Shown here: one piece after another, positions 1 through 64,000 of the stretch
How the letters are laid out: each line of letters opens with the position of its first letter
Numbering within the stretch: the first letter of the stretch is position 1
NCBI RefSeq assembly: GCF_044324875.1
Contig: NZ_CP172185.1
Length of the DNA stretch: 64,000 nucleotides
Direction: 5' to 3' (one strand)
Source: Escherichia coli
Lineage (GTDB): Bacteria > Pseudomonadota > Gammaproteobacteria > Enterobacterales > Enterobacteriaceae
Notes under the pieces: generated by a model
The model's input: the letters and a program-made list of their open reading frames with translations, nothing else
Database searches by the model: none
Told to the model about the DNA's origin: nothing
Translations under genes and position numbers: made by a program

Positions 1-830
1 CGGGAAGCCCTTTTACCGGCGAACGTACTTTACCGCCGGAAGTGATGGCCAATATCGAAGCGAAATATCATCTTAATGATCCGATCATGACACAGTATTT
101 CAGCTACCTGAAACAACTGGCGCATGGCGATTTCGGTCCATCGTTTAAATATAAAGATTATTCGGTCAACGACCTGGTTGCATCCAGTTTTCCCGTTTCT
201 GCCAAACTGGGAGCCGCAGCATTTTTCCTTGCGGTAATACTGGGTGTTAGTGCTGGCGTTATTGCAGCATTAAAACAAAACACCAAATGGGACTATACCG
301 TGATGGGGCTGGCAATGACCGGGGTTGTTATCCCCAGTTTTGTGGTTGCGCCATTATTAGTCATGATATTTGCGATCATTTTGCATTGGCTGCCGGGCGG
401 TGGCTGGAATGGTGGTGCGCTTAAATTCATGATACTGCCAATGGTGGCGTTGTCACTCGCCTATATCGCCAGTATTGCGCGTATTACCCGTGGCTCTATG
501 ATTGAAGTATTACACTCCAACTTTATTCGTACTGCCCGGGCGAAAGGGTTACCTATGCGGCGGATCATTTTACGCCACGCATTAAAACCTGCTCTGTTAC
601 CCGTGCTCTCCTATATGGGCCCTGCATTTGTCGGCATTATTACCGGTTCTATGGTCATCGAAACCATTTATGGTTTGCCGGGGATTGGGCAATTGTTCGT
701 TAATGGTGCATTGAACCGTGACTATTCCTTAGTGTTAAGCCTGACCATTCTGGTTGGCGCGTTAACCATTTTGTTTAATGCCATTGTCGATGTGCTATAT
801 GCGGTTATCGACCCGAAAATCCGTTACTGA
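1..830 (+). CDS. oppB: oligopeptide ABC transporter permease OppB (5' end cut by window edge)
   Basis: Frame is open from nt 3 to stop at 828-830; translation matches remembered OppB C-terminal two thirds; first gene of opp permease/ATPase run. Confidence 0.9.
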   Translation, partial: GSPFTGERTLPPEVMANIEAKYHLNDPIMTQYFSYLKQLAHGDFGPSFKYKDYSVNDLVASSFPVSAKLGAAAFFLAVILGVSAGVIAALKQNTKWDYTVMGLAMTGVVIPSFVVAPLLVMIFAIILHWLPGGGWNGGALKFMILPMVALSLAYIASIARITRGSMIEVLHSNFIRTARAKGLPMRRIILRHALKPALLPVLSYMGPAFVGIITGSMVIETIYGLPGIGQLFVNGALNRDYSLVLSLTILVGALTILFNAIVDVLYAVIDPKIRY

Positions 831-844
831 TACTGGAGCTCGCG

Positions 845-1753
845 ATGATGTTAAGTAAGAAAAACAGCGAGACGCTGGAAAATTTCAGTGAAAAGCTGGA
901 GGTCGAAGGGCGCAGCTTGTGGCAGGACGCACGTCGACGTTTTATGCATAACCGTGCGGCGGTTGCCAGTCTGATAGTGCTGGTGCTGATCGCGTTATTT
1001 GTCATCCTGGCACCGATGCTTTCGCAGTTTGCCTATGACGATACTGACTGGGCGATGATGTCCAGCGCCCCGGATATGGAGTCCGGTCACTACTTTGGAA
1101 CTGACTCATCCGGTCGCGATCTGCTTGTGCGCGTTGCGATTGGCGGGCGTATCTCACTCATGGTCGGTGTTGCTGCGGCACTGGTGGCAGTGGTCGTCGG
1201 GACACTTTACGGTTCGCTTTCCGGTTATCTGGGCGGTAAAGTGGATTCGGTAATGATGCGTCTGCTGGAAATCCTCAACTCCTTCCCATTCATGTTCTTC
1301 GTCATTTTGCTGGTGACCTTTTTCGGTCAAAACATCCTGCTGATTTTCGTGGCGATAGGCATGGTTTCCTGGCTGGATATGGCTCGTATTGTGCGTGGGC
1401 AAACCCTGAGTCTGAAGCGCAAAGAGTTTATTGAGGCGGCACAAGTTGGCGGTGTATCGACGTCGGGCATTGTTATTCGCCACATTGTGCCGAACGTACT
1501 CGGTGTGGTGGTGGTCTACGCATCACTTCTGGTGCCCAGCATGATCCTCTTTGAATCTTTCCTTAGCTTCCTGGGGTTGGGTACGCAAGAGCCGTTAAGC
1601 AGCTGGGGTGCATTGCTGAGTGATGGCGCGAACTCGATGGAAGTCTCTCCATGGTTATTGTTGTTCCCAGCGGGATTCCTCGTGGTGACGCTATTTTGTT
1701 TCAACTTTATCGGCGATGGCTTGCGTGATGCCCTCGACCCGAAAGATCGTTAA
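845..1753 (+). CDS. oppC: oligopeptide ABC transporter permease OppC
   Basis: 302-aa ORF, polytopic membrane protein, position between oppB and oppD. Confidence 0.93.
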   Translation: MMLSKKNSETLENFSEKLEVEGRSLWQDARRRFMHNRAAVASLIVLVLIALFVILAPMLSQFAYDDTDWAMMSSAPDMESGHYFGTDSSGRDLLVRVAIGGRISLMVGVAAALVAVVVGTLYGSLSGYLGGKVDSVMMRLLEILNSFPFMFFVILLVTFFGQNILLIFVAIGMVSWLDMARIVRGQTLSLKRKEFIEAAQVGGVSTSGIVIRHIVPNVLGVVVVYASLLVPSMILFESFLSFLGLGTQEPLSSWGALLSDGANSMEVSPWLLLFPAGFLVVTLFCFNFIGDGLRDALDPKDR

Positions 1754-1764
1754 GGAGTGCAGCC

Positions 1765-2778
1765 ATGAGCGTAATTGAAACTGCAACTGTGCCGCTCGCA
1801 CAACAACAGGCTGACGCACTGCTGAACGTGAAAGATTTGCGTGTCACCTTTAGTACCCCGGACGGCGACGTCACGGCGGTCAATGATTTGAATTTTTCCC
1901 TACGTGCCGGAGAAACGCTGGGCATTGTAGGTGAGTCTGGTTCGGGTAAATCGCAAACTGCATTTGCGTTGATGGGCCTGTTGGCTGCCAACGGACGTAT
2001 TGGCGGATCGGCAACCTTCAATGGGCGTGAAATCCTCAATTTGCCAGAGCATGAACTCAATAAACTGCGCGCTGAACAAATCTCAATGATTTTTCAGGAC
2101 CCAATGACTTCGTTGAATCCCTATATGCGTGTCGGTGAGCAGTTGATGGAAGTGCTGATGCTGCATAAGAACATGAGCAAAGCTGAGGCGTTTGAAGAGT
2201 CGGTGCGGATGCTCGATGCGGTAAAAATGCCGGAAGCACGTAAACGCATGAAAATGTACCCGCATGAATTTTCTGGTGGCATGCGTCAGCGAGTCATGAT
2301 TGCGATGGCATTGCTATGTCGACCTAAGCTGCTGATTGCGGATGAACCCACTACTGCGCTGGACGTCACCGTACAGGCGCAGATCATGACGCTATTAAAT
2401 GAACTGAAGCGGGAATTTAATACCGCCATCATTATGATCACCCACGATCTTGGCGTGGTGGCGGGGATCTGCGACAAAGTGCTGGTAATGTACGCCGGGC
2501 GCACGATGGAATATGGCAATGCGCGCGATGTCTTTTATCAACCCGTTCATCCTTATTCTATCGGTTTGCTCAACGCGGTGCCGCGTCTCGATGCGGAAGG
2601 TGAAACAATGTTGACCATCCCGGGTAATCCGCCAAACTTGCTGCGATTACCGAAAGGTTGCCCGTTCCAGCCACGTTGTCCACATGCGATGGAAATTTGT
2701 AGTAGCGCACCGCCGCTGGAAGAGTTTACGCCTGGCCGTCTGCGTGCTTGCTTTAAACCGGTGGAGGAACTGTTATGA
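1765..2778 (+). CDS. oppD: oligopeptide ABC transporter ATP-binding protein OppD
   Basis: 337 aa; Walker [12 protein letters not shown] signature FSGGMRQR, Walker B LLIADEPT; 4-nt overlap with oppF. Confidence 0.95.
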   Translation: MSVIETATVPLAQQQADALLNVKDLRVTFSTPDGDVTAVNDLNFSLRAGETLGIVGESGSGKSQTAFALMGLLAANGRIGGSATFNGREILNLPEHELNKLRAEQISMIFQDPMTSLNPYMRVGEQLMEVLMLHKNMSKAEAFEESVRMLDAVKMPEARKRMKMYPHEFSGGMRQRVMIAMALLCRPKLLIADEPTTALDVTVQAQIMTLLNELKREFNTAIIMITHDLGVVAGICDKVLVMYAGRTMEYGNARDVFYQPVHPYSIGLLNAVPRLDAEGETMLTIPGNPPNLLRLPKGCPFQPRCPHAMEICSSAPPLEEFTPGRLRACFKPVEELL

Positions 2779-3779
2779 ATGCTGTAACTGAAGGAAGAAA
2801 AGTCCTCCTTGAAATCGCCGATCTGAAAGTGCACTTTGAAATCAAAGATGGCAAACAGTGGTTCTGGCAACCGCCGAAAACGCTCAAAGCCGTCGATGGT
2901 GTCACTCTTCGCCTGTATGAAGGGGAAACATTAGGTGTGGTAGGGGAGTCGGGATGCGGTAAGTCCACCTTTGCTCGCGCCATCATCGGTTTGGTCAAGG
3001 CGACCGACGGTCATGTTGCCTGGTTAGGTAAAGAGTTGCTGGGCATGAAGCCCGATGAATGGCGTGCCGTTCGCAGTGATATTCAGATGATTTTCCAGGA
3101 TCCGTTGGCATCGCTAAACCCGCGTATGACCATCGGCGAGATTATCGCTGAACCGCTGCGTACCTATCATCCGAAAATGTCACGCCAGGAAGTTCGCGAG
3201 CGCGTGAAGGCGATGATGCTGAAAGTCGGGTTATTGCCTAACCTGATTAACCGCTATCCGCATGAGTTCTCTGGTGGGCAGTGCCAGCGTATCGGGATTG
3301 CTCGTGCTCTTATTCTTGAACCGAAGCTGATTATCTGTGATGAGCCGGTGTCGGCGCTGGACGTGTCAATTCAGGCGCAGGTGGTCAACCTGCTCCAGCA
3401 GCTGCAACGCGAGATGGGATTGTCATTAATTTTTATCGCTCACGACCTGGCCGTGGTAAAACACATTTCCGATCGTGTGCTGGTGATGTATCTCGGCCAT
3501 GCGGTAGAACTGGGGACCTATGATGAGGTCTACCACAATCCACTACATCCTTACACCAGGGCATTGATGTCGGCAGTCCCCATACCTGATCCGGATCTGG
3601 AGAAGAATAAAACCATCCAGTTACTGGAAGGGGAATTACCGTCGCCGATCAACCCGCCTTCCGGTTGTGTTTTCCGTACCCGTTGCCCGATTGCCGGTCC
3701 GGAGTGCGCCAAAACACGTCCTGTTCTGGAGGGGAGTTTCAGACACGCCGTTTCTTGCCTGAAAGTCGATCCGCTTTAA
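2775..3779 (+). CDS. oppF: oligopeptide ABC transporter ATP-binding protein OppF
   Basis: 334 aa; Walker A GESGCGKS, signature FSGGQCQR. Confidence 0.95.
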   Translation: MNAVTEGRKVLLEIADLKVHFEIKDGKQWFWQPPKTLKAVDGVTLRLYEGETLGVVGESGCGKSTFARAIIGLVKATDGHVAWLGKELLGMKPDEWRAVRSDIQMIFQDPLASLNPRMTIGEIIAEPLRTYHPKMSRQEVRERVKAMMLKVGLLPNLINRYPHEFSGGQCQRIGIARALILEPKLIICDEPVSALDVSIQAQVVNLLQQLQREMGLSLIFIAHDLAVVKHISDRVLVMYLGHAVELGTYDEVYHNPLHPYTRALMSAVPIPDPDLEKNKTIQLLEGELPSPINPPSGCVFRTRCPIAGPECAKTRPVLEGSFRHAVSCLKVDPL

Positions 3780-3831
3780 ACACAATAAGGGCTGACAGTT
3801 GTCAGCCCTTTTTCACGCCGAAAGTGATTAT

Positions 3832-5656
<1,825 letters not shown>

Positions 5657-5798
5657 AGATTAGAAATCCTTTTGAAAGCGCATTGTTATGAGTTTACGCA
5701 TATGGATTCATCTGGCAAATAAAAACGCGGGAAAAGCACTGGTCAGCGTCGGGGGCGGGGGTATAATGACCATTCTGTTATTGCATAGAGTAGTTAAC

Positions 5799-5972
5799 AT
5801 GAAGCGGAGTAGAACGGAAGTGGGGCGCTGGCGCATGCAGCGTCAGGCTAGCCGACGTAAATCGCGTTGGCTTGAGGGGCAGTCGCGCCGAAATATGCGT
5901 ATCCACAGCATCAGGAAGTGCATTCTAAACAAACAGCGTAACTCGTTATTGTTTGCGATCTACAATATCTAA
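5799..5972 (+). CDS. yciY: small arginine-rich protein (YciY-like, 57 aa)
   Basis: Internal ATG of ORF 5688-5972; translation MKRSRTEVGRWRMQ... matches my recollection of K-12 YciY; hairpin just downstream; weak SD. Confidence 0.45.
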   Translation: MKRSRTEVGRWRMQRQASRRKSRWLEGQSRRNMRIHSIRKCILNKQRNSLLFAIYNI

Positions 5973-5979
5973 ATGTACT

Positions 5980-5998
5980 GGGCACCATTGCGGTGCCC
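5980..5998. terminator. hairpin between convergent yciY and kch (GGGCACC-attgc-GGTGCCC)
   Basis: 7-bp perfect inverted repeat read directly; weak T tract. Confidence 0.4.
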
Positions 5999-6026
5999 AA
6001 TAAGTTTACTCTTCCGTCTTTAAACT

Positions 6027-7280
6027 CTATTTTTGCGCCGATTCTTTACTGTCAGCTTTCGTTTCTTGTTCATCGTTATCGCTGAAAATACCATGACCTG
6101 AGTTCAACAACATTGAAACGAGCATATCATTATTAATCTCTTCACCATTTAAAACTCGCGCCAGAATTTCGCTGCCAAACAGTTGCGGTGAGAGAATGAT
6201 ATCCGGATGTACCATCTTAATCTTATTCAGGTTTTTGCTATCACTGACGGCGAGAACTGTTTTGACATCACTGCTCATATCTTTTGCCGAGAGTACAACA
6301 AACGCGTTATCTGCATCGTTATCACTCAGCGCCAGAATGGCCCGGCAACGATCGATTCCCGCTTTCTTTAATACTGAACTGTCATTACTGTCACCGGGGA
6401 TAACATCAGCGTTATCGCCTAAGCGTTGCTCAAGTTGCTTGATATCATCTTCAGGCAAGTTGCTGATAACCGTTACGTTTTGTCCGCGTTGATTCAGTTG
6501 CAGGATCGTATTGATGGCGAGAATCGAATGTCCGCAAACAATAAAATGATCTTTACGATGCATTGTATGATTGTTTCCTTTTACAAGTTTGTTGAATCCC
6601 CCGCGGATAAGCGGACCAAAAATTGAGGTCATAGAGGTGGCAAAAACGGTAATGCCGGAAATAATGACCGAAATAGTGAACAATCGTGCTGATTCAGAAA
6701 CAGGGACAATATCGCCATAGCCGACGGTTGACATGGTTTCTATCGAAAAATAGAACGCGGTCATCAAACTTTCTATTCGCGGATTAAAACCTTCGCTTAA
6801 ATAAAGCGCACCGTAGGTGGAGTAAAACAGTAACGTCGTGAAACTAATAAATGCGAAAATTGTCCCGGCTGCGGCGCTACTGTGGGAGAAGTCTTTGCGC
6901 AGTATCAGCAAAAACACCAGCGTAAAAATGCAAAATCCAATACTAAATTTCAGCCAGGGATAAAAATGCAGGGTGTAAATTAGCGCTATCAACAACAAAA
7001 TGATACTGATTGCCCATGCGAGCTTTGCCCGGAACAGTAAGCCAATGGAGTTCAGGACAAGAAAGACGCCGAGCATAAATAGTGGGGCGTTTGCCAGCAA
7101 GGAGAGATCCAACTCTGAAAATGCTTTGATATGGAAAATATCAAGCAAATTGACCGACATACCATAGATTGTTTTAAAAATAAGCAATCCATTTAAAAAG
7201 ACGGCCAGCGCGAGAATGTCGTGCCGTAGGGTCACCCATAAATTTGTTGCTGTTTGTTTGAATGTAGCCCAGTGACTCAC
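6027..7280 (-). CDS. kch: voltage-gated K+ channel Kch
   Basis: TVGYGD selectivity filter plus RCK/TrkA-N domain; 417 aa if the GTG at 7280 (remembered K-12 start) is used, ORF extends to alternative GTG at 7298. Confidence 0.9.
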   Translation of the reverse strand: MSHWATFKQTATNLWVTLRHDILALAVFLNGLLIFKTIYGMSVNLLDIFHIKAFSELDLSLLANAPLFMLGVFLVLNSIGLLFRAKLAWAISIILLLIALIYTLHFYPWLKFSIGFCIFTLVFLLILRKDFSHSSAAAGTIFAFISFTTLLFYSTYGALYLSEGFNPRIESLMTAFYFSIETMSTVGYGDIVPVSESARLFTISVIISGITVFATSMTSIFGPLIRGGFNKLVKGNNHTMHRKDHFIVCGHSILAINTILQLNQRGQNVTVISNLPEDDIKQLEQRLGDNADVIPGDSNDSSVLKKAGIDRCRAILALSDNDADNAFVVLSAKDMSSDVKTVLAVSDSKNLNKIKMVHPDIILSPQLFGSEILARVLNGEEINNDMLVSMLLNSGHGIFSDNDEQETKADSKESAQK

Positions 7281-7537
7281 TGATACCTCTGTAACCACAA
7301 TTTTGTTTAATTATCTCAACGTGCACATTTTCTGAACATACATGCGGCACGTGAATGTGTTAAACAATAGTAGATGACTTTATCCGCAGTAATCAAAGGT
7401 TTTGAGTGAGCAACTCTGCGTCAGGAAAGGGCATTTTTCCTGAATATGCTCACATCATATAAAGAAATACAGATAAAGTTATTATCTGCTTGTGGGGGGG
7501 AATGCACTGACCGACCTATAAGGAAAGGCCAAACAAG

Positions 7538-7562
7538 AACACGGTTGCAAAAACCGTGCCCT
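7538..7562 (-). terminator. yciI intrinsic terminator
   Basis: On minus strand CACGGTT-tttgc-AACCGTG followed by TTCTTGTTT. Confidence 0.5.
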
Positions 7563-7580
7563 TAAATATTGAATCTCTAT

Positions 7581-7877
7581 TCAGAACACTTTCTTAAATG
7601 GTTTCACTGAAACGTGTTCATAGACTCCTGCCGCTACGTACGGGTCAGCATCGGCCCAGGCCTGAGCTGCTTCCAGCGATTCAAATTCAGCAATAACGGT
7701 TGAGCCAGTAAATCCCGCAGCCCCTGGATCGTTACTGTCTACCGCTGGCATTGGACCAGCTGTCAACAAACGACCTTCATCATGCAGTAACTGTAAACGT
7801 GCTAAATGTGCCGGACGAACGGAAAGGCGTTTTTCGAGGCTATCAGCTTTGTCTTGAGCGTAAATAACATACAACAC
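7581..7877 (-). CDS. yciI: YciI-like protein
   Basis: 98 aa from GTG start with AGGAG SD 4 nt upstream; matches remembered YciI. Confidence 0.85.
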
Positions 7878-8032
7878 GGGCACAACTCCTTGTTCGGGAA
7901 AGTTGTAAAGTACGTTATTTGAAAGGGCGAAGATCTGCAACGGAAAGATGATGACTTTGTTAAGACCATGCATAAAGTAAGGTCAATTACGCTAAAAATG
8001 ACATTTTCACTGATCCTGATCGTCTTGCCTTA

Positions 8033-8057
8033 TTGAATATGATTGCTATTTGCATTT
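8033..8057 (+). promoter_or_regulatory. tonB promoter region with Fur-box-like sequence
   Basis: TTGAATATGATTGCTATTTGCATTT lies 45-70 nt upstream of tonB ATG; tonB is a classical Fur target; match to the Fur consensus is partial. Confidence 0.4.
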
Positions 8058-8100
8058 AAAATCGAGGCCTGGTTTTTCTACTGAAATGATTATGACTTCA

Positions 8101-8826
8101 ATGACCCTTGATTTACCTCGCCGCTTCCCCTGGCCGACGTTACTTTCGGTCTGCATTCATGGTGCTGTTGTGGCGGGTCTGCTCTATACCTCGGTACATC
8201 AGGTTATTGAACTACCTGCGCCTGCGCAGCCAATTTCTGTCACGATGGTTGCGCCTGCGGATCTCGAACCGCCACAAGCCGTTCAGCCGCCACCGGAGCC
8301 GGTGGTAGAGCCAGAACCGGAACCTGAGCCGATCCCCGAACCGCCAAAAGAAGCACCGGTGGTCATTGAAAAGCCGAAGCCGAAGCCGAAACCTAAGCCA
8401 AAACCGAAGCCGGTGAAAAAGGTACAGGAGCAGCCAAAACGCGATGTCAAACCCGTAGAGTCGCGTCCGGCATCACCGTTTGAAAATACGGCACCCGCGC
8501 GCCCGACATCAAGTACGGCAACGGCTGCAACCAGCAAGCCGGTTACCAGTGTGGCTTCAGGACCACGCGCATTAAGCCGCAATCAGCCGCAGTATCCGGC
8601 ACGAGCACAGGCATTGCGCATTGAAGGGCAGGTTAAAGTTAAATTTGATGTCACGCCGGATGGTCGCGTGGATAACGTGCAAATCCTCTCAGCCAAGCCT
8701 GCGAACATGTTTGAGCGTGAGGTGAAAAATGCGATGCGCAGATGGCGTTATGAGCCGGGTAAGCCAGGCAGTGGGATTGTGGTGAATATCCTGTTTAAAA
8801 TTAACGGCACCACCGAAATTCAGTAA
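8101..8826 (+). CDS. tonB: energy transducer TonB
   Basis: Start [11 protein letters not shown]; (EP)n and (KP)n proline-rich linker; C-terminal TonB domain; 241 aa here versus 239 aa remembered for K-12. Confidence 0.93.
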
Positions 8827-8836
8827 GCAGAAAGTC

Positions 8837-8860
8837 AAAAGCCTCCGACCGGAGGCTTTT
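8837..8860. terminator. tonB/yciA bidirectional intrinsic terminator
   Basis: AAAAGCCTCCG-acc-GGAGGCTTTT perfect hairpin with A/T tracts on both sides between convergent genes. Confidence 0.85.
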
Positions 8861-8865
8861 GATTA

Positions 8866-9264
8866 TTACTCAACAGGTAAGGCGCGAGGTTTTCCTTCAG
8901 GATCAACCGCGACATACTTAAATAATGCTTCTGTCGCTTTATAGCGTTGCCCGATGGGTTCAGACGCGACTTTTTTCACCCACACTTCAATATTAATGCT
9001 GACCGATGTCGTCCCTTTCTGGACACAGCGTGCATAGCAGCACACCACATCGCCGACCGCAACCGGCCGTAAGAAAGTCATTCCTTCAACCCGCACAGTC
9101 ACGACGCGACCGTGGGCAATTTCTTTCGCCAGAATAGCGCCGCCAATATCCATTTGTGACATTAACCAACCACCAAAGATGTCACCATTGGCATTGGTAT
9201 CGGCGGGCATGGCTAAAGTACGTAAAACAAGATCGCCCTGAGGGACGTTATGTGTTGTAGACAT
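8866..9264 (-). CDS. yciA: acyl-CoA thioesterase YciA (hotdog fold)
   Basis: 132-aa ORF matches remembered YciA. Confidence 0.92.
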   Translation of the reverse strand: MSTTHNVPQGDLVLRTLAMPADTNANGDIFGGWLMSQMDIGGAILAKEIAHGRVVTVRVEGMTFLRPVAVGDVVCCYARCVQKGTTSVSINIEVWVKKVASEPIGQRYKATEALFKYVAVDPEGKPRALPVE

Positions 9265-9368
9265 GGTAAAACCGACTTAAAAGGAAAATCACAGGCGCGA
9301 TGCTACTATGATTTTCCTGAGGAGAACAGAGGAGATACAGCGCCAGCCCCGAAGGACTGGCAGTCTGG

Positions 9369-9908
9369 TTAGGATTTATCTTCCTGCGGCATGTGGCGGT
9401 AGATATAGATACCGCTTAACAATGTGAAGATTAAGGTAAGGGCGGTCAGGCCAAAGACTTTAAAGTTGACCCAAATATTTTGCGGCAGCCAGAATGCGAT
9501 GTAGATGTTTGCCAGACCGCAAAGGATAAAGAAAACAGCCCAGGCCAGATTCAGCTTCGACCATACCGGTTGCGGCAGCGTGAGTTCTTTACCCAGCATC
9601 CGCTGAATTAGCGGCTTTTTCATCACCCATTGGCTGACTAACAGGGCTCCCGCAAACAGAGCATAAATGACTGTAACCTTCCATTTAATAAACTCATCAT
9701 TGTGGAAGAACAGCGTCAAGCCACCGAAGACGACCACCAGAACAAAAGTGATCAGGGCCATCTTCTCAACCTTACGAAAGCGAACCCAGCTATATATAAG
9801 CACAATCGCCGTGGCGACGATCAGCGCCGCAGTAGCCGCATAGATGTCATAAATCTTGTAAAACGCGAAAAAGACAACCAGCGGTAAAAAATCAAGAAAC
9901 TGCTTCAT
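9369..9908 (-). CDS. yciB: inner membrane protein YciB (intracellular septation protein A family)
   Basis: 179-aa polytopic membrane ORF, conserved position. Confidence 0.9.
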
Positions 9909-9937
9909 TTTACGATTCCGTAATCAAATGCTTAAGG

Positions 9938-10681
9938 TTATTGGCGAATCAACATATACAGGCGGAACAGATAGATGAGCAGTACGGCTGAAATCAGGTT
10001 GCTCAAGGTGTTCGCCAGTACGGCACCAATTTCCGGGGTTAATGCGGCAAAAGAAGAGGCAAAAAGCAGCAACAGTGTCTTTGCCAGCAACCAGCTCAGT
10101 ACTGCGGGTGCCACCAGACGCATATTCGCCCAGGTCAGGCGCATGCTGCTTCGCATCGAGGCAAAAATGCCCATTTTGTCCTGTACCAACATCACCGGTG
10201 CCAGGGCCAATAAAATGGCCATGATAATTCCCGGAACGACCACCAGCATGATGCCAATCTGTACTAAAAGGGTAGTCAGAAAAATCAGAATAAATAACTT
10301 GGGCAATATCGGCGCACTGGCACCAATAGCTCGCAGCGCACTGACTCTCTGACCCGCAGACACCAGCTGGATAATTAATATTACGCCTCCGGCGAGAATG
10401 GCGTTACCGATTAATCCTGAAAAAGTGGACGCCGCTGAAGCCTGCAGCAAAATTTGTTGCTGTTCCGGTGACATATTCTGAACCAGGTCGAACAACCCAC
10501 TACTGCCGCTAACGGGCACGCCGTCATTGAGCTGCGCAAGCTGTGCATCACTGGGTGAGAAAACATGCCCTAACACCACTGTGATAAACGCACATAGCAA
10601 CGATACCAGCAGAATGGTCATAAATTGATTACGGAAGAAATTTCCGGTGTCACGGTATACGGACTGCGCCGTGATAGACAT
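9938..10681 (-). CDS. yciC: UPF0259 membrane protein YciC
   Basis: 247-aa polytopic membrane ORF, conserved position. Confidence 0.9.
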
Positions 10682-10875
10682 GCACTCTCCTTGAGTTTTA
10701 TGCAGGTGTTAATTAGCGGGCAATTGTACCCTGGTTAAGCCTCGGGTGGCAGCATCAGGTCTTGTATGGAAAAGCATATCTTTGTAAAGCGGAGGTAATT
10801 GCTGGCCTTCAGGCGTGGGCAAACCGCGGCAAGTGGCGAACGAGTTAATATTTGCGTAGCGAAAATATTTAAAAA

Positions 10876-10889
10876 TTGATTTAAATCAC
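10876..10889 (+). promoter_or_regulatory. FNR/CRP-family half-site pair TTGAT-ttaa-ATCAC upstream of ompW
   Basis: Close match to FNR consensus TTGAT-N4-ATCAA about 150 nt upstream of ompW ATG; ompW is known to be FNR-activated. Confidence 0.5.
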
Positions 10890-11037
10890 ATTAACCAGGA
10901 TTCTCAATGCAACTTCTAAATTAATCCAGATCAATAAATGGTGAATTATCATATGTAATGTGATCTATGTAGGATCATTTGTTACTCCAATGTAGGTATA
11001 TTCGTCACGTTTTTATAACCATAACGACGGAGCGGAT

Positions 11038-11676
11038 ATGAAAAAGTTAACAGTGGCGGCTTTGGCAGTAACAACTCTTCTCTCTGGCAGTGCCTATGCG
11101 CATGAAGCAGGCGAATTTTTTATGCGTGCAGGGTCTGCAACCGTACGTCCAACAGAAGGTGCTGGTGGTACGTTAGGAAGTCTGGGTGGATTCAGCGTGA
11201 CCAATAACACGCAACTGGGCCTGACGTTTACTTATATGGCGACCGATAACATTGGTGTGGAATTGCTGGCAGCGACGCCGTTCCGCCATAAAATCGGCAC
11301 CCGGGCGACCGGCGATATTGCAACCGTTCATCATCTGCCGCCAACACTGATGGCGCAGTGGTATTTTGGTGATGCCAGCAGCAAATTCCGTCCTTACGTT
11401 GGTGCAGGTATTAACTACACCACCTTCTTTGATAATGGATTTAACGATCATGGCAAAGAGGCGGGGCTTTCCGATCTCAGTCTGAAAGACTCCTGGGGAG
11501 CTGCCGGGCAGGTGGGGGTTGATTATCTGATTAACCGTGACTGGTTGGTTAACATGTCAGTCTGGTACATGGATATCGATACCACTGCCAATTATAAACT
11601 GGGCGGTGCACAGCAACACGATAGCGTACGCCTCGATCCGTGGGTGTTTATGTTCTCAGCAGGATATCGTTTTTAA
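11038..11676 (+). CDS. ompW: outer membrane protein W
   Basis: 212 aa; signal peptide MKKLTVAALAVTTLLSGSAYA; beta-barrel, C-terminal aromatic residue. Confidence 0.95.
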   Translation: MKKLTVAALAVTTLLSGSAYAHEAGEFFMRAGSATVRPTEGAGGTLGSLGGFSVTNNTQLGLTFTYMATDNIGVELLAATPFRHKIGTRATGDIATVHHLPPTLMAQWYFGDASSKFRPYVGAGINYTTFFDNGFNDHGKEAGLSDLSLKDSWGAAGQVGVDYLINRDWLVNMSVWYMDIDTTANYKLGGAQQHDSVRLDPWVFMFSAGYRF

Positions 11677-11690
11677 TTCCGCACAAAAAT

Positions 11691-11710
11691 GACCCCGTAA
11701 TTACGGGGTC
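11691..11710. terminator. ompW/yciE bidirectional terminator hairpin
   Basis: GACCCCGTAA-TTACGGGGTC perfect palindrome between convergent genes. Confidence 0.75.
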
Positions 11711-11734
11711 AATAAGGACATGGTATAAAGGGTA

Positions 11735-12241
11735 TTATTTCTTCGCTTCCACGCCATCAGTTTCAGAGCGAATTAAGAATTTCTCAGTTGTTTGCGGAAT
11801 ATGCTGAATTAGCCAGTCGGCCATGTGCTTTTCCTCATTTAAAATCGCTTCGATAATCGGAATTGAGGCTGTATCACCGGCATTTTTTGCTGCTGCTAAG
11901 AGTGAGGTATAACAGGCGATTTCAAATTGCTCGAAGACATATCCGCTAATAGAGCCTTTGACTATTTCATCAGAAGGGAATATACCACCGATTGACTGTC
12001 CAAGCGCAGCCATTTTACTCATGGAATCTTTAATGACTGAACGTGAAATGTCATTACGATCAAGAATAGTTTCCAGTTGAACAATCTGGTTTTTGGTTTC
12101 ACTAAGATGTTGTTCAATACGAGCGCGTAGTTCAGGATAATTATCTATACGACTGGCCATGGATTCAAGCATAGATTCGGCTTGCTTTTCCATTGCGTGG
12201 GCGTCACGTAACCAGTCATGATAATGTTCAATACGATTCAT
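11735..12241 (-). CDS. yciE: ferritin-like/DUF892 stress protein YciE
   Basis: 168-aa ORF matches remembered YciE. Confidence 0.9.
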   Translation of the reverse strand: MNRIEHYHDWLRDAHAMEKQAESMLESMASRIDNYPELRARIEQHLSETKNQIVQLETILDRNDISRSVIKDSMSKMAALGQSIGGIFPSDEIVKGSISGYVFEQFEIACYTSLLAAAKNAGDTASIPIIEAILNEEKHMADWLIQHIPQTTEKFLIRSETDGVEAKK

Positions 12242-12286
12242 GAAAATGTCCTCTTTATAAAATGACTAAAAGTTAAAGTTCATATT

Positions 12287-12787
12287 TCAGGCTTTATTTT
12301 CGGCTTTCTTATTTACGTTATTAAGGGCCAGATCAGTCAGTTTGATGTCTGTGGCCTTTTCTTCTTCCAAAGTTTCTTTCAGAAGCTTCGCTGCTTTACG
12401 GTAACCTAATTGTTCAGCCAGCGTCGCTAAGGTCCCGTAACTGGCGATCTCATAGTGCTCGACTTTCTGTGCAGCGGCAATTAGTGCGGCATCACGTACT
12501 TCGTTTTTCTCGGTGCTTTCGATGACCTCATTAGCTTCTTCAATGAGACCTTCCATTGCCACACATTTCATGCGCTTAATTTTCAGGTTCGATTCAGATT
12601 CCACAACTTGATCAATTCGTTCAATCTGTCCATGAGTTTCCTCGAGGTGCGCATGAAAAGCCTGACTTAATTTTTCATTTGATGTTGCTCTTGCGAGTTT
12701 TGCCAGTGCCCGGGTTAATTGTTTTTCTGCGCTGTAGGTATCTGAAAGCAGGTGAATAAATACATCTTCAATGGTCTTCATATTCAT
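12287..12787 (-). CDS. yciF: ferritin-like/DUF892 stress protein YciF
   Basis: ORF trimmed to MNMKTIEDVF (166 aa); paralogue of YciE. Confidence 0.88.
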   Translation of the reverse strand: MNMKTIEDVFIHLLSDTYSAEKQLTRALAKLARATSNEKLSQAFHAHLEETHGQIERIDQVVESESNLKIKRMKCVAMEGLIEEANEVIESTEKNEVRDAALIAAAQKVEHYEIASYGTLATLAEQLGYRKAAKLLKETLEEEKATDIKLTDLALNNVNKKAENKA

Positions 12788-12872
12788 ATTTTTCTCCAGT
12801 GAAATCACTGCGAGCCATACGGCCCGCAGATGCAATTATCTTTATCAGCTGATATTAATAATTAACGGTGAA

Positions 12873-13052
12873 TCAGGATTTTCCTGATTTATTACCACCG
12901 CTTTGTTGACCGCCTTTTTTACCCGCTTCGGATGCGCGTTGCGGATCATTTTTAAAATTACCGCCGCTATGCTGACCGCCTTTACGGCCTGCGTCGGATG
13001 CCTTCTCACGGTCTTCGGCGAAATTTCCTGAACCACCACGATGTTCGGCCAT
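12873..13052 (-). CDS. yciG: KGG-repeat general stress protein YciG
   Basis: 59 aa from ATG at 13052 with GGGAGA SD; two internal KGGQxSGGN repeats. Confidence 0.85.
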   Translation of the reverse strand: MAEHRGGSGNFAEDREKASDAGRKGGQHSGGNFKNDPQRASEAGKKGGQQSGGNKSGKS

Positions 13053-13400
13053 GTTATTTCTCCCGTTGCGTTGCATTGTTTCATTAATATGAGTGTTGTG
13101 TGTCGACACTCATTAAAATTAGTCGCTAATGAGAATTAGTCAAATTAAGCGTAACGAGAAGAAAATGGGAAAATATATTATGAGGAAAGTTCTTGATATA
13201 TTAACAATTGCCTGAGGAATAAGTGACTTAGAGAAAATTATTGATTTTACTGGTGTTATGTTGCGGGATTAATTTATTTGATTATATTACTGTTGGGCGG
13301 AAAAATGACGTAAGTTGACGTTCGACAGGGGTAAGCGAAACGGTAAAAAGATAAATATTAAATGAATTTAGGATTTTTCTGGCTTCGTTAAAGAAAGTTA

Positions 13401-13428
13401 AAATGCCGCCAGCGGAACTGGCGGCTGT
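13401..13428 (-). terminator. trp operon terminator (trp t)
   Basis: On minus strand CAGCCGCCAG-ttcc-GCTGGCGGC followed by ATTTT immediately after trpA stop. Confidence 0.85.
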
Positions 13429-13432
13429 GGGA

Positions 13433-14239
13433 TTAACTGCGCGTCGCCGCTTTCATCGGTTGTACAAAAACTTTCAGTGCCACCAGCATTTTCTCTGGCT
13501 CATTAATATGTTGCTCGATGATTTTAACAATGGCTGAACCTGAAATCGCGCCTGCAGCTCCTGCATCAATCGCTGCTTTGACCTGATCCGGGGCGGAAAT
13601 ACCAAATCCCTGCAATGGAGGTGCAGCGTTGTACTCTTTCAGCTTCGCAACCAGATGATCGAGGGGTAACGCGGCGCGGTTTTCTGCGCCGGTCACGCCC
13701 GCACGTGACAATAAATAGGTGTATCCACGACCGTAGGAGGCTATCTGGCGCAGCAAATCATCGTCGGCATTCGGCGGGCAAATAAAGATAGGTGCGACAT
13801 TATGACGCAACGCGGCCTGGCGGAAGGGAGCGGACTCTTCCACTGGCACATCGGCAACCAGCACCGAATCGACGCCGACTTTCTCGCACTGGGCATAAAA
13901 CTCATCAATGCCTTTGTTAAACACCAGGTTGGCATACATCAAAAGGCCGATGGGAATGGTCGGGTGCTTCTGGCGAATCAGTGCCAGCATCTCAAAGCAC
14001 TGTGCCGGGGTCACACCTGCCGCAAAGGCACGCAGTGTGGCGTTTTGAATCGTCGGGCCATCCGCCAGTGGGTCGGAGAAGGGGATACCTAACTCCAGCG
14101 CGTCAGCACCGGCTTCAATTAGCGTGTCGATAATTTTCAGCGACTGCTCAATGCCCGGATCACCGAGCGTGACGAAAGGAACGAATGCGCCTTCTTTGCG
14201 CTCCTTCAACTGGGCAAACAGAGATTCGTAGCGTTCCAT
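13433..14239 (-). CDS. trpA: tryptophan synthase alpha subunit
   Basis: 268 aa [12 protein letters not shown]...; 1-nt overlap with trpB. Confidence 0.97.
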
Positions 14240-15432
14240 CAGATTTCCCCTCGTGCTTTCAAAATATCGTGAACGGTGAAGATGTCTTTATCGCCGCGAC
14301 CGGAAAGGTTAACCACCAGTAGCTGCTCTTTTTCCGGGTTTTCGCGCATCATTTTCAGCGCATGGGCCAGGGCGTGGGAGGATTCTAGCGCCGGGATGAT
14401 CCCTTCGTGCAGGCACAGCGTTTTGAAGGCTTCCAGTGCTTCATCATCGGTAATTGACACGTAATCAGCGCGTCCAGTGCTGTTAAGATACGCGTGTTGT
14501 GGGCCGACAGACGGGAAATCCAGTCCGGCGGAGATGGAGTAAGATTCTTCAATCTGTCCGTCTTCGGTTTGCATCATCGGCGCTTTCATACCGAAATAGA
14601 TGCCCACGCGACCGTGTTTTAACGGTGCGCCGTGCTCGCCAGTTTCGATACCGTGACCGCCTGGTTCGACACCAATCAGGCCGACGTCGGTTTCGTTGAT
14701 AAAATCAGCAAACATGCCGATGGCATTCGAACCGCCGCCAACACAGGCGATAACCGCATCCGGCAGGCGACCTTCTCTTTCCAGAATCTGCGCTTTCGTT
14801 TCTTCGCCAATCATTCGCTGAAACTCACGCACAATGGTCGGGTAAGGATGCGGGCCAGCCGCGGTGCCCAGCATATAGTGCGCGGTTTCATAACTGCCGG
14901 ACCAGTCGCGTAGCGCCTCATTACAGGCATCTTTCAGCGTCGCGGAACCGCTATGCACCGGGATCACTTCCGCACCCATTAAGCGCATACGAAAAACGTT
15001 AGGCGACTGGCGCTCGACGTCTTTGGCACCCATATAAATGCGACATTTCAGGCCGAGCAGGGCGCTGGCAAGGGCCGACGCCACGCCATGCTGACCGGCT
15101 CCGGTTTCGGCGATGATTTCCGTTTTACCCATCCGCTTCGCCAGCAACGCCTGGCCGAGCACCTGGTTGGTTTTATGCGCGCCGCCGTGCAGCAAATCTT
15201 CGCGCTTCAGATACAGCGTGGTGTTCGTGCCAGCCGTAATGTTCTGGCATTTGGTCAGCGCGGTTGGACGCCCGGCATAGTTTTTCAGCAGGTCGTTGAA
15301 CTGAGCCTGAAATTCAGGATCTTTTTGCGCACTGACAAAAGCTTCTTCCAGCTGGCGCAGAGCAGGCATCAGGATTTGTGGCACGTACATGCCGCCAAAC
15401 TCACCAAAATAGGGGTTAAGTAATGTTGTCAT
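14239..15432 (-). CDS. trpB: tryptophan synthase beta subunit
   Basis: 397 aa; PLP-dependent fold, HGGAHKTN lysine motif. Confidence 0.97.
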
Positions 15433-15443
15433 TGTTCCTTTCC

Positions 15444-16805
15444 TTAATATGCGCGCAGCGTCTGGAAAACCGAGGCCAAAAGACGTGCGTCTTTGATGCC
15501 CGGTTGCGACTCTACAGCAGAATTAAAATCAAGTCCGGCGCAGCCGGTTTGTGCCGCTTCCACGCAGTTATCTGCGCCTAAGCCCCCCGCCAGCAGAACG
15601 TTGCAAAGCGATTGACCGTTTAACAGTGACCAGTCGAAACGTTGCCCGCTTCCACCCTGGCCGTTGTCTAAAACATATTTATCAACGTGCTGAAGCTCGC
15701 GGGCTGGCAGGGTTTCACCGACGCTTAATGCTTTCCAGATGGCAACGTTTTCAGGCAGCGCACCACGCAGCGTATCGATATACAGCTGATCTTCATTACC
15801 ATGCAGTTGCACTGCTGCCAGCGATAACACCTTAGCTTTGTCCACCACATCGGCAATATCGTGATTGCGGAACACGCCAACATACTGCAACGGTGCCGCA
15901 GCCATCACTTCCTGCGCCTGTTCAACGTTGACGCAACGCGGTGACGTCGCAACAAAAATCAACCCACCGTAAATTGCGCCCGCGTCATAAGCTGCTTTAG
16001 CATCTTGCCCACGCGTCAGGCCACATACTTTATTCTCACCCAGCAACACCCGGCGCACGGCGGCGTGCAAATCGTCATGGGCCATCAACGCCGAACCAAT
16101 CAGAAAACCGTTAGCGAAGTGGCTTAACTCGCGCACCTGAGCGTAAGTATTGATGCCGGATTCGCTGATTACCGTCACGTTGTGCCCCAGTTTCGGCGCA
16201 AGCTCGCGGGTACGGTTGAGATCAATCGACAAATCACGCAGATCGCGGTTGTTGATGCCAACGACCTTTGCCCCCAATGCAATGGCACGCTCCAGTTCCT
16301 CTTCATTACTGACTTCGGTCAGCACACCCATCTCCAGACTGTGGGCGACGGCGGCAAGCTGGCGATATTGTTCGTCATCAAGTACTGAAAGCATTAATAA
16401 GCAGGCATCGGCCTGGTAATAGCGCGCCAGATAGATCTGGTAAGGGTCGATTATGAAGTCTTTACATAAAATCGGCTGCGGGGCGATTTGACTGACGATG
16501 GGGAGGAAATCAAAGCTCCCCTGAAAATATTTCTCATCAGTCAGCACCGAAATTGCCGAAGCGTAATGTTTATAAATGGCGGCAATGCGTGCCGGATCGA
16601 AATCATCACGGATCACGCCTTTTGACGGCGACGCTTTTTTACACTCCAGAATAAACGCCGTGCGTGCGCCCTGAAGTGCATCATAAAAATGTCGCGTGCT
16701 CGGCTGAACCACATTCTGAAAACTGGCCAGCGGTTGCTGTTCTTTGCGGGTTTCTACCCAAATCGCCTTGTCTGCGACGATTTTCGCTAAAACGGTTTGC
16801 ATCAT
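15444..16805 (-). CDS. trpC: bifunctional indole-3-glycerol-phosphate synthase / phosphoribosylanthranilate isomerase
   Basis: 453-aa ORF in trp operon order. Confidence 0.97.
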
Positions 16806-18401
16806 TTACCCTCGTGCCGCCAGTGCGGTGACTCTGTCGTAAGCGGAACCACTGCGCAGTACCTCAAGAACGGTTTGCGCATTGGCTTGCAGATCTTCAT
16901 GGCCATGCAGGCGCATTAACATGGCGACATTCGCCGCGACGGCTGCTTCATGGGCGGCGTCGCCTTTACCTTGTAACAAGCGTGTTAAAATGTCACGGTT
17001 TTCTTCCGGTGTTCCGCCTGCCAGTTGCTCCTGGTGGTAGGGGGTCAGGCCAAAATCTTCAGCGGTCAATTGATAGCTCTTAATTTCGCCGTCATGCAGT
17101 TCGGCAACGATTGTCGGCGCGTGTAATGAAACTTCATCCATCCCGCCGCTGTGCACCACTGCCGCGCGTTGATACCCCAGCACGCGCAAGGTTTCGGCAA
17201 TCGGTAGCACCAGTTCCGGACTATAAACACCAATTAACGCCAGCGGCGGATGCGCCGGGTTAATCAATGGCCCCAGCACATTGAACAGGGTGCGGGTTTT
17301 CAGTTGCTGGCGAACCGGCATCGCGTGGCGGAATCCGGTGTGATATTTCGGCGCAAAGAGGAAACATACGCCTAACTCATCCAGCGCCTGGCGCGATTTA
17401 TCGGCGTTCATATCAAGATTAATACCGAATGCCGCCAGCAGATCCGACGAGCCGGATTTACTGGAGACGCTGCGGTTACCGTGTTTCGCCACTTTCAGCC
17501 CACAGGCCGCGGCGACAAACGCACTGGCGGTAGAAATATTGATGCTGTTGCTGCCGTCACCGCCAGTACCGACGATATCAGCAAACAGATAATCCGGGCG
17601 CGGGAACGGCGCTGCGTTTTCCAGTAGCGCGGTTGCTGCCCCGGCGATCTCGTTCGGGTGCTCACCGCGAATTTTCATGCTCACCAGCGCCGCCGCCAGT
17701 TGTTCCGGCTTCAGCTCGCCACGCACCACCGCTGAAAACAGCTGGTGACTTTCTTGTTGGCTAAGCGTCTGCGCCTGATACAGTTTTTCCAGAATCGGTT
17801 GCAGCGTGTTAGTCGGTTCCAGTTTCTGCTGCGCCCAGGCCAATGTTTGTTCCAGCAGGCGAGCGCCCTGGGTAGTAAGAATGGATTCCGGATGGAACTG
17901 GAATCCACAAACGCGATCTGCATCGTGACGCACCGCCATCACCATGCCATTAAAATGGGCGTTGATGGTTAAACCGGCCGGAATGTTACTGCCAACCAGC
18001 GAGTGATAACGCGCCACTGGCAGCGGGTTTGTTAATCCGGCAAACATCGCCTGACCGTCATGTTCAATGCTGGAGGCTTTACCGTGAAGAATTTCGCCCG
18101 CCTGACCGACATACCCCCCATAAGCTTCGACAATCGCCTGATGACCGAGGCAAATGCCAATAATTGGCAGCTTGCCGCGCAGGCGGGTGAGGAGTTCCGG
18201 CATACAACCGGCTTCGCTTGGCACACCGGGGCCAGGAGAAAGCATCAGCACCGGATTGCTCATTGTCGCCAGGCGTTCAATTAAGGTCTGCGCCGGAATA
18301 TGGTTGCGGTAAATCACCACGTTATGACCATTGCTGCGCAACTGATCTGCCAGGTTGTAAGTAAAAGAGTCGATATTATCGAGCAGCAGAATGTCAGCCA
18401 T
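16806..18401 (-). CDS. trpD: anthranilate synthase component II / anthranilate phosphoribosyltransferase
   Basis: 531-aa fusion of glutamine amidotransferase (GICLGHQ) and PRT domains. Confidence 0.97.
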
Positions 18402-19963
18402 CAGAAAGTCTCCTGTGCATGGTGCGCGGTGGCGATAGCGCGCAGTACAGCGCGGGCTTTATTTCGGGTTTCGTCGGCTTCCGACTGCGGAACAGAATCA
18501 AGGACTACGCCAGCACCGGCTTGCACGGTGGCGATACCGTTTTCCACCAGCGCCGAGCGGATCACAATGCAGGTGTCGAGATCGCCATGCGCGGTGAAAT
18601 AACCTACCGCGCCGCCGTAGCTGCCGCGGCGACGACCTTCCGCCTCGGCAATTAACTGCATAGCGCGTACTTTCGGTGCACCGCTTAACGTCCCCATATT
18701 CATACAGGCGCGGTAAGCGTGCAGGGCGTCGAGATCGTGGCGCAGCTCACCGACCACGCGGGAGACCAGGTGCATCACGTAAGAGTAACGGTCAACTTTG
18801 GTGAGATCGGCGACGTAGCGGCTGCCGGGGGTGCAAATGCGCGCCAGGTCATTACGGGCGAGATCCACCAGCATCAGATGTTCAGAAAGCTCTTTATGAT
18901 CGGTACGCATTTCCAGTTCGATGCGGCTGTCGAGGTCTCTGTCCAGCGAGCCATCGGCGCGACGACCGCGCGGGCGTGTTCCGGCAATCGGGTAGATCTC
19001 AATCTGGCGGCTGGTGGCGTCATACTTGAGCGAACTTTCCGGCGACGCGCCAAACAGGGTGAAATCATTATCCTGCATAAAAAACATGTACGGGCTGGGA
19101 TTACTCTTTTTCAGCACGTAATAGGCCGCCAGCGGTGACGGGCAGGGCAGAGAGAAACGGCGAGATGGTACGACCTGGAAAATTTCTCCGGCGCGAATCG
19201 CTTTTTGCAACAAACGCACTACGCCACCGAACTCTTCATCGCTCTGGTTACATTCACAACGCATATGCGGCACGGAAACCACCGGCAGCGGTGGCGCGGT
19301 TTCAGTCAGTTGCTGGCGAAGATCGTTCAGGCGAGCAGTGAGACGTTGTTTTTCTTCTTCATTCGGAGCAAACAGACTGGCCTGAATGCGGGTGCTTTTT
19401 TTCTGATGGTCAATCACCATCAGCGTTTCAGCGAGATAAAAACAGAAATCAGGGCAGTTATTTTCCGCTGACAGTTGCGGTAAATCTTCAAACCCCACCA
19501 CAAGGTCATAAGAGAACAGGCCGCCGAAGAACATTGCTTCTCGTTCTTCCTTCGGTACATGCAACAGATTCTGTAATAAGCGGAAAGCGTCAAAAACCGA
19601 AAGGGAGCATAAGCGGGCGTCTTCATCCAGCAGTGGACTGACAGGGGGGAAGCGCAGCACACGGCAGTTTGGTGATTGTTCATTTTCCACACCCGCAGGC
19701 AGGGCGTTATCCAGTAGTGCCAGCAGGGCTTCACCATTGCCGGAAAGTGCCTGAATTGTGACCGTGTCACCTAATGCTGTAATGCGCAGCGCACTGTCTA
19801 CCAGCAGCAGGCTTTTTAAATCATCTTTGCTGTCGATATCTGCGGATTCCAGCAGCAGCGTTGCTGGACGATTCCCACACAACTGGTGAAAAAGCGCAGT
19901 CGGGTTGTCGCGATAAGCGCCTTCGCAGGTTAGCAGTTCAAGAGTCGGTTTTTGTGTTTGCAT
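18401..19963 (-). CDS. trpE: anthranilate synthase component I
   Basis: 520-aa [28 protein letters not shown]... Confidence 0.97.
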
Positions 19964-19984
19964 TGTTATTCTCTAATTTTGTTC

Positions 19985-20012
19985 AAAAAAAAGCCCGCTC
20001 ATTAGGCGGGCT
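19985..20012 (-). terminator. trp attenuator (3:4 terminator hairpin + U tract)
   Basis: Minus strand reads AGCCCGCCTAATGAGCGGGCTTTTTTTT between trpL and trpE. Confidence 0.9.
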
Positions 20013-20054
20013 GGGTATCTGATTGCTTTACGCATGGTGAATACACTGCCCGTT

Positions 20055-20099
20055 TCAGGAAGTGCGCCACCAACCTTTCAGTACGAAAATTGCTTTCAT
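20055..20099 (-). CDS. trpL: trp operon leader peptide (14 aa, tandem Trp codons)
   Basis: ATG AAA GCA ATT TTC GTA CTG AAA GGT TGG TGG CGC ACT TCC TGA read on minus strand. Confidence 0.93.
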
Positions 20100-20119
20100 T
20101 GTCGATACCCTTTTTACGT

Positions 20120-20162
20120 GAACTTGCGTACTAGTTAACTAGTTCGATGATTAATTGTCAAC
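20120..20162 (-). promoter_or_regulatory. trp promoter and TrpR operator
   Basis: Minus strand TTGACA-attaatcatcgaactag-TTAACT with operator palindrome CGAACTAGTTAACTAGTACG overlapping the -10. Confidence 0.9.
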
Positions 20163-20236
20163 AGCTCATTTCAGAATATTTGCCAGAACCGTTATGATGT
20201 CGGCGCAAAAAACATTATCCAGAACGGGAGTGCGCC

Positions 20237-21118
20237 TTGAGCGACACGAATTACGCAGTGATTTACGACCTGCACAGCCATACCACAGCTTCCGATGGCT
20301 GCCTGACGCCAGAAGCATTGGTGCACCGTGCAGTCGAGATGCGCGTCGGCACCCTGGCGATCACCGACCATGACACCACAGCTGCAATCGCGCCAGCAAG
20401 AGAGGAAATTTCACGTTCGGGACTGGCGCTGAATCTTATTCCCGGCGTGGAAATTTCCACGGTCTGGGAAAATCATGAAATTCATATTGTCGGGCTGAAT
20501 ATTGATATTACTCATCCGCTAATGTGTGAGTTCCTCGCGCAGCAGACAGAACGGCGCAATCAGCGGGCGCAGCTGATTGCCGAAAGACTTGAAAAAGCGC
20601 AAATACCAGGTGCGCTGGAAGGCGCGCAACGACTGGCGCAGGGCGGTGCGGTGACGCGCGGTCATTTTGCGCGTTTCCTTGTGGAGTGCGGCAAAGCCAG
20701 TTCAATGGCGGATGTCTTTAAAAAATATCTGGCGCGCGGGAAAACCGGATACGTTCCGCCACAGTGGTGTACAATAGAACAAGCTATTGATGTCATTCAT
20801 CATTCTGGCGGTAAGGCGGTGCTAGCTCATCCTGGGCGGTACAATCTTAGTGCTAAATGGCTGAAAAGATTGGTTGCGCATTTTGCTGAACACCACGGCG
20901 ACGCGATGGAAGTCGCGCAGTGCCAGCAATCGCCCAATGAACGCACCCAGCTGGCGACACTTGCGCGTCAGCATCATTTATGGGCATCACAAGGATCTGA
21001 TTTTCATCAGCCATGCCCGTGGATCGAACTGGGTCGTAAACTCTGGCTGCCCGCAGGCGTTGAAGGCGTCTGGCAGCTATGGGAACAGCCGCAGAACACC
21101 ACAGAGAGGGAATTATGA
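20237..21118 (+). CDS. yciV: PHP-domain 5'-3' exoribonuclease (RNase AM; YciV/TrpH)
   Basis: 293 aa from TTG start; HSHT...DG and ITDHD PHP motifs. Confidence 0.9.
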   Translation: MSDTNYAVIYDLHSHTTASDGCLTPEALVHRAVEMRVGTLAITDHDTTAAIAPAREEISRSGLALNLIPGVEISTVWENHEIHIVGLNIDITHPLMCEFLAQQTERRNQRAQLIAERLEKAQIPGALEGAQRLAQGGAVTRGHFARFLVECGKASSMADVFKKYLARGKTGYVPPQWCTIEQAIDVIHHSGGKAVLAHPGRYNLSAKWLKRLVAHFAEHHGDAMEVAQCQQSPNERTQLATLARQHHLWASQGSDFHQPCPWIELGRKLWLPAGVEGVWQLWEQPQNTTEREL

Positions 21119-21735
21119 GCCAGTTTTTTTATATTCATCCTGATAATCCGCAGCAACGTCTGATCAACCAAGCGGTGGAGATCGTGCGTAAAGGCGGGGT
21201 GATTGTTTATCCAACCGATTCCGGCTATGCGCTCGGCTGTAAAATTGAAGATAAAAACGCCATGGAGCGTATTTGTCGAATTCGCCAGCTGCCGGACGGT
21301 CACAACTTTACCCTGATGTGTCGCGATCTTTCTGAGCTCTCGACCTATTCATTCGTGGATAACGTTGCGTTTCGTTTGATGAAAAACAACACGCCGGGCA
21401 ACTACACCTTCATCCTGAAAGGGACGAAGGAGGTGCCACGCCGTCTGTTGCAGGAAAAACGCAAAACCATCGGTATGCGTGTGCCTTCTAACCCGATTGC
21501 GCAGGCGTTGCTTGAAGCACTGGGCGAACCGATGCTTTCCACTTCGCTAATGCTGCCAGGCAGCGAATTTACCGAATCCGATCCGGAAGAAATTAAAGAC
21601 CGTCTGGAAAAACAGGTGGACTTGATTATTCACGGCGGCTATCTCGGGCAGAAACCAACAACGGTTATTGATCTTACTGATGATACGCCGGTCGTGGTGC
21701 GTGAAGGCGTAGGTGATGTGAAGCCTTTCTTATAA
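21115..21735 (+). CDS. yciO: Sua5/YrdC-family protein YciO
   Basis: 206 aa from ATG at 21115 (ATGA overlap with yciV stop); matches remembered YciO. Confidence 0.88.
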   Translation: MSQFFYIHPDNPQQRLINQAVEIVRKGGVIVYPTDSGYALGCKIEDKNAMERICRIRQLPDGHNFTLMCRDLSELSTYSFVDNVAFRLMKNNTPGNYTFILKGTKEVPRRLLQEKRKTIGMRVPSNPIAQALLEALGEPMLSTSLMLPGSEFTESDPEEIKDRLEKQVDLIIHGGYLGQKPTTVIDLTDDTPVVVREGVGDVKPFL

Positions 21736-21762
21736 CAAATTGCGTTCCACGGATGGAAGACT

Positions 21763-23658
21763 ATGGCAGGGATATATCGCTGCATTTTGCTGTTGATAGT
21801 TGGGCTTTTTTTCTCTTCGTTGAGTTATCCGAAAAACACGGAGATCCCTTTTTATGAAGAAGGGATCTCGCTCTTTGATGTTGAAGCCACTCTGCAACCG
21901 GATGGGGTGCTCGACATCAAAGAAAATATTCATTTTCAGGCGCGAAATCAGCAGATTAAGCACGGATTTTATCGTGATTTACCACGACTCTGGATGCAGC
22001 CTGATGGGGACGCTGCACTGCTGAACTATCATATTGTTGGCGTCACCCGTGATGGTATTCCTGAACCCTGGCATCTTGACTGGCATATCGGGTTAATGAG
22101 TATTGTCGTGGGCGATAAACAACGTTTCTTGCCTCAAGGCGACTATCATTATCAAATTCATTATCAGGTTAAAAATGCTTTCCTGCGTGAGGGAGATTCA
22201 GATCTGTTAATCTGGAACGTGACTGGTAACCACTGGCCGTTTGAAATCTATAAGACCCGATTTTCACTCAAGTTCCCTGATATCGCGGGTAATCCATTTA
22301 GCGAAATCGATCTCTTTACTGGAGAAGAGGGCGACACATATCGAAATGGCCGCATCCTTGAGGACGGAAGAATTGAATCCCGCGATCCGTTTTATCGTGA
22401 AGATTTCACGGTACTCTACCGCTGGCCTCACGCTTTACTTAGCAATGCCCCGGCTCCACAAACGACGAATATTTTCAGCCATCTTCTTTTACCCTCCACG
22501 TCATCGTTGTTAATTTGGTTTCCGTGTCTATTCCTGGTTTGTGGATGGTTATATCTCTGGAAGCGCAGGCCGCAATTTACGCCGGTAGATGTGATTGAAA
22601 CCGATGTCATTCCGCCAGATTACACGCCCGGCATGTTACGTCTCGATGCGAAGCTGGTTTACGACGATAAAGGTTTTTGTGCCGATATCGTAAATCTGAT
22701 TGTGAAAGGCAAAATTCATCTGAAAGATCAGTATGACAAGAACCAGCAAATCCTGATTCGTGTTAATGAAGGCGCGACCAGAAATAATGCGGTATTACTG
22801 CCCGCAGAGAAGTTATTACTGGAAGCGTTATTTCGTAAAGGCGATAAGGTCGTTCTTACGGGGAGACGCAACAGAGTCTTACGCAGTGCATTTTTACGGA
22901 TGCAGAAATTTTATCTGCCGCGTAAAAAGTCTTCGTTTTACCGGCCTGATACGTTTTTGCAATGGGGCGGAATGGCGATATTGGCGGTCATTCTCTATGG
23001 TAACCTGAGTCCCGTAGGTTGGGCAGGAATGAGTCTGGTTGGCGATATGTTTATTATGATCTGCTGGCTTCTTCCTTTTTTATTTTGTTCCCTTGAGCTT
23101 TTGTTTGCCCGCGATGATGACAAGCCTTGCGTTAATCGTGTAATCATCACTTTGTTTTTACCGCTGATTTGTTCAGGCGTGGCCTTTTACTCTCTCTATA
23201 TCAATGTCGGAGATGTATTCTTTTACTGGTATATGCCAGCGGGTTATTTTAGCGCTGTTTTCCTGACCGGTTATCTCACTGGCATAGGGTATATTTTTCT
23301 GCCAAAGTTTACCCAAACTGGGCAGCAACGTTATGCCCACGGTGAAGCTATCGTTAACTATCTTGCGGGTAAAGAGGCAGCAACACACAGTGGGCGGCGG
23401 CGGAAAGGGGAAACACGGAAACTGGATTACGCGTTGTTAGGTTGGGCGGTCTCGGCAAACCTTGGCAGAGAATGGGCAGCACGTATCACCCCATCACTCA
23501 CAGCGGCTGTTCGCGCCCCGGAAATTGCCCGTAGTGGCGTTTTGTTCTCATTACAGATGCACCTGAGTCTGGGGGCCAATACCAGTTTGTTGGGGCGAAG
23601 TTATTCCGGTGGTGGTGCTGGCGGCGGGGCGGGTGGCGGAGGCGGTGGTGGCTGGTAA
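21763..23658 (+). CDS. yciQ: DUF2207 family membrane protein YciQ
   Basis: 631 aa with N-terminal signal/TM, central TM cluster and Gly-rich C-terminal tail. Confidence 0.88.
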   Translation: MAGIYRCILLLIVGLFFSSLSYPKNTEIPFYEEGISLFDVEATLQPDGVLDIKENIHFQARNQQIKHGFYRDLPRLWMQPDGDAALLNYHIVGVTRDGIPEPWHLDWHIGLMSIVVGDKQRFLPQGDYHYQIHYQVKNAFLREGDSDLLIWNVTGNHWPFEIYKTRFSLKFPDIAGNPFSEIDLFTGEEGDTYRNGRILEDGRIESRDPFYREDFTVLYRWPHALLSNAPAPQTTNIFSHLLLPSTSSLLIWFPCLFLVCGWLYLWKRRPQFTPVDVIETDVIPPDYTPGMLRLDAKLVYDDKGFCADIVNLIVKGKIHLKDQYDKNQQILIRVNEGATRNNAVLLPAEKLLLEALFRKGDKVVLTGRRNRVLRSAFLRMQKFYLPRKKSSFYRPDTFLQWGGMAILAVILYGNLSPVGWAGMSLVGDMFIMICWLLPFLFCSLELLFARDDDKPCVNRVIITLFLPLICSGVAFYSLYINVGDVFFYWYMPAGYFSAVFLTGYLTGIGYIFLPKFTQTGQQRYAHGEAIVNYLAGKEAATHSGRRRKGETRKLDYALLGWAVSANLGREWAARITPSLTAAVRAPEIARSGVLFSLQMHLSLGANTSLLGRSYSGGGAGGGAGGGGGGGW

Positions 23659-23868
23659 TTAAGCTGATGTTAATCGAAACAAGCTTTAACCATAAAGATA
23701 GTGTAGTATGTTGCGCCTCAAAGCCAGGCCGATAAACGTCGAGTCGTTTACTTAAGGCCTGAAGAGTTCAAACAGACTTTACTATCAGTGAGTCAGATGT
23801 AAGTTCTGACTCACTGTTGCACAAAAGCATATCAGACGCCTGGGAAGGCGACACCAAAAGGAAGCTCT

Positions 23869-24744
23869 ATGAGCGAAAAGCTACAGAAAGTGCTGGCGCG
23901 TGCCGGCCACGGCTCTCGCCGTGAAATCGAATCTATTATTGAAGCCGGTCGTGTGAGTGTTGATGGCAAAATTGCTAAACTCGGCGATCGCGTTGAAATT
24001 ACCCCTGGATTGAAAATCCGTATCGATGGTCACCTGATTTCGGTACGTGAGTCCGCTGAACAAATTTGTCGCGTTCTGGCCTATTACAAACCGGAAGGTG
24101 AGTTGTGTACCCGTAACGATCCGGAAGGGCGTCCAACGGTGTTTGACCGTCTGCCAAAGCTGCGTGGCGCACGCTGGATTGCCGTGGGTCGCCTGGACGT
24201 TAATACCTGTGGTCTGCTGCTGTTCACTACCGACGGTGAACTGGCAAACCGTTTAATGCATCCAAGCCGTGAAGTTGAACGTGAATATGCCGTGCGTGTA
24301 TTTGGTCAGGTTGACGACGCGAAACTGCGTGATTTGAGTCGTGGCGTGCAGCTGGAAGATGGTCCGGCAGCCTTTAAAACCATCAAGTTCAGCGGCGGCG
24401 AAGGGATCAACCAGTGGTACAACGTAACTCTGACCGAAGGCCGTAACCGTGAAGTTCGTCGTCTTTGGGAAGCGGTTGGTGTGCAGGTAAGCCGCCTGAT
24501 CCGTGTTCGTTACGGTGATATCCCACTGCCGAAAGGTCTGCCACGCGGTGGCTGGACGGAGCTGGACCTCGCCCAGACTAACTATCTACGCGAACTGGTG
24601 GAGCTACCGCCAGAAACCAGCTCTAAAGTCGCTGTAGAAAAAGACCGTCGTCGTATGAAGGCGAATCAGATTCGTCGAGCGGTTAAGCGTCACAGTCAGG
24701 TGAGCGGCGGTCGTCGTTCTGGTGGACGTAATAATAACGGTTAA
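23869..24744 (+). CDS. rluB: 23S rRNA pseudouridine synthase B
   Basis: 291 aa; S4 domain plus RsuA-family catalytic core, Arg/Gly-rich C-terminus. Confidence 0.93.
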
Positions 24745-24763
24745 TTTAAGATAAGTATAAAAT

Positions 24764-24787
24764 AAAGGCCCTGCGGGGCCTTTTCTT
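24764..24787 (+). terminator. rluB intrinsic terminator
   Basis: AGGCCC-tgcg-GGGCCT hairpin followed by TTTTCTT 20 nt after rluB stop. Confidence 0.75.
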
Positions 24788-24913
24788 CATTTGAAGCATG
24801 ATAAATAGTCGCAGTATTTTAATTTAATTTCATACTTGCTTATGAATAATACCCGGAAATAGCCACATTACTATTTAATTATCTGAGATAAACTCAACGT
24901 CAAGAGGTGGGTT

Positions 24914-25936
24914 ATGATTAGATATAGTGGAATATTTCTATCGCTGTTAATGCTTTCAGGTTGTGCAACTGAAGCATTGAAAAACGAACAAGCTGAAACT
25001 GTTATTACTGCGGGTAACAAAGCAGTAGCGGCGAATGCAAGTTTCTTTAAACAATACTATGCTTCTCGTGAAAACTTCCTTGTTAATTTTTATGCGACTA
25101 ATCCGGATTGTGCACCTCGACCAGATTATGAGGTAGTTATTGAAAACAGTACCAGTGATGAGTCATTATGTCAGCAACCTGGAGATAAGCACAAAAAATC
25201 TCAAGAAGATCTTTTTATTACAAAGATAGTCGCTACTGAAAAAGAAAGATTGCTGGCTTCTATGGAAATCATTAGCAGTATGAGTTCTTATGTCGAACTT
25301 TTGAATGAGGATTTAGATGTTAAAGACAGCAAACAGTTCATATTGCTTAAACAAGCTCTGGATCACGCGAATAATGCGGGGGCACTTCTGGGCATCAATG
25401 ATGGTGGAACATTAACAAAATCTGCAGCAGCGGTTAAAGATTTAGTGGTTTATTTCAATGGGTTGTATAATACAAGGGTAAGCGCAGGGAATATAGGTAG
25501 TACGGTAAATAATCATTGGCAAAGAATAAAAAATGATCTAACTGATATACGAAACGATATCGCGACAAAAGGTAAACAAACTGGAAGAAATACCTTTGCG
25601 ACGGTACATAATAATCTCGTTTATTACAATGCCTCCTTAAAAAAAGGAGGAGGTAATGAATTTAAGACATTGAAGAGCAGACAAGAATTCCTGGCTGCGA
25701 TTATCAGTATTAATGAAACACGTCTTCGTGCAGCAGATCCAGCTATTCCAGCAATACAAGCACTGAACTCATTTCTTGACGAGGGGAATCACCTTAAGGA
25801 TTTATACACTAATAAAATACGCACAGCGGCTGAACAAAAAAGGCTAAATGAAATATTACGCGCACAGGTCATTAGTGGGTTAAAGGCGTCTGAGGGGCTG
25901 GCAAAACTACTTATTGCCAGCGGAATAATGTTATAG
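24914..25936 (+). CDS. predicted lipoprotein of unknown function (340 aa; AT-rich accessory gene absent from K-12 order)
   Basis: SD AAGAGGTG 6 nt before ATG; signal peptide MIRYSGIFLSLLMLSGC with lipobox L-S-G-C, +2 Ala; AT-rich codon usage; no family recognised. Confidence 0.75.
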   Translation: MIRYSGIFLSLLMLSGCATEALKNEQAETVITAGNKAVAANASFFKQYYASRENFLVNFYATNPDCAPRPDYEVVIENSTSDESLCQQPGDKHKKSQEDLFITKIVATEKERLLASMEIISSMSSYVELLNEDLDVKDSKQFILLKQALDHANNAGALLGINDGGTLTKSAAAVKDLVVYFNGLYNTRVSAGNIGSTVNNHWQRIKNDLTDIRNDIATKGKQTGRNTFATVHNNLVYYNASLKKGGGNEFKTLKSRQEFLAAIISINETRLRAADPAIPAIQALNSFLDEGNHLKDLYTNKIRTAAEQKRLNEILRAQVISGLKASEGLAKLLIASGIML

Positions 25937-25948
25937 GAGGGGCTTTTT

Positions 25949-26257
25949 ATGAACGATGTACAAAACCGTAGAATATTGGCATTACTTGATATGCTGTATA
26001 ATACTCTGGGCAACAAAACCACATGCAAGGTTTGTCATAAATATTTTATCCTTATCCTCACGGTGATGAACAATCTGACGATTAACTACGGTACTGAAAC
26101 TTCGCCAGAGTTAAGCGGAATCAGTTATGAAGATGCCAATGCGTTAATTACTGAACTGATATTATTTATTGAAGATGTTGACGCTGAGAATCATGAAGCA
26201 TATCCGGGACATTTGAATGAGATTAAACGGATTCTGAGTTTTGCTATTGCCGCTTGA
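25949..26257 (+). CDS. small hypothetical protein (102 aa) co-transcribed with upstream lipoprotein
   Basis: SD TAGGAGG overlaps stop of upstream ORF, ATG 12 nt downstream; no signal peptide; CKVCH motif, acidic C-terminal half; AT-rich. Confidence 0.65.
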   Translation: MNDVQNRRILALLDMLYNTLGNKTTCKVCHKYFILILTVMNNLTINYGTETSPELSGISYEDANALITELILFIEDVDAENHEAYPGHLNEIKRILSFAIAA

Positions 26258-26271
26258 ATATAATTATGATT

Positions 26272-26306
26272 AAAGCACCTCAAGAGGCGATCTTTTGAGG
26301 TGCTTT
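26272..26306. terminator. perfect 12-bp stem hairpin abutting btuR stop (bidirectional terminator candidate)
   Basis: AAAGCACCTCAA-gaggcgatctt-TTGAGGTGCTTT read directly; lies between the small ORF and convergent btuR. Confidence 0.65.
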
Positions 26307-26309
26307 CAC

Positions 26310-26900
26310 TTAATAATCAATCCCTATTTGCGCCTTAACACCGGCATCAAACGCATGTTTGATGGGGCGCAGCTCACTTACCGTATCCGCCAATTCAAGA
26401 ATATCCCGATGACAACCACGACCCGTGATAATCACCGTCTGTTGATGTGGACGTTCATTTAACGCCTGCACCACTTCTTCCAGTGGCAAATAGTCATACG
26501 CCACCATATACGTCAGTTCATCGAGCAAAACCATATCCAGTGAAGGATTGGCAAGCATCCGCTTTGCATGTTGCCAGACTTCGCGACAGGCGGCGGTATC
26601 AGACTCGCGGTTTTGTGTATCCCAGGTAAAGCCCGTTGCCATCACCTGAAATTCAACGCCGTGTGGTTCCAGCAGATTTCGTTCGCCATTAGGCCAGGTG
26701 CCTTTAATAAACTGCACGACGCCCACTTTTTTTCCGTGACCAACTGCGCGTGTTGCCGTACCAAATGCCGCGGTGGTTTTGCCTTTTCCATTGCCGGTAA
26801 AGACGATGATAATACCGCGTTCATCCTGGGCCTGGGCCACACGAGCATCGACTTTTTCTTTCACTCGCTGCTGACGCTGTTGGTAGCGTTCATCACTCAT
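26310..26900 (-). CDS. btuR: cob(I)alamin/cobinamide ATP:corrinoid adenosyltransferase
   Basis: 196 aa; P-loop GNGKGKTTAAFG; 4-nt overlap with yciK. Confidence 0.93.
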   Translation of the reverse strand: MSDERYQQRQQRVKEKVDARVAQAQDERGIIIVFTGNGKGKTTAAFGTATRAVGHGKKVGVVQFIKGTWPNGERNLLEPHGVEFQVMATGFTWDTQNRESDTAACREVWQHAKRMLANPSLDMVLLDELTYMVAYDYLPLEEVVQALNERPHQQTVIITGRGCHRDILELADTVSELRPIKHAFDAGVKAQIGIDY

Positions 26901-27655
26901 TGGGAAATTCCTGGTTTACGGCCCGGTTGGGCGTCAAAGGTCATGCCGGTTTTACGGCGGCTGTCATCACCCATCAGCCAGAGGTAGAGCGGCATGATAT
27001 CAGCGGGTGTTTTAAGTTTCTGTGGATCTTCGGTCGGGAAGGCGCTGGCACGCATTGCGGTGCGCGTACCGCCTGGGTTAATGCAGTTGACGCGCAGGCG
27101 CTGCTGATATTCATCGGCCAGTACCTGCATCATCCCTTCGGTGGCAAATTTCGACGCTGCATATGCGCCCCAGTTTGCACGCCCCTGACGTCCAACGCTT
27201 GATGAAGTAAAGACCAGTGAACCCGCGTCCGATTTGAGTAATAAAGGAAGCAGTGCCTGGGTGAGCATAAAGGTAGCATTAACGTTGACCTGCATGACGT
27301 CCTGCCAGACCTGCGGATTTTGTTCGCTCATTGGGCAAACATCGCCGAGCAATCCGGCATTATGCAAAACACCATCCAGACGCGGATAATTAACGGCAAT
27401 GCGCTGCGCCAGTTGTTGGCAATCTTCGGACGTGCAGGTCAGCAAATCGAGAATAAACCACTGTGGCTGACGCCCAGTTTCTTCGTTTATGTGGCTGGCT
27501 ACCTGACGTAATTTTTCTTCATTACGGCCTAACAGAATCACTGTCGCACCATAGCGTGCATACGTCATCGCGGCTTCACGGCCAATACCATCGCTGGCTC
27601 CCGTCACCAGGATAATGCGATCATTGAGTAAATCTTGTTTTGGCTGGTAATGCAT
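26897..27655 (-). CDS. yciK: SDR-family oxidoreductase YciK
   Basis: 252 aa; Rossmann motif TGASDGIG and YxxxK active site. Confidence 0.9.
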   Translation of the reverse strand: MHYQPKQDLLNDRIILVTGASDGIGREAAMTYARYGATVILLGRNEEKLRQVASHINEETGRQPQWFILDLLTCTSEDCQQLAQRIAVNYPRLDGVLHNAGLLGDVCPMSEQNPQVWQDVMQVNVNATFMLTQALLPLLLKSDAGSLVFTSSSVGRQGRANWGAYAASKFATEGMMQVLADEYQQRLRVNCINPGGTRTAMRASAFPTEDPQKLKTPADIMPLYLWLMGDDSRRKTGMTFDAQPGRKPGISQ

Positions 27656-27874
27656 GGCTACTCCTCAACGACGTTGTCTGTCGCGCTGCCAGTGTACTTT
27701 ATGACTTTGGGGCTTTATGCCTGAAACAGAAGGGCATTTCAATCAGCCTGGGGCGATAACACCGCAAAATGGATACTTTGTCATACTTTCGCTGCAATAA
27801 CATCTCTGCGAGACGGCTTAACATGCCTGTTGTAAACTGTCAGCCAAAGCGTTGTTTAACCAAGGTGGGGACTC

Positions 27875-28924
27875 GTGGAATTGTTGTCTGAATATGGTTT
27901 GTTTTTGGCGAAAATCGTTACCGTTGTGCTAGCGATTGCGGCGATTGCCGCCATTATTGTCAATGTTGCTCAACGTAATAAACGCCAGCGTGGCGAGTTA
28001 CGGGTCAACAATCTCAGCGAACAGTATAAGGAGATGAAAGAAGAACTGGCCGCGGCGCTGATGGACTCACATCAGCAAAAACAGTGGCACAAAGCGCAGA
28101 AGAAAAAGCACAAGCAAGAAGCGAAAGCAGCAAAAGCGAAAGCCAAACTGGGCGAGGTGGCAACTGACAGTAAACCTCGCGTCTGGGTGCTGGATTTTAA
28201 AGGCAGCATGGACGCCCATGAAGTGAACTCGCTACGTGAAGAGATAACGGCGGTACTCGCAGCATTCAAACCGCAGGATCAGGTTGTGCTACGTCTGGAA
28301 AGCCCTGGTGGCATGGTGCATGGTTACGGGCTGGCGGCTTCGCAGCTGCAGCGTCTGCGTGATAAAAACATTCCTTTAACTGTTACGGTAGACAAAGTCG
28401 CTGCCAGTGGCGGTTACATGATGGCCTGTGTGGCAGACAAAATTGTTTCCGCACCGTTTGCTATTGTGGGTTCCATTGGGGTGGTGGCGCAAATGCCCAA
28501 CTTTAACCGCTTCCTGAAAAGCAAAGATATTGATATCGAACTGCACACCGCCGGGCAGTATAAGCGCACGCTGACCTTGCTGGGTGAAAATACCGAAGAA
28601 GGGCGGGAGAAATTCCGCGAAGAGCTGAACGAAACGCATCAGTTATTTAAAGATTTTGTGAAGCGTATGCGTCCGTCTCTGGATATTGATCAGGTGGCAA
28701 CGGGTGAACACTGGTACGGACAACAGGCGGTAGAGAAAGGCCTGGTTGATGAAATCAACACCAGTGATGAAGTTATTCTTAGCCTGATGGAAGGCCGTGA
28801 AGTGGTCAATGTACGCTATATGCAGCGTAAACGACTCATTGACCGATTCACCGGCAGCGCGGCAGAGAGCGCCGATCGATTGTTGCTACGCTGGTGGCAG
28901 CGGGGTCAAAAGCCATTGATGTAA
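27875..28924 (+). CDS. sohB: S49-family periplasmic protease SohB
   Basis: 349 aa from GTG start; N-terminal TM helix then ClpP/SppA-like fold. Confidence 0.9.
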   Translation: MELLSEYGLFLAKIVTVVLAIAAIAAIIVNVAQRNKRQRGELRVNNLSEQYKEMKEELAAALMDSHQQKQWHKAQKKKHKQEAKAAKAKAKLGEVATDSKPRVWVLDFKGSMDAHEVNSLREEITAVLAAFKPQDQVVLRLESPGGMVHGYGLAASQLQRLRDKNIPLTVTVDKVAASGGYMMACVADKIVSAPFAIVGSIGVVAQMPNFNRFLKSKDIDIELHTAGQYKRTLTLLGENTEEGREKFREELNETHQLFKDFVKRMRPSLDIDQVATGEHWYGQQAVEKGLVDEINTSDEVILSLMEGREVVNVRYMQRKRLIDRFTGSAAESADRLLLRWWQRGQKPLM

Positions 28925-28959
28925 AAGACAAACGCGAGGCTAAGACCTCGCGTTTTGCT

Positions 28960-29211
28960 TTAATCAACCAGGTGATATTTTTCTGAAAGCACATGGGCCA
29001 GGTGTTTGAACATATTAAACACCGCGGTGCTTTTGGCTGTTGGCAATCCTTGTTCATCTAAAAAGTAGTCGCCGGTAAATACCAGCACGCCATTACGCTG
29101 CGTGACGCCGGTGGCTTCAATCCCTGCGAGCGTATCCTCATGCTCACGAATGATTTTGTTGGCCTCTTTCAACAGCGTTTCGCGGTCGATGGGTTGTGTC
29201 TCTTTGTTCAT
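28960..29211 (-). CDS. yciN: DUF2498 protein YciN
   Basis: 83-aa ORF in conserved position upstream of topA. Confidence 0.88.
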
Positions 29212-29590
29212 TATTTACTCCTTAAACAAGGACATTAGTCTACGCCAGGCATGGCTTGCAGACAAATATACCACGCTGGTGGCAAGAGCGCCTTACTGGC
29301 AACTTTGGATTTTGCATGCTAATAAAGTTGCGTATCGGATTTTATCAGGTACAGTGTGACGCTTTCGTCAATCTGGCAATAGATTTGCTTGACATTCGAC
29401 CAAAATTCCGTCGTGCTATAGCGCCTGTAGGCCAAGACCTGTTAACTCAGTCACCTGAATTTTCGTGAACAGAGTCACGACAAGGGGTTGATATCCGCAG
29501 AGAGCGAGTCCATATCGGTAACTCGTTGCCAGTGGAAGGTTTATCAACGTGCGACGCATTCCTGGAAGAATCAAATTAGGTAAGGTGAAT

Positions 29591-32188
29591 ATGGGTAAAG
29601 CTCTTGTCATCGTTGAGTCCCCGGCAAAAGCCAAAACGATCAACAAGTATCTGGGTAGTGACTACGTGGTGAAATCCAGCGTCGGTCACATCCGCGATTT
29701 GCCGACCAGTGGCTCAGCTGCCAAAAAGAGTGCCGACTCTACCTCCACCAAGACGGCTAAAAAGCCTAAAAAGGATGAACGTGGCGCTCTCGTCAACCGT
29801 ATGGGGGTTGACCCGTGGCACAATTGGGAGGCGCACTATGAAGTGTTGCCTGGTAAAGAGAAGGTCGTCTCTGAACTGAAACAACTGGCTGAAAAAGCCG
29901 ACCACATCTATCTCGCAACCGACCTTGACCGCGAAGGGGAAGCCATTGCATGGCACCTGCGGGAAGTGATTGGTGGTGATGATGCGCGCTATAGCCGAGT
30001 GGTGTTTAACGAAATTACTAAAAACGCGATCCGCCAGGCATTTAACAAACCAGGTGAGCTGAATATTGATCGTGTTAATGCCCAGCAGGCGCGTCGCTTT
30101 ATGGACCGCGTGGTGGGGTATATGGTTTCGCCGCTGCTGTGGAAAAAGATCGCTCGTGGTCTGTCTGCCGGTCGTGTGCAGTCGGTGGCGGTCCGCCTGG
30201 TGGTCGAGCGTGAGCGTGAAATTAAAGCGTTCGTACCGGAAGAGTTCTGGGAAGTCGATGCCAGCACGACCACGCCATCTGGTGATGCGTTGGCGTTGCA
30301 GGTGACTCATCAGAACGACAAACCGTTCCGCCCGGTCAACAAAGAACAAACTCAGGCTGCGGTAAGTCTGCTGGAAAAAGCGCGCTACAGCGTGCTGGAA
30401 CGTGAAGACAAACCGACAACCAGTAAACCTGGCGCTCCTTTTATTACCTCTACGCTGCAACAAGCTGCCAGCACCCGTCTTGGTTTTGGCGTGAAAAAAA
30501 CCATGATGATGGCGCAGCGTTTGTATGAAGCTGGCTATATAACATACATGCGTACCGACTCCACCAACCTGAGTCAGGACGCGGTAAATATGGTTCGCGG
30601 TTATATCAGCGATAATTTTGGTAAGAAATATCTGCCGGAAAGTCCGAATCAGTACGCCAGCAAAGAAAACTCACAGGAAGCGCACGAAGCGATTCGTCCT
30701 TCTGACGTCAATGTGATGGCGGAATCGCTGAAGGATATGGAAGCAGATGCGCAGAAACTGTACCAGTTAATCTGGCGTCAGTTCGTTGCCTGCCAGATGA
30801 CCCCAGCGAAATATGACTCTACGACGCTGACCGTTGGTGCGGGCGATTTCCGCCTGAAAGCACGCGGTCGTATTTTGCGCTTTGATGGCTGGACGAAAGT
30901 GATGCCTGCGCTGCGTAAAGGCGATGAAGATCGTATCTTACCGGCAGTCGATAAAGGCGATGCTTTAACACTCGTTGAACTGACACCAGCCCAGCACTTT
31001 ACCAAGCCGCCAGCGCGTTTCAGTGAAGCATCGTTGGTTAAAGAGCTGGAAAAACGCGGCATCGGTCGTCCGTCTACCTATGCGTCGATCATTTCGACCA
31101 TTCAGGATCGTGGCTATGTGCGAGTAGAAAATCGTCGTTTCTACGCGGAAAAAATGGGTGAAATTGTCACCGATCGCCTGGAAGAAAATTTCCGTGAGTT
31201 AATGAACTACGACTTTACCGCGCAGATGGAAAACAGCCTCGACCAGGTGGCAAATCACGAAGCAGAGTGGAAAGCTGTACTGGATCACTTCTTCTCGGAT
31301 TTCACCCAGCAGTTAGATAAAGCGGAAAAAGATCCGGAAGAGGGGGGGATGCGCCCGAACCAGATGGTTCTGACCAGCATCGACTGCCCGACCTGTGGTC
31401 GCAAAATGGGTATTCGCACAGCGAGCACCGGGGTATTCCTTGGCTGTTCCGGCTACGCTCTGCCACCGAAAGAGCGTTGCAAAACCACCATCAACCTGGT
31501 GCCGGAAAACGAAGTGCTGAACGTGCTGGAAGGTGAAGACGCTGAAACCAACGCGCTGCGCGCAAAACGTCGTTGCCCGAAATGCGGCACGGCGATGGAC
31601 AGCTATCTCATCGATCCGAAACGTAAGTTGCATGTCTGTGGTAATAACCCAACCTGCGACGGTTACGAGATCGAAGAGGGCGAATTCCGCATTAAAGGTT
31701 ATGACGGCCCGATCGTTGAGTGTGAAAAATGTGGCTCTGAAATGCACCTGAAAATGGGGCGTTTCGGTAAATACATGGCCTGCACCAACGAAGAGTGTAA
31801 AAACACACGTAAGATTTTACGTAACGGCGAAGTGGCACCACCGAAAGAAGATCCGGTGCCATTACCTGAGTTGCCGTGCGAAAAATCAGATGCTTATTTC
31901 GTGCTGCGTGACGGTGCTGCCGGTGTGTTCCTGGCGGCCAATACCTTCCCGAAATCGCGTGAAACACGTGCGCCACTGGTGGAAGAGCTTTATCGCTTCC
32001 GCGACCGTCTGCCGGAAAAACTGCGTTATCTGGCCGATGCGCCACAGCAGGATCCGGAAGGTAATAAGACCATGGTTCGCTTTAGCCGTAAAACCAAACA
32101 GCAATATGTCTCTTCGGAAAAAGACGGAAAGGCGACTGGCTGGTCAGCATTTTATGTTGATGGCAAATGGGTTGAAGGAAAAAAATAA
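29591..32188 (+). CDS. topA: DNA topoisomerase I
   Basis: 865 aa from ATG with AAGGTGA SD; TOPRIM start [17 protein letters not shown]; C-terminal zinc-ribbon CxxC repeats. Confidence 0.96.
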
Positions 32189-32374
32189 CCTTTAATTCTG
32201 TCAGGTTTTTATAAACAAAGGGTCGCGAAAGCGGCCCTTTTTTATTGCATATTATTTTTTCTTCACACCTATACACTAAGGCTATAAATGATATAGTGGT
32301 TATAGTTAGCACCTTTTTTATTATTAAATCGTATTAGTCACGCCGCCTGGTGTGACGAAAAAACGATGTTCTGA

Positions 32375-33373
<999 letters not shown>

Positions 33374-33389
33374 TTTCTTGCGTTATTTT

Positions 33390-33417
33390 CGGCACCTTTT
33401 ATGTAGCGAAGGTGCCG
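33390..33417 (+). terminator. hairpin downstream of cysB
   Basis: CGGCACCTT-ttatgtagcg-AAGGTGCCG 9-bp stem; weak T tract. Confidence 0.45.
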
Positions 33418-33691
33418 GAATATATTCTCTTTTGTTGCTTATTTGTATACCGTGCACAATATTTTTATCCCTCATATTTATAGGGTAAATTACCTGTAAA
33501 GTAGTGTCTAATTACCCGCCTCGCAAACTCCAGTTTTCAAATATCTATTTCAGGTCAAAAGATTGAATTATTCACTGGAGACGATTCGTAAATTCGCTGG
33601 ATTTTTGACTAAAGTTTCTTTAGGATTTGTCTCATCGTATGATTAATTACACCAATCGTTCAACGTCTTGCTGATAAGTGATGCCGATTAT

Positions 33692-33832
33692 ATGAGGTTA
33701 GCAATGCCTTCTGGAAATCAGGAACCCCGCCGGGACCCTGAATTAAAACGCAAAGCCTGGCTGGCGGTATTTCTTGGTTCTGCTCTTTTCTGGGTGGTTG
33801 TCGCACTGCTGATTTGGAAAGTGTGGGGATAA
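33692..33832 (+). CDS. ymiA: small membrane protein YmiA (46 aa)
   Basis: MRLAMPSGNQEPRRDPELKRKAWLAVFLGSALFWVVVALLIWKVWG read from sequence; single TM helix; matches remembered YmiA. Confidence 0.7.
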   Translation: MRLAMPSGNQEPRRDPELKRKAWLAVFLGSALFWVVVALLIWKVWG

Positions 33833-33834
33833 CT

Positions 33835-34002
33835 ATGGTCGGTCAGGAGCAACTGGAGTCGTCACCATTATGTCAGCAAAGTGATGATGAACCAGAAACG
33901 AAACGGGAATGTTCCGTCGTTATTCCAGACGACTGGCAACTAACATCGCAGCAGCAAGCCTTTATAGAACTGTTTGCTGAAGATGATCAGCCGAAACAAT
34001 AA
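33835..34002 (+). CDS. yciX: small acidic protein YciX (55 aa)
   Basis: ATG 2 nt after ymiA stop (GGATAACTATG); translation MVGQEQLESSPLCQQSDDEPE... Confidence 0.7.
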   Translation: MVGQEQLESSPLCQQSDDEPETKRECSVVIPDDWQLTSQQQAFIELFAEDDQPKQ

Positions 34003-34115
34003 TTATCATCATTCTTATTACCCATTTTTAATGAATTAAAGGGCTTTTAATACACCGCAGCAATAACAGGTTGAGTTATCTCAACACAAAGTAATAACCG
34101 TTAAAGGTGTAGCCT

Positions 34116-34211
34116 ATGATCAACACAAATATGAAATATTGGTCCTGGATGGGCGCATTTTCTCTGTCGATGCTCTTCTGGGCCGAACTCCTCTGGATCA
34201 TTACTCACTGA
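34116..34211 (+). CDS. candidate 31-aa hydrophobic small protein (possibly the K-12 small protein in the yciX-acnA gap)
   Basis: SD AAAGGTG 6 nt before ATG; MINTNMKYWSWMGAFSLSMLFWAELLWIITH; intrinsic terminator 8 nt after stop. Confidence 0.45.
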   Translation: MINTNMKYWSWMGAFSLSMLFWAELLWIITH

Positions 34212-34218
34212 TCCCTGA

Positions 34219-34239
34219 CCCCGCTGCGGCGGGGTTTTC
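34219..34239 (+). terminator. intrinsic terminator after small ORF
   Basis: CCCCGC-tgcg-GCGGGG followed by TTTTC. Confidence 0.7.
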
Positions 34240-34374
34240 ATTTGCTTTGCCACAAGGTTTCTCCTCTTTTATCAATTTGGGTTGTTATCAAATCGTTACG
34301 CGATGTTTGTGTTATCTTTAATATTCACCCTGAAGAGAATCAGGGCTTCGCAACCCTGTCATTAAGGAGGAGCT

Positions 34375-37050
34375 ATGTCGTCAACCCTACGAGAAGCCAG
34401 TAAGGACACGTTGCAGGCCAAAGATAAAACTTACCACTACTACAGCCTGCCGCTTGCTGCCAAATCACTGGGCGATATCACCCGTTTGCCTAAGTCACTC
34501 AAAGTTTTGCTCGAAAACCTGCTGCGCTGGCAGGATGGTAACTCGGTTACCGAAGAGGATATCTACGCGCTGGCGGGATGGCTGAAAAATGCCCATGCTG
34601 ACCGTGAAATTGCCTACCGCCCGGCAAGGGTGCTGATGCAGGACTTTACCGGCGTACCTGCCGTTGTTGATCTCGCTGCAATGCGCGAAGCGGTTAAACG
34701 CCTCGGCGGCGATACTGCAAAGGTTAACCCGCTCTCACCGGTCGACCTGGTCATTGACCACTCGGTGACCGTCGATCGTTTTGGTGATGATGAGGCATTT
34801 GAAGAAAACGTACGCCTGGAAATGGAGCGCAACCACGAACGTTATGTGTTCCTGAAATGGGGAAAGCAAGCGTTCAGTCGGTTTAGCGTCGTGCCGCCAG
34901 GCACAGGCATTTGCCATCAGGTTAACCTCGAATATCTCGGCAAAGCAGTGTGGAGCGAATTGCAGGACGGTGAATGGATTGCTTATCCGGATACACTCGT
35001 TGGTACTGACTCGCACACCACCATGATCAACGGCCTTGGCGTGCTGGGGTGGGGCGTTGGTGGGATCGAAGCCGAAGCCGCAATGTTAGGACAGCCGGTT
35101 TCCATGCTTATCCCGGACGTAGTGGGCTTTAAACTCACCGGAAAATTACGTGAAGGTATTACCGCCACAGACCTGGTTCTCACCGTTACCCAAATGCTGC
35201 GCAAACATGGCGTGGTGGGGAAATTCGTCGAATTTTATGGTGATGGGCTGGATTCACTACCGTTGGCGGATCGCGCCACCATTGCCAATATGTCGCCAGA
35301 ATATGGTGCCACCTGTGGCTTCTTCCCAATCGATGCTGTCACCCTCGATTACATGCGTTTAAGCGGGCGCAGCGAAGATCAGGTCGAGTTGGTCGAAAAA
35401 TATGCCAAAGCGCAGGGCATGTGGCGTAACCCGGGCGATGAACCGATTTTTACCAGTACGTTAGAACTGGATATGAATGACGTTGAAGCGAGCCTGGCAG
35501 GGCCAAAACGCCCACAGGATCGCGTTGCACTGCCCGATGTACCAAAAGCATTTGCCGCCAGTAACGAACTGGAAGTAAATGCCACGCATAAAGATCGCCA
35601 GCCGGTCGATTATGTTATGAACGGACATCAGTATCGGTTACCTGATGGCGCGGTGGTCATTGCTGCGATAACGTCGTGCACCAACACCTCTAACCCAAGT
35701 GTGCTGATGGCCGCAGGTTTGCTGGCGAAAAAAGCTGTAACTCTGGGCCTCAAGCGGCAACCGTGGGTCAAAGCGTCGCTGGCACCGGGTTCGAAAGTCG
35801 TTTCTGATTATCTGGCAAAAGCGAAATTGACACCGTATCTCGACGAACTGGGGTTTAACCTTGTGGGATATGGTTGTACCACCTGTATTGGTAACTCTGG
35901 GCCGCTGCCCGATCCTATCGAAACGGCAATCAAAAAAGGCGATTTAACCGTCGGTGCAGTGCTGTCCGGCAACCGTAACTTTGAAGGCCGTATCCATCCG
36001 CTGGTTAAAACCAACTGGCTGGCCTCGCCGCCGCTGGTGGTTGCCTATGCGCTGGCGGGAAATATGAATATCAACCTCGCATCTGAGCCTATCGGCCATG
36101 ATCGCAAAGGCGATCCGGTATATATGAAAGATATCTGGCCATCGGCACAAGAAATTGCCCGTGCGGTAGAACAAGTCTCCACAGAAATGTTCCGTAAAGA
36201 GTACGCAGAAGTTTTTGAAGGCACAGCAGAGTGGAAGGAAATTAACGTCGCACGATCCGATACCTACGGTTGGCAGGAGGATTCAACCTATATTCGCTTA
36301 TCGCCTTTCTTTGATGAAATGCAGGCAACACCAGCACCTGTGGAAGATATTCACTGTGCGCGGATCCTCGCAATGCTTGGGGATTCAGTCACCACTGACC
36401 ATATCTCTCCGGCGGGCAGTATTAAGCCCGACAGCCCAGCGGGTCGATATCTACAAGGCCGGGGTGTTGAGCGAAAAGACTTTAACTCCTACGGTTCGCG
36501 GCGTGGTAACCATGAAGTGATGATGCGCGGCACCTTCGCCAATATTCGCATCCGTAATGAAATGGTGCCTGGCGTTGAAGGGGGGATGACGCGGCATTTA
36601 CCTGACAGCGACGTAGTCTCTATTTATGATGCCGCGATGCGCTATAAGCAGGAGCAAACGCCGCTGGCGGTGATTGCCGGGAAAGAGTATGGATCAGGCT
36701 CCAGCCGTGACTGGGCGGCAAAAGGTCCGCGTCTACTTGGTATTCGTGTTGTGATTGCCGAATCGTTTGAACGAATTCACCGCTCGAATTTAATTGGCAT
36801 GGGCATCCTGCCGCTAGAATTTCCGCAAGGCGTGACGCGTAAAACGTTAGGGCTAATCGGGGAAGAGAAGATTGATATTGTCGATCTGCAAAGTCTACAA
36901 CCCGGCGCGACGGTTCCGGTGACGTTTACGCGCGCGGATGGTAGCCAGGAAGTCGTACCCTGCCGTTGTCGTATCGACACCGCGACGGAGTTGACCTACT
37001 ACCAGAACGACGGCATTTTGCATTATGTCATTCGTAATATGTTGAAGTAA
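34375..37050 (+). CDS. acnA: aconitate hydratase A
   Basis: 891 aa; Fe-S cluster cysteines in aconitase family context. Confidence 0.97.
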
Positions 37051-37055
37051 CGAGT

Positions 37056-37092
37056 ATTTGCTTGCCGGTTATTTTGCTTCCGGCAAGCAAAT
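37056..37092. terminator. acnA/ribA bidirectional terminator hairpin
   Basis: ATTTGCTTGCCGG-ttattttgcttc-CGGCAAGCAAAT long perfect stem between convergent genes. Confidence 0.8.
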
Positions 37093-37113
37093 GAATTACA
37101 CAATGCAAGAGGG

Positions 37114-37704
37114 TTATTTGTTCAGCAAATGACCCATTTTCTCGGCTTTGGTATCGAGATAATGTTCGTTATTGGGGTTACGACCTACAATCAACGGTAC
37201 GCGTTCAACAATATTAATCCCTGCTTCGGTCAGAATTTCGACTTTTTTTGGGTTGTTGGTTAACAAGCGGACTTCATTGACGCCAAGGAGTTTGAACATA
37301 TCAGCGCAAAGAGTGAAGTCGCGCTCATCAGCGGCGAAGCCTAACTGGTGGTTAGCCTCTACAGTATCGTAACCTTGATCCTGCAGTGCATAAGCGCGGA
37401 TTTTATTCAGCAGACCAATGTTACGACCTTCCTGACGGTGATACAGCAAAATACCACGGCCTTCTTCGGCAATTTGCGTCAGTGCCGCTTCGAGCTGGAA
37501 GCCACAATCGCAGCGCAAGCTGAACAGGGCGTCACCGGTCAGACATTCGGAATGGACGCGCGCAAGTACCGGGGTATGCCCGGAAATATCGCCATAGACT
37601 AGCGCGACATGATCGTGTCCGGTTGCCAGTTCTTCAAATCCCACCATCAGGAAATCGCCCCATGGGGTTGGCAGTTTGGCTTCTGCCACACGTTTAAGCT
37701 GCAT
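37114..37704 (-). CDS. ribA: GTP cyclohydrolase II
   Basis: 196 aa from [16 protein letters not shown]; zinc-site CxxC ([14 protein letters not shown]). Confidence 0.95.
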
Positions 37705-37873
37705 GAAATTCTCCAGATAATGCTGGTTCTGTATTGGCTTATTTTGCCATAACGAGAAGGGGTTCACCTAATCACGACGCGTCGATCGTTCACGGAATGG
37801 CACAAATCTGTCAATTTTTCCTGGAACTGGCATTTTCAGTTATGATTGTGGGACTTATCAAAAAGGAGAGGCC

Positions 37874-38638
37874 ATGCGTTCGATTGCCAGACGTACCGCA
37901 GTGGGAGCTGCACTATTGCTTGTTATGCCAGTAGCCGTATGGATTTCTGGCTGGCGTTGGCAACCTGGAGAACAAAGTTGGCTACTAAAAGCGGCTTTTT
38001 GGGTTACTGAAACTGTCACCCAGCCCTGGGGCGTCATTACACATTTGATTTTATTCGGTTGGTTTCTCTGGTGTCTGCGTTTTCGCATTAAGGCTGCCAT
38101 TATGTTATTTGCCATTCTGGCGGCGGCAATTCTTGTGGGACAAGGCGTTAAATCCTGGATCAAAGGCAAAGTCCAGGAACCACGACCTTTTGTTATCTGG
38201 CTGGAAAAAACACATCATATTCCGGTTGATGAGTTCTACACTTTAAAGCGAGCAGAACGCGGAAATCTAGTGAAAGAACAGTTGGCTGAAGAGAAAAATA
38301 TCCCACAATATTTGCGTTCACACTGGCAGAAAGAGACGGGGTTTGCCTTTCCTTCCGGTCACACGATGTTTGCTGCCAGTTGGGCGCTGCTGGCCGTTGG
38401 TTTGCTGTGGCCGCGTCGGCGAACGTTAACCATTGCTATCTTGTTGGTCTGGGCAACGGGAGTCATGGGAAGCCGCCTGCTGCTCGGGATGCATTGGCCA
38501 CGCGATCTGGTGGTAGCTACGTTGATTTCGTGGGCGCTGGTGGCGGTGGCAACGTGGCTTGCGCAACAAATTTGTGGGCCATTAACACCACCTGCGGAAG
38601 AAAATCGCGACATTGCACAACGAGAACAAGAAAGTTAA
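37874..38638 (+). CDS. pgpB: phosphatidylglycerophosphatase B
   Basis: 254 aa; PAP2 motifs (KxxxxxxRP; PSGH; SRLLLGMHWPRD). Confidence 0.95.
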   Translation: MRSIARRTAVGAALLLVMPVAVWISGWRWQPGEQSWLLKAAFWVTETVTQPWGVITHLILFGWFLWCLRFRIKAAIMLFAILAAAILVGQGVKSWIKGKVQEPRPFVIWLEKTHHIPVDEFYTLKRAERGNLVKEQLAEEKNIPQYLRSHWQKETGFAFPSGHTMFAASWALLAVGLLWPRRRTLTIAILLVWATGVMGSRLLLGMHWPRDLVVATLISWALVAVATWLAQQICGPLTPPAEENRDIAQREQES

Positions 38639-38786
38639 CGCTGGTTGATTTTCCGAATTTAGCCCTTAAATCATCAACAATGCGCGTGGATGCCATTTCG
38701 CAGACGGCGCGAAAATGGTACTTTAAAGGGCTATTGCGGTAAGTTGACCATAATTTATTCGCTCTAACCACATAACGGGAAGTAAT

Positions 38787-39095
38787 GTGAAATATTTACT
38801 CATTTTCTTACTGGTGTTAGCGATCTTCGTGATTTCGGTCACGTTAGGTGCGCAGAACGATCAACAGGTGACGTTTAATTATCTGTTAGCGCAAGGGGAG
38901 TACCGTATTTCCACATTGCTGGCGGTATTGTTTGCTGCGGGGTTTGCTATCGGTTGGCTGATTTGCGGTCTGTTCTGGCTGCGAGTTCGTGTTTCCCTGG
39001 CGCGCGCTGAACGTAAAATAAAGCGACTGGAAAACCAGCTTTCACCCGCGACTGACGTGGCTGTAGCGCCGCATTCGTCAGCGGCGAAGGAATAA
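38787..39095 (+). CDS. lapA: LPS assembly protein LapA (YciS)
   Basis: 102 aa from GTG start; two TM helices; immediately upstream of lapB. Confidence 0.9.
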   Translation: MKYLLIFLLVLAIFVISVTLGAQNDQQVTFNYLLAQGEYRISTLLAVLFAAGFAIGWLICGLFWLRVRVSLARAERKIKRLENQLSPATDVAVAPHSSAAKE

Positions 39096-39101
39096 CTTTC
39101 T

Positions 39102-40271
39102 ATGCTGGAGTTGTTGTTTCTGCTTTTGCCTGTAGCCGCTGCCTATGGCTGGTATATGGGCCGCAGAAGTGCGCAACAAAACAAGCAAGATGAAGCCAAC
39201 CGCTTGTCGCGTGATTACGTAGCGGGGGTTAACTTCCTGCTTAGTAATCAACAGGATAAAGCGGTAGACCTGTTTCTCGATATGCTTAAAGAGGATACGG
39301 GTACCGTTGAAGCCCACCTTACGCTCGGAAACCTGTTCCGTTCGCGTGGCGAAGTTGATCGCGCTATTCGCATCCATCAGACCCTAATGGAAAGCGCCTC
39401 GCTGACCTATGAACAGCGTCTGTTGGCGATTCAACAATTGGGGCGTGATTACATGGCCGCCGGGTTATACGACCGCGCGGAAGACATGTTCAATCAGCTG
39501 ACCGATGAAACTGACTTCCGCATTGGCGCGCTGCAACAGTTGCTACAAATCTACCAGGCTACCAGCGAGTGGCAGAAAGCAATTGATGTTGCCGAACGCC
39601 TGGTGAAGCTGGGTAAAGATAAACAGCGCGTCGAAATTGCCCATTTCTACTGTGAGTTAGCCCTGCAGCATATGGCCAGCGACGATCTCGATCGTGCCAT
39701 GACCTTGCTAAAAAAAGGGGCTGCGGCAGATAAAAACAGCGCCCGCGTATCCATCATGATGGGACGCGTGTTTATGGCGAAAGGAGAATACGCCAAAGCC
39801 GTCGAAAGTCTGCAACGCGTGATATCCCAGGACAGAGAACTGGTCAGCGAAACGCTGGAAATGTTGCAAACCTGCTATCAGCAGTTGGGTAAAACTGCCG
39901 AATGGGCAGAATTCCTGCAGCGCGCGGTGGAAGAGAACACCGGTGCCGATGCTGAACTAATGCTTGCGGACATCATCGAAGCACGCGACGGTAGTGAGGC
40001 CGCACAGGTCTATATTACGCGTCAGCTTCAGCGTCATCCGACCATGCGTGTGTTCCATAAGCTAATGGATTACCACTTAAATGAAGCGGAAGAAGGGCGT
40101 GCCAAAGAGAGTCTGATGGTGCTGCGTGACATGGTTGGCGAGAAGGTGCGTAGTAAGCCTCGTTATCGCTGCCAGAAATGTGGTTTTACCGCATACACCC
40201 TCTACTGGCATTGTCCGTCTTGTCGGGCCTGGTCAACCATTAAACCGATTCGCGGTCTTGATGGCCTGTAA
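39102..40271 (+). CDS. lapB: LPS assembly protein LapB (YciM), TPR + rubredoxin-like
   Basis: 389 aa; N-terminal TM, TPR repeats, C-terminal CQKCGF...HCPSC metal site. Confidence 0.95.
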   Translation: MLELLFLLLPVAAAYGWYMGRRSAQQNKQDEANRLSRDYVAGVNFLLSNQQDKAVDLFLDMLKEDTGTVEAHLTLGNLFRSRGEVDRAIRIHQTLMESASLTYEQRLLAIQQLGRDYMAAGLYDRAEDMFNQLTDETDFRIGALQQLLQIYQATSEWQKAIDVAERLVKLGKDKQRVEIAHFYCELALQHMASDDLDRAMTLLKKGAAADKNSARVSIMMGRVFMAKGEYAKAVESLQRVISQDRELVSETLEMLQTCYQQLGKTAEWAEFLQRAVEENTGADAELMLADIIEARDGSEAAQVYITRQLQRHPTMRVFHKLMDYHLNEAEEGRAKESLMVLRDMVGEKVRSKPRYRCQKCGFTAYTLYWHCPSCRAWSTIKPIRGLDGL

Positions 40272-40462
40272 TTTTTAAAAAAATCCGACTTTAGTTACAA
40301 CATACTAATTGTTGATGTTCCATTATGCTCCGGTAACTCAGGCGCAGAAAAGCCTGCCAGGGGAGAAATCGCAACTGTTAATTTTTTATTTCCACGGGTA
40401 GAATGCTCGCCGTTTACCTGTTTCGCGCCACTTCCGGTGCCCATCATCAAGAAGGTCTGGTC

Positions 40463-41200
40463 ATGACGTTAACTGCTTCATCTTCTTCCCGCGCTGTTAC
40501 GAATTCTCCTGTGGTTGTTGCCCTTGATTATCATAATCGTGATGCCGCGCTGGCCTTTGTCGACAAGATCGACCCACGCGATTGTCGTCTGAAAGTCGGC
40601 AAAGAGATGTTTACGCTGTTTGGACCTCAATTTGTACGCGAACTTCAACAGCGTGGTTTTGATATCTTCCTCGACCTGAAATTTCACGATATTCCCAACA
40701 CTGCAGCGCACGCTGTCGCTGCTGCAGCTGACTTAGGCGTGTGGATGGTGAATGTTCACGCCTCCGGTGGGGCGCGTATGATGACCGCAGCGCGTGAGGC
40801 ACTGGTTCCGTTTGGCAAAGATGCACCGCTTTTGATTGCTGTGACAGTGTTGACCAGCATGGAAGCCAGCGACCTGGCCGATCTTGGCGTGACACTGTCA
40901 CCTGCAGATTATGCAGAACGTCTGGCGGCACTGACGCAAAAATGTGGCCTTGATGGTGTGGTGTGTTCTGCTCAGGAAGCTGTGCGCTTTAAACAGGTAT
41001 TCGGTCAGGAGTTCAAACTGGTTACACCGGGCATTCGTCCGCAGGGGAGTGAAGCAGGTGACCAGCGCCGCATTATGACGCCAGAACAGGCGTTGGCGGC
41101 TGGTGTTGATTATATGGTGATTGGTCGCCCGGTAACGCAATCGGTAGATCCAGCGCAGACGCTGAAAGCGATCAACGCCTCTTTACAGCGGAGTGCATGA
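40463..41200 (+). CDS. pyrF: orotidine-5'-phosphate decarboxylase
   Basis: 245 aa from [12 protein letters not shown]; DxKxxD active-site motif ([12 protein letters not shown]). Confidence 0.95.
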
Positions 41201-41526
41201 TGAGTGATTCCAACAGCCGTCTGGTCTACTCAACAGAAACCGGGCGTATTGATGAGCCCAAAGCGGCCCCAGTACGCCCTAAAGGCGATGGTGTGGTGCG
41301 TATTCAGCGTCAGACCAGTGGACGTAAAGGTAAGGGCGTTTGCTTGATTACCGGTGTCGATCTCGATGATGCCGAACTGACAAAACTGGCAGCGGAACTG
41401 AAGAAAAAATGCGGCTGCGGCGGGGCAGTTAAAGATGGAATTATTGAAATCCAGGGCGATAAGCGTGATTTATTAAAATCACTGCTTGAAGCGAAAGGGA
41501 TGAAGGTAAAACTCGCAGGCGGTTAA
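41200..41526 (+). CDS. yciH: SUI1/eIF1-like translation factor YciH
   Basis: 108 aa; ATG overlaps pyrF stop (ATGATGA). Confidence 0.9.
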   Translation: MSDSNSRLVYSTETGRIDEPKAAPVRPKGDGVVRIQRQTSGRKGKGVCLITGVDLDDAELTKLAAELKKKCGCGGAVKDGIIEIQGDKRDLLKSLLEAKGMKVKLAGG

Positions 41527-41651
41527 CATAAAAAGCCACGGATATATCCGTGGCTTTCGAATATTTTACTGTGTGTATTATTCAGTTATTTCGTACTGAA
41601 CAAAATCAAGCGTATTATAATTGCGAGTCGATAATCGACATTTATTTACGA

Positions 41652-41870
41652 TTATTTACCGACCTGGTGACCAATAACACCACCGACGGCTGCACCACCT
41701 AATGTACCCAGCGTACTGCCATCGGTCAGTACTGCACCGCCTAATGCCCCTGCACCCGCGCCGATTGCGGTGTTGCGATCCCGTTTAGACCAGTTAGAAC
41801 AGGCACTCAGAGACATTGCCAGGGTAATTGCCAGAACAGCCGCGGTCATTTTTTTGCTCGTTACAAACAT
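41652..41870 (-). CDS. osmB: osmotically inducible lipoprotein OsmB
   Basis: 72 aa; lipobox LSAC; Gly/Ala-rich mature part. Confidence 0.93.
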   Translation of the reverse strand: MFVTSKKMTAAVLAITLAMSLSACSNWSKRDRNTAIGAGAGALGGAVLTDGSTLGTLGGAAVGGVIGHQVGK

Positions 41871-42138
41871 AATACTCTCTCCTGAATTTATGATTCACGG
41901 AAGTAAGCTCTCTATAACTATAATAGCTAAGAATAAGCCTGGTGAAATTATTCCGTGAAATCCGCTCGCGCGCAGGGTTATATCACGCAGGTGATAATGA
42001 CTTCCTGTTATATCGCTGATAATAATTTTATATCTTGAGAGTGTTAATAACAGGTAAATAGTCTTAATTATCAACCAGGAATCATCTTAGAGCGGATGAT
42101 TTGCCAAAGTGCAAATCATCCATAGAGGAGGGAAATGG

Positions 42139-42888
42139 TTAAATGTCAACGACGTGAACGGTGAGTTTACTGTGCTCAAGATGCATCAGATCGCTGGCGC
42201 GTATTTTCGAATCGGTAATCACGCGATTGAATCGCTCAACGGGACCGATGGAGTATGAATGTACAGCACCAAATTTCGAGCTGTCAGTCAGGACTATCGC
42301 TTCGCACTCTTTTTCCAGCACGGCATTGACCACATCGGTACGCATCATATCGCGACCGGTGAATCCAGTTTCAGGTTGCCAACCATCAATACCAATAAAT
42401 GCTTTGCTGAAATGCACCTGTTGGATGCACTGGCGTGTCAAAGGGCCAACCATACTTTCGCTTTTTTTCTGGTACACGCCACCGAGCAAAATAACTTCAC
42501 AAGGCGCGTCTTTCAGCAAATGCGCGATGTAGCTGCTGACCGTGATGATCGTGACATTTTTCTTCTGCTCGCCCAGAGTCCGGGCGAGCAGGGCATTGCT
42601 GCTGCCATTTTCGATAAAGATGGTTTCGCCCGGTTGAACCAGTGACGCGGCAAACTCGGCGAGTTCACGCTTCAGCGTATAGTTGCTCATCATACGAGTT
42701 TCGACGTCATCACTATCAAGCGATACTGCAAAGCCATGTGCACGGCGGAGGTAACTCAGTTTTTCGAGGGTGTTGAGATCCTGGCGAATGGTAACTTCAG
42801 AAACTCCAGTGGCTTTTGCCAGATCGGTTACGCTAACCTGACCCTGGTCAATGACCATCTGTAGAATAGTTTGTTGTCGGGAATTCAT
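42139..42888 (-). CDS. yciT: DeoR-family transcriptional regulator YciT
   Basis: 249 aa; N-terminal HTH, C-terminal sugar-phosphate-binding domain. Confidence 0.9.
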
Positions 42889-42977
42889 CGCTGTAATTCT
42901 TATAACGTTATAATACTAAATAAAAAAATACTGACGCGCCGGGCATCCTCAAATAGGAAAACCTGAAGGCACGATTG

Positions 42978-43151
42978 TTAAATCTCCCACGGTGCCTTCG
43001 GGATGTCTGGCGTAGATTCAGCAACCTGGCGCAAGAGTTCTGCTTTAAGTATCTCGAGATTATGGATCGCAGAGTGGTAATCGCCTGCCACAAGGATATC
43101 TAACACAATATCAATACGTTCGGCAACGCGCTGGGCATCAAATTCAGACAT
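42978..43151 (-). CDS. yciZ: UPF0509 small protein YciZ
   Basis: 57 aa from internal ATG ([16 protein letters not shown]...). Confidence 0.8.
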
Positions 43152-43297
43152 CAAGGACATCCTTATAGCAAAAGGGGAAAATGAATAATGCAAAAATTGC
43201 CGCTAAAAGAGAAGTGTTTAACAGCAACGGCTAATTATCATCCGGGAATACGATATATAATTACGGAATATAGCGCTAAGTATATATATTCATCTAC

Positions 43298-45283
43298 TTA
43301 TGCGCGCTTCAGATAGCGTTTATACCAACGTTCGAAGGCGACGGCGGGCATCGGTTTGGCAAACAAAAATCCTTGCCGCTCATTGATCCCGTTCTTGGTT
43401 AAAAAAGCATCTTCCTTTTTACTCTCCACTCCTTCAGCGATCACCTGAAGATTCAATGCCTGGGCCACAGCGACGATCGCCCGGACCAGCGACTGTGAGA
43501 CAGGTTGTTTGTGAATATCTCGAACAAAAACCTGGTCAAGTTTAATCGCATCGATCGGAAAGCGCGCCAGTTGCGAAAGTGAAGAGTAGCCGGTACCAAA
43601 ATCGTCCAGATGCACTTGCGCACCTAGTTGGCTAAATTGTTGAATAACAGAAAGTGCCAGTTCATCATTCTCAATCAGGCAGCTCTCCGTCAGTTCAACA
43701 TCAATAGGGCAGTATTCAAAATTGAGTTCCTGGAGAACCTGTTTCAGGGCGGTGAAAATGGTTTGATCGGCGAGCTGACGTGCAGAAATGTTTACCGCCA
43801 CTCGCAGGTTAATACCTTTATCCCGCCACTTTGCCACCTGGCGTACGACATCGAGAATCACCCAACGGCCTAAAGGCACAATTAGCCCTGACTCTTCGGC
43901 GTAGGAAATGAAGTCCAACGGTGGAATCAACCCACGTTCAGGTGACTGCCAACGTACTAGTGCTTCCAGACTGCGCACTTCGCCACGCCAGGTGATTTTC
44001 GGTTGATAGTGAATAACCAACTGATCGTTTTCCAGTGCTTTACGCAAGTTGGTATCCAGCCAGAGATATTCAAATACCCGCTGATTCATTTCTGGAGTAA
44101 AAACGCAAAATTGTCCTCGTCCGCCTTCCTTCGCTGTGTACATTGCTGTGTCGGCGTGACGAATAATAGCCGCGCTGTCCGAACCATGTTCGGGAGAGAG
44201 TGAAATACCCACTGAACAGCTGGTATAAACTTCAATTAAACCAATGCGGAAGGGGAGTCGTAAGCGAGTCAAAATTCGTGATGCCATTGCTTCCAGCGCG
44301 CTTTGTGAGGTATTGGATGCCAGTACCAGAAACTCATCGCCACCTGGACGCGCCAACACCTGATCATGTTCGAGACAGCTTAAAATGGCCAATGACACGT
44401 CGCGTAATAGCTGGTCACCAAACAAATGCCCATAAGCGTCGTTGACCTTTTTAAAATTATCCAAATCAAGATACACAACCCCAACTTTATTGTTATCTGC
44501 CTGATTAATGGCGTGATCGATTAACTCCTGCATTGCGTTACGATTCGGCAGTCCGGTGATACTGTCGGTATTTGCCAGAATACGCAGTCGCTCCTGAGCG
44601 CGGCGCTCTTCGGTAATGTCGGTGCCGGAACAGATTAAAAAAATCTCGTTCTTGCCACTGCCGCTGTGGACAAATTTATTGCGAAACAGAAACAGCCGCT
44701 GGCCTTTACGTGTTGGTATCCACAGTTCGACTTCATATGAATTGCCGCTTCGAAAAAATACACGGTTATTGCGCCTGGATGCCGCAGCTTCACGACGGCT
44801 CATAAACAGTTTAAACACGCTTTGCCCAATGACGTCATGTTCTTTCAACCCTGTGTAATCTTCACATAACCGATTGAAGCGTTGGATATTCCCCCGGCTG
44901 TCGAGAATCACTATTGCGGAATGTGCTTCAGAAACTACCTGCTCAGCAAAGGAAAGCCCGTGTGATAAATCACGAGCAACTGCTGGTGTGTCATGCCATG
45001 CAGACGCGTTGCCAGCCCATTCCCGTTTATTGATTTTTCGTCCTACCAGATGCACAGAAAGATCACTTTCATCGACGGTCAGACTCATCATCAGGCTGGA
45101 GGTGATGACCGTCATTTCCCTGATGCGAGCAGCCTGTTCGGCAGATAACTGCAACGTACGTTCAGGTTCTGTGGTTTCGGTGGTAGAAAAGCGCAAAACA
45201 TCGCTGCTTTCCGTTAACCGCCAGTATGGATTGTGCGATCCGAGAAAGTTGTACAACGTTGTGGACTCCCTAACGGTTTTCAT
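43298..45283 (-). CDS. pdeR: c-di-GMP phosphodiesterase PdeR (Gmr/YciR), PAS-GGDEF-EAL
   Basis: 661 aa; GGDEF motif (RPGGDEFLV) and EAL motif (EALVRW) read in translation. Confidence 0.95.
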   Translation of the reverse strand: MKTVRESTTLYNFLGSHNPYWRLTESSDVLRFSTTETTEPERTLQLSAEQAARIREMTVITSSLMMSLTVDESDLSVHLVGRKINKREWAGNASAWHDTPAVARDLSHGLSFAEQVVSEAHSAIVILDSRGNIQRFNRLCEDYTGLKEHDVIGQSVFKLFMSRREAAASRRNNRVFFRSGNSYEVELWIPTRKGQRLFLFRNKFVHSGSGKNEIFLICSGTDITEERRAQERLRILANTDSITGLPNRNAMQELIDHAINQADNNKVGVVYLDLDNFKKVNDAYGHLFGDQLLRDVSLAILSCLEHDQVLARPGGDEFLVLASNTSQSALEAMASRILTRLRLPFRIGLIEVYTSCSVGISLSPEHGSDSAAIIRHADTAMYTAKEGGRGQFCVFTPEMNQRVFEYLWLDTNLRKALENDQLVIHYQPKITWRGEVRSLEALVRWQSPERGLIPPLDFISYAEESGLIVPLGRWVILDVVRQVAKWRDKGINLRVAVNISARQLADQTIFTALKQVLQELNFEYCPIDVELTESCLIENDELALSVIQQFSQLGAQVHLDDFGTGYSSLSQLARFPIDAIKLDQVFVRDIHKQPVSQSLVRAIVAVAQALNLQVIAEGVESKKEDAFLTKNGINERQGFLFAKPMPAVAFERWYKRYLKRA

Positions 45284-45517
45284 GATGCATATCCTCCGGT
45301 TAACAGCGGAGTCCGCGGTTAAATAAAAGGAACAACATGACTTACATGAAATTAACGGCGGCTAAACGCATTGTTTTTTTTATATATTTATTTGTAATCC
45401 AGTTTTGGAAAAACGCCAGTTTTCAAACGAAAGTCAGTTAAAAATCTGCCGGGATATGACGAAGGTGGAGCGGGGAAATAAACGGCCCATTCATGAGGAA
45501 TGGGCCGTGAAAGGAGA

Positions 45518-47452
45518 TTACGCGACCGGGCGCGCAATAATGCTGCGGGTTTCCATGCGGACTTCGGCAATGGTGACGTCAATAACGTCAGTCACTTTGT
45601 AAGCCGTTTCACCTTTAATTTGTACAGTGCCGTTTTCCTGGCTGCAAACCAGTTCATCGCGCACAGCGTGTAAGAAAGGTGCCGGAATAAAGGCAATAGC
45701 GCCGTTATCAACCAAACGCACACGCATGCCGCCACGGCTGATATCGACAATTTCCGCCGCGAAACGGGTGTCAGTCCCGGCTTTGTCTTTCAGGAAGCGT
45801 GCGTATAACCAGTCGCCAACATCACGTTCTGCCATTCGGTTGAGACGGCGACGCTCGGCCATTTGGACAGTGATTTCATCCTGCGGACGCGTCGCAGTTT
45901 CGCCTTTGATAACCGCTTTCAGCAGACGGTGGTTGATCATGTCGCCATATTTACGGATCGGCGAAGTCCAGGTGGCGTATGCCTCCAGACCGAGGCCAAA
46001 GTGAGGACCGGGTTCAGTGCTAATTTCAGCAAATGACTGGAAGCGACGAATGCGGCTGTCGAGGAAACCAGTTGGTTGCGCATCCAGTTCACGACGCAGT
46101 TTGCAGAAACCGTCCAGCGTGAGCACTTCTTCGGCATCGACATGCAGACCGTGGGTTTTCAGCAACGCTGCCAGCGCGTCGGCATTCGCCGGATCAAAGC
46201 CCATATGCACGTTATAGATGCCAAAACCGAGCTTATCGCGCAGTACGCGGGCCGCACAAATGTTAGCGGCAATCATCGCTTCTTCGACGATACGATTGGC
46301 AATGCGACGAGGCTCGGCGACGATATCCAGCACTTCACCTTTTTCACCGAGAATAAAGCGGTAATCCGGGCGATCTTTAAATACCAGTGCGTGGTTATGA
46401 CGCCACTCGCCGCGGCGTTGGCAAATTTGCGCTAACAAACGGACTTGTTCGGCAATTGCTTCACTTTCAGGCTGCCAGTCACCGGTATTTTCCAGCCAGT
46501 CAGAGACCTGGTCATACACCAGCTTCGCTTTGGATTCGATGGTGGCGGCAAAGAATTCGATATTATCTTCAATGGTGCCATCAGCGGAGAGCGTCATGCG
46601 GCATGCCAGTACCGGGCGGACTTCATTGGCGCGCAGTGAGCAGAGATCGTCAGAAAGCTCGCGAGGCAGCATAGGGATGTTGAAGCCAGGCAGATAGTTG
46701 GTGAATGCGCGAATTTTCGCGGCTTTGTCCAGCTTGCTGCCTTCAGCAATCCACGCGGTTGGATCGGCAATCGCCACAATCAGCTGAAGTTTGTCATCCG
46801 GCAACGCCTTAGCGAAAAGGGCGTCATCCATATCTTCTGTGCTGGCACTGTCGATGGTGACAAAATCCAGCGCGGTCAGATCTTCACGAACCAGACCTTC
46901 ATCGAGCATTTCGGTAGCGACGCCGTCTGGTGCTTCTTTTTCCAGATTATGGCGCGCAAGGGTAACCCACCACGGTACAAAGTGATCGTCACCAAAAGTG
47001 ATGTATTGTGTCAGTTCAGCATAGAAAGAACGATCGCCTTTCAGCGGATGACGGCGCATTTCGGCAACCGCCCAGTCGCCTTCTTTAAACTCGTGGTTCA
47101 GGCCACGGGCTGCGCGGCAAGGAATGGCGTCTTTTAAGAGTGGATGATCAGGAACGATGGCCAGACGGTCATTTTTGCCCTGAACTTTACCCACGAAACG
47201 AGTCAGAAACGGTTCAACCAGTTCTTCTGGCTCTGCGGATTCACGTTCTTTTTCACTGTGGATAACCGCGATAATTCGGTCGCCATGCATGACTTTTTTC
47301 ATCTGCGGCGGCGGAATGAAATAACTTTTTTGCGCGTCGACTTCCAGGAAGCCAAAGCCTTTTTCTGTGGCTTTTACCACCCCTTCAGCGCGTGGCGTCT
47401 GGGAATGCAGTTGCTGTTTAAGCTGCGCTAGCAGCGGGTTGTCCTGAAACAT
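45518..47452 (-). CDS. rnb: exoribonuclease II
   Basis: 644 aa; RNB catalytic domain with C-terminal S1 domain. Confidence 0.96.
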
Positions 47453-47519
47453 AATTGTCTATTTTGGTGGCCATTAGAGCGGCTGACAGTTTTACGCGAA
47501 TCTGTCTGACGCGGCAAGG

Positions 47520-48647
47520 TTAATATGTCTCACCCAACGCGATTTTTAAGCGATTTATCCAGCCACACAGCCCGCTCCATACCAGCAGATTAATAATCTG
47601 CGTTGATGATTTTTCGTGTTCGAGTAATGGGCTGAACTGGGCGGCGCTAAAGCGATCGGGTGCTCGGGTCAGCCATTGTATCGCCTGAACGGTAGCGCGC
47701 TCAACAGAATGACGGTCAGCCCATTGGTTAATTTCATTTTCGCCCTTGCGCAGAAGGGCGCTGATTTTTTTATATTCATTTGATGAATCCATACAGATGG
47801 CAAAACAAGCAGGACTGCCATTTATCCGCGCGCATAACAACGCCGCAAGCTGATTATCCGGCTGTGTATTGACCCGTGTGCTGTTTAGCAACTTTTCGAG
47901 AAGGGAAAGTGAAATAGGGTGGAGAGAGAGTGTTTCGGCCAGTTGGCAAAGTTCTGCAGTTGAACTTTTTGTGTGCTCTTCAGGTAGTTTTTCCACCTCA
48001 TAGCTGCTTCGCCAGCGTATTGACTCATCAGCAAACAGTGACGCGTCGGCATAGTTTTGTATCTCCAGACCGGGTAACCAGCGTACCGGATGCCCGAGAT
48101 AAGCCTGAAATGTCGCAATGGTCCGCGCCTGAAAGCCAATAAAACCAATGATTTGATTAATGATCACACAGTCCCAGACAGTAAGACCGACGTCATTCAG
48201 ATGCTGGCGCGATCGGTTGTCGATAATAGAAGGCGAGCTAGCCAGTTGGCGGGCATATTGCGTGATTTGTGCTAACCGATGATTACTTTCCCTGGAGGAA
48301 TCAGGCCCGGGGAGCGGCGTAAGTCGCGCCGAATAGTAGTTACATAACCGCTGGACGCCGCAAACCTGAGCAACCGTCAGGGCCGTCGACAAGCGTTCAT
48401 AAGCGGTGAAGGTCTGTGAACGGGTCACGGTAAGCTGGTCAGGGAACAACTCCACTGCAAGAACGCGCGCAGGGACCAGCCATGAAAGGAAGGGTGACAG
48501 CGTTTCTTCATCAAGGATCACGTCGAGCAGAAAGGGATCGCTGACCTTTGCGGCTTCCGGGACCAGAGGCAGAACGTCATATTCCGCAGTACTGGATTGC
48601 GTTTCATGATACCAGTGGCTTTTGCCGGTGATGTGGCGTTGTTCCAT
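47520..48647 (-). CDS. yciW: CMD/AhpD-like protein YciW
   Basis: 375 aa from ATG at 48647 with AGGAG SD; ORF continues upstream to 48725 as an alternative start. Confidence 0.85.
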
Positions 48648-48790
48648 GGGCGCTCCTTGGTCGTAAAGGAAATCGTTATCCTGACGCAAGGCGGGAAGGG
48701 GAGAAAGACGGATCGGCGATAACAAATATCAGAAAGGTATAACAGAGATAACGGGCGGCAGAACGCCGCCCGTCTTGACCAACAGAACGA

Positions 48791-49579
48791 TTATTTCAGT
48801 TCGAGTTCGTTCATTGCAGCGATGCTGAAACCGCCGTCAACGTGGACCACTTCACCGGAGATACCGGCAGAGAGATCGGAGCACAGGAATGCCGCAGAGT
48901 TACCCACATCTTCAATGGTAACGGTACGGCGAATCGGGGTAACGGCTTCGCAATGAGCCAGCATTTTGCGGAAGTCTTTGATACCGGAAGCCGCCAGAGT
49001 ACGGATCGGACCCGCAGAGATGGCGTTAACACGCACACCTTCCGGACCCATCGCGTTCGCCATATAGCGCACGTTTGCTTCCAGAGACGCTTTTGCCAGA
49101 CCCATAACGTTGTAGTTCGGGATAGCGCGCTCAGCGCCAAGGTAGGAAAGGGTCAGCAGGGCAGAACCCGGATTCAGCATGGAGCGGCAAGCTTTTGCCA
49201 TTGCAACGAAGCTGTAGGAGCTGATGTCGTGAGCAATTTTGAAGCCTTCACGGGTAACGGCGTTAACATAGTCACCATCCAGCTGATCGCCAGGTGCAAA
49301 ACCAATAGAGTGTACGAAACCGTCAAATTTCGGCCAAACTTTCGCCAGTTCAGCGAACATGGTGTCGATGCTGGCATCTTCGGCAACATCGCACTGCAGA
49401 ACGATGTCAGAACCCAATTGAGCGGCAAATTCTTCTACGCGGCCTTTCAGTTTGTCGTTCTGGTAGGTGAATGCCAGTTCAGCTCCTTCGCGGTGCATCG
49501 CCTGAGCGATACCGTAGGCGATGGACAGTTTGCTGGCAACACCGGTTACCAGAATGCGCTTACCGGAAAGAAAACCCAT
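48791..49579 (-). CDS. fabI: enoyl-[acyl-carrier-protein] reductase (NADH)
   Basis: 262 aa [26 protein letters not shown]... Confidence 0.97.
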
Positions 49580-49743
49580 AGCTTTAATCCTTATTGTTGA
49601 TGCTTGTTGTGCCTGAAAATCAGGCGATTCGTCGTTTTAGTAAACAGTACGAACAGATAAACGGTTATTATAATCAACCTGGCTGTGGGTGGCTATAGTT
49701 GCCAGGTCCGACCGGAGCAGGGTGCGGGCAGGGTGGGCGCTTT

Positions 49744-50000
49744 TCCCCTCACCCTAACCCTCTCCCCAGAGGGGCGAGGGGACCGTATTGTGCAAATATT
49801 GTCACCCCAGCAACAAACAGGCTTATACAGCCCCCTAACCCTTTCAGGGCGATGGCTGGGGTGAGAGTGAATGGTGGTTCAGACCTTGCCGAATATTCTT
49901 CATCATCCGCCTCCATGTTTTCACCACAACAGCTATTCGGCTCGGTCGGCCCCCTCGCCCTTTCAGGGAGAGGGTTGGGGTGAGGGTGACAGGCGGTTCA
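49744..50000. repeat. cluster of three GC-rich imperfect-palindrome repeat units (copies at ~49744-49785, ~49831-49882, ~49950-50000)
   Basis: Shared core CCCCCT(a/c)(a/g)CCCTTTCAGGG(c/a)GA(t/g)GG(c/t)TGGGGTGAG(a/g)GTGA; copy 1 inverted relative to copies 2-3; each self-complementary. Confidence 0.75.
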
Positions 50001-50325
50001 GTTCCTGCAGAATAATCTCCAGCACCGCCTCCTCATTACAATCAATCTCGTTATTCCAGAAACGCAGCACGGTCCAGCCCTGCGACTCAAGCCAGCTAGT
50101 GCGCCTGGAATCATAGGCAACTGCCAAATCATGCTGCCCACCATCCAGCTCAACTACTACACGCGCCGAGCAGCAAGCAAAATCGAGAATGTAGCTCCCC
50201 ACCGGATGTTGACGGCGAAATTTGAAATCACCAAAACGTCGGCTGCGAAGATATCGCCAGAGCTTTCGTTCCTGCGAAGTGAGATTGCGTCTTAAATCAC
50301 GCGCATTTGATTTTATTTTATCCAT
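49963..50325 (-). CDS. ycjD: DUF559 (Vsr-like endonuclease fold) protein YcjD
   Basis: 120 aa from second ATG (MDKIKSNARDL...); 3' end of ORF runs into GC-rich repeat copy 3. Confidence 0.8.
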   Translation of the reverse strand: MDKIKSNARDLRRNLTSQERKLWRYLRSRRFGDFKFRRQHPVGSYILDFACCSARVVVELDGGQHDLAVAYDSRRTSWLESQGWTVLRFWNNEIDCNEEAVLEIILQELNRLSPSPQPSP

Positions 50326-50395
50326 CACCTCATTCTGACAAGATTTAATCTCTTGTCAGAATGAGGTGAATAATCTGGAAGGAGGATTCAGAAAA

Positions 50396-51202
50396 TTAAC
50401 GATCTTTACGCCACGCATCCGCCGTCAATGCCTCGCCAAAATGACCGGCAATAAGCCGTTTGGTGAGTTCATGCAGCGGCGATGCCAGCACATCGGCGGT
50501 GCTGCCTCGCTCGACAACCTCGCCCTGATGCATCACCAGCACCTGGTCGCTAATATGCTTCATCATTCCGATATGCTGGGTGACATAAATATACGAAATG
50601 CCCTGTTTTTCCTGTAACTCCAGCATCAGATTAATCAACTGCGAACGCATCGACATATCCAGTGAGGCGAGGGCTTCATCGGCAATAATGACTTTTGGGC
50701 GCAATATCAGCGCGCGCGCCAGCCCCAGACGCTGTTTTTGCCCGGGTGCCAACATATGCGGATAGTAACTGACGTGATCCGGTAGCAGCCCAACCATACG
50801 CATCGTTTCAATAATCTGTTTGCGACGCTGTTCCGGTTCCAGATCGGTGTTCAGACGCAGTGGAAAATCCAGTATTTGCGAGATACGTTGACGGGGATTC
50901 AACGATGTCGAAGGATCCTGAAAAATCATGCGAATACGCTGACTACGGAAGGAATAATCGCCAAAATGCAGCGGATGATCGTCAATCAATAACTCGCCGC
51001 TGGTAGGTTCTATCATTCCCGCCAGCATTTTTGCCAGCGTGGATTTACCCGAACCATTCTCGCCAATAATCGCCAGTGTCTGGCCTTCACGTAGCGTAAA
51101 GCTCAAGGGTTTTACCGCTTCTACGGTCTGACGACGAAACCAACCGGTCCGGTAGCGGAACGTTTTACTTAAATTACGCACTTCAAGCAGCGTTTCGATC
51201 AT
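50396..51202 (-). CDS. sapF: peptide/putrescine ABC transporter ATP-binding protein SapF
   Basis: 268 aa; Walker A GENGSGKS, signature LAPGQKQR. Confidence 0.95.
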   Translation of the reverse strand: MIETLLEVRNLSKTFRYRTGWFRRQTVEAVKPLSFTLREGQTLAIIGENGSGKSTLAKMLAGMIEPTSGELLIDDHPLHFGDYSFRSQRIRMIFQDPSTSLNPRQRISQILDFPLRLNTDLEPEQRRKQIIETMRMVGLLPDHVSYYPHMLAPGQKQRLGLARALILRPKVIIADEALASLDMSMRSQLINLMLELQEKQGISYIYVTQHIGMMKHISDQVLVMHQGEVVERGSTADVLASPLHELTKRLIAGHFGEALTADAWRKDR

Positions 51203-51203
51203 C

Positions 51204-52196
51204 TCACTCTTTCTCCATGTTCAGCGGGAAATGACAGGCATAGAGATGATTTTTCGCCCCCGTCAAACGTGGCGTCACAATGCATTCTCGTTGTGCATAC
51301 GGGCAACGCGGCCCCAGACGACACCCAATCGGTAACTGTTCCAGCAGTGGGATAGCGCCGGGCAGCGTATTGAGGCGACTTTTATGCGGCATCGCGCTGC
51401 CGAAGTCTGGTATCGCGCGGATCAGCGCCTGGGTATAAGGATGATGTGGCATCGTCACCAACTCCTTACTCGGCGCGGTTTCCACCGTTTGACCGCAGTA
51501 AAGCACGTTAATTTTATCCGCCCATTGGCTAAGCATTTGTAAGTCATGGCTGATAAGCAAAATAGTGGTATTGCTGTTTTGGTTGAGACGCGTCAGGAGG
51601 CGAAAGATTTGCGCCTGGGTTGTTGGCTCCATTGAGTTTGTCGGTTCGTCAGCAATCAGCAGACGCGGTTGATTCGCCAGTGCAATGGCTATCATCACTT
51701 TCTGACATTCACCTTCGGTCAACTCATAGGGAAAACTGCGCATCGCATCTTTGTGATCTTTAATCCCCACGCGGTGCAGCAGTTCAATGGCACGGCGTTT
51801 GCGCCAGCCAAAACGCTGCCACCAACGGCCTTTATAGGTCCAGGCTGGGATGTTTTGCATCAACTGGCGACCCACTCGTTCTGAAGGATCAAGACACGAC
51901 TGCGGTTCCTGGAAAATCATCGACACGTTGTGACCAACCAGCTTGCGCCGTTCGCGTGCGGAGAGACGCAGCAAATCGATATCATCAAAACGCATACGAT
52001 CAGCTGTAACACGCCAGTTATCTTTATTCACCCCACAAATTGCTTTCGCAATCAAACTTTTGCCGGAACCGGATTCGCCAACAAGACCGCGGATTTCACC
52101 TTCGGTTAAGGTCATACTTACGCGGTCGACGGCTTTAACCCACTCATCACCGGTTTTAAATTCAATGGTCAGGTTACGAATATCGAGTAATGGCAT
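51204..52196 (-). CDS. sapD: ABC transporter ATP-binding protein SapD
   Basis: 330 aa; Walker A GESGSGKS. Confidence 0.95.
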
Positions 52197-53086
52197 TATT
52201 CCACCCCCGCAATAATTGCACGACGGACACCGTCGCCAAGGAGGTTAACCAACAGCACGCTAATCATAATTGCCGCACCTGGCAGCATGACAGTCCACGG
52301 AGCGACATAAATCAGTTCCAGCGCATCACCGAGCATCGCTCCCCATTCAGGTGAGGGGAGTTGTGCGCCGAGATCGAGAAAGCCCAGCGCGGCGATATCG
52401 AGAATTGCCATCGACAGTGCGCGGGTGATCTCGGTGACCAGCCCGGCGGTGATGTTTGGCATCACAGCAAACCAGAGAATATTCAGCGTTGATGCGCCAT
52501 CCAGACGGGCGGCGATAACGTACTCTTTTTCCAGTTCGTCATGCACCATGCTGTAAATCGAACGTACCATACGAGGCAGCAGCGCCAGCCAGACGGCAAA
52601 CATGGCGTGAGACAAACTCGGCCCGGCAAACGCTACAACGATAATTGCCAGCAGTAGGGAAGGGATCGCCAGTAAGGTATCCAGAATATGGTTAAGCACC
52701 GCTGAGCGTAGGCCGTGCGTCGCCCCGGCGAAGGTGCCCAGTATCAGGCCGCAGATCGTCGCGGCAAGCGTCACCACAAATGCGCCGCCTACGGTTGGCG
52801 CAGCTCCGCTCAGTAAACGGCTTAAAACATCGCGTCCGAGGTCGTCAGTCCCAAGGAAGAAAGAAACTTCGCCATAGCGCGACCATGACGGCGGCAATAA
52901 TTGATAACCGAGAAATTGCTGATCGATGCCGTAAGGCGCAAACCAGCCGCCAAAAATACACAGTACAGCCAGCCCCGCGCAGCCGTACAGGCCGACCATC
53001 GCAGAGGCGTCACTATAAAATTTGCGCCAGGCGGTACGCAGCGTGCCCGGCGGGCGCTTTTCGCTGTATACGCTATCGTAAGGCAT
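52196..53086 (-). CDS. sapC: ABC transporter permease SapC
   Basis: 296-aa membrane ORF; 14-nt overlap with sapB. Confidence 0.93.
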
Positions 53087-54038
53087 ACCATTCCTTATGT
53101 TTCAGAGGGTTAGCCATGGCACCCAAAATATCAGAAATCACGTTAACAATAATGACCAGTGAGCCACACACCATCACTCCGGCGGAAATGGCTGCGTAAT
53201 CCTGCTGGCGGATAGCGTTAATTAACCAGCGCCCTAAACCCGGCCAGCTAAAAACCATTTCGGTGATCATCGCCAGCGTCAGCATGGTAGAAAACTGTAA
53301 GCCCAGGCGAGGAATAACCGGAGGTAACGCGTTATGCAGAACGTGGCGACGCAAAATAGTAAAGCGCGACAAACCGCGGGTCGCCGCTGCTTTAACATAG
53401 TTCTGGTCATACACTTCGATAGTGCTAATACGCATCAGTCGGATCACTTCAGTTGTTGGCGCAACCGACAGGGTGATCACGGGCAATATCATATGGCGGA
53501 TTGCGCTCATGACCATTTCATCCCGCCATGGTGAGTCCGAAAGCCAGGCATCAATCAACGCAAAACCGGTAATCGGTTTCACTTCGTAGAGCAGATCGAA
53601 ACGTCCTGAAACGGGCAACCAACCTAGCGTGAGTGAACAAAACAGCGTCAACAGAAGCGCCAGCCAGAACACCGGGATTGAAAAGCCCAGTAAGGCGATG
53701 GCGTTGATCAAGTTATCCTGCCACTTATGGCGCGTAATCCCGGCAATCATCCCCACGGGGATGCCAACAATCAGCGCAAAACCGAAGGCGAGGATGCACA
53801 GTTCCATCGTCGCCGGGAAGACCTCTTTTAACTGTTCGGCAATCGGTTGACCGTTAATGCTGGAAACACCAAAATCCCAGTGGATCAGGCCATTAAACCA
53901 GAACACCCAGGCATTCCACAGTGACGCGCCTTGTAACGGCGCATGTGGGGTGAAATAGCTCAAGCTGAAGCCAACAAAGGTCAGCAGGAACAAGGTGACA
54001 ATCAATAACAAAATGCGGCGTAAGGTGAAGATAATCAT
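53073..54038 (-). CDS. sapB: ABC transporter permease SapB
   Basis: 321-aa membrane ORF; 4-nt overlap with sapA. Confidence 0.93.
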
Positions 54039-55678
54039 GGTTTTTTCACCTCATCCTGTTTCTCGCGATACACCCCAGCAAAGGAGGCGTTACCAAACGG
54101 ACTAAGTACCAGACCTTTGATATCGTACCGATAGGCCTGCAAGCGCAATGACGACGCCAGCGGCAGAATGGGTAATTCCTGCGCCAGAATACTCTGCGCT
54201 TCGTCATAGGCTTCAATACGCGCCGCCAGCTGCTGCGAGGAGAGCGCCTTACGCAACACGCTGTCGAATTTCGGATCGCACCAGTGGGCGAGGTTGGTCT
54301 GCGAATGAATTGCCGCGCAGCTCAGTAACGGACGGAAGAAACTGTCCGGGTCGTTACTGTCAGTCGCCCAACCGGATAACGTCAGATCATGGCTCATATC
54401 CATCAACCGCGCCTCCTGAAAGCGACCTTCTACCGGCACAATCACCACTTTTACGCCAACCTGCGCCATATCCGCCTGAATCAGTTCGGCGGTTTTCAGT
54501 GGACTGGGGTTCCACGCCTGCGAACGTGTTGGCACCCACAGTTTCAGCGTTAAGTTTTCCAGCCCCAACGCCTTCAACTGTTCGCGCGATTTCGCCGGAT
54601 TGTATTCAGTAATTTTAGCCTCGTTGTCATAGGCCCACGAGGCGCGCGGTAAAATAGAGGCCGCCGTTTCAGCCGTACCATAATAGATGGATTGCATCAG
54701 GCGCTGGTTATTAATCGCCAGTGCCAGCGCATGGCGGACAGCGGGATTATTTAGTGGCGGTTTGGCGGTGTTAAATGCCAGATAGGCGACGTTCATCCCA
54801 GGACGCAGCGTTAAACGCAAGCGTGGGTCGTCACGCAAAATGGATAGCTGACTGGCAGCAGGCCAGGCCAGAACGTCGCACTCTCCGGTCAGGAGTTTCG
54901 ACAGACGTCCGGTACCGCCGGAGCCTAAATCCACCACCACCTGCGGCATTAACGGTTTGCCGCGCCAGAAGTCATCATGACGTTGTAGGCGAATAAATTG
55001 CCCGGCGCGGTATTCCGACAACTGATACGGTCCAGTGCCGACCGGCTGACGGTCGAGTTGTTCCTGACGATCTTCTTTCTCTAACTTCCCGGCATATTCT
55101 GCCGACATGACCGATGCATAATGGGTCGCCAGGTGCCACAAAAAAGAAGCATCCGGCTGGGCGAGTCGGAACTCAACCGTATGATTATCCAGTTTGCGGA
55201 CGCTTTTCACGTTATCGGCAAATTGCAGGCTGTCGAAGTAGGGGAAGTTGCTGCCGTTGACGTTATGCCACGGGTTGTTGCGGTCAAAAATTCGCTGGAA
55301 GGTAAACACCACATCGTCGGCATTCATTTTACGAGTGGGAGTAAACCAGTCGGTTTTTTGAAACGGAACATCGCGACGCAGGTGGAAGCGATAGGTCGCG
55401 CCGTTATCGAGAACTTCCCAGCTTTCGGCAAGTTCCGGCATCAGGCGATAGGTATAGGGATCGACATCCAGCAGTCGATCATAAAACTGGGCGGCAAGGG
55501 TATCGACAATTAACCCACTGCTCGCTTTGGATGGGTTAAAGGTGTTGACTTGCCCGCTGACGCAATAGACAAAACCGCTGTCGCGGATATCAGCATGCGG
55601 GGGGGATTCAGGCGCGGCGATTGCCTGACCACTCACAAGTCCAGCAATCACCAAAAGAGACGATAATACCTGGCGCAT
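54035..55678 (-). CDS. sapA: ABC transporter periplasmic substrate-binding protein SapA
   Basis: 547 aa; signal peptide [21 protein letters not shown]. Confidence 0.95.
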
Positions 55679-55990
55679 AATATTAATGGATTTTATGTAA
55701 AGAGGCTATCTTACTAATATTTAATGACATTTGCCATTACCGTTTGTGTTCAGGGGTCGTAATGAGGGCCGTGTGGTTGGTCGTTGAACAGGTGACGTCG
55801 CCATCTGTTCAACATTCGTACCCGTGATTTCTCTATAACTATAACTCACAGAACAACTTAGCGAGGAGCAGAGCGGTACGATCGTGAGAAACCCATTAAA
55901 GCACGCTGCAGTGCGTGTCATTTTTAGCCGGATGCGGCGTGAACGCTTTATCCGGGCAACGATACTGACCGAGCGTCTGCAATGAAATAA

Positions 55991-56236
55991 TTACTCATTA
56001 CCCCATTGATTCAAAAACTCTGCGATCTCATCAATGCGTACGGGATTAATCCCCGCTTCAGCAGCCATTTCATGTTGGGCTTCTTCGCTGATCTCTTCAT
56101 TGTTCATCAAACGGGTGAGCAGTAACTGGAAGTAGTGGGCCAGCGGTGTGCGTTCAGCGTCTGCGACAGGCTCTGCGCATTCGGTCGCGTACTCATCGGC
56201 AATATCAAAATATTTTAGCGGGATATCGTGGTTCAT
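55991..56236 (-). CDS. ymjA: DUF2543 protein YmjA
   Basis: 81-aa acidic ORF in conserved position. Confidence 0.85.
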
Positions 56237-56369
56237 TATTTGCCCTTGGGGTTAATGCGCTAAGCATAAGGGCGGATGATAGCACTCGTGATCCGGGTCA
56301 TACATCTTTTTATAGTTAATGGCGCGGTGCATTACCCTCAGGCAGGATAATGCGCCGCGCATCCGACTA

Positions 56370-57755
56370 TTACGTTTCGCTCACCGGCGCTCTGTCACCA
56401 TCATACAACGGCACTTTGCGATAGCGGCGGATCAGATACCACAAATATGCGCCGCCTAACGAAGCCCATACCAGACCGAGTGTCAGTGACGTTGACTCGA
56501 GGTTAACCCACAGCACACCCACCGTCAGCGCGCCAACCAGCGGCATCAGCAAATAGTGGAAGTGATCCTTCCAGCTTTTATTCATTCCTTTACGCCGCCA
56601 GAAATGATTAAACACCGACAGATTTACGAAGGTAAATGCCACCAGAGCACCGAAGTTAATCAATGCTGTCGCGGTGACTAAATCAAAGAACAGCGCTGAC
56701 AACGCGACAATCCCGACCATAATGACGTTCAGTGCCGGAGTCCGCCATTTCGGGTGCACATAGCCAAACACGCGCTCCGGAAACACATTGTCACGCCCCA
56801 TCACATACAGCAGACGCGACACGCTGGCGTGCGACGCCAGGCCAGACGCTAACGTGTTCACAAACGTGGTACAGAGGAAAATCGACTGGAAGAGCTTGCC
56901 GCCGACGTATAGCGCAATTTCAGGCAGTGCGGCGTCCGGGTCTTTAAAGCGGCTGATATCGGGAAAGAACAGCTGCATAAAGAACGACGCAGCGATAAAG
57001 ATAACGCCGCCGTATACCGCCGTCAGGAAGATGGCTTTCGGGATCACGCGTGCGGCGTACGGCGTCTCTTCCGAAAGCGTGGTCACCGCATCGAAACCGA
57101 GGAAGGAGAAACAGACAATCGTCGCCCCGGTAATAATCGGGATCAGGTGCGCGTTCTCGCTGATAAACGGCTGAAGTGACCAGACGGTGCCAACGCCTTC
57201 TCCTTTATGCAGTCCCTGAACCACCAGGAAGATAAACACCACCATGATGGAGATTTGCACCAGTACAAACAGGGTATTGAAGTTAGCAACCAGGTTGACG
57301 CTCTTCAGATTCGCGGCGGTTAAAATGGCGACGAAGGTTACCACCCACACCCACGGCGGCACTTCCGGGAAGAGGGCGGAGAGATAGATTTTCGCCAATA
57401 AAACGTTGATCATTGGCAAAAAGAGATAATCCAGCAGCGATGACCAGCCGACCATAAATCCGACGTGCGGGTTAATCGACTTTTGCGCGTAGGTATAGGC
57501 CGAACCGGCTTCCGGAAACTGGCGAACCAGTTTGCCGTAGCTGATAGCGGTAAACAGCACGCCCGCCAGCGCCAGCAAATAGGACGCCGGAACGTGACCG
57601 TCGCTAATGCCGGAGACAATACCAAAAGTATCAAATACGGTCATCGGCGTGAGATAGGCCAGACCCATCATCACCACCTGCCACAATTTCAGTGATTTTC
57701 GCAGACGGGTTTTGCCAGATTGCGCAGCAATAGTTAGTGGTGAATTAATAGCCAT
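56370..57755 (-). CDS. puuP: putrescine importer PuuP (APC family)
   Basis: 461 aa from [15 protein letters not shown]; 12-TM amino-acid/polyamine permease. Confidence 0.93.
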
Positions 57756-58057
57756 AATTGCTGCCTCCCCTGCGTAATAAGGTTTGCGGTCGTGTCGACC
57801 TGAAATCAAACCTGTTTAGCAAGGGAAGCAAAGGGGGCGGAGTCCAGTCAGTAGCAGGAGGGGCGCATACGCAGCCTCCCTCGCCATGCGGGGATTTAAT
57901 CATCGGCATCATCTCATTTCCTCGTCACAGTCTTAATCGTTAACGGAAGCCCGTTGCCGCCTGCGCTCCATAACGCGACATCCGGAAAATGTCTGGATTA
58001 CCAGCAAATGTCAGGCCTGGCTCCGCTCAGGCCGATGAAACAACCCCGCAAGGGGTA

Positions 58058-59476
58058 TTACGCGTTTTTCAACATCCACTCAATTTCTGTTTCTGTGATG
58101 AGGCGCTCAAACTGCAACAGCTCATCATTTTTACAGGCGTGATAGACATGGCAGAAGCGTTCGCCTAAATAGCGGCGCAGGTGATCATTCTCGATAAACT
58201 CACCCAGGGCATCGCTCTGGCGAATCGGGAAGGGTAAGCCTTCCTGTTCCAGCCCGTTACCTTCGACTTCTTCCTGTAATGGCAGTTCGTTATCAAGGCC
58301 ATGCAAAATACCGGCAAAAATCGCCGCCATCACCAGATACGGGTTGGCATCGGCACCCGCCACGCGATATTCCACGCGGTGATTATGGCGATCGCCGCAG
58401 GGAATACGCAGGGCGACGGTGCGGTTGTTATGGCCCCACGACGCCTGCGTCGGTACATACATCCCCGGCTGGAAGCGGCGATACGAGTTCACGTTTGGTG
58501 CCAGCAACGCCATTGATGACGGCATCAGATCGATCATTCCGGCGAGCATTTTTTTCAGCAGCGGCGAATCTTCGCCTTCCGCGTCAGAAAGCACGTTCTC
58601 GCCACGATTATTTTGCATACTGATATGGATATGCATCCCGCTGCCCGCGTGCTCTTCATACGGCTTCGCCATAAAAGTGGCGTGCATCTTATGCTTTTCT
58701 GCCATCAGACGCACCAGGCGTTTTAGTGCCAGCGCATCATCGCAAGCTTCCAGCACGTTATCGGTATGGTAAAGATTGATTTCAAACTGACCTGGCGAGG
58801 CCTCGGCGACCGCGCCATCTGCCGGAATCAGCTGTAACTGCGCCAGCTCATCAATATCATTGAGCACGTCGGCGAAGTGGTTGAGGTTATCAACGGAGTA
58901 AACCTGGCTTTGTGTATTGCGGTCATCGGTGCCGGGCGCGCAGGGCGGTTGCAGATATCCTTCAGCGTCGCGCTGGCGATCCAGTAAATAGAACTCCAGC
59001 TCTACCGCTACGACCGGGAACAATCCGCGCTGGCGCAGCTGCTGCCACAGGCGGTTAAGAACGTTCCGCGGCTCAACGTCAAAGGGAGCGCCATCTTCAT
59101 CGACCATGGTCAGGAGCATCTGACCGATAAACTCTGGATCGGCGGCAGAAGGGGTTAAGGAACCGAGAACAGGAACACAGGTACGATCCGGCTCGCCCAT
59201 TTCCTGACCCAGGCCCGCTTCTTCTACTACGTTGCCCAGAATATCCATTGCAAACACCGAGGCCGGGAAATAACACCCTTTCTCGAGCTTCTTCAGGCTT
59301 GAAACAGGAATACGTTTTCCACGGAAGCAACCATTCAAATCGGTAAGTAAAACATCAACATATTGCGTATTCGGGTAGCGCTCCAGGTAGCGTTTCACTT
59401 CCTGCGTAAAGGCGCTACCCCGCCTCTCTTCTGACTGCTGAACAAAGTTCTCTACTTCAACGATATTGGTTTCCAT
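58058..59476 (-). CDS. puuA: gamma-glutamylputrescine synthetase
   Basis: 472 aa from METNIVEVENF; glutamine-synthetase fold. Confidence 0.95.
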   Translation of the reverse strand: METNIVEVENFVQQSEERRGSAFTQEVKRYLERYPNTQYVDVLLTDLNGCFRGKRIPVSSLKKLEKGCYFPASVFAMDILGNVVEEAGLGQEMGEPDRTCVPVLGSLTPSAADPEFIGQMLLTMVDEDGAPFDVEPRNVLNRLWQQLRQRGLFPVVAVELEFYLLDRQRDAEGYLQPPCAPGTDDRNTQSQVYSVDNLNHFADVLNDIDELAQLQLIPADGAVAEASPGQFEINLYHTDNVLEACDDALALKRLVRLMAEKHKMHATFMAKPYEEHAGSGMHIHISMQNNRGENVLSDAEGEDSPLLKKMLAGMIDLMPSSMALLAPNVNSYRRFQPGMYVPTQASWGHNNRTVALRIPCGDRHNHRVEYRVAGADANPYLVMAAIFAGILHGLDNELPLQEEVEGNGLEQEGLPFPIRQSDALGEFIENDHLRRYLGERFCHVYHACKNDELLQFERLITETEIEWMLKNA

Positions 59477-59519
59477 GATTCTTCGCCTTTGGTTTGTTTT
59501 CCGCTCGTTATCAAAGCGT

Positions 59520-59534
59520 AAAATATAATGACCA
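59520..59534. promoter_or_regulatory. PuuR-operator-like motif in puuA-puuD divergent region
   Basis: AAAATATAATGACCA resembles the 15-bp PuuR recognition sequence as I recall it (AAAATATAATGAACA). Confidence 0.35.
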
Positions 59535-59687
59535 CCATTCGAATCTGTATGCAAACTAAATGTTTGTCAAATGTTAAATTGAGTTTGCAAAAATGAAAAC
59601 CCACTGCTAGATTGAAAAAATATTGAACATAAAGGTCATTTAAAGCGCAGTAATGGCGATAATTTAGTCCACTTTGTGAGATTGAGC

Positions 59688-60452
59688 ATGGAAAATATAA
59701 TGAACAATCCGGTTATCGGTGTCGTAATGTGCAGGAACAGGCTTAAGGGTCATGCGACCCAGACTCTGCAAGAAAAGTACCTGAATGCCATCATCCACGC
59801 AGGCGGCTTGCCAATTGCGCTACCACATGCGCTGGCGGAACCGTCGTTACTTGAACAACTTTTGCCGAAACTCGATGGTATTTATCTTCCTGGTAGTCCC
59901 AGCAATGTGCAGCCGCACCTATATGGTGAAAACGGCGATGAGCCTGACGCCGATCCCGGGCGTGATCTTCTGAGCATGGCGTTAATTAATGCCGCACTCG
60001 AAAGGCGCATCCCCATTTTCGCCATCTGCCGGGGTTTACAGGAACTGGTGGTGGCAACCGGTGGTTCGTTGCATCGCAAGCTGTGCGAACAGCCTGAATT
60101 GCTGGAACATCGGGAAGATCCCGAACTGCCGGTGGAGCAGCAATATGCGCCGTCGCATGAAGTTCAGGTTGAAGAGGGGGGATTACTGTCTGCGTTGTTA
60201 CCTGAATGTAGCAACTTTTGGGTAAACTCTCTGCATGGACAAGGGGCGAAGGTCGTTAGCCCACGGTTGCGTGTTGAAGCTCGCTCGCCGGATGGCTTAG
60301 TTGAGGCGGTTAGCGTCATCAATCATCCTTTTGCGCTGGGCGTACAGTGGCACCCGGAATGGAACAGTAGCGAGTACGCGCTTTCGCGTATATTGTTCGA
60401 GGGCTTTATCACCGCTTGTCAGCACCATATCGCTGAAAAACAGCGACTCTGA
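59688..60452 (+). CDS. puuD: gamma-glutamyl-gamma-aminobutyrate hydrolase
   Basis: 254 aa from MENIMNNPVIGVV; class I glutamine amidotransferase, catalytic Cys in AICRG. Confidence 0.93.
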   Translation: MENIMNNPVIGVVMCRNRLKGHATQTLQEKYLNAIIHAGGLPIALPHALAEPSLLEQLLPKLDGIYLPGSPSNVQPHLYGENGDEPDADPGRDLLSMALINAALERRIPIFAICRGLQELVVATGGSLHRKLCEQPELLEHREDPELPVEQQYAPSHEVQVEEGGLLSALLPECSNFWVNSLHGQGAKVVSPRLRVEARSPDGLVEAVSVINHPFALGVQWHPEWNSSEYALSRILFEGFITACQHHIAEKQRL

Positions 60453-60478
60453 CCACTACAGTTTAAGGAAATGCAAAT

Positions 60479-61036
60479 ATGAGTGATGAGGGACTGGCGC
60501 CAGGAAAACGCTTGTCGGAAATCCGCCAGCAGCAGGGGCTTTCACAACGTCGTGCCGCCGAACTCTCCGGGCTGACTCACAGTGCTATCAGTACGATAGA
60601 ACAAGATAAAGTCAGCCCTGCCATCAGTACGCTGCAAAAGCTGCTGAAGGTGTATGGTCTGTCACTCTCGGAATTCTTTTCCGAGCCGGAAAAACCTGAT
60701 GAGCCGCAGGTCGTCATTAATCAGGACGACTTAATTGAGATGGGCAGTCAGGGTGTGTCAATGAAGCTGGTTCATAACGGTAACCCGAATCGCACGCTGG
60801 CGATGATCTTTGAAACGTACCAGCCGGGCACAACCACTGGGGAAAGAATTAAGCATCAGGGTGAGGAAATAGGCACTGTACTGGAAGGTGAAATTGTTCT
60901 GACGATTAATGGTCAGGATTACCACCTCGTCGCGGGGCAAAGTTATGCCATTAATACCGGCATCCCGCACAGTTTCAGTAATACGTCGGCAGGTATTTGC
61001 CGAATTATCAGCGCCCATACGCCCACCACGTTTTAA
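60479..61036 (+). CDS. puuR: HTH-XRE/cupin repressor PuuR
   Basis: 185 aa; N-terminal HTH (LSQRRAAELSGLTHSAISTIEQ), C-terminal cupin. Confidence 0.93.
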   Translation: MSDEGLAPGKRLSEIRQQQGLSQRRAAELSGLTHSAISTIEQDKVSPAISTLQKLLKVYGLSLSEFFSEPEKPDEPQVVINQDDLIEMGSQGVSMKLVHNGNPNRTLAMIFETYQPGTTTGERIKHQGEEIGTVLEGEIVLTINGQDYHLVAGQSYAINTGIPHSFSNTSAGICRIISAHTPTTF

Positions 61037-61185
61037 TCTTTTTGTTCTGTAAGCCGGGTAAGCGCAATGCGCCCGGCAATCTATAAAGAATGTCGCCAGA
61101 AATAAACGGGCATACGGCCCGGGGATCTCTGCGCCCTGACGTTCACAAACTGCATATATCTGATAGACGTGAAACAGGAGTCATA

Positions 61186-62673
61186 ATGAATTTTCATCAT
61201 CTGGCTTACTGGCAGGATAAAGCGTTAAGTCTCGCCATTGAAACCCGCTTATTTATTAACGGTGAATATACTGCTGCGGCGGAAAATGAAACTTTTGAAA
61301 CCGTTGATCCGGTCACCCAGGCACCGCTGGCGAAAATTGCCCGCGGCAAGAGCGTCGATATCGACCGTGCAGTGAGCGCAGCACGCGGCGTATTTGAACG
61401 CGGCGACTGGTCACTCTCTTCTCCGGCTAAACGTAAAGCGGTACTGAATAAACTCGCCGATTTAATGGAAGCCAACGCCGAAGAGCTGGCACTGCTGGAA
61501 ACGCTCGACACCGGCAAACCGATTCGTCACAGTCTGCGTGATGATATTCCCGGCGCGGCGCGCGCCATTCGCTGGTACGCCGAAGCGATCGACAAAGTGT
61601 ATGGCGAAGTGGCGACCACCAGTAGCCATGAGCTGGCGATGATCGTGCGTGAACCGGTCGGCGTGATTGCCGCCATCGTGCCGTGGAACTTCCCGCTGCT
61701 GCTGACTTGCTGGAAACTCGGCCCGGCGCTGGCGGCGGGAAACAGCGTGATTCTAAAACCGTCTGAAAAATCACCGCTCAGTGCGATTCGTCTCGCCGGG
61801 CTGGCTAAAGAGGCAGGCTTGCCGGATGGTGTGTTGAACGTGGTGACGGGTTTTGGTCATGAAGCGGGGCAGGCGCTGTCGCGTCATAACGATATCGATG
61901 CCATCGCCTTTACTGGCTCAACCCGCACCGGGAAACAGCTGCTGAAAGATGCAGGCGACAGCAACATGAAACGCGTCTGGCTGGAAGCGGGCGGCAAAAG
62001 CGCCAACATCGTTTTCGCCGACTGCCCGGATTTGCAACAGGCGGCAAGCGCCACCGCCGCAGGCATTTTCTACAACCAGGGCCAGGTGTGTATCGCCGGA
62101 ACGCGTTTGTTGCTAGAAGAGAGCATCGCCGATGAATTCTTAGCCCTGTTAAAACAGCAGGCGCAAAACTGGCAGCCGGGCCATCCACTTGATCCCGCAA
62201 CCACCATGGGCACCTTAATCGACTGCGCCCACGCCGACTCGGTGCATAGCTTTATTCAGGAAGGCGAAAGCAAAGGGCAACTGCTGCTGGATGGCCGTAA
62301 CGCCGAGCTGGCTGCCGCCATCGGCCCGACGATCTTTGTGGATGTAGACCCGAATGCGTCCTTAAGCCGCGAAGAGATTTTCGGTCCGGTGCTGGTGGTC
62401 ACGCGTTTCACATCAGAAGAACAGGCGCTACAGCTTGCCAACGACAGCCAGTACGGACTTGGCGCGGCGGTATGGACGCGCGACCTCTCCCGCGCGCACC
62501 GCATGAGTCGCCGCCTGAAAGCCGGCTCCGTCTTCGTCAATAACTACAACGACGGCGATATGACCGTGCCGTTTGGCGGCTATAAGCAGAGCGGCAACGG
62601 GCGCGACAAATCCCTGCATGCCCTTGAAAAATTCACCGAACTGAAAACCATCTGGATAAGCCTGGAGGCCTGA
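61186..62673 (+). CDS. puuC: gamma-glutamyl-gamma-aminobutyraldehyde dehydrogenase
   Basis: 495 aa from ATG with AGGAG SD; aldehyde dehydrogenase catalytic Cys (GQVCIAG) and Glu (LEAGGKS). Confidence 0.93.
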   Translation: MNFHHLAYWQDKALSLAIETRLFINGEYTAAAENETFETVDPVTQAPLAKIARGKSVDIDRAVSAARGVFERGDWSLSSPAKRKAVLNKLADLMEANAEELALLETLDTGKPIRHSLRDDIPGAARAIRWYAEAIDKVYGEVATTSSHELAMIVREPVGVIAAIVPWNFPLLLTCWKLGPALAAGNSVILKPSEKSPLSAIRLAGLAKEAGLPDGVLNVVTGFGHEAGQALSRHNDIDAIAFTGSTRTGKQLLKDAGDSNMKRVWLEAGGKSANIVFADCPDLQQAASATAAGIFYNQGQVCIAGTRLLLEESIADEFLALLKQQAQNWQPGHPLDPATTMGTLIDCAHADSVHSFIQEGESKGQLLLDGRNAELAAAIGPTIFVDVDPNASLSREEIFGPVLVVTRFTSEEQALQLANDSQYGLGAAVWTRDLSRAHRMSRRLKAGSVFVNNYNDGDMTVPFGGYKQSGNGRDKSLHALEKFTELKTIWISLEA

Positions 62674-62674
62674 A

Positions 62675-63955
62675 ATGACCGAACATACCAGCAGTTACTA
62701 CGCCGCCAGTGCGAATAAATACGCGCCATTCGACACGCTGAATGAGTCGATTTCCTGCGACGTTTGCGTGGTCGGTGGCGGCTATACCGGGCTGTCTTCC
62801 GCGCTGCATCTGGCGGAAGCGGGCTTTGACGTGGTGGTTCTTGAAGCCTCACGCATCGGCTTCGGCGCAAGCGGACGCAACGGCGGGCAGCTTGTGAACT
62901 CCTACAGCCGCGACATCGACGTCATTGAAAAAAGCTACGGCATGGACACCGCCCGTATGCTCGGCAGCATGATGTTCGAAGGCGGCGAGATCATCCGCGA
63001 ACGTATCAAACGTTATCAGATTGACTGCGACTACCGCCCCGGCGGCCTGTTTGTGGCGATGAATGATAAACAGCTCGCGACTCTGGAAGAGCAGAAAGAG
63101 AACTGGGAACGCTACGGCAATAAACAGCTGGAGCTGCTGGACGCCAACGCTATTCGCCGCGAGGTCGCCAGCGATCGCTACACTGGTGCGCTTCTGGATC
63201 ACAGCGGTGGGCATATTCACCCGCTAAACCTCGCCATTGGTGAAGCCGATGCCATCCGCCTGAACGGCGGGCGCGTGTATGAGCTTTCCGCCGTGACGCA
63301 GATCCAGCACACCACGCCAGCCGTGGTGCGGACTGCCAATGGTCAGGTGACGGCGAAGTATGTGATTGTCGCCGGGAATGCGTATCTGGGCGATAAAGTA
63401 GAGCCGGAACTAGCGAAACGCAGCATGCCGTGCGGCACGCAGGTGATCACCACCGAGCGGCTGTCGGAAGATTTAGCCCGTTCGCTGATCCCGAAAAACT
63501 ACTGCGTGGAAGACTGTAACTATCTGCTTGATTACTACCGTCTTACCGCCGATAACCGCCTGTTGTACGGCGGCGGCGTGGTCTACGGCGCGCGCGACCC
63601 GGATGACGTTGAGCGCCTTGTGGTGCCGAAACTGCTGAAAACCTTCCCGCAGCTGAAGGGCGTGAAAATTGATTACCGCTGGACGGGCAACTTCCTGCTG
63701 ACCTTGTCGCGCATGCCGCAGTTCGGTCGCCTTGATACCAACATCTATTACATGCAGGGTTACAGCGGCCACGGCGTCACCTGTACCCATCTTGCCGGGC
63801 GTTTGATTGCCGAACTGCTGCGCGGCGACGCCGAACGTTTCGATGCCTTCGCCAATCTGCCGCATTACCCGTTCCCCGGCGGGCGCACGCTGCGCGTGCC
63901 ATTTACCGCGATGGGCGCGGCTTATTACAGCCTGCGCGATCGTCTGGGCGTTTAA
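62675..63955 (+). CDS. puuB: gamma-glutamylputrescine oxidase (FAD)
   Basis: 426 aa; FAD-binding GxGxxG (VVGGGYTGLSSA). Confidence 0.93.
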   Translation: MTEHTSSYYAASANKYAPFDTLNESISCDVCVVGGGYTGLSSALHLAEAGFDVVVLEASRIGFGASGRNGGQLVNSYSRDIDVIEKSYGMDTARMLGSMMFEGGEIIRERIKRYQIDCDYRPGGLFVAMNDKQLATLEEQKENWERYGNKQLELLDANAIRREVASDRYTGALLDHSGGHIHPLNLAIGEADAIRLNGGRVYELSAVTQIQHTTPAVVRTANGQVTAKYVIVAGNAYLGDKVEPELAKRSMPCGTQVITTERLSEDLARSLIPKNYCVEDCNYLLDYYRLTADNRLLYGGGVVYGARDPDDVERLVVPKLLKTFPQLKGVKIDYRWTGNFLLTLSRMPQFGRLDTNIYYMQGYSGHGVTCTHLAGRLIAELLRGDAERFDAFANLPHYPFPGGRTLRVPFTAMGAAYYSLRDRLGV

Positions 63956-63992
63956 TTTCCGATTAACAGTGAAGAGTCAAAAGGTGTGAAAC

Positions 63993-64000
63993 ATGAGCAA
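63993..64000 (+). CDS. puuE: 4-aminobutyrate aminotransferase PuuE (first 8 nt only; cut by window edge)
   Basis: ATGAGCAA begins where puuE is expected after puuB; identity rests on synteny. Confidence 0.5.

What the first reader, a model, noticed from the sequence alone, without database searches (positions are those of the whole stretch)
24914..25936. 340-aa predicted outer-membrane lipoprotein with no recognisable domain
The N-terminus MIRYSGIFLSLLMLSGC has a positively charged n-region, hydrophobic core and a canonical lipobox (L-S-G-C). The +2 residue is Ala, which by the Lol sorting rule predicts outer-membrane localisation. The mature part is Lys/Asn/Ala/Leu-rich and looks largely helical, with two further Cys (NPDC..., ...SLCQQ) that could form a periplasmic disulfide. 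I see no catalytic motif such as a protease, nuclease or peptidoglycan hydrolase signature.
Basis: partly seen in the sequence, partly recalled or inferred. Interest (0 to 1): 0.55.

Follow-up and report, generated by a model that had tools for sequence, protein, structure and literature searches.

The report
Orphan polymorphic lipoprotein with small partner
The ORF is a real, very probably outer-membrane-anchored helical lipoprotein. It founds an undescribed proteobacterial family that always travels with a small cytoplasmic partner gene, is carried by about a quarter of E. coli strains in deeply diverged allelic forms, and has no known function.

Summary
Window 24914-25936 (+) encodes a 340-aa protein with a canonical lipobox (L-S-G-C17), Ala at +2, two further Cys and an all-helical mature part.

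The window is E. coli chromosome. The gene and a translationally coupled 102-aa ORF (25949-26257) form a 1.5-kb AT-rich islet between rluB and cobO/btuR. K-12 lacks the islet.

No Pfam, NCBIfam, PADLOC, PHROG or PDB sequence match exists. An exhaustive HMMER search found about 35 full-length remote relatives (13-25% identity). All have a lipobox, never Asp at +2, a second Cys exactly 49 residues after the lipid Cys, and a third Cys 17-28 residues later, implying a disulfide-closed loop.

A partner gene follows in essentially every context, usually of about 100 aa. One context is a P2-like prophage cargo slot and another is a Hachiman defence island. In remote clades proteases lie next to the pair.

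1234 of 5426 complete E. coli genomes carry the pair. Alleles differ by dS of about 1 against about 0.1 in the flanks, and the loop is most variable.

The lipoprotein call is solid. The proposed function, a non-enzymatic envelope binder in a conflict or exclusion role, is inferred and uncertain.

The parts
24764..24783 (+). rluB intrinsic terminator hairpin. It marks the left boundary of the islet.
   Evidence: 8-bp stem with 5 GC pairs, followed by a T-run; sequence
24745..26309 (.). AT-rich accessory islet between the rluB stop codon and the cobO stop codon. GC is 36-40% against about 50-55% in the flanks. It is absent from K-12-like genomes, where rluB and cobO lie 39 nt apart.
24904..24909 (+). 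Shine-Dalgarno GAGGTG, 4 nt upstream of the ATG of the lipoprotein gene. No sigma-70-like promoter scoring at least 9 of 12 was found between the terminator and the gene.
24914..25936 (+). Lipoprotein gene (340 aa; WP_000622028.1)
24914..24961 (+). Signal peptide, residues 1-16 (MIRYSGIFLSLLMLSG)
   Evidence: conserved in kind across the family
24953..24964 (+). Lipobox L14-S15-G16-C17. Cys17 is the predicted lipidated N-terminus of the mature protein, followed by Ala18 at +2.
25109..25171 (+). Cys66 to Cys86, the predicted disulfide-closed loop. Cys66 lies exactly 49 residues after Cys17, as in every family member.
25109..25237 (+). Hypervariable segment, residues 66-108. It is the most diverged part between E. 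coli alleles (pN/pS 0.33-0.92, against 0.2-0.3 in the helices). In the model it forms a small beta-hairpin (73-77 / 100-104).
25935..25940 (+). Shine-Dalgarno AGGAGG of the partner gene. It overlaps the TAG stop of the lipoprotein gene (25934-25936), which indicates translational coupling.
25949..26257 (+). Partner gene (102 aa; WP_001000709.1). The product has pI 4.8, no signal peptide and no transmembrane segment.

Best explanation
**Shown**
- The ORF encodes a genuine exported lipoprotein and is the E. coli representative of an undescribed proteobacterial family (324-357 aa).
- The family anatomy is: a lipobox Cys; a long first helix of fixed length; a disulfide-closed variable loop (Cys+49 to Cys+66..77); then an up-down alpha-helical bundle with no conserved catalytic residue.
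- It is co-expressed with a small helical partner that looks cytoplasmic. Together they form a self-contained two-gene module.

**Inferred**
- In E. coli the protein is sorted by Lol to the outer membrane (Ala at +2).
- It acts by binding rather than by catalysis, and the disulfide loop and helix 196-245 act as specificity surfaces.
- The module serves an envelope-level conflict function. The proposal is exclusion or guarding of an envelope component against an invader such as a phage, a bacteriocin or a foreign element, in the manner of the receptor-masking lipoproteins TraT, Llp and Cor.
- The grounds for a conflict role are:
  - the module is accessory;
  - it sits as a compositionally foreign islet;
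  - it is occasionally carried in a prophage cargo slot or a defence island;
  - it is held in E. coli as anciently diverged, mosaic alleles.
- The partner may chaperone or restrain the lipoprotein before export, or couple it to a cytoplasmic or inner-membrane effector. Remote relatives in which the partner carries a 4-TM domain or a zincin-like protease domain suggest the latter.

**Sub-confidences:** real lipoprotein about 0.85; functional two-gene module about 0.8; non-enzymatic binder about 0.6; conflict or exclusion role about 0.3.
For: **Lipoprotein and disulfide.** The lipobox pattern and Ala at +2 are present. The lipobox, the absence of Asp at +2, Cys at +49 and a third Cys 17-28 residues later hold in all 39 aligned members and 9 extra loci at 13-25% identity.

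**Two-gene module.**
- The Shine-Dalgarno of ORF2 overlaps the ORF1 stop.
- An 88-108-aa gene follows the lipoprotein gene in E. coli, Citrobacter, Buttiauxella, Klebsiella, Methylomonas, Pantoea, Yokenella and 5 metagenomic loci.
- Longer versions occupy the same position in other loci.

**Accessory and foreign-looking.**
- The site is empty in K-12-like strains.
- 1234 of 5426 complete E. coli genomes carry the module.
- Module GC is 0.36-0.42 against 0.50-0.555 in the flanks in five enterobacterial hosts.

**Mobile or defence contexts.**
- Buttiauxella: the module lies exactly between gpS and gpV of a P2-like prophage. This is the orf30 slot, known for horizontally acquired genes (PMC3091744).
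- Klebsiella/Raoultella: it lies next to a complete Hachiman system (HamA 1.6e-135, HamB 1e-278) and an integrase.
- Methylomonas: it lies next to VapBC, Fic and a transposase.

**Polymorphism.**
- dS between alleles is 0.9-1.3, against 0.06-0.12 for rluB and yciK.
- dN/dS is 0.18-0.25, against 0-0.06 in the flanks.
- The gene is mosaic, with an identical 5' third.
- The loop at 66-108 is the most variable part.

**Precedent.** TraT masks OmpA and T5 Llp masks FhuA (PMC8829019).
Against: - No similarity to any PADLOC or PHROG model, including for remote members and partners.
- No family member was found in 50,697 phage genomes or in IMG/VR viral contigs, using five query sets. The prophage case is therefore an exception.
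- In Escherichia and Citrobacter the module keeps one syntenic chromosomal slot between housekeeping genes. In Yokenella, Pantoea and L021 it also sits among housekeeping genes. Only about 3-4 of 12 independent contexts are mobile or defence-related.
- dN/dS never exceeds 1, even in the loop. Positive selection is not shown, and synonymous sites are saturated.
- A partner without any export signal is hard to fit to a purely outer-membrane masking mechanism.
- No expression, localisation or phenotype data exist in the searched literature.
Confidence: 0.4

Rival explanations
1. It is a host-interaction or surface-antigen lipoprotein. It would be exposed at, or released from, the outer membrane, as with the prophage or plasmid lipoproteins Bor/Iss and TraT or the polymorphic helical surface lipoproteins of Borrelia. 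Immune or niche pressure would diversify it. The downstream gene would be a dedicated cytoplasmic chaperone or regulator.
For: - The alleles are deep and mosaic, with the most variable part in a disulfide-constrained loop.
- The module is present in ExPEC lineages such as ST131 and in avian and human isolates.
- One copy sits in a prophage cargo slot, where lysogenic-conversion genes are found.
Against: - Family members occur in free-living and environmental high-GC bacteria and in Methylomonas. Host immunity cannot be the common selective force there.
- There is no evidence of surface exposure.
- dN/dS is below 1.
- The fold match is generic.
Confidence: 0.2
2. It is an accessory envelope factor for a cytoplasmically made hydrolase. 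The lipoprotein and partner would form a trans-envelope device that releases, activates or restrains a protease or nuclease. E. coli would retain only the minimal two-gene core, which would act on a host enzyme or be vestigial.
For: **Metagenomic clade L025/L028/L032/L033.** The partner is about 250 aa with four transmembrane helices. Its neighbours are:
- directly downstream, a protealysin-like M4 protease;
- then a 116-aa ORF weakly matching PDB 6zyg, 'protealysin-associated protein', read here as the protealysin inhibitor emfourin;
- upstream, a NucA/EndoG-type nuclease.

**L012.** A 773-aa protein carrying HEIGHALNLAH takes the partner position, and a Trypco2 gene lies nearby.

**L024.** An S8 subtilase lies immediately upstream.

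**Literature.** Protealysin is an intracellular protease (PMC9505478).
Against: - No protease or nuclease lies next to the module in any of the seven named gammaproteobacterial hosts, E. coli included.
- The four M4-linked loci are close relatives and count as one evolutionary event.
- The zincin hit in L012 is weak (E 0.018).
- Homology of the long partners to the 100-aa partners is not demonstrable by sequence.
Confidence: 0.15
3. It is a toxin-immunity or addiction-type pair. The lipoprotein would be harmful, for example through envelope-perturbing helices, and the small acidic cytoplasmic protein would neutralise or hold it before export.
For: - The gene pair is tight and translationally coupled, and the second product is small and acidic.
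- Distribution is sporadic and islet-like, and the Methylomonas copy neighbours TA genes.
- Truncated or IS-disrupted copies occur in some strains.
Against: - No hydrophobic beta-tongue or hairpin is present. The hairpin region is hydrophilic (sequence).
- No conserved enzymatic residues exist.
- The MakB match is at the level of many unrelated helical bundles.
- An exported lipoprotein and a cytoplasmic antidote do not share a compartment after export.
Confidence: 0.1
4. It is a distant member of the DUF3829/YiiG lipoprotein family (PF12889) or of the imelysin-like helical lipoproteins, and therefore just another paralogue of a known but uncharacterised family.
For: - Foldseek against AFDB50 lists several 'DUF3829 domain-containing' and 'imelysin-like' proteins (E 1.5e-11 to 5e-2).
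- Size, lipobox and helical content are similar to E. coli YiiG.
Against: - Pfam PF12889 does not hit the protein or any of 39 family members.
- HHalign of the family profile against a 25-sequence YiiG/DUF3829 profile gives 3.6% probability.
- The best 'DUF3829' AFDB hit, from Yokenella, most likely is the family member recovered from Yokenella as L019.
- True DUF3829 hits have TM-scores of only 0.36-0.43.
- The conserved motifs differ: YiiG has Y81, C84, N86, R98, Y99, W102 and others.
Confidence: 0.08

Closest known systems
Receptor-masking or exclusion outer-membrane lipoproteins: F-plasmid TraT, phage T5 Llp, and phage phi80/N15 Cor
   Same: - Lipobox proteins sorted to the outer membrane.
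- Non-enzymatic; they act by binding an envelope protein.
- Carried as accessory cargo.
- One relative of this protein sits in a P2-like prophage cargo slot.
   Different: - No sequence or profile similarity (PHROGs and PADLOC negative).
- Llp and Cor are about 60-80 aa, and TraT has a different fold (my own knowledge).
- This protein is a 324-aa helical bundle with a disulfide loop.
- It has an obligatory partner gene that looks cytoplasmic.
- It is essentially absent from sequenced phages.
DUF3829 / YiiG lipoproteins (Pfam PF12889)
   Same: - Enterobacterial lipoproteins of about 330-350 aa.
- Predicted to be helical.
- Of unknown function.
- Weak Foldseek similarity.
   Different: - No HMM or profile-profile relationship.
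- Different conserved residues.
- yiiG in K-12 has no small partner gene next to it.
Polymorphic helical-bundle surface lipoproteins of Borrelia (the FbpB / BBK32 C-terminal domain type)
   Same: - Lipidated all-alpha bundles.
- Strong allelic diversity.
   Different: - The match is generic.
- The organisms and export routes differ.
- Surface exposure is not shown here.
ClyA-family alpha-pore-forming toxins (ClyA, MakB)
   Same: - A rod-like helical bundle of about 300-360 aa with one small beta-hairpin and a pair of Cys.
   Different: - The hairpin is hydrophilic rather than a hydrophobic beta-tongue.
- The protein carries a lipobox.
- No sequence similarity.
- The score is no better than for designed helical repeats.
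Protealysin-emfourin operons (M4 protealysin-like protease plus intracellular inhibitor)
   Same: A remote clade of the lipoprotein/partner pair is directly followed by such a bicistron.
   Different: - This is neighbourhood only.
- The window's module has no protease nearby.
- The partner does not resemble emfourin.

Membership tests
Bacterial lipoproteins (Lgt/LspA/Lnt substrates; PROSITE PS51257-type signal) | N-terminal signal peptide ending in a lipobox [LVI]-[ASTVI]-[GAS]-C | tested here: met
   MIRYSGIFLSLLMLSGC matches the pattern. A lipobox is present in all 39 family members and 9 extra loci although the signal peptides themselves have diverged.
Bacterial lipoproteins (Lgt/LspA/Lnt substrates; PROSITE PS51257-type signal) | Outer-membrane sorting: no Asp at +2 (the enterobacterial Lol avoidance rule) | tested here: met
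   +2 is Ala in the window protein. Across the family it is A 29, G 7, S 1, T 1 and D 0.
Bacterial lipoproteins (Lgt/LspA/Lnt substrates; PROSITE PS51257-type signal) | Actual lipidation, globomycin-sensitive processing and membrane fractionation | not testable with these tools
   These need experiments. SignalP and LipoP were also unavailable.
DUF3829 / YiiG (PF12889) | Match to the Pfam HMM | tested here: not met
   No Pfam hit even at E<=10 for the window protein, and none of 39 relatives hits PF12889.
DUF3829 / YiiG (PF12889) | Profile-profile homology to YiiG relatives | tested here: not met
   HHalign of A3 against A9 gives 3.6% probability over 30 columns. With YiiG alone, only the lipobox aligns.
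DUF3829 / YiiG (PF12889) | Same fold | tested here: inconclusive
   Foldseek hits to true DUF3829 proteins have E 3.5e-4 to 5e-2 and TM-scores of 0.36-0.43.
Imelysin-like (Peptidase_M75) helical lipoproteins | Conserved HxxE metal-binding motif and two four-helix-bundle domains | tested here: not met
Known anti-phage defence systems (PADLOC-DB v2.0.0) | HMM match of either gene product to a defence-system component | tested here: not met
   No hits for the window pair, for 8 remote lipoproteins and their partners, or for the long partners.
Phage superinfection-exclusion lipoproteins (Llp, Cor) and phage protein families (PHROGs) | Sequence-family membership, or presence in phage genomes | tested here: not met
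   PHROGs gives only signal-peptide-level noise (E about 0.1). There are no tblastn hits in 50,697 phage records, none in IMG/VR and no BFVD fold match.
ClyA-family alpha-pore-forming toxins | Hydrophobic beta-tongue or head domain for membrane insertion | tested here: not met
Unimolecular spanins (lipobox plus C-terminal TMD) | C-terminal transmembrane helix | tested here: not met
   The best C-terminal 19-residue window has Kyte-Doolittle hydropathy 1.1 (GLKASEGLAKLLIASGIML), and the hydrophobic run is only about 12 residues long.

The most novel reading that the evidence does not exclude
The lipoprotein and its ~100-aa partner are the minimal core of a previously unrecognised two-component trans-envelope conflict system of Proteobacteria.

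- **Sensor or blocker:** an outer-membrane helical lipoprotein with a hypervariable disulfide loop would recognise or block an incoming agent such as a phage, a bacteriocin or a conjugative element.
- **Output module:** a cytoplasmic adaptor domain that can stand alone, be fused to a 4-TM membrane domain or a zincin protease, or be paired with a protealysin-like protease.
- **Population genetics:** the ancient E. coli alleles would be specificity variants maintained by balancing selection.
Probability: 0.22. Interest if true: 0.72.

Novelty: new variant of a known kind. Interest (0 to 1): 0.45.

Why it matters
**Why it matters**
- About 23% of complete E. coli genomes, including pandemic ST131, carry this pair as 'hypothetical proteins'.
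- The family has no model in Pfam, NCBIfam, PHROGs or PADLOC.
- The locus is a compact 1.5-kb, two-gene unit with a natural knock-out background (K-12) and at least three natural allele classes. Function and allele specificity are therefore directly testable.

**If it proves to be an exclusion or defence module**
- It would add an outer-membrane lipoprotein-based system to the E. coli immune repertoire.
- It would explain one of the species' deeply polymorphic loci.

**If it proves to be a protease-linked envelope device**
- It would bear on how signal-less protealysin-like proteases are handled.

**Even if neither holds**
- The strict 49-residue ruler and the disulfide loop define a clean new lipoprotein family for annotation.

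Tried and rejected
**Family and structure searches**
- Pfam, NCBIfam, PADLOC, PHROGs and PDB sequence searches on both proteins, on remote relatives and on family profiles gave nothing usable.
- The first AF2 run, on a shallow 17-sequence alignment, gave pLDDT 45 and was discarded.
- The DUF3829/YiiG lead from Foldseek labels was rejected by HHalign and Pfam.
- Imelysin, ClyA-type toxin and u-spanin readings were rejected on motif or hydropathy grounds.

**Readings of the partner**
- A Tat signal in the partner (N-terminal 'QNRRILALL') was rejected. The h-region contains Asp and the RR is absent in relatives.
- A transmembrane segment in the E. coli partner was rejected (maximum hydropathy 1.06).
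- Homology among distant partners could be shown only within subgroups.

**Collection scans**
The A8 scan returned a single locus.
- Five viral-contig scans and two phage tblastn searches found no member.
- 'Plasmid' hits are chromosome-sized or mis-binned records, not real plasmid carriage.

**Literature**
- Searches by accession, by flanking genes, by DUF3829, and by prophage or exclusion terms found no report on this protein.
Full report
**1. The observation**

The window is E. coli chromosome. It is 100% identical over the queried stretch to NZ_OZ547043.1. The gene order is trpH(rnm)-yciO-yciQ-rluB-[two hypothetical genes]-cobO/btuR-yciK-sohB-yciN-topA.

- ATG start and 340 aa, beginning MIRYSGIFLSLLMLSGC-ATE.
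- Further Cys at positions 66 and 86.
- An Ala/Leu/Asn/Lys-rich mature part.
- A Shine-Dalgarno GAGGTG 4 nt upstream of the ATG.
- The rluB terminator hairpin (24764-24783) 130 nt further up.

A PROSITE-type lipobox pattern matches. RefSeq annotates the CDS as hypothetical protein WP_000622028.1.

**2.

Twelve nucleotides after the stop codon comes a 102-aa ORF (25949..26257, WP_001000709.1). Its AGGAGG Shine-Dalgarno overlaps the TAG of the lipoprotein gene. The product is acidic (pI 4.8) and has no signal peptide or transmembrane segment.

Both genes lie in a 1.5-kb stretch of 36-40% GC, flanked by DNA of about 50-55% GC. K-12-like strains have an empty site, with rluB and cobO 39 nt apart.

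**3. No known family**

- Pfam (even at E<=10), NCBIfam, PADLOC, PHROGs and PDB sequences give nothing for either protein.
- The word-indexed search of 5.8 billion proteins found only Escherichia, E. albertii and Citrobacter relatives for both proteins.
- The literature searches found no report.

**4. A wider family exists**

An exhaustive HMMER profile search of 1.84 billion cluster representatives found 56 hits. About 35 of them are full-length proteins of 324-357 aa at 13-25% identity.

Named hosts are Buttiauxella, Raoultella, Klebsiella, Rahnella, Pantoea, Methylomonas and Yokenella. Many others come from high-GC metagenomic organisms.

Family-wide features:
- All 39 aligned members carry a lipobox. 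The +2 residue is A, G, S or T, never D.
- The only invariant columns are the lipid Cys, Cys66, Cys86 and Tyr126.
- The second Cys lies exactly 49 residues after the lipid Cys in all but one of the 39 aligned members. That exception (probably P0079, not inspected) has an extra Cys just before its lipobox, which made the script pick the wrong lipid Cys.
- The third Cys follows 17-28 residues later.
- Nine further loci obey the same rules and score E 1e-58 to 1e-84 against the family HMM.

Three conclusions follow. The lipoprotein signal is functional. The two Cys form an extracytoplasmic disulfide closing a variable loop. No enzyme-like residues are conserved.

**5. Structure**

The shallow alignment gave an unusable model (pLDDT 45). 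The 39-sequence alignment gave pLDDT 77.4 and pTM 0.72. That model has a very long first helix, a small beta-hairpin (73-77 / 100-104) in the disulfide-loop region, and then six more long helices.

- BFVD gives nothing.
- AFDB50 returns the family itself plus proteins labelled DUF3829 or 'imelysin-like'.

I tested the DUF3829/YiiG lead:
- Pfam PF12889 hits none of the 39 members.
- HHalign against a 25-sequence YiiG profile gives 3.6% probability.
- The best 'DUF3829' hit, from Yokenella, most likely is the family member recovered from Yokenella (L019).

The protein is therefore not a DUF3829 member. At most it shares a helical-lipoprotein architecture with that family.

**6. The partner gene is part of the unit**

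A small ORF of 88-108 aa without an export signal follows the lipoprotein gene, with a 4-26 nt gap or an overlap, in these hosts and loci:
- E. coli
- Citrobacter (same rluB-cobO slot)
- Buttiauxella
- Klebsiella/Raoultella
- Methylomonas
- Pantoea
- Yokenella
- L014, L015, L021, L024 and L026

Sequence similarity between partners is detectable only within subgroups: window-Citrobacter-Buttiauxella, and Klebsiella-Pantoea, with weak links onward.

Two variant architectures occupy the same position:
- **Clade L025/L028/L030/L032/L033:** the downstream protein is about 250 aa. It has a 105-aa soluble N-terminal part, an Arg/Pro-rich linker and four strongly hydrophobic helices.
- **L012:** the downstream protein is 773 aa and carries HEIGHALNLAH, with weak Peptidase_M10 and Reprolysin hits.

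**7. Genomic contexts**

- **Buttiauxella:** the pair sits exactly between gpS and gpV of a P2-like prophage. This is the orf30 slot, one of three P2 regions known for horizontally acquired genes (PMC3091744).
- **Klebsiella/Raoultella:** the pair adjoins a complete Hachiman system and an integrase.
- **Methylomonas:** the pair lies among VapBC, Fic and a transposase.
- **Yokenella (dinB | nqrF), Pantoea and L021:** the pair is an isolated two-gene insert among housekeeping genes.
- **GC content:** in five enterobacterial hosts the module is 11-19 GC points below its flanks.
- **Phages:** no member was found in 50,697 phage genomes or in IMG/VR. The family is not typically phage-borne.

In remote clades proteases are neighbours:
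- a protealysin-like M4 protease followed by a 116-aa ORF weakly matching PDB 6zyg, 'protealysin-associated protein', read here as emfourin;
- a NucA/EndoG-type nuclease upstream in the same clade;
- the zincin-like fusion in L012, with a Trypco2 gene nearby;
- an S8 subtilase in L024.

**8. Population genetics in E. coli**

1234 of 5426 complete genomes carry the pair, with one or two apparent exceptions always at the rluB-cobO site. The window's allele is rare (33 genomes at 95% identity or more). Most genomes carry alleles only 72-79% identical in DNA, including ST131 and SMS-3-5.

| Measure | Lipoprotein gene, between allele classes | Flanks (rluB, yciK) |
|---|---|---|
| Amino-acid identity | 65-68% | 98.8-100% |
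| dS | 0.9-1.3 | 0.06-0.12 |
| dN/dS | 0.18-0.25 | 0-0.08 |

The divergence between alleles is as large as the E. coli-Citrobacter divergence of rluB (dS about 0.8).

The gene is mosaic:
- Residues 1-65 are identical in protein among three of the four alleles compared; the fourth (CT30) differs by one residue. Synonymous divergence there is low.
- The C-terminal 40 residues and the partner gene of the window allele group with the SMS-3-5/CT30 class but not with the ST131 class.
- Residues 66-108 (pN/pS 0.33-0.92) and 196-245 (0.48-0.61) are the most variable.
- No segment exceeds a ratio of 1.

Truncated and IS1-interrupted copies exist.

**9. Interpretation**

Firm conclusions:
- It is a real gene and a lipoprotein with an extracytoplasmic disulfide loop.
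- It belongs to an undescribed family.
- It forms a two-gene unit with the partner.
- The unit is accessory and highly polymorphic in E. coli.

Inferences:
- It is anchored in the outer membrane, by the Lol +2 rule.
- It works by non-catalytic binding, with the loop as a specificity surface.

The best-supported functional guess is an envelope-level conflict or exclusion role. The pattern fits one: patchy presence, foreign composition, occasional carriage in a prophage cargo slot and a defence island, and ancient mosaic alleles. Receptor-masking lipoproteins provide precedent (TraT, Llp; PMC8829019).

Five points weigh against this guess:
- There is no match to known defence or phage families.
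- The family is absent from phage collections.
- The chromosomal synteny is stable.
- dN/dS is below 1.
- The cytoplasmic partner remains unexplained.

I therefore give the functional part only about 0.3.

The rivals, with their confidences, are:
- a host-interaction or surface antigen (0.2);
- a protease- or hydrolase-linked envelope device, suggested by the remote contexts (0.15);
- a toxin-immunity pair (0.1);
- a hidden DUF3829 or imelysin member (0.08).

**10. Verdict**

The finding is more interesting than 'a lipoprotein without a domain', because it is a conserved two-gene module with striking allelic diversity and no annotation anywhere. Its function remains open, so interest is moderate.

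Noticed in passing
L025:1129-3002; L028:4740-9192; L032:4750-9201; L033:2155-5011: In one remote clade the gene order is: NucA/EndoG-type nuclease, lipoprotein, 250-aa partner (soluble domain plus 4 TM helices), protealysin-like M4 protease (with PLN propeptide), then a 116-aa ORF. The 116-aa ORF weakly matches PDB 6zyg, 'protealysin-associated protein' (E 0.035). I read it as emfourin, from my own knowledge plus its position after the protease. This is a possible functional link between the lipoprotein pair and signal-less hydrolases.
   Followed up: partly
L012:6035-8356 and L012:10619-10960: Here the partner position is taken by a 773-aa protein carrying a HEIGHALNLAH zincin motif (weak Peptidase_M10 and Reprolysin_5 hits). 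A Trypco2-domain gene lies three genes further downstream. The neighbourhood looks like a conflict system.
   Followed up: partly
L008:6749-10862: In Klebsiella variicola and Raoultella, a complete Hachiman defence system (HamA, HamB) and a phage-type integrase lie directly next to the lipoprotein pair. A 753-aa gene on the other side has no family hit.
   Followed up: partly
window 24914-25108 compared with L016, L017 and L018: The first 65 codons of the lipoprotein gene encode an identical protein in three of the four E. coli alleles compared (CT30 differs by one residue), and synonymous divergence there is low. The rest of the gene is saturated. This points to a recombination breakpoint at about Cys66, or to an extra constraint on the 5' part.
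   Followed up: partly
window 24784-24913: The consensus scan finds no sigma-70-like promoter between the rluB terminator and the lipoprotein start. This AT-rich, 130-nt leader may carry an atypical or H-NS-silenced promoter, or expression may rely on read-through from rluB.
   Followed up: no
window 26258-26309: The partner gene and cobO converge with only 52 nt between their stop codons. The scan found no terminator-like hairpin there.
   Followed up: no
window 21763-23658 (yciQ): The DUF2207 protein YciQ ends in a long Gly-rich tail (…SGGGAGGGAGGGGGGGW). yciQ is itself variably present: it is absent from strain 503025, which also lacks the lipoprotein pair (L002).
   Followed up: no
E. coli records H64 and H100; clusters P0019-P0026: Some strains carry N-terminally truncated lipoprotein ORFs or an IS1 insertion in the module. 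In one genome the partner gene is annotated as 'amino acid kinase family protein', which looks like an annotation artefact.
   Followed up: no
L013:3297-3698: In Pantoea an H-NS-family gene lies about 1.3 kb upstream of the module, with one gene in between.
   Followed up: no

Follow-up and report, generated by a model that had tools for sequence, protein, structure and literature searches.

The DNA between cysB and acnA in Escherichia coli most likely forms a transcription unit in its own right: an operon of three small-protein genes, ymiA, yciX and ymiC, flanked by cysB and acnA and confined to the Enterobacteriaceae. We studied it within a 64,000-nucleotide stretch of an E. coli genome ('the window', contig NZ_CP172185.1). 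Read directly, the sequence holds three small open reading frames (ORFs) on the plus strand, in the order given, between the cysB stop at position 33373 and the acnA ATG at 34375. These are genuine protein-coding genes under purifying selection: pooled dN/dS ratios are 0.10–0.19, and each of the three displays codon-position periodicity. RefSeq annotates them all. The gene identities that the original prediction assigned to ymiA and yciX are upheld by RefSeq and by the matches of YmiA to Pfam and NCBIfam models, and the small-protein cluster it placed ahead of acnA is real, its 31-amino acid (aa) member being ymiC. Where the prediction called the cluster poorly characterized, it was out of date. 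The operon, its low-Mg2+/PhoQ induction and membrane localization are already known; induction, operon structure, localization and an overexpression phenotype have been published (PMC11429745), as have an RcsB box at the transcription start site (TSS; PMC7913699) and the lack of a separate ymiC promoter (10.1101/2020.05.05.079178).

Of 5426 complete E. coli genomes, 5421 carry the 1-kb ymiA–yciX–ymiC stretch. We compared synteny and spacing at 79 loci from other Enterobacteriaceae, and give identities to E. coli as means over 47 non-redundant Enterobacteriaceae loci. Three lineages (loci L053, L068 and L075) have lost all or part of yciX, and ymiC is missing from Kluyvera, Pseudescherichia and some Citrobacter. 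The three genes are thus not an obligate unit.

Upstream of ymiA lies a spacer of 318 bp with a G+C content of 35.2% (versus 50.4% for the window), which ranks it among the lowest 0.5% of windows of that length. An AT-rich leader of about 320 bp had been proposed here; its size and composition stand, but most of it is not RNA leader, consisting instead of a cysB terminator, a spacer and a regulatory block. The first of these, picked up by a terminator scan at 33387–33420 on the plus strand, resembles an intrinsic terminator: a hairpin 13 pairs long, with moderately conserved stem columns and a T-rich tail behind it. That part of the 'leader' belongs to cysB and not to ymiA. The distal spacer, about 80 bp, is unconserved (identity 0.38). 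The conserved non-coding block occupies 33498–33634 (plus strand), some 135 bp from about −137 to +1 of the inferred ymiA TSS, and combines a mean identity of 0.75 with an absence of three-nucleotide periodicity (0.71/0.78/0.75). An AtoC ChIP site has been placed inside it, at 33505–33524 (PMC3118216), and the region upstream of ymiA has been listed as a 'promoter island' (PMC3661553). The block also contains an inverted repeat, AAATTCGCTGGATTT, at 33590–33604.

At the downstream end of the block, on the plus strand, stands TAGGATTTGTCTCA (33621–33634). It conforms to the RcsB-box pattern TN(G/A)GAN4TC(T/C)NA, overlaps a candidate −10 hexamer, TAGGAT (33621–33626), and ends at the inferred TSS, about 33634. 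The block TTAGGATTT(G/A)TCTCA is nearly invariant among the 47 loci. The GAD box, TTAGGATTTTGTTATTTAAA, starts with TTAGGATTT, which consists of the first 9 nt of TAGGATTTGTCTCA and the T preceding them. As an operator of the RcsB (FixJ/NarL) family, TAGGATTTGTCTCA is a candidate site that would occupy a repressing position at the TSS, with RcsB alone, YjjQ, GadE–RcsB and BglJ–RcsB as candidate binders in E. coli. Salmonella SL1344 has the identical motif between −13 and +1 relative to its mapped ymiA TSS, and expression of RcsB there lowers ymiA transcript levels (log2 fold change −1.10; PMC7913699). By homology, transcription of ymiA in E. coli would start near 33634, and we infer that its −10 hexamer lies within an RcsB-type box that hardly varies. 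A candidate −35, TGGATT (33598–33603, plus strand), is suggested by its position, 17 bp upstream of TAGGAT and within the invariant string cTGGATTTT.

From such a start, the 5'-untranslated region (UTR) would run on the plus strand from 33635 to 33691, about 58 nt to the ATG at 33692, or about 70 nt to the ATG at 33704. Its mean identity is 0.65, without periodicity. A structured RNA leader or riboswitch ahead of ymiA was considered, and rejected on three results. Folding of the 5'UTR gave a minimum free energy z-score of +0.58; RNAalifold yielded −1.04 kcal/mol (among the 47 loci, about −1 kcal/mol for 33634–33715 and also for 33560–33715); and Rfam in E-value mode returned nothing for the 5'UTR except a chance snoRNA match at E = 0.98.

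How PhoQ acts on this promoter is less straightforward. Low-Mg2+ induction originates in the region upstream of ymiA and depends on PhoQ (PMC11429745), but between 33374 and 33704 no PhoP box, (T/G)GTTTA-N5-(T/G)GTTTA, is found with two or fewer mismatches. At three mismatches the pattern matches at 33606–33622 and 33617–33633, equivalent to −28 to −12 and −17 to −1 of the inferred TSS; at this stringency it is barely enriched in the window (187 matches versus 137 expected). Direct control by PhoP is unsupported, since these matches overlap the inferred −10 and TSS, a non-activating position. Because a canonical box is lacking, control by PhoQP is probably indirect or non-canonical. Other regulators have been connected with the locus as well: an OmpR effect in Klebsiella (PMC10783089), a claim of membership in the Cpx regulon (PMC6374596) and the listing of YjjQ as a regulator (PMC10100675). 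On the mechanism we propose, the 135 bp or so of conserved upstream DNA would integrate these envelope-stress regulators—RcsB, YjjQ, OmpR, Cpx, AtoC and PhoQP.

The first gene, ymiA, extends on the plus strand from the ATG at 33692 to the TAA at 33830–33832 and encodes 46 aa (MRLAMPSGNQEPRRDPELKRKAWLAVFLGSALFWVVVALLIWKVWG). The protein sequence contains a single hydrophobic stretch, in line with the single transmembrane segment predicted earlier, and a GFP–YmiA fusion localizes to the membrane (PMC11429745). YmiA belongs to Pfam family PF22868 (E = 5e-37, 125.9 bits against a cut-off of 27) and to NCBIfam NF000536 (E = 4e-28, 96.8 bits against a cut-off of 30), the latter match covering residues 5–46 in a model that begins at residue 5. 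Its dN/dS is 0.10, and identities at the three codon positions are 0.83/0.90/0.48. Codon 1 is ATG at 51 of the 79 loci, whereas codon 5 is ATG, accompanied by GAGG, at 77. To judge from this pattern, the conserved start is the second ATG, at 33704 on the plus strand, which opens a 42-aa core and has GAGG (33694–33697) 6 nt upstream; the annotated starts, giving 46 or 53 aa, are not the conserved ones. Ribosome profiling in E. coli favors the MRLAMP start (10.1101/511675), and PMC4909307 is a further source on the start codon. Ribosomes would begin ymiA at 33692 in E. coli, or else at the conserved ATG at 33704. In an AlphaFold2 model of YmiA fused to YciX, YmiA forms one long helix (residues 12–41, pLDDT about 90) with KRK and RR on its N-terminal side, and the basic N-terminal tail is predicted to face the cytoplasm (N-in, single-pass).

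Ribosomes finishing ymiA would terminate 2 nt ahead of the yciX ATG, and the UGG GGN codons at the end of ymiA would serve as the yciX Shine–Dalgarno (SD) sequence. In E. coli the junction, at 33824–33837 on the plus strand, reads TGGGGA (the W–G codons), TAA, CT, ATG. The TAA-CT-ATG spacing reported earlier is confirmed, and both the spacing and the TGGGGN motif within ymiA are kept throughout the family: ymiA ends in TGGGGN at 75 of the 76 loci that have yciX. The gap from stop to start is 2 nt at 57 loci, 1 nt at 9, 0 nt at 5, 4 nt at 3 and −1 nt at 1, so that 75 of 76 lie between −1 and 4 nt. Spacing and SD arrangement are those of a coupled pair. Well-known pairs of this kind—trpE–trpD, trpB–trpA and those of ribosomal protein operons—likewise have stops and starts separated by 0–4 nt and an SD inside the upstream ORF. 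The resemblance rests on sequence, and it has a limit: the yciX SD is free of any conserved occluding structure, and reinitiation is not enforced. RNAalifold on 47 loci detected no conserved RNA structure across the junction, and with its SD not sequestered in this way yciX could equally well be initiated independently. YciX is probably made in step with YmiA, by termination–reinitiation or by close-range initiation. Metagenome matches that look like YmiA–YciX fusion proteins (P0003, P0010 and P0041) are accounted for by the loss of 20 nt between GGTT repeats within the sequence for the YmiA transmembrane segment; the deletion junction is found in none of the 5426 complete E. coli genomes, and the fusion variant is accordingly rare or an artefact.

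Beyond yciX, the transcript would run through a poorly conserved, AT-rich spacer (34003–34046, plus strand; mean identity 0.30) into ymiC, and stop at a covarying terminator before acnA. The ymiC gene (34116–34211, plus strand) encodes a small membrane protein of 31 aa that belongs to Pfam family PF23694 (E = 4.5e-25, 87.5 bits against a cut-off of 27) and NCBIfam NF041484 (E = 1.2e-18, 66.3 bits against a cut-off of 42). It has a dN/dS of 0.17 and a periodicity of 0.60/0.68/0.43. GFP–YmiC is membrane-localized, and induction of ymiC depends on PhoQ (PMC11429745). YmiA and YmiC are both small inner-membrane proteins.

The same segment matches the Rfam family STnc180 (RF02079) at 34043–34245 on the plus strand, over the entire model (1–208 of 208) and with 201.8 bits against a gathering threshold of 50. 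STnc180 was described in Salmonella as a candidate small RNA from Hfq co-immunoprecipitation, at the same place, between ymiA/yciX and acnA. In the window, the segment comprises a conserved 5' motif, TACACCGCAGCAATA (34051–34065), a hairpin (34070–34085) whose arms, judged by eye, vary among genera yet stay complementary, the ymiC SD, GGTG (34106–34109), and the complete ymiC ORF together with the operon terminator, in which it differs from a dedicated riboregulator.

Might the segment nonetheless be a separate base-pairing RNA, released by processing or made from its own, possibly Fur-controlled, promoter, instead of YmiC or besides it? We think this unlikely, though it has more than one point in its favor. 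STnc180 is an Rfam small-RNA family recovered with Hfq (PMC2515195); the conserved 5' motif TACACCNCAGCAATA persists even at loci from which yciX has been deleted; a Fur-box cluster has been predicted immediately upstream, at about 33998–34019 or −371 of acnA (PMC2189734); and in the Rfam consensus the ymiC SD, GGUGU, is paired to ACACC. Against this, the ymiC ORF is under purifying selection. Northern blots with the STnc180 probe gave bands of 500–2000 nt, called processed mRNA, and no discrete small RNA (Sittka 2008, PMC2515195). Reporters fused to the DNA immediately preceding ymiC show negligible promoter activity (PMC11429745), and ymiC is placed on the 3'UTR of yciX, with no independent promoter according to differential RNA-seq (dRNA-seq) as cited in 10.1101/2020.05.05.079178. 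Fur control of ymiC was considered and set aside, since no part of the locus is less conserved than the one holding the predicted cluster, whose sequence is not kept outside Escherichia. The anti-SD helix was likewise set aside for want of compensatory changes: Cedecea keeps UACAC though its SD is UGAG. STnc180 is best taken as ymiC mRNA in all essentials, a 3' portion of the operon transcript.

The operon ends at 34217–34245 on the plus strand with GACCCCGC-TGCG-GCGGGGTT and a T tract, upstream of the proximal acnA promoter. A terminator scan detected this element, and tested as a named structure it has the properties of a Rho-independent terminator. Across 22 genera, 82% of the cells in the stem pair, versus 32–57% when partners are slid; five of the seven pairs change on both sides, and the 13 compensatory cells were reached by none of 500 shuffles. 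RNAalifold on MAFFT alignments gave no structure for either the ymiC leader or the terminator, because variable loops misalign the stems.

The middle gene, yciX, lies at 33835–34002 on the plus strand (ATG at 33835, TAA at 34000–34002) and encodes 55 aa. It would be possible to regard it as an orphan of Escherichia, or as a spurious ORF that is open only since its DNA carries regulatory signals for acnA. A word-indexed search of 5.8 billion proteins returned YciX matches from Escherichia and Shigella only, and an exhaustive phmmer search just 24 matches. There is no Pfam or NCBIfam model for the E. coli protein, and codon periodicity is absent from codons 1–28. These points notwithstanding, we rate the orphan interpretation very unlikely. 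With tblastn, an intact, syntenic yciX ORF of 49–59 aa was found after ymiA at 76 of the 79 Enterobacteriaceae loci, with seven invariant residues: W34, L36, Q40, F43, I44, F47 and K54. These belong to a C-terminal motif, [IV]P-x-x-W-x-L-[TS]-x-x-Q-x-x-F-I-x-x-F-(acidic)-KKQ. The dN/dS of the C-terminal half is 0.10, with synonymous change saturated, versus 0.32 for the N-terminal half, and at codons 29–55 the periodicity is clear (0.68/0.77/0.45). Taken together, the low ratio, the periodicity and the saturated synonymous change indicate that it is the protein, rather than the DNA, that is constrained.

YciX, in short, occurs family-wide and has a defined motif at its C-terminus, yet Pfam and NCBIfam have no model for it. 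Pfam searches with all 41 orthologues were empty, a profile search of the PDB had a best E-value of 0.19, which is not meaningful, and the literature accessible to us yielded no direct protein-level evidence for YciX. The N-terminal 30 or so residues are hypervariable and predicted to be disordered; AlphaFold2 folds a single helix (residues 38–48, pLDDT 82–88) and leaves the remainder unstructured. We predict a soluble, mostly disordered protein whose sole constrained part is a short, amphipathic helix motif at the C-terminus, which suggests a peptide-like ligand of some partner. The acidity attributed to the 55-aa YciX holds for E. coli (pI 4.05, net charge −10.5), but it is a peculiarity of Escherichia and not a trait of the family, the Enterobacter and Kluyvera orthologues having a pI of about 9. 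If the partner is YmiA, the models do not reveal it: joined to YmiA by a linker, with 39 paired orthologues, YciX brought no gain (pTM 0.27; this is a weak test), and its helix scored a pLDDT of 74–80, versus 82–88 alone.

It is extremely unlikely that the whole region is no more than an extended acnA 5'UTR, made from P1 (the distal promoter of acnA) or from that of ymiA, with small ORFs that are untranslated or incidental. P1 is said to have been located by Cunningham, Gruer & Guest in 1997 some 407 bp upstream of acnA. That would presumably be near 33968, inside yciX, as also in RegulonDB. If P1 does lie there, some transcripts would read through the terminator into acnA, and the 500–2000-nt species seen with the STnc180 probe (PMC2515195) could be read in the same sense. 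This interpretation is already largely refuted, however. The three ORFs show periodicity and dN/dS ratios of 0.10–0.19; ribosome profiling and fusions reveal both YmiA and YmiC, and mass spectrometry has found YmiA as well (PMC12529367). The conserved intrinsic terminator between ymiC and acnA implies that the cluster is not just acnA 5'UTR. Moreover, acnA has a highly conserved promoter region of its own: the proximal promoter and 5'UTR, at 34268–34374 on the plus strand, form a separate unit with a mean identity of 0.81 and no periodicity.

Nor is it at all probable that the locus is toxin–antitoxin-like, with YmiA as a type-I-toxin-like peptide that YciX or an antisense RNA would neutralize: YmiA is indeed small, hydrophobic and predicted to be single-pass, and its overexpression causes a lag of 8–10 h and elongated cells, dependent on the start codon, but many small membrane proteins give similar lags when overexpressed (PMC11429745), YmiA is present at 1000–3000 copies per cell in normal growth, as measured by parallel reaction monitoring (PRM) mass spectrometry (PMC12529367), the gene is single-copy at one conserved, syntenic chromosomal position family-wide with a dN/dS of 0.10, some lineages that keep ymiA have lost YciX, no Rfam antitoxin matches, and no antisense promoter is convincing, the sole promoter-like site on the opposite strand being a 9-of-12 match at 34031–34002.

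The small-protein operon that we favor has its closest counterparts among genes induced through PhoQP. Like the single-pass proteins MgrB, MgtS and PmrR, YmiA (predicted to be single-pass) and YmiC are small inner-membrane proteins whose induction at low Mg2+ depends on PhoQ; like mgtS–mgtT and yriA–yriB, where the second ORF is closely spaced or overlaps, the ymiA locus is a tiny operon; and other PhoQP-induced small membrane proteins, too, delay growth when overexpressed (all PMC11429745). It differs from the MgrB, MgtS and PmrR group in that its promoter has no canonical PhoP box and its second gene specifies a soluble, disordered protein rather than a membrane peptide. MgrB, MgtS and PmrR act, respectively, on PhoQ, on MgtA/PitA and on LpxT, whereas YmiA, YciX and YmiC have no known partner. 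Single deletions of ymiA and of ymiC have no phenotype (PMC11429745). Speculatively, the operon serves as a stress-induced membrane module that modulates a larger envelope or division protein, a role consistent with the longer lag and the cell elongation that follow YmiA overexpression.

A more specific version of this idea is possible, but we hold it only tentatively, and on balance doubt it: that a membrane anchor, YmiA, and a cytosolic disordered protein, YciX, are made by coupled synthesis as the two parts of a conserved module, in which the invariant C-terminal helix of YciX (W-x-L-T-x-x-Q-x-x-F-I-x-x-F) is a short linear motif that docks with a larger envelope, division or signaling protein, under a promoter that integrates Rcs, PhoQP, EnvZ/OmpR and Cpx.

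The value of this work as discovery is small, as the genes already carry annotations and the operon has been described in print; as curation its value is modest, and three points stand out. YciX, which is no Escherichia orphan, lacks a family model; the annotated start of ymiA is not that of the conserved 42-aa core; and STnc180 amounts in essence to ymiC mRNA. The regulatory block of about 135 bp is as conserved as coding sequence, and makes a good substrate for learning how envelope-stress systems converge on one operon. If the two-part module exists, YciX would be an unrecognized family missed by domain databases and word-indexed searches alike; and if its motif binds a specific partner, it would be another case of a small protein regulating a larger machine.

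The genes in the window run topA, cysB, ymiA, yciX, ymiC, acnA and ribA, the last on the minus strand. Read from the sequence, cysB ends at 33373; ymiA (46 codons) extends from an ATG at 33692 to the TAA at 33830–33832, and yciX (55 codons) from an ATG at 33835, just CT beyond that stop, to the TAA at 34000–34002; the 31-codon ymiC ORF occupies 34116–34211, and acnA starts at 34375. The original prediction gave this same arrangement—a 46-aa YmiA, TAA-CT-ATG, a 55-aa YciX, and a 31-aa ORF before acnA—and both the sequence and RefSeq, whose labels are 'YmiA family putative membrane protein', 'protein YciX' and 'small membrane protein YmiC', bear it out. The genes were correctly identified, and the finding is already known; the comment that the cluster is poorly characterised is partly outdated, as the operon, PhoQ induction and localisation have been published. 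Of 5426 complete E. coli genomes, 5421 have the 1-kb cysB–acnA spacer, 5382 of them with at least 80% of it covered.

YmiA and YmiC emerged from ribosome profiling at low Mg2+, and the same work established that both are membrane proteins, by GFP fusion, and that the region 5' of ymiA drives PhoQ-dependent transcription; activity of the region directly 5' of ymiC was negligible, and the authors therefore name a ymiA-yciX-ymiC operon (PMC11429745). Deletions gave no phenotype there, and overexpression of YmiA caused a long lag and longer cells in a start-codon-dependent manner. By targeted mass spectrometry, YmiA is present at 1000–3000 copies per cell (PMC12529367).

Eighty loci were collected by YmiA similarity, one genome per species, of which 79 belong to the Enterobacteriaceae (Escherichia, Citrobacter, Salmonella, Enterobacter, Lelliottia, Leclercia, Kosakonia, Trabulsiella, Cedecea, Kluyvera and others); per-base conservation was computed over 47 non-redundant loci, and dN/dS was pooled by the Nei-Gojobori method. 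The dN/dS values, rough because synonymous change is close to saturated (pS about 0.7), are 0.10 for ymiA (identity at codon positions 1/2/3 of 0.83/0.90/0.48), 0.17 for ymiC (0.60/0.68/0.43) and 0.19 for yciX as a whole, made up of 0.32 for codons 1–28 (0.41/0.39/0.39) and 0.10 for codons 29–55 (0.68/0.77/0.45). On these sequence comparisons, all three ORFs are under selection. They do not form an obligate set: yciX is partially deleted in S. enterica subsp. arizonae and cleanly absent from two other genera, where the ymiC leader lies directly 3' of ymiA, and ymiC is missing from Kluyvera, Pseudescherichia and some Citrobacter. Lineage-specific loss was seen at comparison loci L053 (arizonae), L068 and L075 (the two clean absences), and at L045, L064, L066 and L074–L080.

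YmiA and YmiC match models of their own (Pfam PF22868 and NCBIfam NF000536; Pfam PF23694 and NCBIfam NF041484), and YciX matched none in Pfam or NCBIfam. A word-indexed protein search with YciX gave matches in Escherichia and Shigella only, exhaustive phmmer only 24 matches, and tblastn on the syntenic loci an intact ORF of 49–59 aa directly after ymiA in 76 of 79. Judged by synteny, YciX is not an orphan. What is conserved in it is the motif [IV]P-x-x-W-x-L-[TS]-x-x-Q-x-x-F-I-x-x-F, with acidic residues and KKQ after it; W34, L36, Q40, F43, I44, F47 and K54 are invariant. The protein had been called acidic, and in E. coli it is (pI 4.05), but the N-terminal half is acidic in Escherichia only, and rich in Lys and Arg elsewhere. 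AlphaFold2, with 41 orthologues, left residues 1–30 disordered and returned a single confident helix at 38–48; this C-terminal helix might let YciX act as a peptide-like ligand. A YmiA–YciX complex gained no support when the two were modelled by AlphaFold2 as a paired linker fusion.

yciX starts 2 nt after the ymiA stop in 57 loci, with gaps of 1 nt in nine, 0 in five, 4 in three and −1 in one. The 3' end of ymiA reads TGGGGN in 75 of 76 loci, and so places a G-rich SD 5–6 nt 5' of the yciX ATG; through this embedded SD and the 2-nt junction, translation of the two genes may be coupled. Some metagenome-derived proteins (P0003, P0010 and P0041) are YmiA–YciX fusions. They are accounted for by loss, at 33775–33800, of 20 nt between a pair of GGTT repeats within the ymiA transmembrane segment, which shifts reading to the frame of yciX. 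None of the 5426 complete E. coli genomes carries the deletion junction, which makes the variant either rare or an assembly artefact.

Where YmiA begins has been disputed, and annotations of 42, 46 and 53 aa stand side by side in databases. Only 51 of 79 loci have ATG at codon 1 of the annotated ORF (33692), the others having ACG, AAG, GAG or GTG; an ATG at 33704, with GAGG 6 nt 5' of it, is kept in 77 of 79, which makes a 42-aa core, the part spanned by the NCBIfam model, the universally conserved product. A third in-frame ATG, seven codons upstream, occurs in 64 of 79 loci, with CTG in its place in E. coli. MRLAMP is the start favoured by Weaver et al. from ribosome profiling (10.1101/511675), and TetRP remapped the start (PMC4909307); on the profiling evidence, 33692 may be an additional, or the preferred, start in E. 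coli.

The AT-rich region of about 320 bp reported 3' of cysB measures 318 bp and, at 35.2% G+C against 50.4% for the window, ranks among the 0.5% of 318-bp windows poorest in G+C. It had been termed a long leader: the length and AT-richness hold, but most of it is regulatory DNA, and the putative 5'UTR is about 58 nt. The cysB terminator and an unconserved spacer (33374–33497; mean identity 0.38) are followed by a conserved block of about 135 bp (33498–33634; 0.75), non-coding and without 3-nt periodicity, which matches the ymiA coding sequence (0.73) in conservation, and then by the putative 5'UTR (33635–33691; 0.65), in which folding analyses found no structure. The start of transcription was placed at about 33634 by transfer of the Salmonella TSS, whence the 58 nt. 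TAGGATTTGTCTCA, at 33621–33634, ends on this putative +1, and the motif lies 36 nt 5' of the Salmonella ATG, matching the published table (PMC7913699). The mapped Salmonella TSS has an RcsB box over it, from −13 to +1, and RcsB expression lowers ymiA there (PMC7913699); an RcsB-type operator would thus lie over the −10 and +1 here, too, with TAGGAT a candidate −10 and TGGATT (33598–33603) a candidate weak −35. A near-palindrome, AAATTCGCTGGATTT (33590–33604), is centred near −37 within the block.

No canonical PhoP box was found in the leader; the PhoQ dependence in the literature is therefore likely to be indirect, or to act via a non-canonical site. The best PhoP-box-like match of the whole window, GGTTTAATTGAAGTTTA (44226–44242, minus strand, one mismatch), is inside a 661-aa minus-strand ORF (43298–45283) and is probably chance. 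The spacer is one of 78 'promoter islands' (PMC3661553) and carries an AtoC ChIP signal (PMC3118216); YjjQ is listed as a regulator (PMC10100675), a Cpx regulon list includes yciX (PMC6374596), and a Klebsiella ompR mutant raised its YmiA-family gene by a log2 FC of 2.59, the highest increase in the quoted gene list (PMC10783089). An experimental-evolution study describes recurrent low-frequency polymorphisms in the cysB/ymiA spacer at −182 and −178 of ymiA (PMC13306010), corresponding to about 33510–33514, inside the conserved TAATTACCC block; treated and control populations alike show them, so they may have been there from the start or reflect mapping noise.

Rfam RF02079 (STnc180), catalogued as a Salmonella sRNA, matches 34043–34245 on the plus strand with 201.8 bits. 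This 'sRNA' comprises the ymiC leader, the complete ORF and the operon terminator, and is effectively an mRNA segment for a selected 31-aa protein. Its leader holds a conserved motif, TACACCNCAGCAATA (34051–34065), kept even where yciX is deleted, and a conserved hairpin (34070–34085) whose arms vary by genus with complementarity kept. TACACC occurs in conserved contexts at 33648–33653 (TTAATTACACCAATCG) and 34051–34056 (TTTAATACACCGCAGC), about 10–15 nt into the ymiA 5'UTR and the STnc180/ymiC leader, respectively, and the second copy persists in both loci that cleanly lack yciX. Pairing of TACACC with the ymiC SD, drawn in the Rfam consensus, gains no support from compensatory changes in Cedecea. 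A strong Fur-box cluster predicted at −371 of acnA (PMC2189734) is AATAATTATCATCATTCTTATT (33998–34019), at the yciX stop; conservation across the locus is lowest here (34003–34046; 0.30), and the cluster therefore looks Escherichia-specific or non-functional.

At the terminator (34217–34245), 82% of cells pair, against 32–57% in slid controls, and its 13 compensatory cells were equalled in none of 500 shuffles; covariation thus supports a conserved terminator upstream of acnA. The acnA proximal promoter and 5'UTR (34268–34374) average 0.81 identity, above all three small ORFs, with conserved stretches that include TTATCAATTTGGGTTGTTATCAAA and TGTTTGTGTTATCTTTAATATT. With a covarying terminator and, beyond it, a separate conserved acnA promoter region, the cluster is its own transcription unit. 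A distal acnA promoter, P1, reportedly placed about 407 bp upstream of acnA by Cunningham et al. in 1997, would fall near 33968, among the conserved yciX codons for F-I-E-L-F; should P1 be real, transcripts from it would need to read past the terminator.

That YmiA and YciX make up a conserved anchor-plus-motif module under multi-system envelope-stress control is a tentative proposal, less likely than not. To speculate further, the product of the cluster might, under stress, modulate a protein of the envelope or of cell division.

Follow-up and report, generated by a model that had tools for sequence, protein, structure and literature searches.

The 31-codon open reading frame (ORF) that lies between yciX and acnA in the stretch of Escherichia coli DNA analysed here (termed the window: 64,000 nucleotides of contig NZ_CP172185.1, assembly GCF_044324875.1) is, with high confidence, ymiC (b4741 in K-12), a genuine coding gene for the 31-residue inner-membrane protein YmiC. 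The gene is already known: it was named in 2018, is present in RefSeq, NCBIfam and Pfam, and is covered by a survey of small proteins expressed at low Mg2+. The locus thus serves mainly as a positive control, in which an interpretation of the raw nucleotide sequence (termed here the sequence-only reading) found a genuine 31-codon gene and discarded a longer, overlapping ORF. New but minor are the description of a terminator that varies between strains, statistics on the orthologs of ymiC, and the interpretation of the RNA family STnc180 as a segment of the ymiC mRNA.

A known gene between yciX and acnA

The sequence-only reading proposed that, within an AT-rich gap between yciX and acnA, an ATG preceded by AAAGGTG opens a 31-codon ORF, and it guessed that the product might already be catalogued in studies of K-12 small proteins. 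Both the ATG at 34116 and the AAAGGTG are located in the sequence (Table 1), with the start codon at 34116-34118 and the stop codon, TGA, at 34209-34211; the gap is indeed AT-rich, with a G+C content of 41% overall and 33% upstream of the ORF versus 50% for the window. The guess proved right: the encoded peptide, MINTNMKYWSWMGAFSLSMLFWAELLWIITH, agrees letter for letter with the YmiC entry of VanOrsdel et al. 2018 (PMC6001520), who place K-12 ymiC between yciX and acnA at 1335572-1335667, coordinates that correspond to those of the ORF. The RefSeq ymiC CDS of a 100%-identical E. coli genome maps exactly to window positions 34116-34211, and the arrangement in MG1655 (ymiA, b4522; yciX, b4523; ymiC, b4741; acnA, b1276) is the same.

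Curated family models lead to the same assignment. With the NCBIfam equivalog model for YmiC, NF041484, the score is 66.3 bits (cutoff 42; E 1.2e-18), with residues 3-31 aligned to positions 2-30 of the 30-position profile, and the Pfam model PF23694 (YmiC-like) scores 87.5 bits against a gathering threshold of 27 (E 4.5e-25), with residues 1-31 aligned to profile positions 1-31. By megablast, region 33900-34450 is present in 5421 of 5426 complete E. coli genomes; among the matches listed, yciX, ymiC ('small membrane protein YmiC') and acnA are annotated beneath the match in 25 of 25 genomes, and the nearest relatives come mostly from swine, with ETEC-named and O139:H1 strains among them. Because coordinates, peptide, neighbours and family models all agree with the K-12 entry, the ORF is assigned to this known gene.

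Table 1. Features of the ymiA-acnA region (window coordinates)
Feature	Position	Strand	Description and basis
ymiA	33692..33832	+	first operon gene, 46-aa putative membrane protein; RefSeq transfer, NF000536 (96.8 bits), PF22868 (125.9 bits)
yciX	33835..34002	+	second operon gene, 55 aa; RefSeq annotation
Rfam RF02079 STnc180 match	34043..34245	+	ymiC leader, CDS and terminator
Conserved single-stranded-looking motif, TACACCGCAGCAATA	34051..34065	+	near-invariant columns TACAC..CAGCA.T in 39 aligned Enterobacteriaceae sequences
Small hairpin upstream of ymiC, GTTGAG-TTAT-CTCAAC	34070..34085	+	structure conserved, sequence not
Shine-Dalgarno-like AAAGGTG	34103-34109	+	6 nt from the G of GGTG to the ATG
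ymiC CDS	34116..34211	+	31 aa plus stop; RefSeq, NCBIfam, Pfam, conservation
Intrinsic terminator	34217..34245	+	8-bp stem, 4-nt loop, then TTTTCATTTGC; predicted by consensus scan and folding, conserved in position
acnA (aconitate hydratase A)	34375..37050	+	downstream neighbour, 163 nt past the ymiC stop

K-12 YmiC has the same 31-aa sequence, strand, neighbours and slot between yciX and acnA, and the locus in the window differs from it in nucleotides only: the 221-bp segment 34040-34260 is 97.3% identical to that of a K-12-derived (O16:H48) genome, and the differences from MG1655 include AAAGGTG in place of AAGGGTG at the Shine-Dalgarno (SD) position, a synonymous change in the codon for Ala14, and TTTT in place of TTGT after the hairpin that follows the gene. 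The neighbouring yciX product, which RefSeq names 'YciX family protein', was matched by no Pfam or NCBIfam model.

The peptide was described by the sequence-only reading as Trp-rich, hydrophobic and resembling a single-pass small membrane protein, a description that its composition bears out. It contains four Trp residues and has a GRAVY of 0.61; its best 19-residue Kyte-Doolittle window (1.54) spans residues 12-30, within a hydrophobic stretch of about residues 10-30 that is the one predicted bilayer-spanning segment, and GFP-YmiC, tagged on the predicted cytoplasmic N-terminus, is seen at the cell periphery (PMC11429745).

Selection on the reading frame

By itself a 31-codon ORF is not beyond what chance would produce, since the 1.6 kb from 33400 to 35000 has 33 overlapping ORFs of 20 aa or more, so that comparative and published evidence has to carry the case. 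The abundance of such ORFs, together with an SD of only moderate strength, is what speaks for regarding this one as a chance ORF in an AT-rich spacer ahead of the upstream operon's terminator, and thus as no gene at all. Against this stand the conservation of frame and length in about 20 genera at a pN/pS of 0.35, the matches to curated models and the published detection of the protein. Accordingly, the probability left to a chance ORF is negligible, and that reading is regarded as excluded by the published protein detection, the NF041484 and PF23694 matches and the codon-like pattern of substitution.

Conservation of the frame across Enterobacteriaceae, which the sequence-only reading had put forward as a check, was examined in two ways. 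A phmmer search with YmiC against 1.84 billion cluster representatives returned only 10 clusters at E<=1e-3, all of them enterobacterial-looking and 27-33 aa in length, except for one 63-aa read-through variant. Among four divergent representatives, PF23694 matches ymiC in all four and the order cysB-ymiA-yciX-ymiC-acnA occurs in three (P0004, P0007 and P0009, Kosakonia included); in the fourth (P0010, Yokenella-type) no gene is called between ymiA and ymiC. A 56-aa ORF is called in that interval in three of the four divergent lineages, and none is called there in the Yokenella-type loci (L013-L015).

In addition, one genome per species was scanned with a degenerate DNA pattern encoding K-Y-W-S-W-x-x-(A/V)-F, which yielded 90 stretches, 80 of them returned as loci. 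These are nearly all from Enterobacteriaceae, and their genera include Escherichia, Citrobacter, Enterobacter, Kosakonia, Leclercia, Lelliottia, Cedecea, Buttiauxella, Atlantibacter, Siccibacter, Franconibacter, Yokenella, Trabulsiella, Phytobacter, Pluralibacter, Pseudenterobacter, Silvania and Dryocola. Four hits (in Saprospiraceae, Fermentimonas, Hyunsoonleella and a Clostridia MAG) were dropped as chance matches, and a fifth, on a 454-bp 'Terrisporobacter' contig, was dropped as being actually E. coli sequence. The sample used below consists of 74 usable loci with 71 distinct cores. Because the search pattern itself fixes residues 7-15, their invariance is not counted as evidence; only residues 16-31 are unbiased.

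The frame passed this check at all 74 loci: in every one the core, which starts at K7, has 25 codons (78 nt with the stop), with no variation in length. Per site, pairwise differences average 0.33 at codon position 1, 0.16 at position 2 and 0.48 at position 3, and the core has a pN/pS of 0.35, a ratio to be read with pS near saturation. Outside the search pattern, S18 and W22 are invariant in 71 of 71 distinct cores; of these, 68 have Q or E at position 24, 67 have F at position 21 and 57 have W at position 27. This pattern of substitution indicates that the YmiC peptide is under purifying selection, and the residues S18, W22, Q/E24 and, mostly, W27 make up a polar/aromatic face of the predicted helix that is conserved across about 20 genera of Enterobacteriaceae.

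The same comparison bears on the 60-aa ORF at 34139..34321, which, as the sequence-only reading noted, lies in another frame and crosses the hairpin downstream of ymiC. Of the two alternative forward frames of the core, which include that of this ORF, one is interrupted by internal stops in 38 of the 71 cores and the other in 16. The preference expressed earlier for the shorter ORF is thereby upheld, and the 60-aa ORF is rejected as a gene: its frame is not that of the conserved peptide, and it reads through the terminator.

Transcription and translation of ymiC

Two further checks that had been suggested, ribosome profiling and chromosomal tagging, were already published with positive outcomes for K-12 YmiC: the protein was identified through chromosomal epitope tagging in K-12 and was an unannotated positive in a ribosome-profiling screen that used tetracycline (VanOrsdel et al. 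2018, PMC6001520). According to a 2025 preprint (PMC11429745), YmiC is also among 17 small proteins induced under Mg2+ starvation, and a start-site footprint of ymiC is detected at low Mg2+. This induction depends on PhoQ/PhoP and is driven from the region upstream of ymiA; DNA directly upstream of ymiC shows negligible promoter activity in reporter assays, for which reason the authors of that study read ymiA-yciX-ymiC as one operon with ymiC as its third gene. Neither deletion nor overexpression of ymiC affected growth at low Mg2+ (PMC11429745). All of this expression evidence comes from K-12, from which the SD of the window strain differs by one base.

In the window, a consensus scan of the + strand between 33400 and 34500 found no sigma-70-like promoter, and inspection by eye of the conserved motif within the yciX-ymiC spacer found no convincing -35/-10 spacing. 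The negative promoter scan agrees with the negligible reporter activity just upstream of ymiC.

The claim that ymiC has an SD of its own holds as to its presence; as to strength, the SD is modest. The duplex between AGGUG and the anti-SD is worth -3.9 kcal/mol in the window, versus -5.9 for the commoner E. coli allele, AAGGGTG. Many of the 39 orthologous sequences have a GGTG(T) block aligned shortly before the start. In Enterobacter-type spacers, A-rich runs resembling AATAAATAA are visible by eye ahead of the SD.

The STnc180 segment

The leader, coding region and terminator of ymiC together match the Rfam family RF02079 (STnc180) over the full model (1-208 of 208) with a score of 201.8 bits, against a gathering score of 50. 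This family, which is filed as a small RNA, was defined from Salmonella cDNAs that co-immunoprecipitated with Hfq (Sittka et al. 2008). Hence the segment 34043-34245 might be a regulatory, Hfq-binding RNA, either instead of or besides coding for YmiC--a reading to which the high-scoring, full-length match and the Hfq-recovered origin of the family lend some weight, as do two elements of the spacer that the peptide leaves unaccounted for: the near-invariant motif at 34051-34065 and the structure-conserved hairpin that follows it. On Northern blots, however, Sittka et al. 2008 found no discrete small RNA but only species of 500-2000 nt, which they judged to be likely processed mRNA; the Rfam consensus line itself translates as a YmiC-like peptide, and substitutions within the ORF are patterned by codon; and the RNA segment has no known target or phenotype. 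A regulatory RNA is accordingly considered very unlikely. Because the bands seen were long and the consensus encodes YmiC, the match in the window is most readily understood as part of the ymiA-yciX-ymiC mRNA.

The leader hairpin begins 8-10 bases past the TACAC..CAGCAAT motif. Of 39 orthologous spacers, 38 have a hairpin at this place, and its stem sequences are unrelated; its median dG is -7.9 kcal/mol, its median z is -2.6, and it is part of the STnc180 consensus structure. Motif and hairpin might act as a processing site, as a site for Hfq or a small RNA, or as a weak attenuator. From the MAFFT-aligned yciX-ymiC spacers RNAalifold derived no structure, a result attributed to variation in loop and stem lengths; the sequences were therefore folded one by one instead.

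The hairpin downstream of ymiC and its alleles

A clean intrinsic terminator had also been described just after the ORF. Its elements are all present in the window, namely CCCCGC (34219-34224), the loop tgcg (34225-34228), GCGGGG (34229-34234) and TTTT (34235-38), and a consensus terminator scan detects the hairpin, which folds at -16.4 kcal/mol (z = -2.7 versus shuffles). The distance from the stop codon to CCCCGC is 7 nt; when the stem is extended to 8 bp (GACCCCGC/GCGGGGTT, 34217-34236), 5 nt are left. The sequence thus has the form of an intrinsic terminator--that is, an 8-bp stem with 6 G-C pairs and a 4-nt loop, followed by TTTTCATTT--with a short U-run after the stem, consisting of 4 U and then C. 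What does not stand is the word 'clean' as applied to the species: this form is a minority allele within E. coli, and part of the terminator is missing from roughly one strain in five.

The TTTT tail of the window is rare by comparison: 4,930 genomes match an 80-nt query across the hairpin, and only 927 of these reach an identity of 99% or more. Most E. coli carry TTGT rather than TTTT, with TTGTCATTT after the stem; the K-12 allele after the stem is GGGGTTGTCATTT, and the full-length matches at 97.5% identity among those listed are consistent with this tail allele being the common one. The window's TTTT is a better U-run than K-12's TTGT. A third allele is a 14-bp deletion (window 34227-34240, CGGCGGGGTTTTCA) that removes the 3' arm and the T-run of the terminator and leaves the ymiC ORF intact; it is carried by strains such as SF-088, Nissle 1917 and the type strain ATCC 11775, whereas the window has the intact form. 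Inasmuch as the intact 80-nt query is covered to at least 80% in 4,253 of about 5,421 genomes, some 1,170 (~21%) carry the deletion.

Among the orthologs, the scan asked for a stem of 5 bp or more, including three or more G-C pairs, that lay no more than 70 nt from the stop and had four or more T among the 8 nt after the hairpin. Such a hairpin with a T-run follows the ymiC stop at 63 of the 74 loci, and four further loci (L022, L037, L045 and L062) were missed only through the way in which the scan scores T-runs and loop lengths. The distance from stop to stem has a median of 5 nt and is 9 nt or less at 54 of the 63 loci. There are 39 distinct pairs of arms (for example, ACCTCGC/GCGGGGT, CGCCCGG/CCGGGCG and CCCGAC/GTCGGG), so that pairing has been maintained as the sequence of the stem changes. 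From these comparisons the hairpin would appear to be the ancestral terminator of the ymiA-yciX-ymiC unit, which in E. coli is probably leaky and partly lost. Functionally, it would end most ymiA-yciX-ymiC transcripts and so shield acnA, an insulation that in E. coli is probably leaky as well.

Is acnA coupled to ymiC?

The short spacing between stop codon and stem puts the stem within reach of a terminating ribosome, the footprint of which is of well-established size. This raises the alternative that ymiC is mainly an upstream ORF (uORF), or leader, whose translation tunes read-through past the hairpin into acnA, the peptide being secondary. On this alternative, a ribosome that pauses or terminates at the UGA, only 5 nt away from the stem, would make termination weaker by covering the 5' arm, and the transcription concerned would be that from the ymiA promoter and from the distal acnA promoter, P1. 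The latter promoter reportedly lies ~407 bp upstream of acnA, a position inside yciX, so that P1 transcripts would include ymiC.

Beyond the short and conserved distance from stop to stem (median 5 nt), this alternative draws on the inclusion of ymiC-acnA among validated small ORFs that have an RNA 3' end less than 200 nt downstream and that are, as such, candidate uORF regulators (Adams et al. 2021); in the supplementary table of that study, the excerpts around acnA flag the 3' end at K-12 1335835 (window 34379) as 'uORF'. Like uORF attenuators such as mdtU-mdtJI (Adams et al. 2021), ymiC is a small translated ORF that precedes a larger gene and has an RNA 3' end downstream; it differs from them in that YmiC is a conserved, stable membrane protein and in that no alternative, anti-terminator structure was found. 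As to the latter, thermodynamic folding of a single sequence (34003-34250) gave no pairing between a terminator arm and any other segment, in the MFE or in the centroid structure, and the ORF holds no GCGGGG-like complement of the terminator's 5' arm. Moreover, a pure leader would need neither purifying selection along the whole peptide, with its invariant residues, nor a product that accumulates and sits in the membrane.

The remaining evidence against a leader concerns the position of the RNA 3' end and the state of the hairpin. The 3' arm of the terminator is absent from ~21% of E. coli. The proximal acnA promoter presumably lies downstream of the ymiC hairpin, which likewise counts against tuned read-through. 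The mapped 3' end, scored as not Rho-dependent in the excerpts of the Adams et al. table around acnA, falls at the acnA start codon, 168 nt downstream and off the ymiC hairpin. Altogether, then, a role mainly as a leader is judged unlikely, and the reading of ymiC as a gene for a membrane protein is preferred.

The 3' end at window 34379 is four bases into acnA and ~20 nt past a hairpin, CAGGGCTTCGCAACCCTG (34341-34358). It does not qualify as a classical terminator and might arise by processing or protection at the acnA ribosome-binding site. The table excerpts around acnA give no RNA 3' end between K-12 1333823 and 1335835; the ymiC hairpin is expected near K-12 1335690, where the K-12 tail is the weaker TTGT, and the cultures used by Adams et al. 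were not Mg2+-starved.

A further proposal is that the short, conserved distance from stop to stem makes termination dependent on translation of ymiC. If that were so, transcription driven by PhoQ/PhoP or by the distal acnA promoter would reach acnA in proportion to ribosome traffic on ymiC, the TTTT, TTGT and 14-bp-deletion alleles would set the degree of coupling, and the leader at 34051-34085 could add control at the RNA level, through binding of Hfq or a small RNA or through processing. This proposal is regarded as quite doubtful; were it true, natural terminator alleles would grade the coupling between Mg2+ stress and aconitase A.

A possible role in the membrane

For the YmiC protein itself, the conserved residues suggest a mode of action. 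A helix of about residues 9-30, with its N-terminus predicted to be in the cytoplasm, would dock on a larger membrane protein within the bilayer via the S18/W22/Q-E24/W27 face. By analogy with the PhoP-regulon proteins MgtS and MgrB, such docking on a partner is probably how YmiC acts. The likeness to these two proteins lies in low-Mg2+, PhoQ-dependent induction, in membrane localisation and, for YmiC, in a single predicted helix; MgrB and MgtS have known partners and overexpression phenotypes, whereas YmiC has neither.

Exceptional ymiC sequences

Three sequences depart from the usual form of the locus. In the 63-aa cluster representative (P0001), the YmiC stop codon has become a Cys codon and the 14-bp deletion is present, so that translation continues for 32 codons, into the frame of the window's 60-aa ORF. 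In E. coli EC261 (NZ_AP027423.1), an IS1A lies inside ymiC (L004:2592-3449), and the resulting pieces are a 'hypothetical protein' of 16 aa and a truncated 'YmiC'; because this complete genome carries IS1 within the gene, ymiC is dispensable in at least one isolate. Lastly, the 454-bp contig NZ_JAHZMP010000227.1 (L029), from an assembly of Terrisporobacter mayombei (Clostridia), encodes a YmiC peptide identical to that of E. coli and carries the K-12-type SD, AAGGGTG, together with TCCTTG; that assembly is almost certainly contaminated with E. coli DNA.

What the first reader, a model, noticed from the sequence alone, without database searches (positions are those of the whole stretch)
49740..50005. 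Three copies of a ~45-bp GC-rich palindromic repeat between fabI and ycjD; the ycjD C-terminus is repeat-encoded
Copy 1 (CTCACCCTAACCCTCTCCCCAGAGGGGCGAGGGGACC) is inverted relative to copies 2 and 3 (CCCCCTnnCCCTTTCAGGGnGAnGGnTGGGGTGAGnGTGA...GGTTCAG). Each unit is an imperfect palindrome able to form a stem-loop. The six-frame track shows repeat-induced ORFs (49699-49983, 49871-50116), and the annotated ycjD frame ends inside copy 3 (…RLSPSPQPSP), so its last ~12 codons are likely repeat-derived. The family may be one of the described enterobacterial intergenic repeats (possibly Box C type), which I cannot confirm from memory.
Basis: seen in the sequence. Interest (0 to 1): 0.35.

Follow-up and report, generated by a model that had tools for sequence, protein, structure and literature searches.

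The report
BoxC repeats partnered with YcjD nuclease
The three repeats are known E. coli BoxC (TMECO) elements, but the same repeat brackets the small DUF559 nuclease gene ycjD's relatives across many bacterial phyla, suggesting a repeat-and-nuclease partnership that could explain where BoxC comes from.

Summary
Observation confirmed. Copy 1 (49745-49780, minus) is identical to published K-12 TMECO #9 (BoxC = PIT = TMECO). Copy 3 (49952-49987, plus) fits the full TMECO consensus and supplies YcjD's last eight codons and its stop. Copy 2 (49833-49868) is a degenerate copy. Copies 2 and 3 lie in a 119-bp tandem duplication that includes a relic of the ycjD 3' end. K-12 has 13- and 12-nt deletions that remove one G-block from each, giving its shorter YcjD.

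YcjD homologues are conserved through the Pro/Ser tail because the repeat itself is conserved there, read in three frames with CCC-biased proline codons.

A tail-free DUF559 probe gave 80 loci from many phyla. TMECO density is 24-fold higher within 200 nt of the gene (p about 3e-29). Orientation is fixed, and 29 loci are bracketed by inverted copies, forming units of roughly 390-600 bp. One genome holds two identical 502-bp units with 9-bp flanking direct repeats.

Best reading: BoxC/TMECO is the cis element of a DUF559 (Vsr-like nuclease) cassette, analogous to REP/RAYT. The association is shown; the mechanism is inferred. I found no prior report of the link.

The parts
49745..49780 (-). Copy 1: canonical TMECO/BoxC element, type A mm (CCCTCGCCCCTCTGGGGAGAGGGTTAGGGTGAGGGG)
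   Evidence: Exact consensus match. Identical to K-12 TMECO #9 in Table 1 of PMC4666352. ssDNA fold -12.4 kcal/mol, z -2.5.
49833..49868 (+). Copy 2: degenerate TMECO, one mismatch in each of its three blocks
   Evidence: Two mismatches in the two-G-block pattern, one in the C-block. Aligns with copy 3. Does not fold better than shuffles. K-12 has a 13-nt deletion here that removes one G-block.
49952..49987 (+). Copy 3: canonical TMECO with TTG in loop 2; overlaps the ycjD 3' end and encodes SPSPQPSP plus the stop codon
   Evidence: Exact consensus match. ORF end at 49963. K-12 has an in-frame 12-nt deletion of one G-block, giving ...RRSPSP*. The 12-nt length difference is also reported in PMC12817139.
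49796..49914 (+). Unit 2 of a 119-bp tandem direct repeat; holds copy 2 and, at about 49869-49914, a relic of the ycjD 3' coding end
   Evidence: Direct-repeat family D1. 83% identity over 126 nt with unit 3. In K-12 a 23-nt stretch is identical between the units.
49915..50033 (+). Unit 3 of the 119-bp tandem repeat; holds copy 3 and the true ycjD 3' end
49963..50328 (-). ycjD: 121-aa DUF559 (Vsr-like PD-(D/E)XK) nuclease-fold protein; domain is residues 4-111
   Evidence: ORF. Pfam PF04480, E 1e-48. RefSeq annotation in strain 042. PDB 3HRL homologue, E 2e-39.
49703..50325 (.). About 620-bp segment (three TMECOs plus ycjD) that alternates with the eefRABCD operon between fabI and sapF among E. 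coli strains
   Evidence: 3,345 of 5,426 genomes carry it; in the others similarity stops at window 49702. The eef-type strain L083 has no TMECO in 20 kb. PMC12817139.

Best explanation
The three repeats are BoxC/PIT/TMECO elements, and this locus is where that repeat family sits next to its partner gene. Across bacteria, a DUF559 gene (a roughly 110-aa Vsr-like PD-(D/E)XK nuclease, YcjD in E. coli) forms a compact cassette with TMECO-type elements. A C-C-G-oriented copy overlaps the ORF 3' end. In most non-enteric lineages a C-G-G-oriented copy lies 20-130 nt upstream, so the gene is bracketed by 25-59-nt inverted repeats in a unit of roughly 390-600 bp. In Enterobacteriaceae, including this window, the oppositely oriented partner lies downstream instead: gene, then copy 3, then copy 1. 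E. coli additionally duplicated the 119-bp block of ycjD 3' end plus TMECO, which created copy 2. Slippage between the two near-identical G-blocks then produces 12-13-nt deletions, which is why YcjD tails differ between strains. Inferred, not shown: the DUF559 nuclease recognises and nicks the TMECO as sequence or as an extruded hairpin/triplex, and this maintains or spreads TMECO copies around the genome, as RAYT transposases do for REP/REPIN elements. On this view the dispersed single and paired TMECOs are gene-less derivatives.
For: Identity with the known family. Tail conservation: PSPxPSP in 79 of 120 homologues although the residues just upstream vary. DNA-level constraint: TMECO read in frames 0/1/2 in 12/1/5 loci; proline CCC 75% in the tail versus 23% in the domain. 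Unbiased association: a tail-free profile (A5; search patterns ELDGGQH and KFRRQxPxG) gave 80 loci from many phyla. Of 58 strict TMECOs, 39 lie within 200 nt of the gene (23.6-fold density, binomial p 3e-29), against 19 of 1,948 control ORF 3' ends. Orientation is 8 of 8 upstream '+' and 18 of 20 first-downstream '-'. A sequence-agnostic C-C-G architecture is present downstream in 48 of 80 loci, upstream in 35 and on both sides in 29, with 38-fold density. Inverted repeats of 37-59 nt bound units of 393-599 bp in 17 inspected loci. Family-wide: about half of 138 representatives at 50% identity carry G-E/R-G or P-x-P translations right after the domain. Discrete dispersed unit: L046 and L047 from one genome share a 502-bp unit at 99.8% with unrelated flanks and 9-bp flanking direct repeats, 9/9 and 8/9. 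Flanking repeats match dispersed copies elsewhere in the same genome (L016/L064). The gene sits in different chromosomal contexts in different enteric genera, with cassette-only similarity between unrelated flanks. Copy number: ycjD-positive E. coli have 12-30 strict TMECOs, ycjD-negative B2 strains 1-2 and phylogroup E strains 10-11. Nuclease plausibility: DUF559 shares a clade with Vsr and the homing endonuclease I-Bth0305I (PMC3424549), and a Caulobacter DUF559 protein causes DNA damage in vivo (PMC12907096).
Against: No biochemical link between any DUF559 protein and a TMECO exists. In E. coli itself the gene is not bracketed: there is no upstream copy. Other E. coli TMECO sites carry no detectable ycjD relics. 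ycjD-negative O157 strains still keep about 10 TMECOs. The E. coli copy-number contrast follows phylogroups, so it amounts to only a few independent comparisons. Target-site-duplication-like repeats were seen in only one pair, and none abut the inverted-repeat arms in 17 other loci. DUF559 proteins do not cluster by flanking-repeat class in this sample (153 of 2,000 permutations reach the observed value). A lone PD-(D/E)XK nuclease is not known to catalyse strand transfer. Maher's group found no promoter, terminator or conjugation effect for PIT elements, and Holder et al. found no triplex in vivo. About 26 of 80 loci show no such architecture at my thresholds.
Confidence: 0.5

Rival explanations
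1. Ordinary BoxC repeats with no functional tie to ycjD. TMECOs are autonomous or otherwise-mobilised junk repeats that happen to insert or persist at DUF559 gene ends, for example because those ends contain a preferred target. The E. coli locus is just a repeat cluster eroded by replication slippage.
For: TMECOs occur at many loci unrelated to ycjD (23 in K-12). ycjD relics are absent from other sites. TMECOs persist in ycjD-negative strains. The 12-13-nt deletions look like simple slippage between G-blocks.
Against: Chance or target preference does not easily explain a fixed orientation on both sides (8/8 and 18/20), a 24-38-fold enrichment across many phyla, lineage-specific repeat variants that bracket the gene as true inverted repeats, or the 502-bp unit that moves as gene plus repeats.
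Confidence: 0.2
2. The flanking structured repeats are expression-control or insulation devices for a potentially toxic nuclease gene (mRNA 3' stabiliser, attenuator, barrier to read-through). They were recruited from the genome's existing repeat pool.
For: The 3' element always overlaps the ORF end, and the 5' element lies in the leader 20-130 nt upstream. REP elements are known to stabilise upstream mRNA (established knowledge). A Caulobacter DUF559 nuclease is damaging when misregulated.
Against: PIT/TMECO elements showed no promoter or terminator activity in published assays. None has a T-tract terminator signature here. This reading does not explain why the very same 35-nt sequence is kept from Enterobacteriaceae to Omnitrophota, nor the inverted symmetry.
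Confidence: 0.12
3. DUF559 is a Vsr-type very-short-patch repair nuclease that acts as a guardian of the repeats rather than a mobiliser. It corrects T:G mismatches arising in TMECO-type sequences (deamination or hairpin wobble pairs), which would keep the copies unusually uniform.
For: DUF559 groups with Vsr. Caulobacter VsrA is functionally tied to a cytosine methyltransferase. TMECO copies are strikingly uniform. The minimum-energy fold of copy 1 pairs the C-block with the distal G-block through a G.T wobble. ycjD-negative lineages have fewer copies.
Against: No methyltransferase gene is linked to ycjD in the window. A repair role does not explain the inverted-repeat bracketing of the gene or the dispersed 502-bp unit. 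It is entirely untested.
Confidence: 0.13

Closest known systems
BoxC / PIT / TMECO intrastrand-triplex repeats of E. coli (Bachellier et al. 1990s; Hoyne and Maher 2000; Holder et al. 2015, PMC4666352)
   Same: Same sequence family. Copy 1 is TMECO #9 and copy 3 fits the consensus. The elements are dispersed in the genome, occur as inverted type A / type B pairs, and sit at strain-variable loci.
   Different: The published descriptions call them always intergenic and found no associated gene or function. Here one copy forms the 3' end of ycjD, and the family is tied to DUF559 genes across phyla.
REP/REPIN elements and their RAYT (TnpA-REP) transposases
   Same: A short structured GC-rich repeat is dispersed in the genome. 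A single-copy, mostly vertically inherited gene is flanked by inverted copies of that repeat. Doublets form larger hairpins. Repeat abundance tracks gene presence.
   Different: RAYTs are HUH/Y1 single-strand DNA transposases, whereas DUF559 is a Vsr-like PD-(D/E)XK nuclease. REP cleavage by RAYT has been shown biochemically; nothing has been shown for DUF559.
EDxHD / Vsr-like homing endonuclease I-Bth0305I (PDB 3r3p) and Vsr (1cw0)
   Same: Placed in the same PD-(D/E)XK clade as DUF559 (PMC3424549). Small site-specific nicking or cleaving enzymes, one of which is a selfish-element nuclease.
   Different: I-Bth0305I is encoded in a group I intron and Vsr is linked to dcm. YcjD-type genes are free-standing and flanked by triplex-type repeats.
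Insertion sequences and MITEs (terminal inverted repeats plus target-site duplication)
   Same: Units of about 450 bp bounded by 37-59-nt inverted repeats, with the ORF running into the right repeat. One pair has 9-bp flanking direct repeats. Gene-less inverted doublets resemble MITEs.
   Different: No DDE, HUH or serine/tyrosine recombinase is present. Target-site duplications were not seen at most loci. The gene is single-copy in most genomes.

Membership tests
BoxC / PIT / TMECO repeat | Consensus CCCTCNCCC-N3-6-GGGNGAGGG-N3-GGGNGAGGG | tested here: met
   Copies 1 and 3 match exactly; 0 expected in shuffles. Copy 2 fails with three mismatches and is a degenerate member.
BoxC / PIT / TMECO repeat | Identity with a catalogued genomic copy | tested here: met
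   Copy 1 equals TMECO #9 (1,351,204-1,351,239, antisense) in Table 1 of PMC4666352, and is at the same position in K-12 locus L001.
BoxC / PIT / TMECO repeat | Multi-copy dispersal in the genome | tested here: met
   4,906 of 5,426 E. coli genomes, median 13 and up to 25 places per genome. 23 strict copies in K-12.
BoxC / PIT / TMECO repeat | Strictly intergenic location (as stated by Holder et al.) | tested here: not met
   Copy 3 overlaps the annotated ycjD CDS. TMECOs overlap DUF559 ORF ends in many genomes. This corrects the published description; it does not argue against membership.
BoxC / PIT / TMECO repeat | Forms an intrastrand purine-motif triplex in vitro | not testable with these tools
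   Shown by CD and NMR for oligonucleotides of identical sequence type in PMC4666352. Only hairpin folding could be computed here.
REP/RAYT-type repeat-enzyme system | Gene flanked by inverted copies of the genome's dispersed repeat | tested here: met
   29 of 80 loci are bracketed in the correct inverted orientation, and 54 of 80 have at least one side. Long inverted repeats. Flanking repeats match dispersed copies. Not met in the E. coli window itself, where both partners are downstream.
REP/RAYT-type repeat-enzyme system | Enzyme is an HUH/Y1 (IS200/IS605-like) transposase | tested here: not met
   YcjD is Pfam DUF559 / MTES_1575, a PD-(D/E)XK fold. It is therefore an analogue and not a member.
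REP/RAYT-type repeat-enzyme system | Repeat abundance depends on presence of the gene | tested here: inconclusive
   E. coli ycjD-positive strains have 12-30 strict TMECOs, ycjD-negative strains 1-11. The contrast is confounded by phylogroup.
Insertion sequence / MITE | Terminal inverted repeats plus target-site duplication | tested here: inconclusive
   Inverted repeats are common. Target-site-duplication-like 9-bp repeats were found only for the L046/L047 unit, and there the unit ends lie outside the inverted repeats.
Insertion sequence / MITE | Encodes a recognised transposase | tested here: not met
   The only ORF in the unit is the DUF559 nuclease.
Vsr very-short-patch repair endonuclease | T:G mismatch nicking, genetically or functionally linked to a cytosine-5 methyltransferase | not tested
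   Sequence and profile relatedness only. No methyltransferase gene lies next to ycjD.

The most novel reading that the evidence does not exclude
BoxC/TMECO-type triplex or hairpin repeats and DUF559 nucleases form a previously unrecognised repeat-enzyme system. It would be functionally parallel to REP/RAYT but driven by a Vsr-like PD-(D/E)XK nuclease, and it is spread across many bacterial phyla. E. coli ycjD would be the resident enzyme gene, and the dispersed BoxC singlets and inverted doublets would be its non-autonomous progeny.
Probability: 0.4. Interest if true: 0.85.

Novelty: new variant of a known kind. Interest (0 to 1): 0.62.

Why it matters
BoxC/PIT/TMECO elements have been catalogued since the 1990s. 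They were shown to form triplexes in vitro and to mark unstable loci, yet no origin, partner protein or function has been assigned. DUF559 is one of the larger uncharacterised nuclease families, with about 42,000 clusters at 50% identity. Linking the two gives each a testable hypothesis: does YcjD cut or bind TMECO DNA, and does TMECO copy number decay without it? It would add a second, mechanistically different example of the REP/RAYT type of long-lived intragenomic replicator. It would also explain the odd low-complexity 'PSPxPSP...GEG' tails that gene callers attach to thousands of DUF559 proteins. In practical terms it explains the strain-variable YcjD C-termini (117-160 aa) and the fabI-sapF polymorphism in E. 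coli.

Tried and rejected
- Rfam on 48000-52000: only sub-threshold miRNA hits on the sapF/ycjD hairpin, which are spurious.
- ycjD relics at other E. coli TMECO sites: the 88-nt ycjD 3' coding probe occurs once per genome, so the dispersed E. coli TMECOs are not recent ycjD cassette remnants.
- Clean presence/absence alleles for target-site duplications in E. coli: K-12 pair #10+11 is missing in B2 strains only as part of a larger ygfF-containing region, so it is uninformative.
- More copies of the L046-type unit: an exact-pattern metagenome scan found none, and exact-protein look-ups found none or a single short contig.
- Viral contigs: only 23 DUF559 loci, so this is not a typically phage-borne element.
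- Co-clustering of DUF559 proteins with repeat class: not significant.
- Neisseria test against Holder's genome counts: eight TMECO-like elements surround the carA-carB DUF559 gene, but they fail the strict consensus, so the counts cannot be equated.
- Intrinsic-terminator reading of the repeats: rejected, because there is no T-tract and published assays were negative.
- Protein-level function for the Pro/Ser tail: rejected on frame variability and codon bias.

Full report
**What is in the window.** The region is the E. coli fabI-ycjD-sapF interval and is nearly identical to strain 042. All three repeats are present as described.
- Copy 1 (49745-49780, minus strand) and copy 3 (49952-49987, plus strand) satisfy the published TMECO consensus CCCTCNCCC-N3-6-GGGNGAGGG-N3-GGGNGAGGG exactly; no match is expected by chance.
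- Copy 2 (49833-49868) has one mismatch in each block.
- Copy 1 is inverted relative to the other two.
- As single-stranded DNA, copy 1 folds clearly better than shuffles, copy 3 marginally and copy 2 not at all.
- None of the three resembles an intrinsic terminator.

**Which family.** Holder et al. 2015 (PMC4666352) state that BoxC, Maher's PIT elements and their TMECO are the same motif. Copy 1 is letter-for-letter their K-12 TMECO #9 at 29 min. The unit is dispersed: a 61-nt probe finds 4,906 of 5,426 complete E. coli genomes, with a median of 13 places per genome.

**The ycjD end and local history.** The ycjD ORF (49963-50328, minus strand, 121 aa) has a DUF559 domain covering residues 4-111. 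Its last eight codons, SPSPQPSP, are the reverse complement of the two G-blocks of copy 3. The TGA stop is the TCA in the repeat's first loop.

Copies 2 and 3 are embedded in a 119-bp tandem duplication (49796-49914 and 49915-50033, 83% identity). The duplication includes about 45 nt of ycjD 3' coding sequence, so unit 2 carries a relic gene end.

K-12 has the same layout, but with a 13-nt deletion in copy 2 and an in-frame 12-nt deletion in copy 3. Each removes exactly one of the two near-identical G-blocks. This explains why K-12 lists only one TMECO here and why its YcjD is 117 aa and ends in RRSPSP. The 12-nt difference was reported, without mention of repeats, in PMC12817139. Other strains have YcjD products of up to 160 aa, because indels shift the frame into units 2 and 1.

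The whole segment of about 620 bp (three TMECOs plus ycjD, roughly 49703-50325) alternates with the eefRABCD operon. It is present in 3,345 of 5,426 genomes, and the eef-type allele has no TMECO.

**The refutation test misfires.** YcjD homologues that are only 55-69% identical (Enterobacter, Klebsiella, Kluyvera, Phytobacter, Franconibacter and others) almost all end in PSP[QR]PSP, while the residues just before the tail vary freely. This is DNA conservation and not peptide conservation. At DUF559 3' ends the TMECO is read in all three frames (12, 1 and 5 loci), giving PSPxPSP, PHPxPLP or LTPxLS tails. Proline codons are 75% CCC in the tail against 23% in the domain.

**A family-wide association.** To avoid seeding the search with the repeat, I built a tail-free profile (A5). 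The genome scan used only the peptide patterns ELDGGQH and KFRRQxPxG. It returned 80 loci from Proteobacteria, Omnitrophota, Melainabacteria, Nitrospirota, Chloroflexota, Planctomycetota and other phyla.

| Test | Result |
|---|---|
| Strict E. coli consensus, total | 58 occurrences in 716 kb |
| Within 200 nt of the DUF559 gene | 39 of 58 (23.6-fold density, binomial p 3e-29) |
| Control ORF 3' ends with a TMECO | 19 of 1,948 |
| Orientation, upstream copies | 8 of 8 '+' |
| Orientation, first downstream copy | 18 of 20 '-' |
| Sequence-agnostic architecture at the domain end | 48 of 80 loci |
| Same, mirror image within 160 nt upstream | 35 of 80 loci |
| Same, both sides | 29 of 80 loci (38-fold density overall) |

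The sequence-agnostic search looked for two similar C-rich blocks, a loop and a complementary G-block. In 17 loci inspected, inverted repeats of 37-59 nt bound units of 393-599 bp, and the ORF runs into the right repeat. Among 138 anchored representatives of the roughly 42,000 DUF559 clusters, about half show P-x-P or G-E/R-G translations immediately after the domain.

In Enterobacteriaceae, including this window, the upstream copy is missing. Instead, an oppositely oriented partner lies 45-160 nt downstream of the first copy. The E. coli arrangement is that layout plus the 119-bp duplication.

**Signs of mobility and of dispersal.**
- Two contigs of one Omnitrophota genome carry an identical 502-bp unit (99.8%) in unrelated contexts. 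It is flanked by AGTTCAAAA/AGTTCAAAA in one and GTGAATATT/CTGAATATT in the other.
- In genomes with several divergent DUF559 genes, the flanking repeats match dispersed copies elsewhere.
- The gene occupies different chromosomal contexts in E. coli, the Enterobacter group, Kluyvera and others. Similarity restricted to the cassette occurs between unrelated flanks.
- Published work reports three repeated transposase-plus-DUF559 segments as recombination hotspots in L. pneumophila.
- In N. meningitidis the DUF559 gene lies among eight TMECO-like elements in the carA-carB spacer, although these fail the strict consensus.

**Copy number within E. coli.** I combined Holder's Table S1 with ycjD status. 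B2 strains (ycjD-negative) have 1-2 strict TMECOs and phylogroup E strains (ycjD-negative) 10-11. Phylogroup F strains have 6-7, but I did not check their ycjD status. Strain 042 has 12, and A/B1/C strains 13-30. This is suggestive, but the contrast follows phylogroups.

**Interpretation.** Shown: these are BoxC/TMECO elements, the YcjD tail is repeat-encoded, and TMECO-type repeats are physically and directionally coupled to DUF559 genes across bacteria. Inferred: the DUF559 nuclease acts on the repeat and maintains or spreads it, in parallel with REP/RAYT.

Support for the inference comes from three points. DUF559 shares a PD-(D/E)XK clade with Vsr and the homing endonuclease I-Bth0305I. It has a solved homologue, 3HRL. 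One member causes DNA damage in vivo.

Several findings count against it:
- There is no biochemistry for any DUF559 protein on a TMECO.
- Other E. coli TMECO sites carry no ycjD relics.
- There is only one example resembling a target-site duplication.
- Protein and repeat class show no co-clustering.
- TMECOs persist in ycjD-negative strains.
- Published functional assays of PIT elements were negative.

**Novelty.** Searches for DUF559, ycjD, COG2852, RAYT/REPIN with Vsr, and related terms found no paper that links the gene family to the repeat. The library is incomplete, so prior description elsewhere cannot be excluded. The finding as originally stated is ordinary. The association uncovered behind it appears new, and it makes the origin of BoxC experimentally testable.

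Noticed in passing
window 50326-50368: An 18-nt perfect inverted repeat (CACCTCATTCTGACAAGA / TCTTGTCAGAATGAGGTG, 7-nt loop) lies between the sapF stop and the ycjD start. It overlaps the ycjD start codon and promoter-like sites on both strands. A homologous hairpin is kept in the eef-type strain, so it is probably the sapF terminator. It produces spurious sub-threshold miRNA Rfam hits.
   Followed up: partly
window 49667-49702: The fabI promoter-like site (TAGCCA-17-TATAAT, minus strand) lies exactly at the left edge of the segment that alternates between the ycjD-type and eefRABCD-type alleles.
   Followed up: partly
window 49703-50325; L083 10224-18080: The ycjD-plus-three-TMECO segment (about 620 bp) and the roughly 7.9-kb eefRABCD operon are alternative occupants of the fabI-sapF interval (3,345 of 5,426 genomes are ycjD-type). 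The eef-type allele has no TMECO within 20 kb.
   Followed up: yes
proteins P0001-P0018 (E. coli and Shigella YcjD variants): YcjD C-termini are hypervariable among strains (117-160 aa). Indels in the TMECOs shift frame or stop, so translation runs into units 2 and 1.
   Followed up: partly
L112 2476-3932 (N. meningitidis carA-carB spacer): The Neisseria DUF559 gene (the family of PDB 3HRL) sits among eight TMECO-like elements. Its protein has no Pro/Ser tail, and the elements fail the strict consensus because loop 1 is only 2 nt.
   Followed up: partly
L084 2849-3423 (IMG/VR contig): Strict TMECOs flank a DUF559 gene in the opposite orientation (C-C-G upstream, C-G-G downstream) to that seen in bacterial genomes.
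   Followed up: no
L107 380-490 (K-12 ygfF-gcvP spacer) versus L109 (UTI89): K-12 TMECO pair #10+11 is absent from B2 strains together with the whole ygfF gene, so bglA directly abuts gcvP. This is a 'region missing' polymorphism next to TMECOs.
   Followed up: partly
window 49745-49780 (copy 1, minus strand): In the minimum-energy single-strand fold, the C-block CCCTCGCCC pairs with the distal G-block GGGTGAGGG through a single G.T wobble. T:G is the substrate class of Vsr-type nucleases. This is noted only as a speculative lead.
   Followed up: no

Follow-up and report, generated by a model that had tools for sequence, protein, structure and literature searches.

Tight gene junctions in the opp, trp and sap operons of an Escherichia coli chromosome segment and conservation of the 14-nt sapB/sapC overlap

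A gene can be translated more efficiently when a closely spaced gene upstream of it is itself translated (PMC12548453). Such coupling was first shown for trpE/trpD of Escherichia coli by Oppenheim and Yanofsky, and trpB/trpA coupling was studied by Das and Yanofsky in 1989 on trpB'-trpA (both cited in PMC12548453). Coupling efficiency is best at spacings between -4 and +3 nt (overlaps are given as negative numbers), and a longer overlap weakens coupling faster than a longer separation does (PMC12548453). In the synthetic constructs of Tian and Salis, as summarized in the same review, coupling falls progressively from -4 to -25 nt, and one systematic study saw none at -25 nt (PMC12548453). Spacings of -4, -1 and -8 are enriched across prokaryotes (PMC12548453, PMC10666635). 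Genome-wide, 707 of 2,987 E. coli gene pairs (24%) lie within -8 to +6 nt, and a small further peak is found at +10/11 (PMC10666635). Subunits of one complex account for 30.4% of the E. coli pairs spaced at -8 to +10 nt, compared with 6.8% once the distance exceeds 20 nt, and are 4.5-fold enriched among tight spacings (PMC10666635).

Long overlaps are about four-fold rarer than short ones, and those belonging to the -8/-11/-14 series are several-fold commoner than those in the other phase, because a single mutation cannot shorten such an overlap to -4 or -1 (PMC10666635). For K-12, supplementary file 3 of Huber et al. 2023 lists spacings of -4 for sapA/sapB, -14 for sapB/sapC, -1 for sapC/sapD and +1 for sapD/sapF, together with -1 for trpE/trpD, 0 for trpD/trpC and +11 for trpC/trpB; the sapB/sapC pair is flagged there as a complex pair (PMC10666635).

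The DNA stretch analyzed in this work (hereafter the window) is a 64-kb segment of an E. coli-type chromosome running from oppB to puuB, with its K-12 counterpart at ~1.303–1.366 Mb. Matches covering at least 80% of its sap region were present in 5,415 of 5,426 complete E. coli genomes; the highest identity was 99.2% for this region and 98.7% for the trp region. These values point to a lineage of the E. coli group that is poorly represented by near relatives among the 5,426 complete genomes compared. The sap and trp spacings were the same as in the published K-12 catalogue, so that the junctions are unchanged in this other strain. The five sap genes followed the K-12 order of binding protein, two permeases and two ATPases, all five NCBIfam equivalog matches were far above the curated cut-offs, and the genes thus make up a SapABCDF operon (Table 1). 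The established functions of the Sap system are antimicrobial-peptide import in several pathogens and putrescine export in E. coli (PMC9629497).

A first-pass annotation had attached a claim of extensive translational coupling to positions 52196–54038, which are exactly sapC plus sapB, and had considered the overlaps as expected features of known operons, useful as a check on the gene calls by comparison with K-12. This expectation was borne out: coordinates, gene lengths and junction layout were those of K-12 MG1655 and of one PGAP-annotated strain, SapA to SapF were full-length, and no frameshift was found in the window sequence at any junction or in any gene.

Table 1 Positions of sap genes, sapC start signal and tight gene junctions in the window.
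Feature	Position	Strand	Spacing (nt)	Sequence	Evidence and remarks
sapA, periplasmic substrate-binding protein, 547 aa	54035..55678	-			NCBIfam equivalog NF011689, 1164 bits, aligned 1-547/547; sapA in K-12 and PGAP
sapB, ABC permease, 321 aa	53073..54038	-			NCBIfam NF011690, aligned 1-321/321
sapC, ABC permease, 296 aa	52196..53086	-			NCBIfam NF011691, aligned 1-296/296
sapD, ABC ATPase, 330 aa	51204..52196	-			NCBIfam NF011674, aligned 1-330/330
sapF, ABC ATPase, 268 aa	50396..51202	-			NCBIfam NF011692, aligned 1-268/269
Shine-Dalgarno-like site for sapC	53092..53097	-		TAAGGA	5 nt before ATG, over the His-Lys-Glu codons (caT AAG GAa) of the SapB tail
oppD stop/oppF start	2775..2778	+	-4	ATGA	Sequence; K-12 annotation
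trpB stop/trpA start	14237..14241	-	-1	TGATG	Sequence
trpE stop/trpD start	18399..18403	-	-1	TGATG	Sequence
rnm (yciV/trpH) stop/yciO start	21115..21118	+	-4	ATGA	Sequence; K-12 annotation
yciK stop/btuR (cobO) start	26897..26900	-	-4	ATGA	Sequence; K-12 annotation
pyrF stop/yciH start	41197..41202	+	-1 with annotated ATG; -4 with preceding in-frame ATG	ATGATG	
sapA stop/sapB start	54035..54038	-	-4	ATGA	SD-like GAGGTGA 7 nt upstream, within sapA
sapB stop/sapC start	53073..53086	-	-14	ATGCCTTACGATAG	Sequence
sapC stop/sapD start	52194..52198	-	-1	TAATG	Sequence
sapD stop/sapF start	51200..51206	-	+1	TGA, 1 spacer base, ATG	Sequence
trpD/trpC			0	TAAATG	
ymjE/puuP			-11		

The individual overlaps named in the first-pass annotation could all be read directly in the sequence (Table 1), namely those of 4 nt at oppD/oppF, yciV/yciO and sapA/sapB, those of 1 nt at trpE/trpD and trpB/trpA, and the one at pyrF/yciH, for which the current K-12 annotation gives a spacing of -1. 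The 4-nt overlap given as btuR/yciK was also present, with the order reversed, as yciK is the upstream and btuR the downstream gene. The value of -4 for rnm/yciO holds because the annotated yciO start at 21115 is taken, which has the Shine-Dalgarno (SD) sequence GAGAGGGA; a longer open reading frame from 21079 has no SD. The junctions sapC/sapD, sapD/sapF, trpD/trpC and ymjE/puuP were absent from the earlier list and are added here. In every listed pair the two genes run in the same direction and overlap or abut, leaving no room for a terminator and a promoter between the reading frames, and an SD-like motif was present at every downstream start. Spacers of +11 were found at oppC/oppD and trpC/trpB, each with a TAAGGA(G) site, and fit the published +10/11 peak of E. 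coli.

Spacings were counted from the K-12 gene table for the region, which holds 42 co-directional neighboring pairs. Within ±14 nt lay 17 of these pairs, and 8 of the 17 were spaced at exactly -4 or -1 (P ≈ 7×10⁻⁶ against a uniform spread). The range from -8 to +6 held 12 of the 42 pairs (29%), compared with 24% genome-wide (P = 0.28). Hence, the spike at -4 and -1 is real but the density of tight junctions is ordinary for E. coli, and of the "extensive" coupling layout claimed earlier the junctions stand while the density is typical.

A 1.56-kb cassette with a G+C content of ~37% lies between rluB and btuR (~24750–26305), in place of a short hairpin-containing spacer in K-12, and is carried by only 244 of the 5,426 E. 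coli genomes. Its products are a 102-aa protein and a 340-aa protein whose signal sequence is of the lipoprotein type (…LLMLSGC…). Neither protein had a match in NCBIfam, Pfam or PADLOC; the search of both against PHROGs gave a single, non-significant match, for the 340-aa protein (E = 0.09), and the 340-aa protein had no match among PDB sequences.

We consider these sites to be ordinary junctions within polycistronic operons, with a layout tied to translational coupling, and put the probability of this reading at roughly 0.85. A ribosome ending the upstream gene would be let go on or beside the next start codon, where it could re-initiate or keep the start site open for a new ribosome, and the rates of synthesis of the two proteins would be linked. 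Such a layout would suit subunits of one complex, as in OppD/OppF, TrpE/TrpD, TrpB/TrpA and SapB/SapC/SapD/SapF. All pairs at -4, -1, 0 and +1 lie inside the range of efficient coupling (about -8 to +6/+10 nt, best from -4 to +3), whereas sapB/sapC at -14 falls outside the range of -8 to +10 used as predictive by Huber et al. (PMC10666635). The TGATG junctions of trpE/trpD and trpB/trpA are identical to those of the E. coli trp operon, and for the trp pairs no difference from the described system was seen. The other -1 and -4 pairs share this layout. Of the coupling claimed by the first-pass annotation, spatial closeness applies to all pairs, and functional dependence has been demonstrated for trpE/trpD and studied for trpB/trpA (PMC12548453); for all non-trp pairs we infer coupling from the layout.

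Regulatory signals were sought both around and within these operons. A scan of the whole window against Rfam returned the Trp leader and STnc180 only, with no match at the junctions. A review relays from Sugiyama et al. a predicted sigma-54 promoter of E. coli sapBCDF, lying inside sapA and separate from the promoter of sapA itself (PMC9629497); if so, coupling between sapA and sapB would be limited to read-through transcripts. No match to TGGCAC-N5-TTGCW at up to 2 mismatches was found in sapA on the minus strand (54035–55678), and the 40 sigma-54-like matches in the window correspond to the chance level. The scan of the sap region for consensus promoters and terminators gave only weak matches, all inside coding sequence.

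In K-12, the operons opp, dpp, nik, gsi, ddp and yej are paralogues of sap from the same peptide/nickel ABC family and have the same gene order. Many of their junctions are tight, with spacings of -1, -4, -1 and -4 along nikA-E, +1, -4, -4 and -8 in ddp, and 0, -1 and +1 in yej. The spacing between the two permease genes is +14 in opp, +9 in dpp, -4 in nik, +2 in gsi, -4 in ddp and -1 in yej, and is -14 in sap only. As these paralogous junctions all differ from it, the -14 spacing is a trait of the Sap lineage.

Ten further sap loci were fetched, with SapC 82% to 43% identical to that of the window. The -14 spacing of sapB/sapC recurred in five of them (L005, L006, L008, L009 and L012). Spacings of -17 (L013), -11 (L011) and -8 (L010) were found in the same relative frame, differing by whole codons, and AAGGA was kept in L005, L006, L008, L010 and L012. 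The overlap is evidently dispensable, since the orthologue in L007 has a 35-nt spacer (+35) with its own AGGAG instead. The other sap junctions drift more than sapB/sapC: in the other sap loci sapA/sapB was spaced at -4, +2, +46 or +63 and sapC/sapD at -1 in 8 of 10 loci and otherwise at -4 or +16, and sapD/sapF varied across sap loci among +1, -1, -4, -8 and +16. For the SapC-to-SapD pair of COGs, the published supplement gives a median spacing of -1 (PMC10666635).

In Klebsiella pneumoniae, sapC is directly preceded by a lambdoid prophage. Phage sequence gives way to sap sequence at the T in front of the sapC ATG, a point within the sapB/sapC overlap, and the native ribosome-binding site is replaced. 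In this species, the conserved sapB/sapC junction thus seems to be used for phage attachment.

The most serious alternative to a layout tied to coupling is that the overlaps are neutral by-products of genome compaction or easy mutation, the downstream genes starting independently at their own SD. We regard this as unlikely, although it has several points in its favor. An ATG followed by an A yields ATGA in one step, and a lost stop codon extends an upstream gene into the next one. The SD-like motif at every downstream start would serve such independent starts, and spacings do drift among the sap orthologues, at sapC/sapD and sapD/sapF and, in L007, at sapB/sapC. To our knowledge, rnm/yciO, yciK/btuR and pyrF/yciH do not encode complexes. 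Moreover, the sapC start region lacks a masking RNA structure: the 131 nt around the sapB/sapC junction had a folding energy of -30.4 kcal/mol against a shuffled mean of -34.7 (z = +1.09), indicating no stable structure. On the same value we rejected the "unfolding" model of coupling, in which RNA structure masks the sapC start; exposure of the site therefore does not require upstream translation, and independent initiation of sapC would be possible. Against a neutral origin, however, the trp pairs have been directly shown to be coupled (PMC12548453), Huber et al. found strict coupling in each of the 14 native overlapping pairs that they tested (PMC10666635), and complex subunits show the 4.5-fold enrichment among tight spacings described above (PMC10666635). 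In addition, the sapB/sapC overlap is retained, in the same frame, at protein identities as low as 43%.

The 14-nt sapB/sapC overlap reported by the first-pass annotation was found as described, yet calling it "unusually long" overstated the case. Its length (8 + 6) follows the rule of phase-1 long overlaps, which measure 8 + 3n nt and have a real start and a real stop on the two genes. This class (-8, -11, -14, -17 and so on; Huber et al. 2023) is the commoner phase and includes ymjE/puuP at -11 as well as sapB/sapC, and iaaA/gsiA of K-12 is also spaced at -14. Huber et al. 2023 treat the phase-1 class statistically, whereas the deep conservation of one -14 junction with embedded SD and start codon was observed here.

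The dual coding of this junction is visible at the level of single codons. The sapC ATG precedes the sapB stop codon by 11 nt and consists of the last two bases (AT) of a TAT codon, for a conserved Tyr of the SapB tail, and the G that opens the following sapB codon. Likewise, the conserved Lys-Glu of the SapB tail (AAG GAA) doubles as the sapC ribosome-binding site. Among the orthologue junctions, a sapB stop of TAG goes with Ser (AGC) at SapC residue 5, and a TAA stop with Asn (AAC or AAT). In the alignment, the tail after the conserved (D/N)P motif measures 4 to 10 residues in the paralogues and 10 in SapB; the SapB tail is possibly a read-through extension relative to the paralogues.

Long annotated overlaps often stem from start codons set too far upstream. 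An in-frame ATG at sapC codon 30 would allow the overlap to be a gene-calling artefact of this kind, with the true SapC start further downstream. We judged this very improbable and rejected Met30 as the start. It would drop a conserved N-terminal segment, while the NCBIfam SapC equivalog aligns over the full length of the protein (Table 1) and the N-terminal motif M-x-x-D-S/N-V-Y is kept in distant orthologues. The TAAGGA site stands 5 nt upstream of Met1. Between the upstream in-frame stop and codon 30 there is no canonical start other than Met1, and Met1 and Met30 are the only in-frame starts in the first 45 codons, with none upstream of Met1. A length of 296 aa is shared by nearly all of the full-length SapC homologues listed across genera (Klebsiella, Cedecea, Cronobacter, Buttiauxella, Mangrovibacter and Erwinia). 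The single usable start, the SD, the full-length equivalog match, the conservation across loci and the visible dual coding together indicate that the 14-nt overlap is a true feature and no artefact of gene calling.

Practically no weight was given to programmed +1 frameshifting into a fused SapB-SapC permease, and we rejected it: sapC does begin within the last codons of sapB, in the +1 frame, and a few longer SapC-containing database proteins exist (P0001, 437 aa; P0012, 408 aa), but by general knowledge of such sites GCC TTA CGA TAG holds neither a slippery nor a prfB-like shift site, each of the longer proteins is a lone sequence from a short contig and looks like an assembly error, sapB and sapC are called separately in every examined locus having both, and the paralogous systems keep separate permease genes with spacers.

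Returning to coupling as the reading of the sapB/sapC junction itself, a terminating ribosome would have to go back ~11 nt to reach the sapC start. Given the loss of coupling in synthetic overlaps, re-initiation at -14 may therefore be weak. The good SD, the lack of local RNA structure and the ~11-nt backward move suggest that SD-directed initiation would dominate: sapC would be started mainly via its own SD, in competition with, or aided by, ribosomes finishing sapB. A ribosome on the sapB stop codon necessarily covers the sapC start, so that the two events are at least mutually timed. A bolder possibility, which we hold only tentatively and think doubtful, is that sapB/sapC represents an ancient, naturally fixed coupling across a long overlap, in which the ribosome is handed back ~11 nt and the two permease halves are made 1:1.

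The overlaps described here are already known, and the trp junctions are a textbook case; our understanding of translational coupling is unchanged by them. The sole increment is that the sapB/sapC overlap, with the signals embedded in it, is conserved across species, which is a detail and no discovery. The chief value of the junctions is in quality control: the opp, trp and sap gene calls of the window are sound and the K-12 calls are transferable to it. For the sap family, start-codon "corrections" that delete the sapB/sapC overlap would be wrong. If the ribosome is indeed handed back across this overlap, sapB/sapC would be a handy natural test case for backward re-initiation, a process that synthetic constructs suggest to be inefficient.

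Besides sapB/sapC, the window holds a second long same-phase overlap, that of ymjE and puuP, which spans 11 nt (57745-57755, ATGGCTATTAA). As with sapC in the sapB/sapC overlap, the ATG of puuP is made up of a TAT codon and the following G. The features discussed here are listed in the table below.

Coordinates of the features discussed (L004, L020, L021 and L022 are loci fetched from other genomes or records and read around sapC)
Feature	Location	Strand	Remarks
Cassette ORF 1	24914..25936	+	340-aa protein, lipoprotein-type signal (MIRYSGIFLSLLMLSGC...)
Cassette ORF 2	25949..26257	+	102-aa protein
ymjE	57745..57909	-	small protein gene, identical to K-12
puuP start	57755		overlapped by ymjE
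Prophage/sapC junction	L004 3300-3520		K. pneumoniae GCA_022247585.1
Prophage next to sapC, further loci	L021; L022; L020 (MK448237.1) 6883-9137		

A lambdoid prophage with genes for a tyrosine integrase, RecT and exonuclease VIII directly adjoins sapC on its upstream side in Klebsiella pneumoniae, an arrangement present in all five of the five contigs with this Klebsiella SapC variant. Read at the sapC-side end of the prophage, the switch from phage-like to sap sequence falls within the sapB/sapC overlap, at '...aacggattca|TATGCCCTACGATAGCG'. In this arrangement sapC is cut off from sapB, and its native ribosome-binding site is gone. Among deposited prophage records from Klebsiella, at least three carry an annotated Sap-type permease gene beside the integrase; MK448237.1 was inspected, and MK416013.1, MK416022.1 and MK448234.1 were judged by their feature names.

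Between rluB and btuR/cobO the window carries a 1.56-kb cassette (24750-26305) with a G+C content of ~37%, compared with ~52% in the flanks, whereas K-12 has merely a 39-bp spacer with a hairpin at this site. The cassette has hairpins of its own at each end, and no flanking direct repeats were found around it. Neither of its two proteins gave a match in NCBIfam, Pfam or PADLOC, and the PHROGs search returned a single, non-significant match for the 340-aa protein (E = 0.09), for which no match was found among PDB sequences either. Just 244 of the 5,426 complete E. coli genomes carry the cassette, and in these both genes bear the PGAP label 'hypothetical protein'.

Small length differences from K-12 were also seen. 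Judged from coordinate offsets, the fabI–sapF interval, which includes the fabI-ycjD spacer (49580-49962), differs by ~28 bp, and several differences of 1-6 bp occur elsewhere. The ycjD ORF has 121 aa in the window, following the PGAP call, vs 117 aa in the K-12 annotation.

Two genomes, NZ_OZ547043.1 and NZ_CM192120.1, match the segment containing the cassette (24600-26400) at 100% identity. In contrast, the highest identity reached among the 5,426 complete genomes is merely 98.7% for the trp region and 99.2% for the sap region. Taken together, these sequence identities indicate that the window represents either an E. coli-group lineage that is scarcely represented among the 5,426 genomes or a mosaic.
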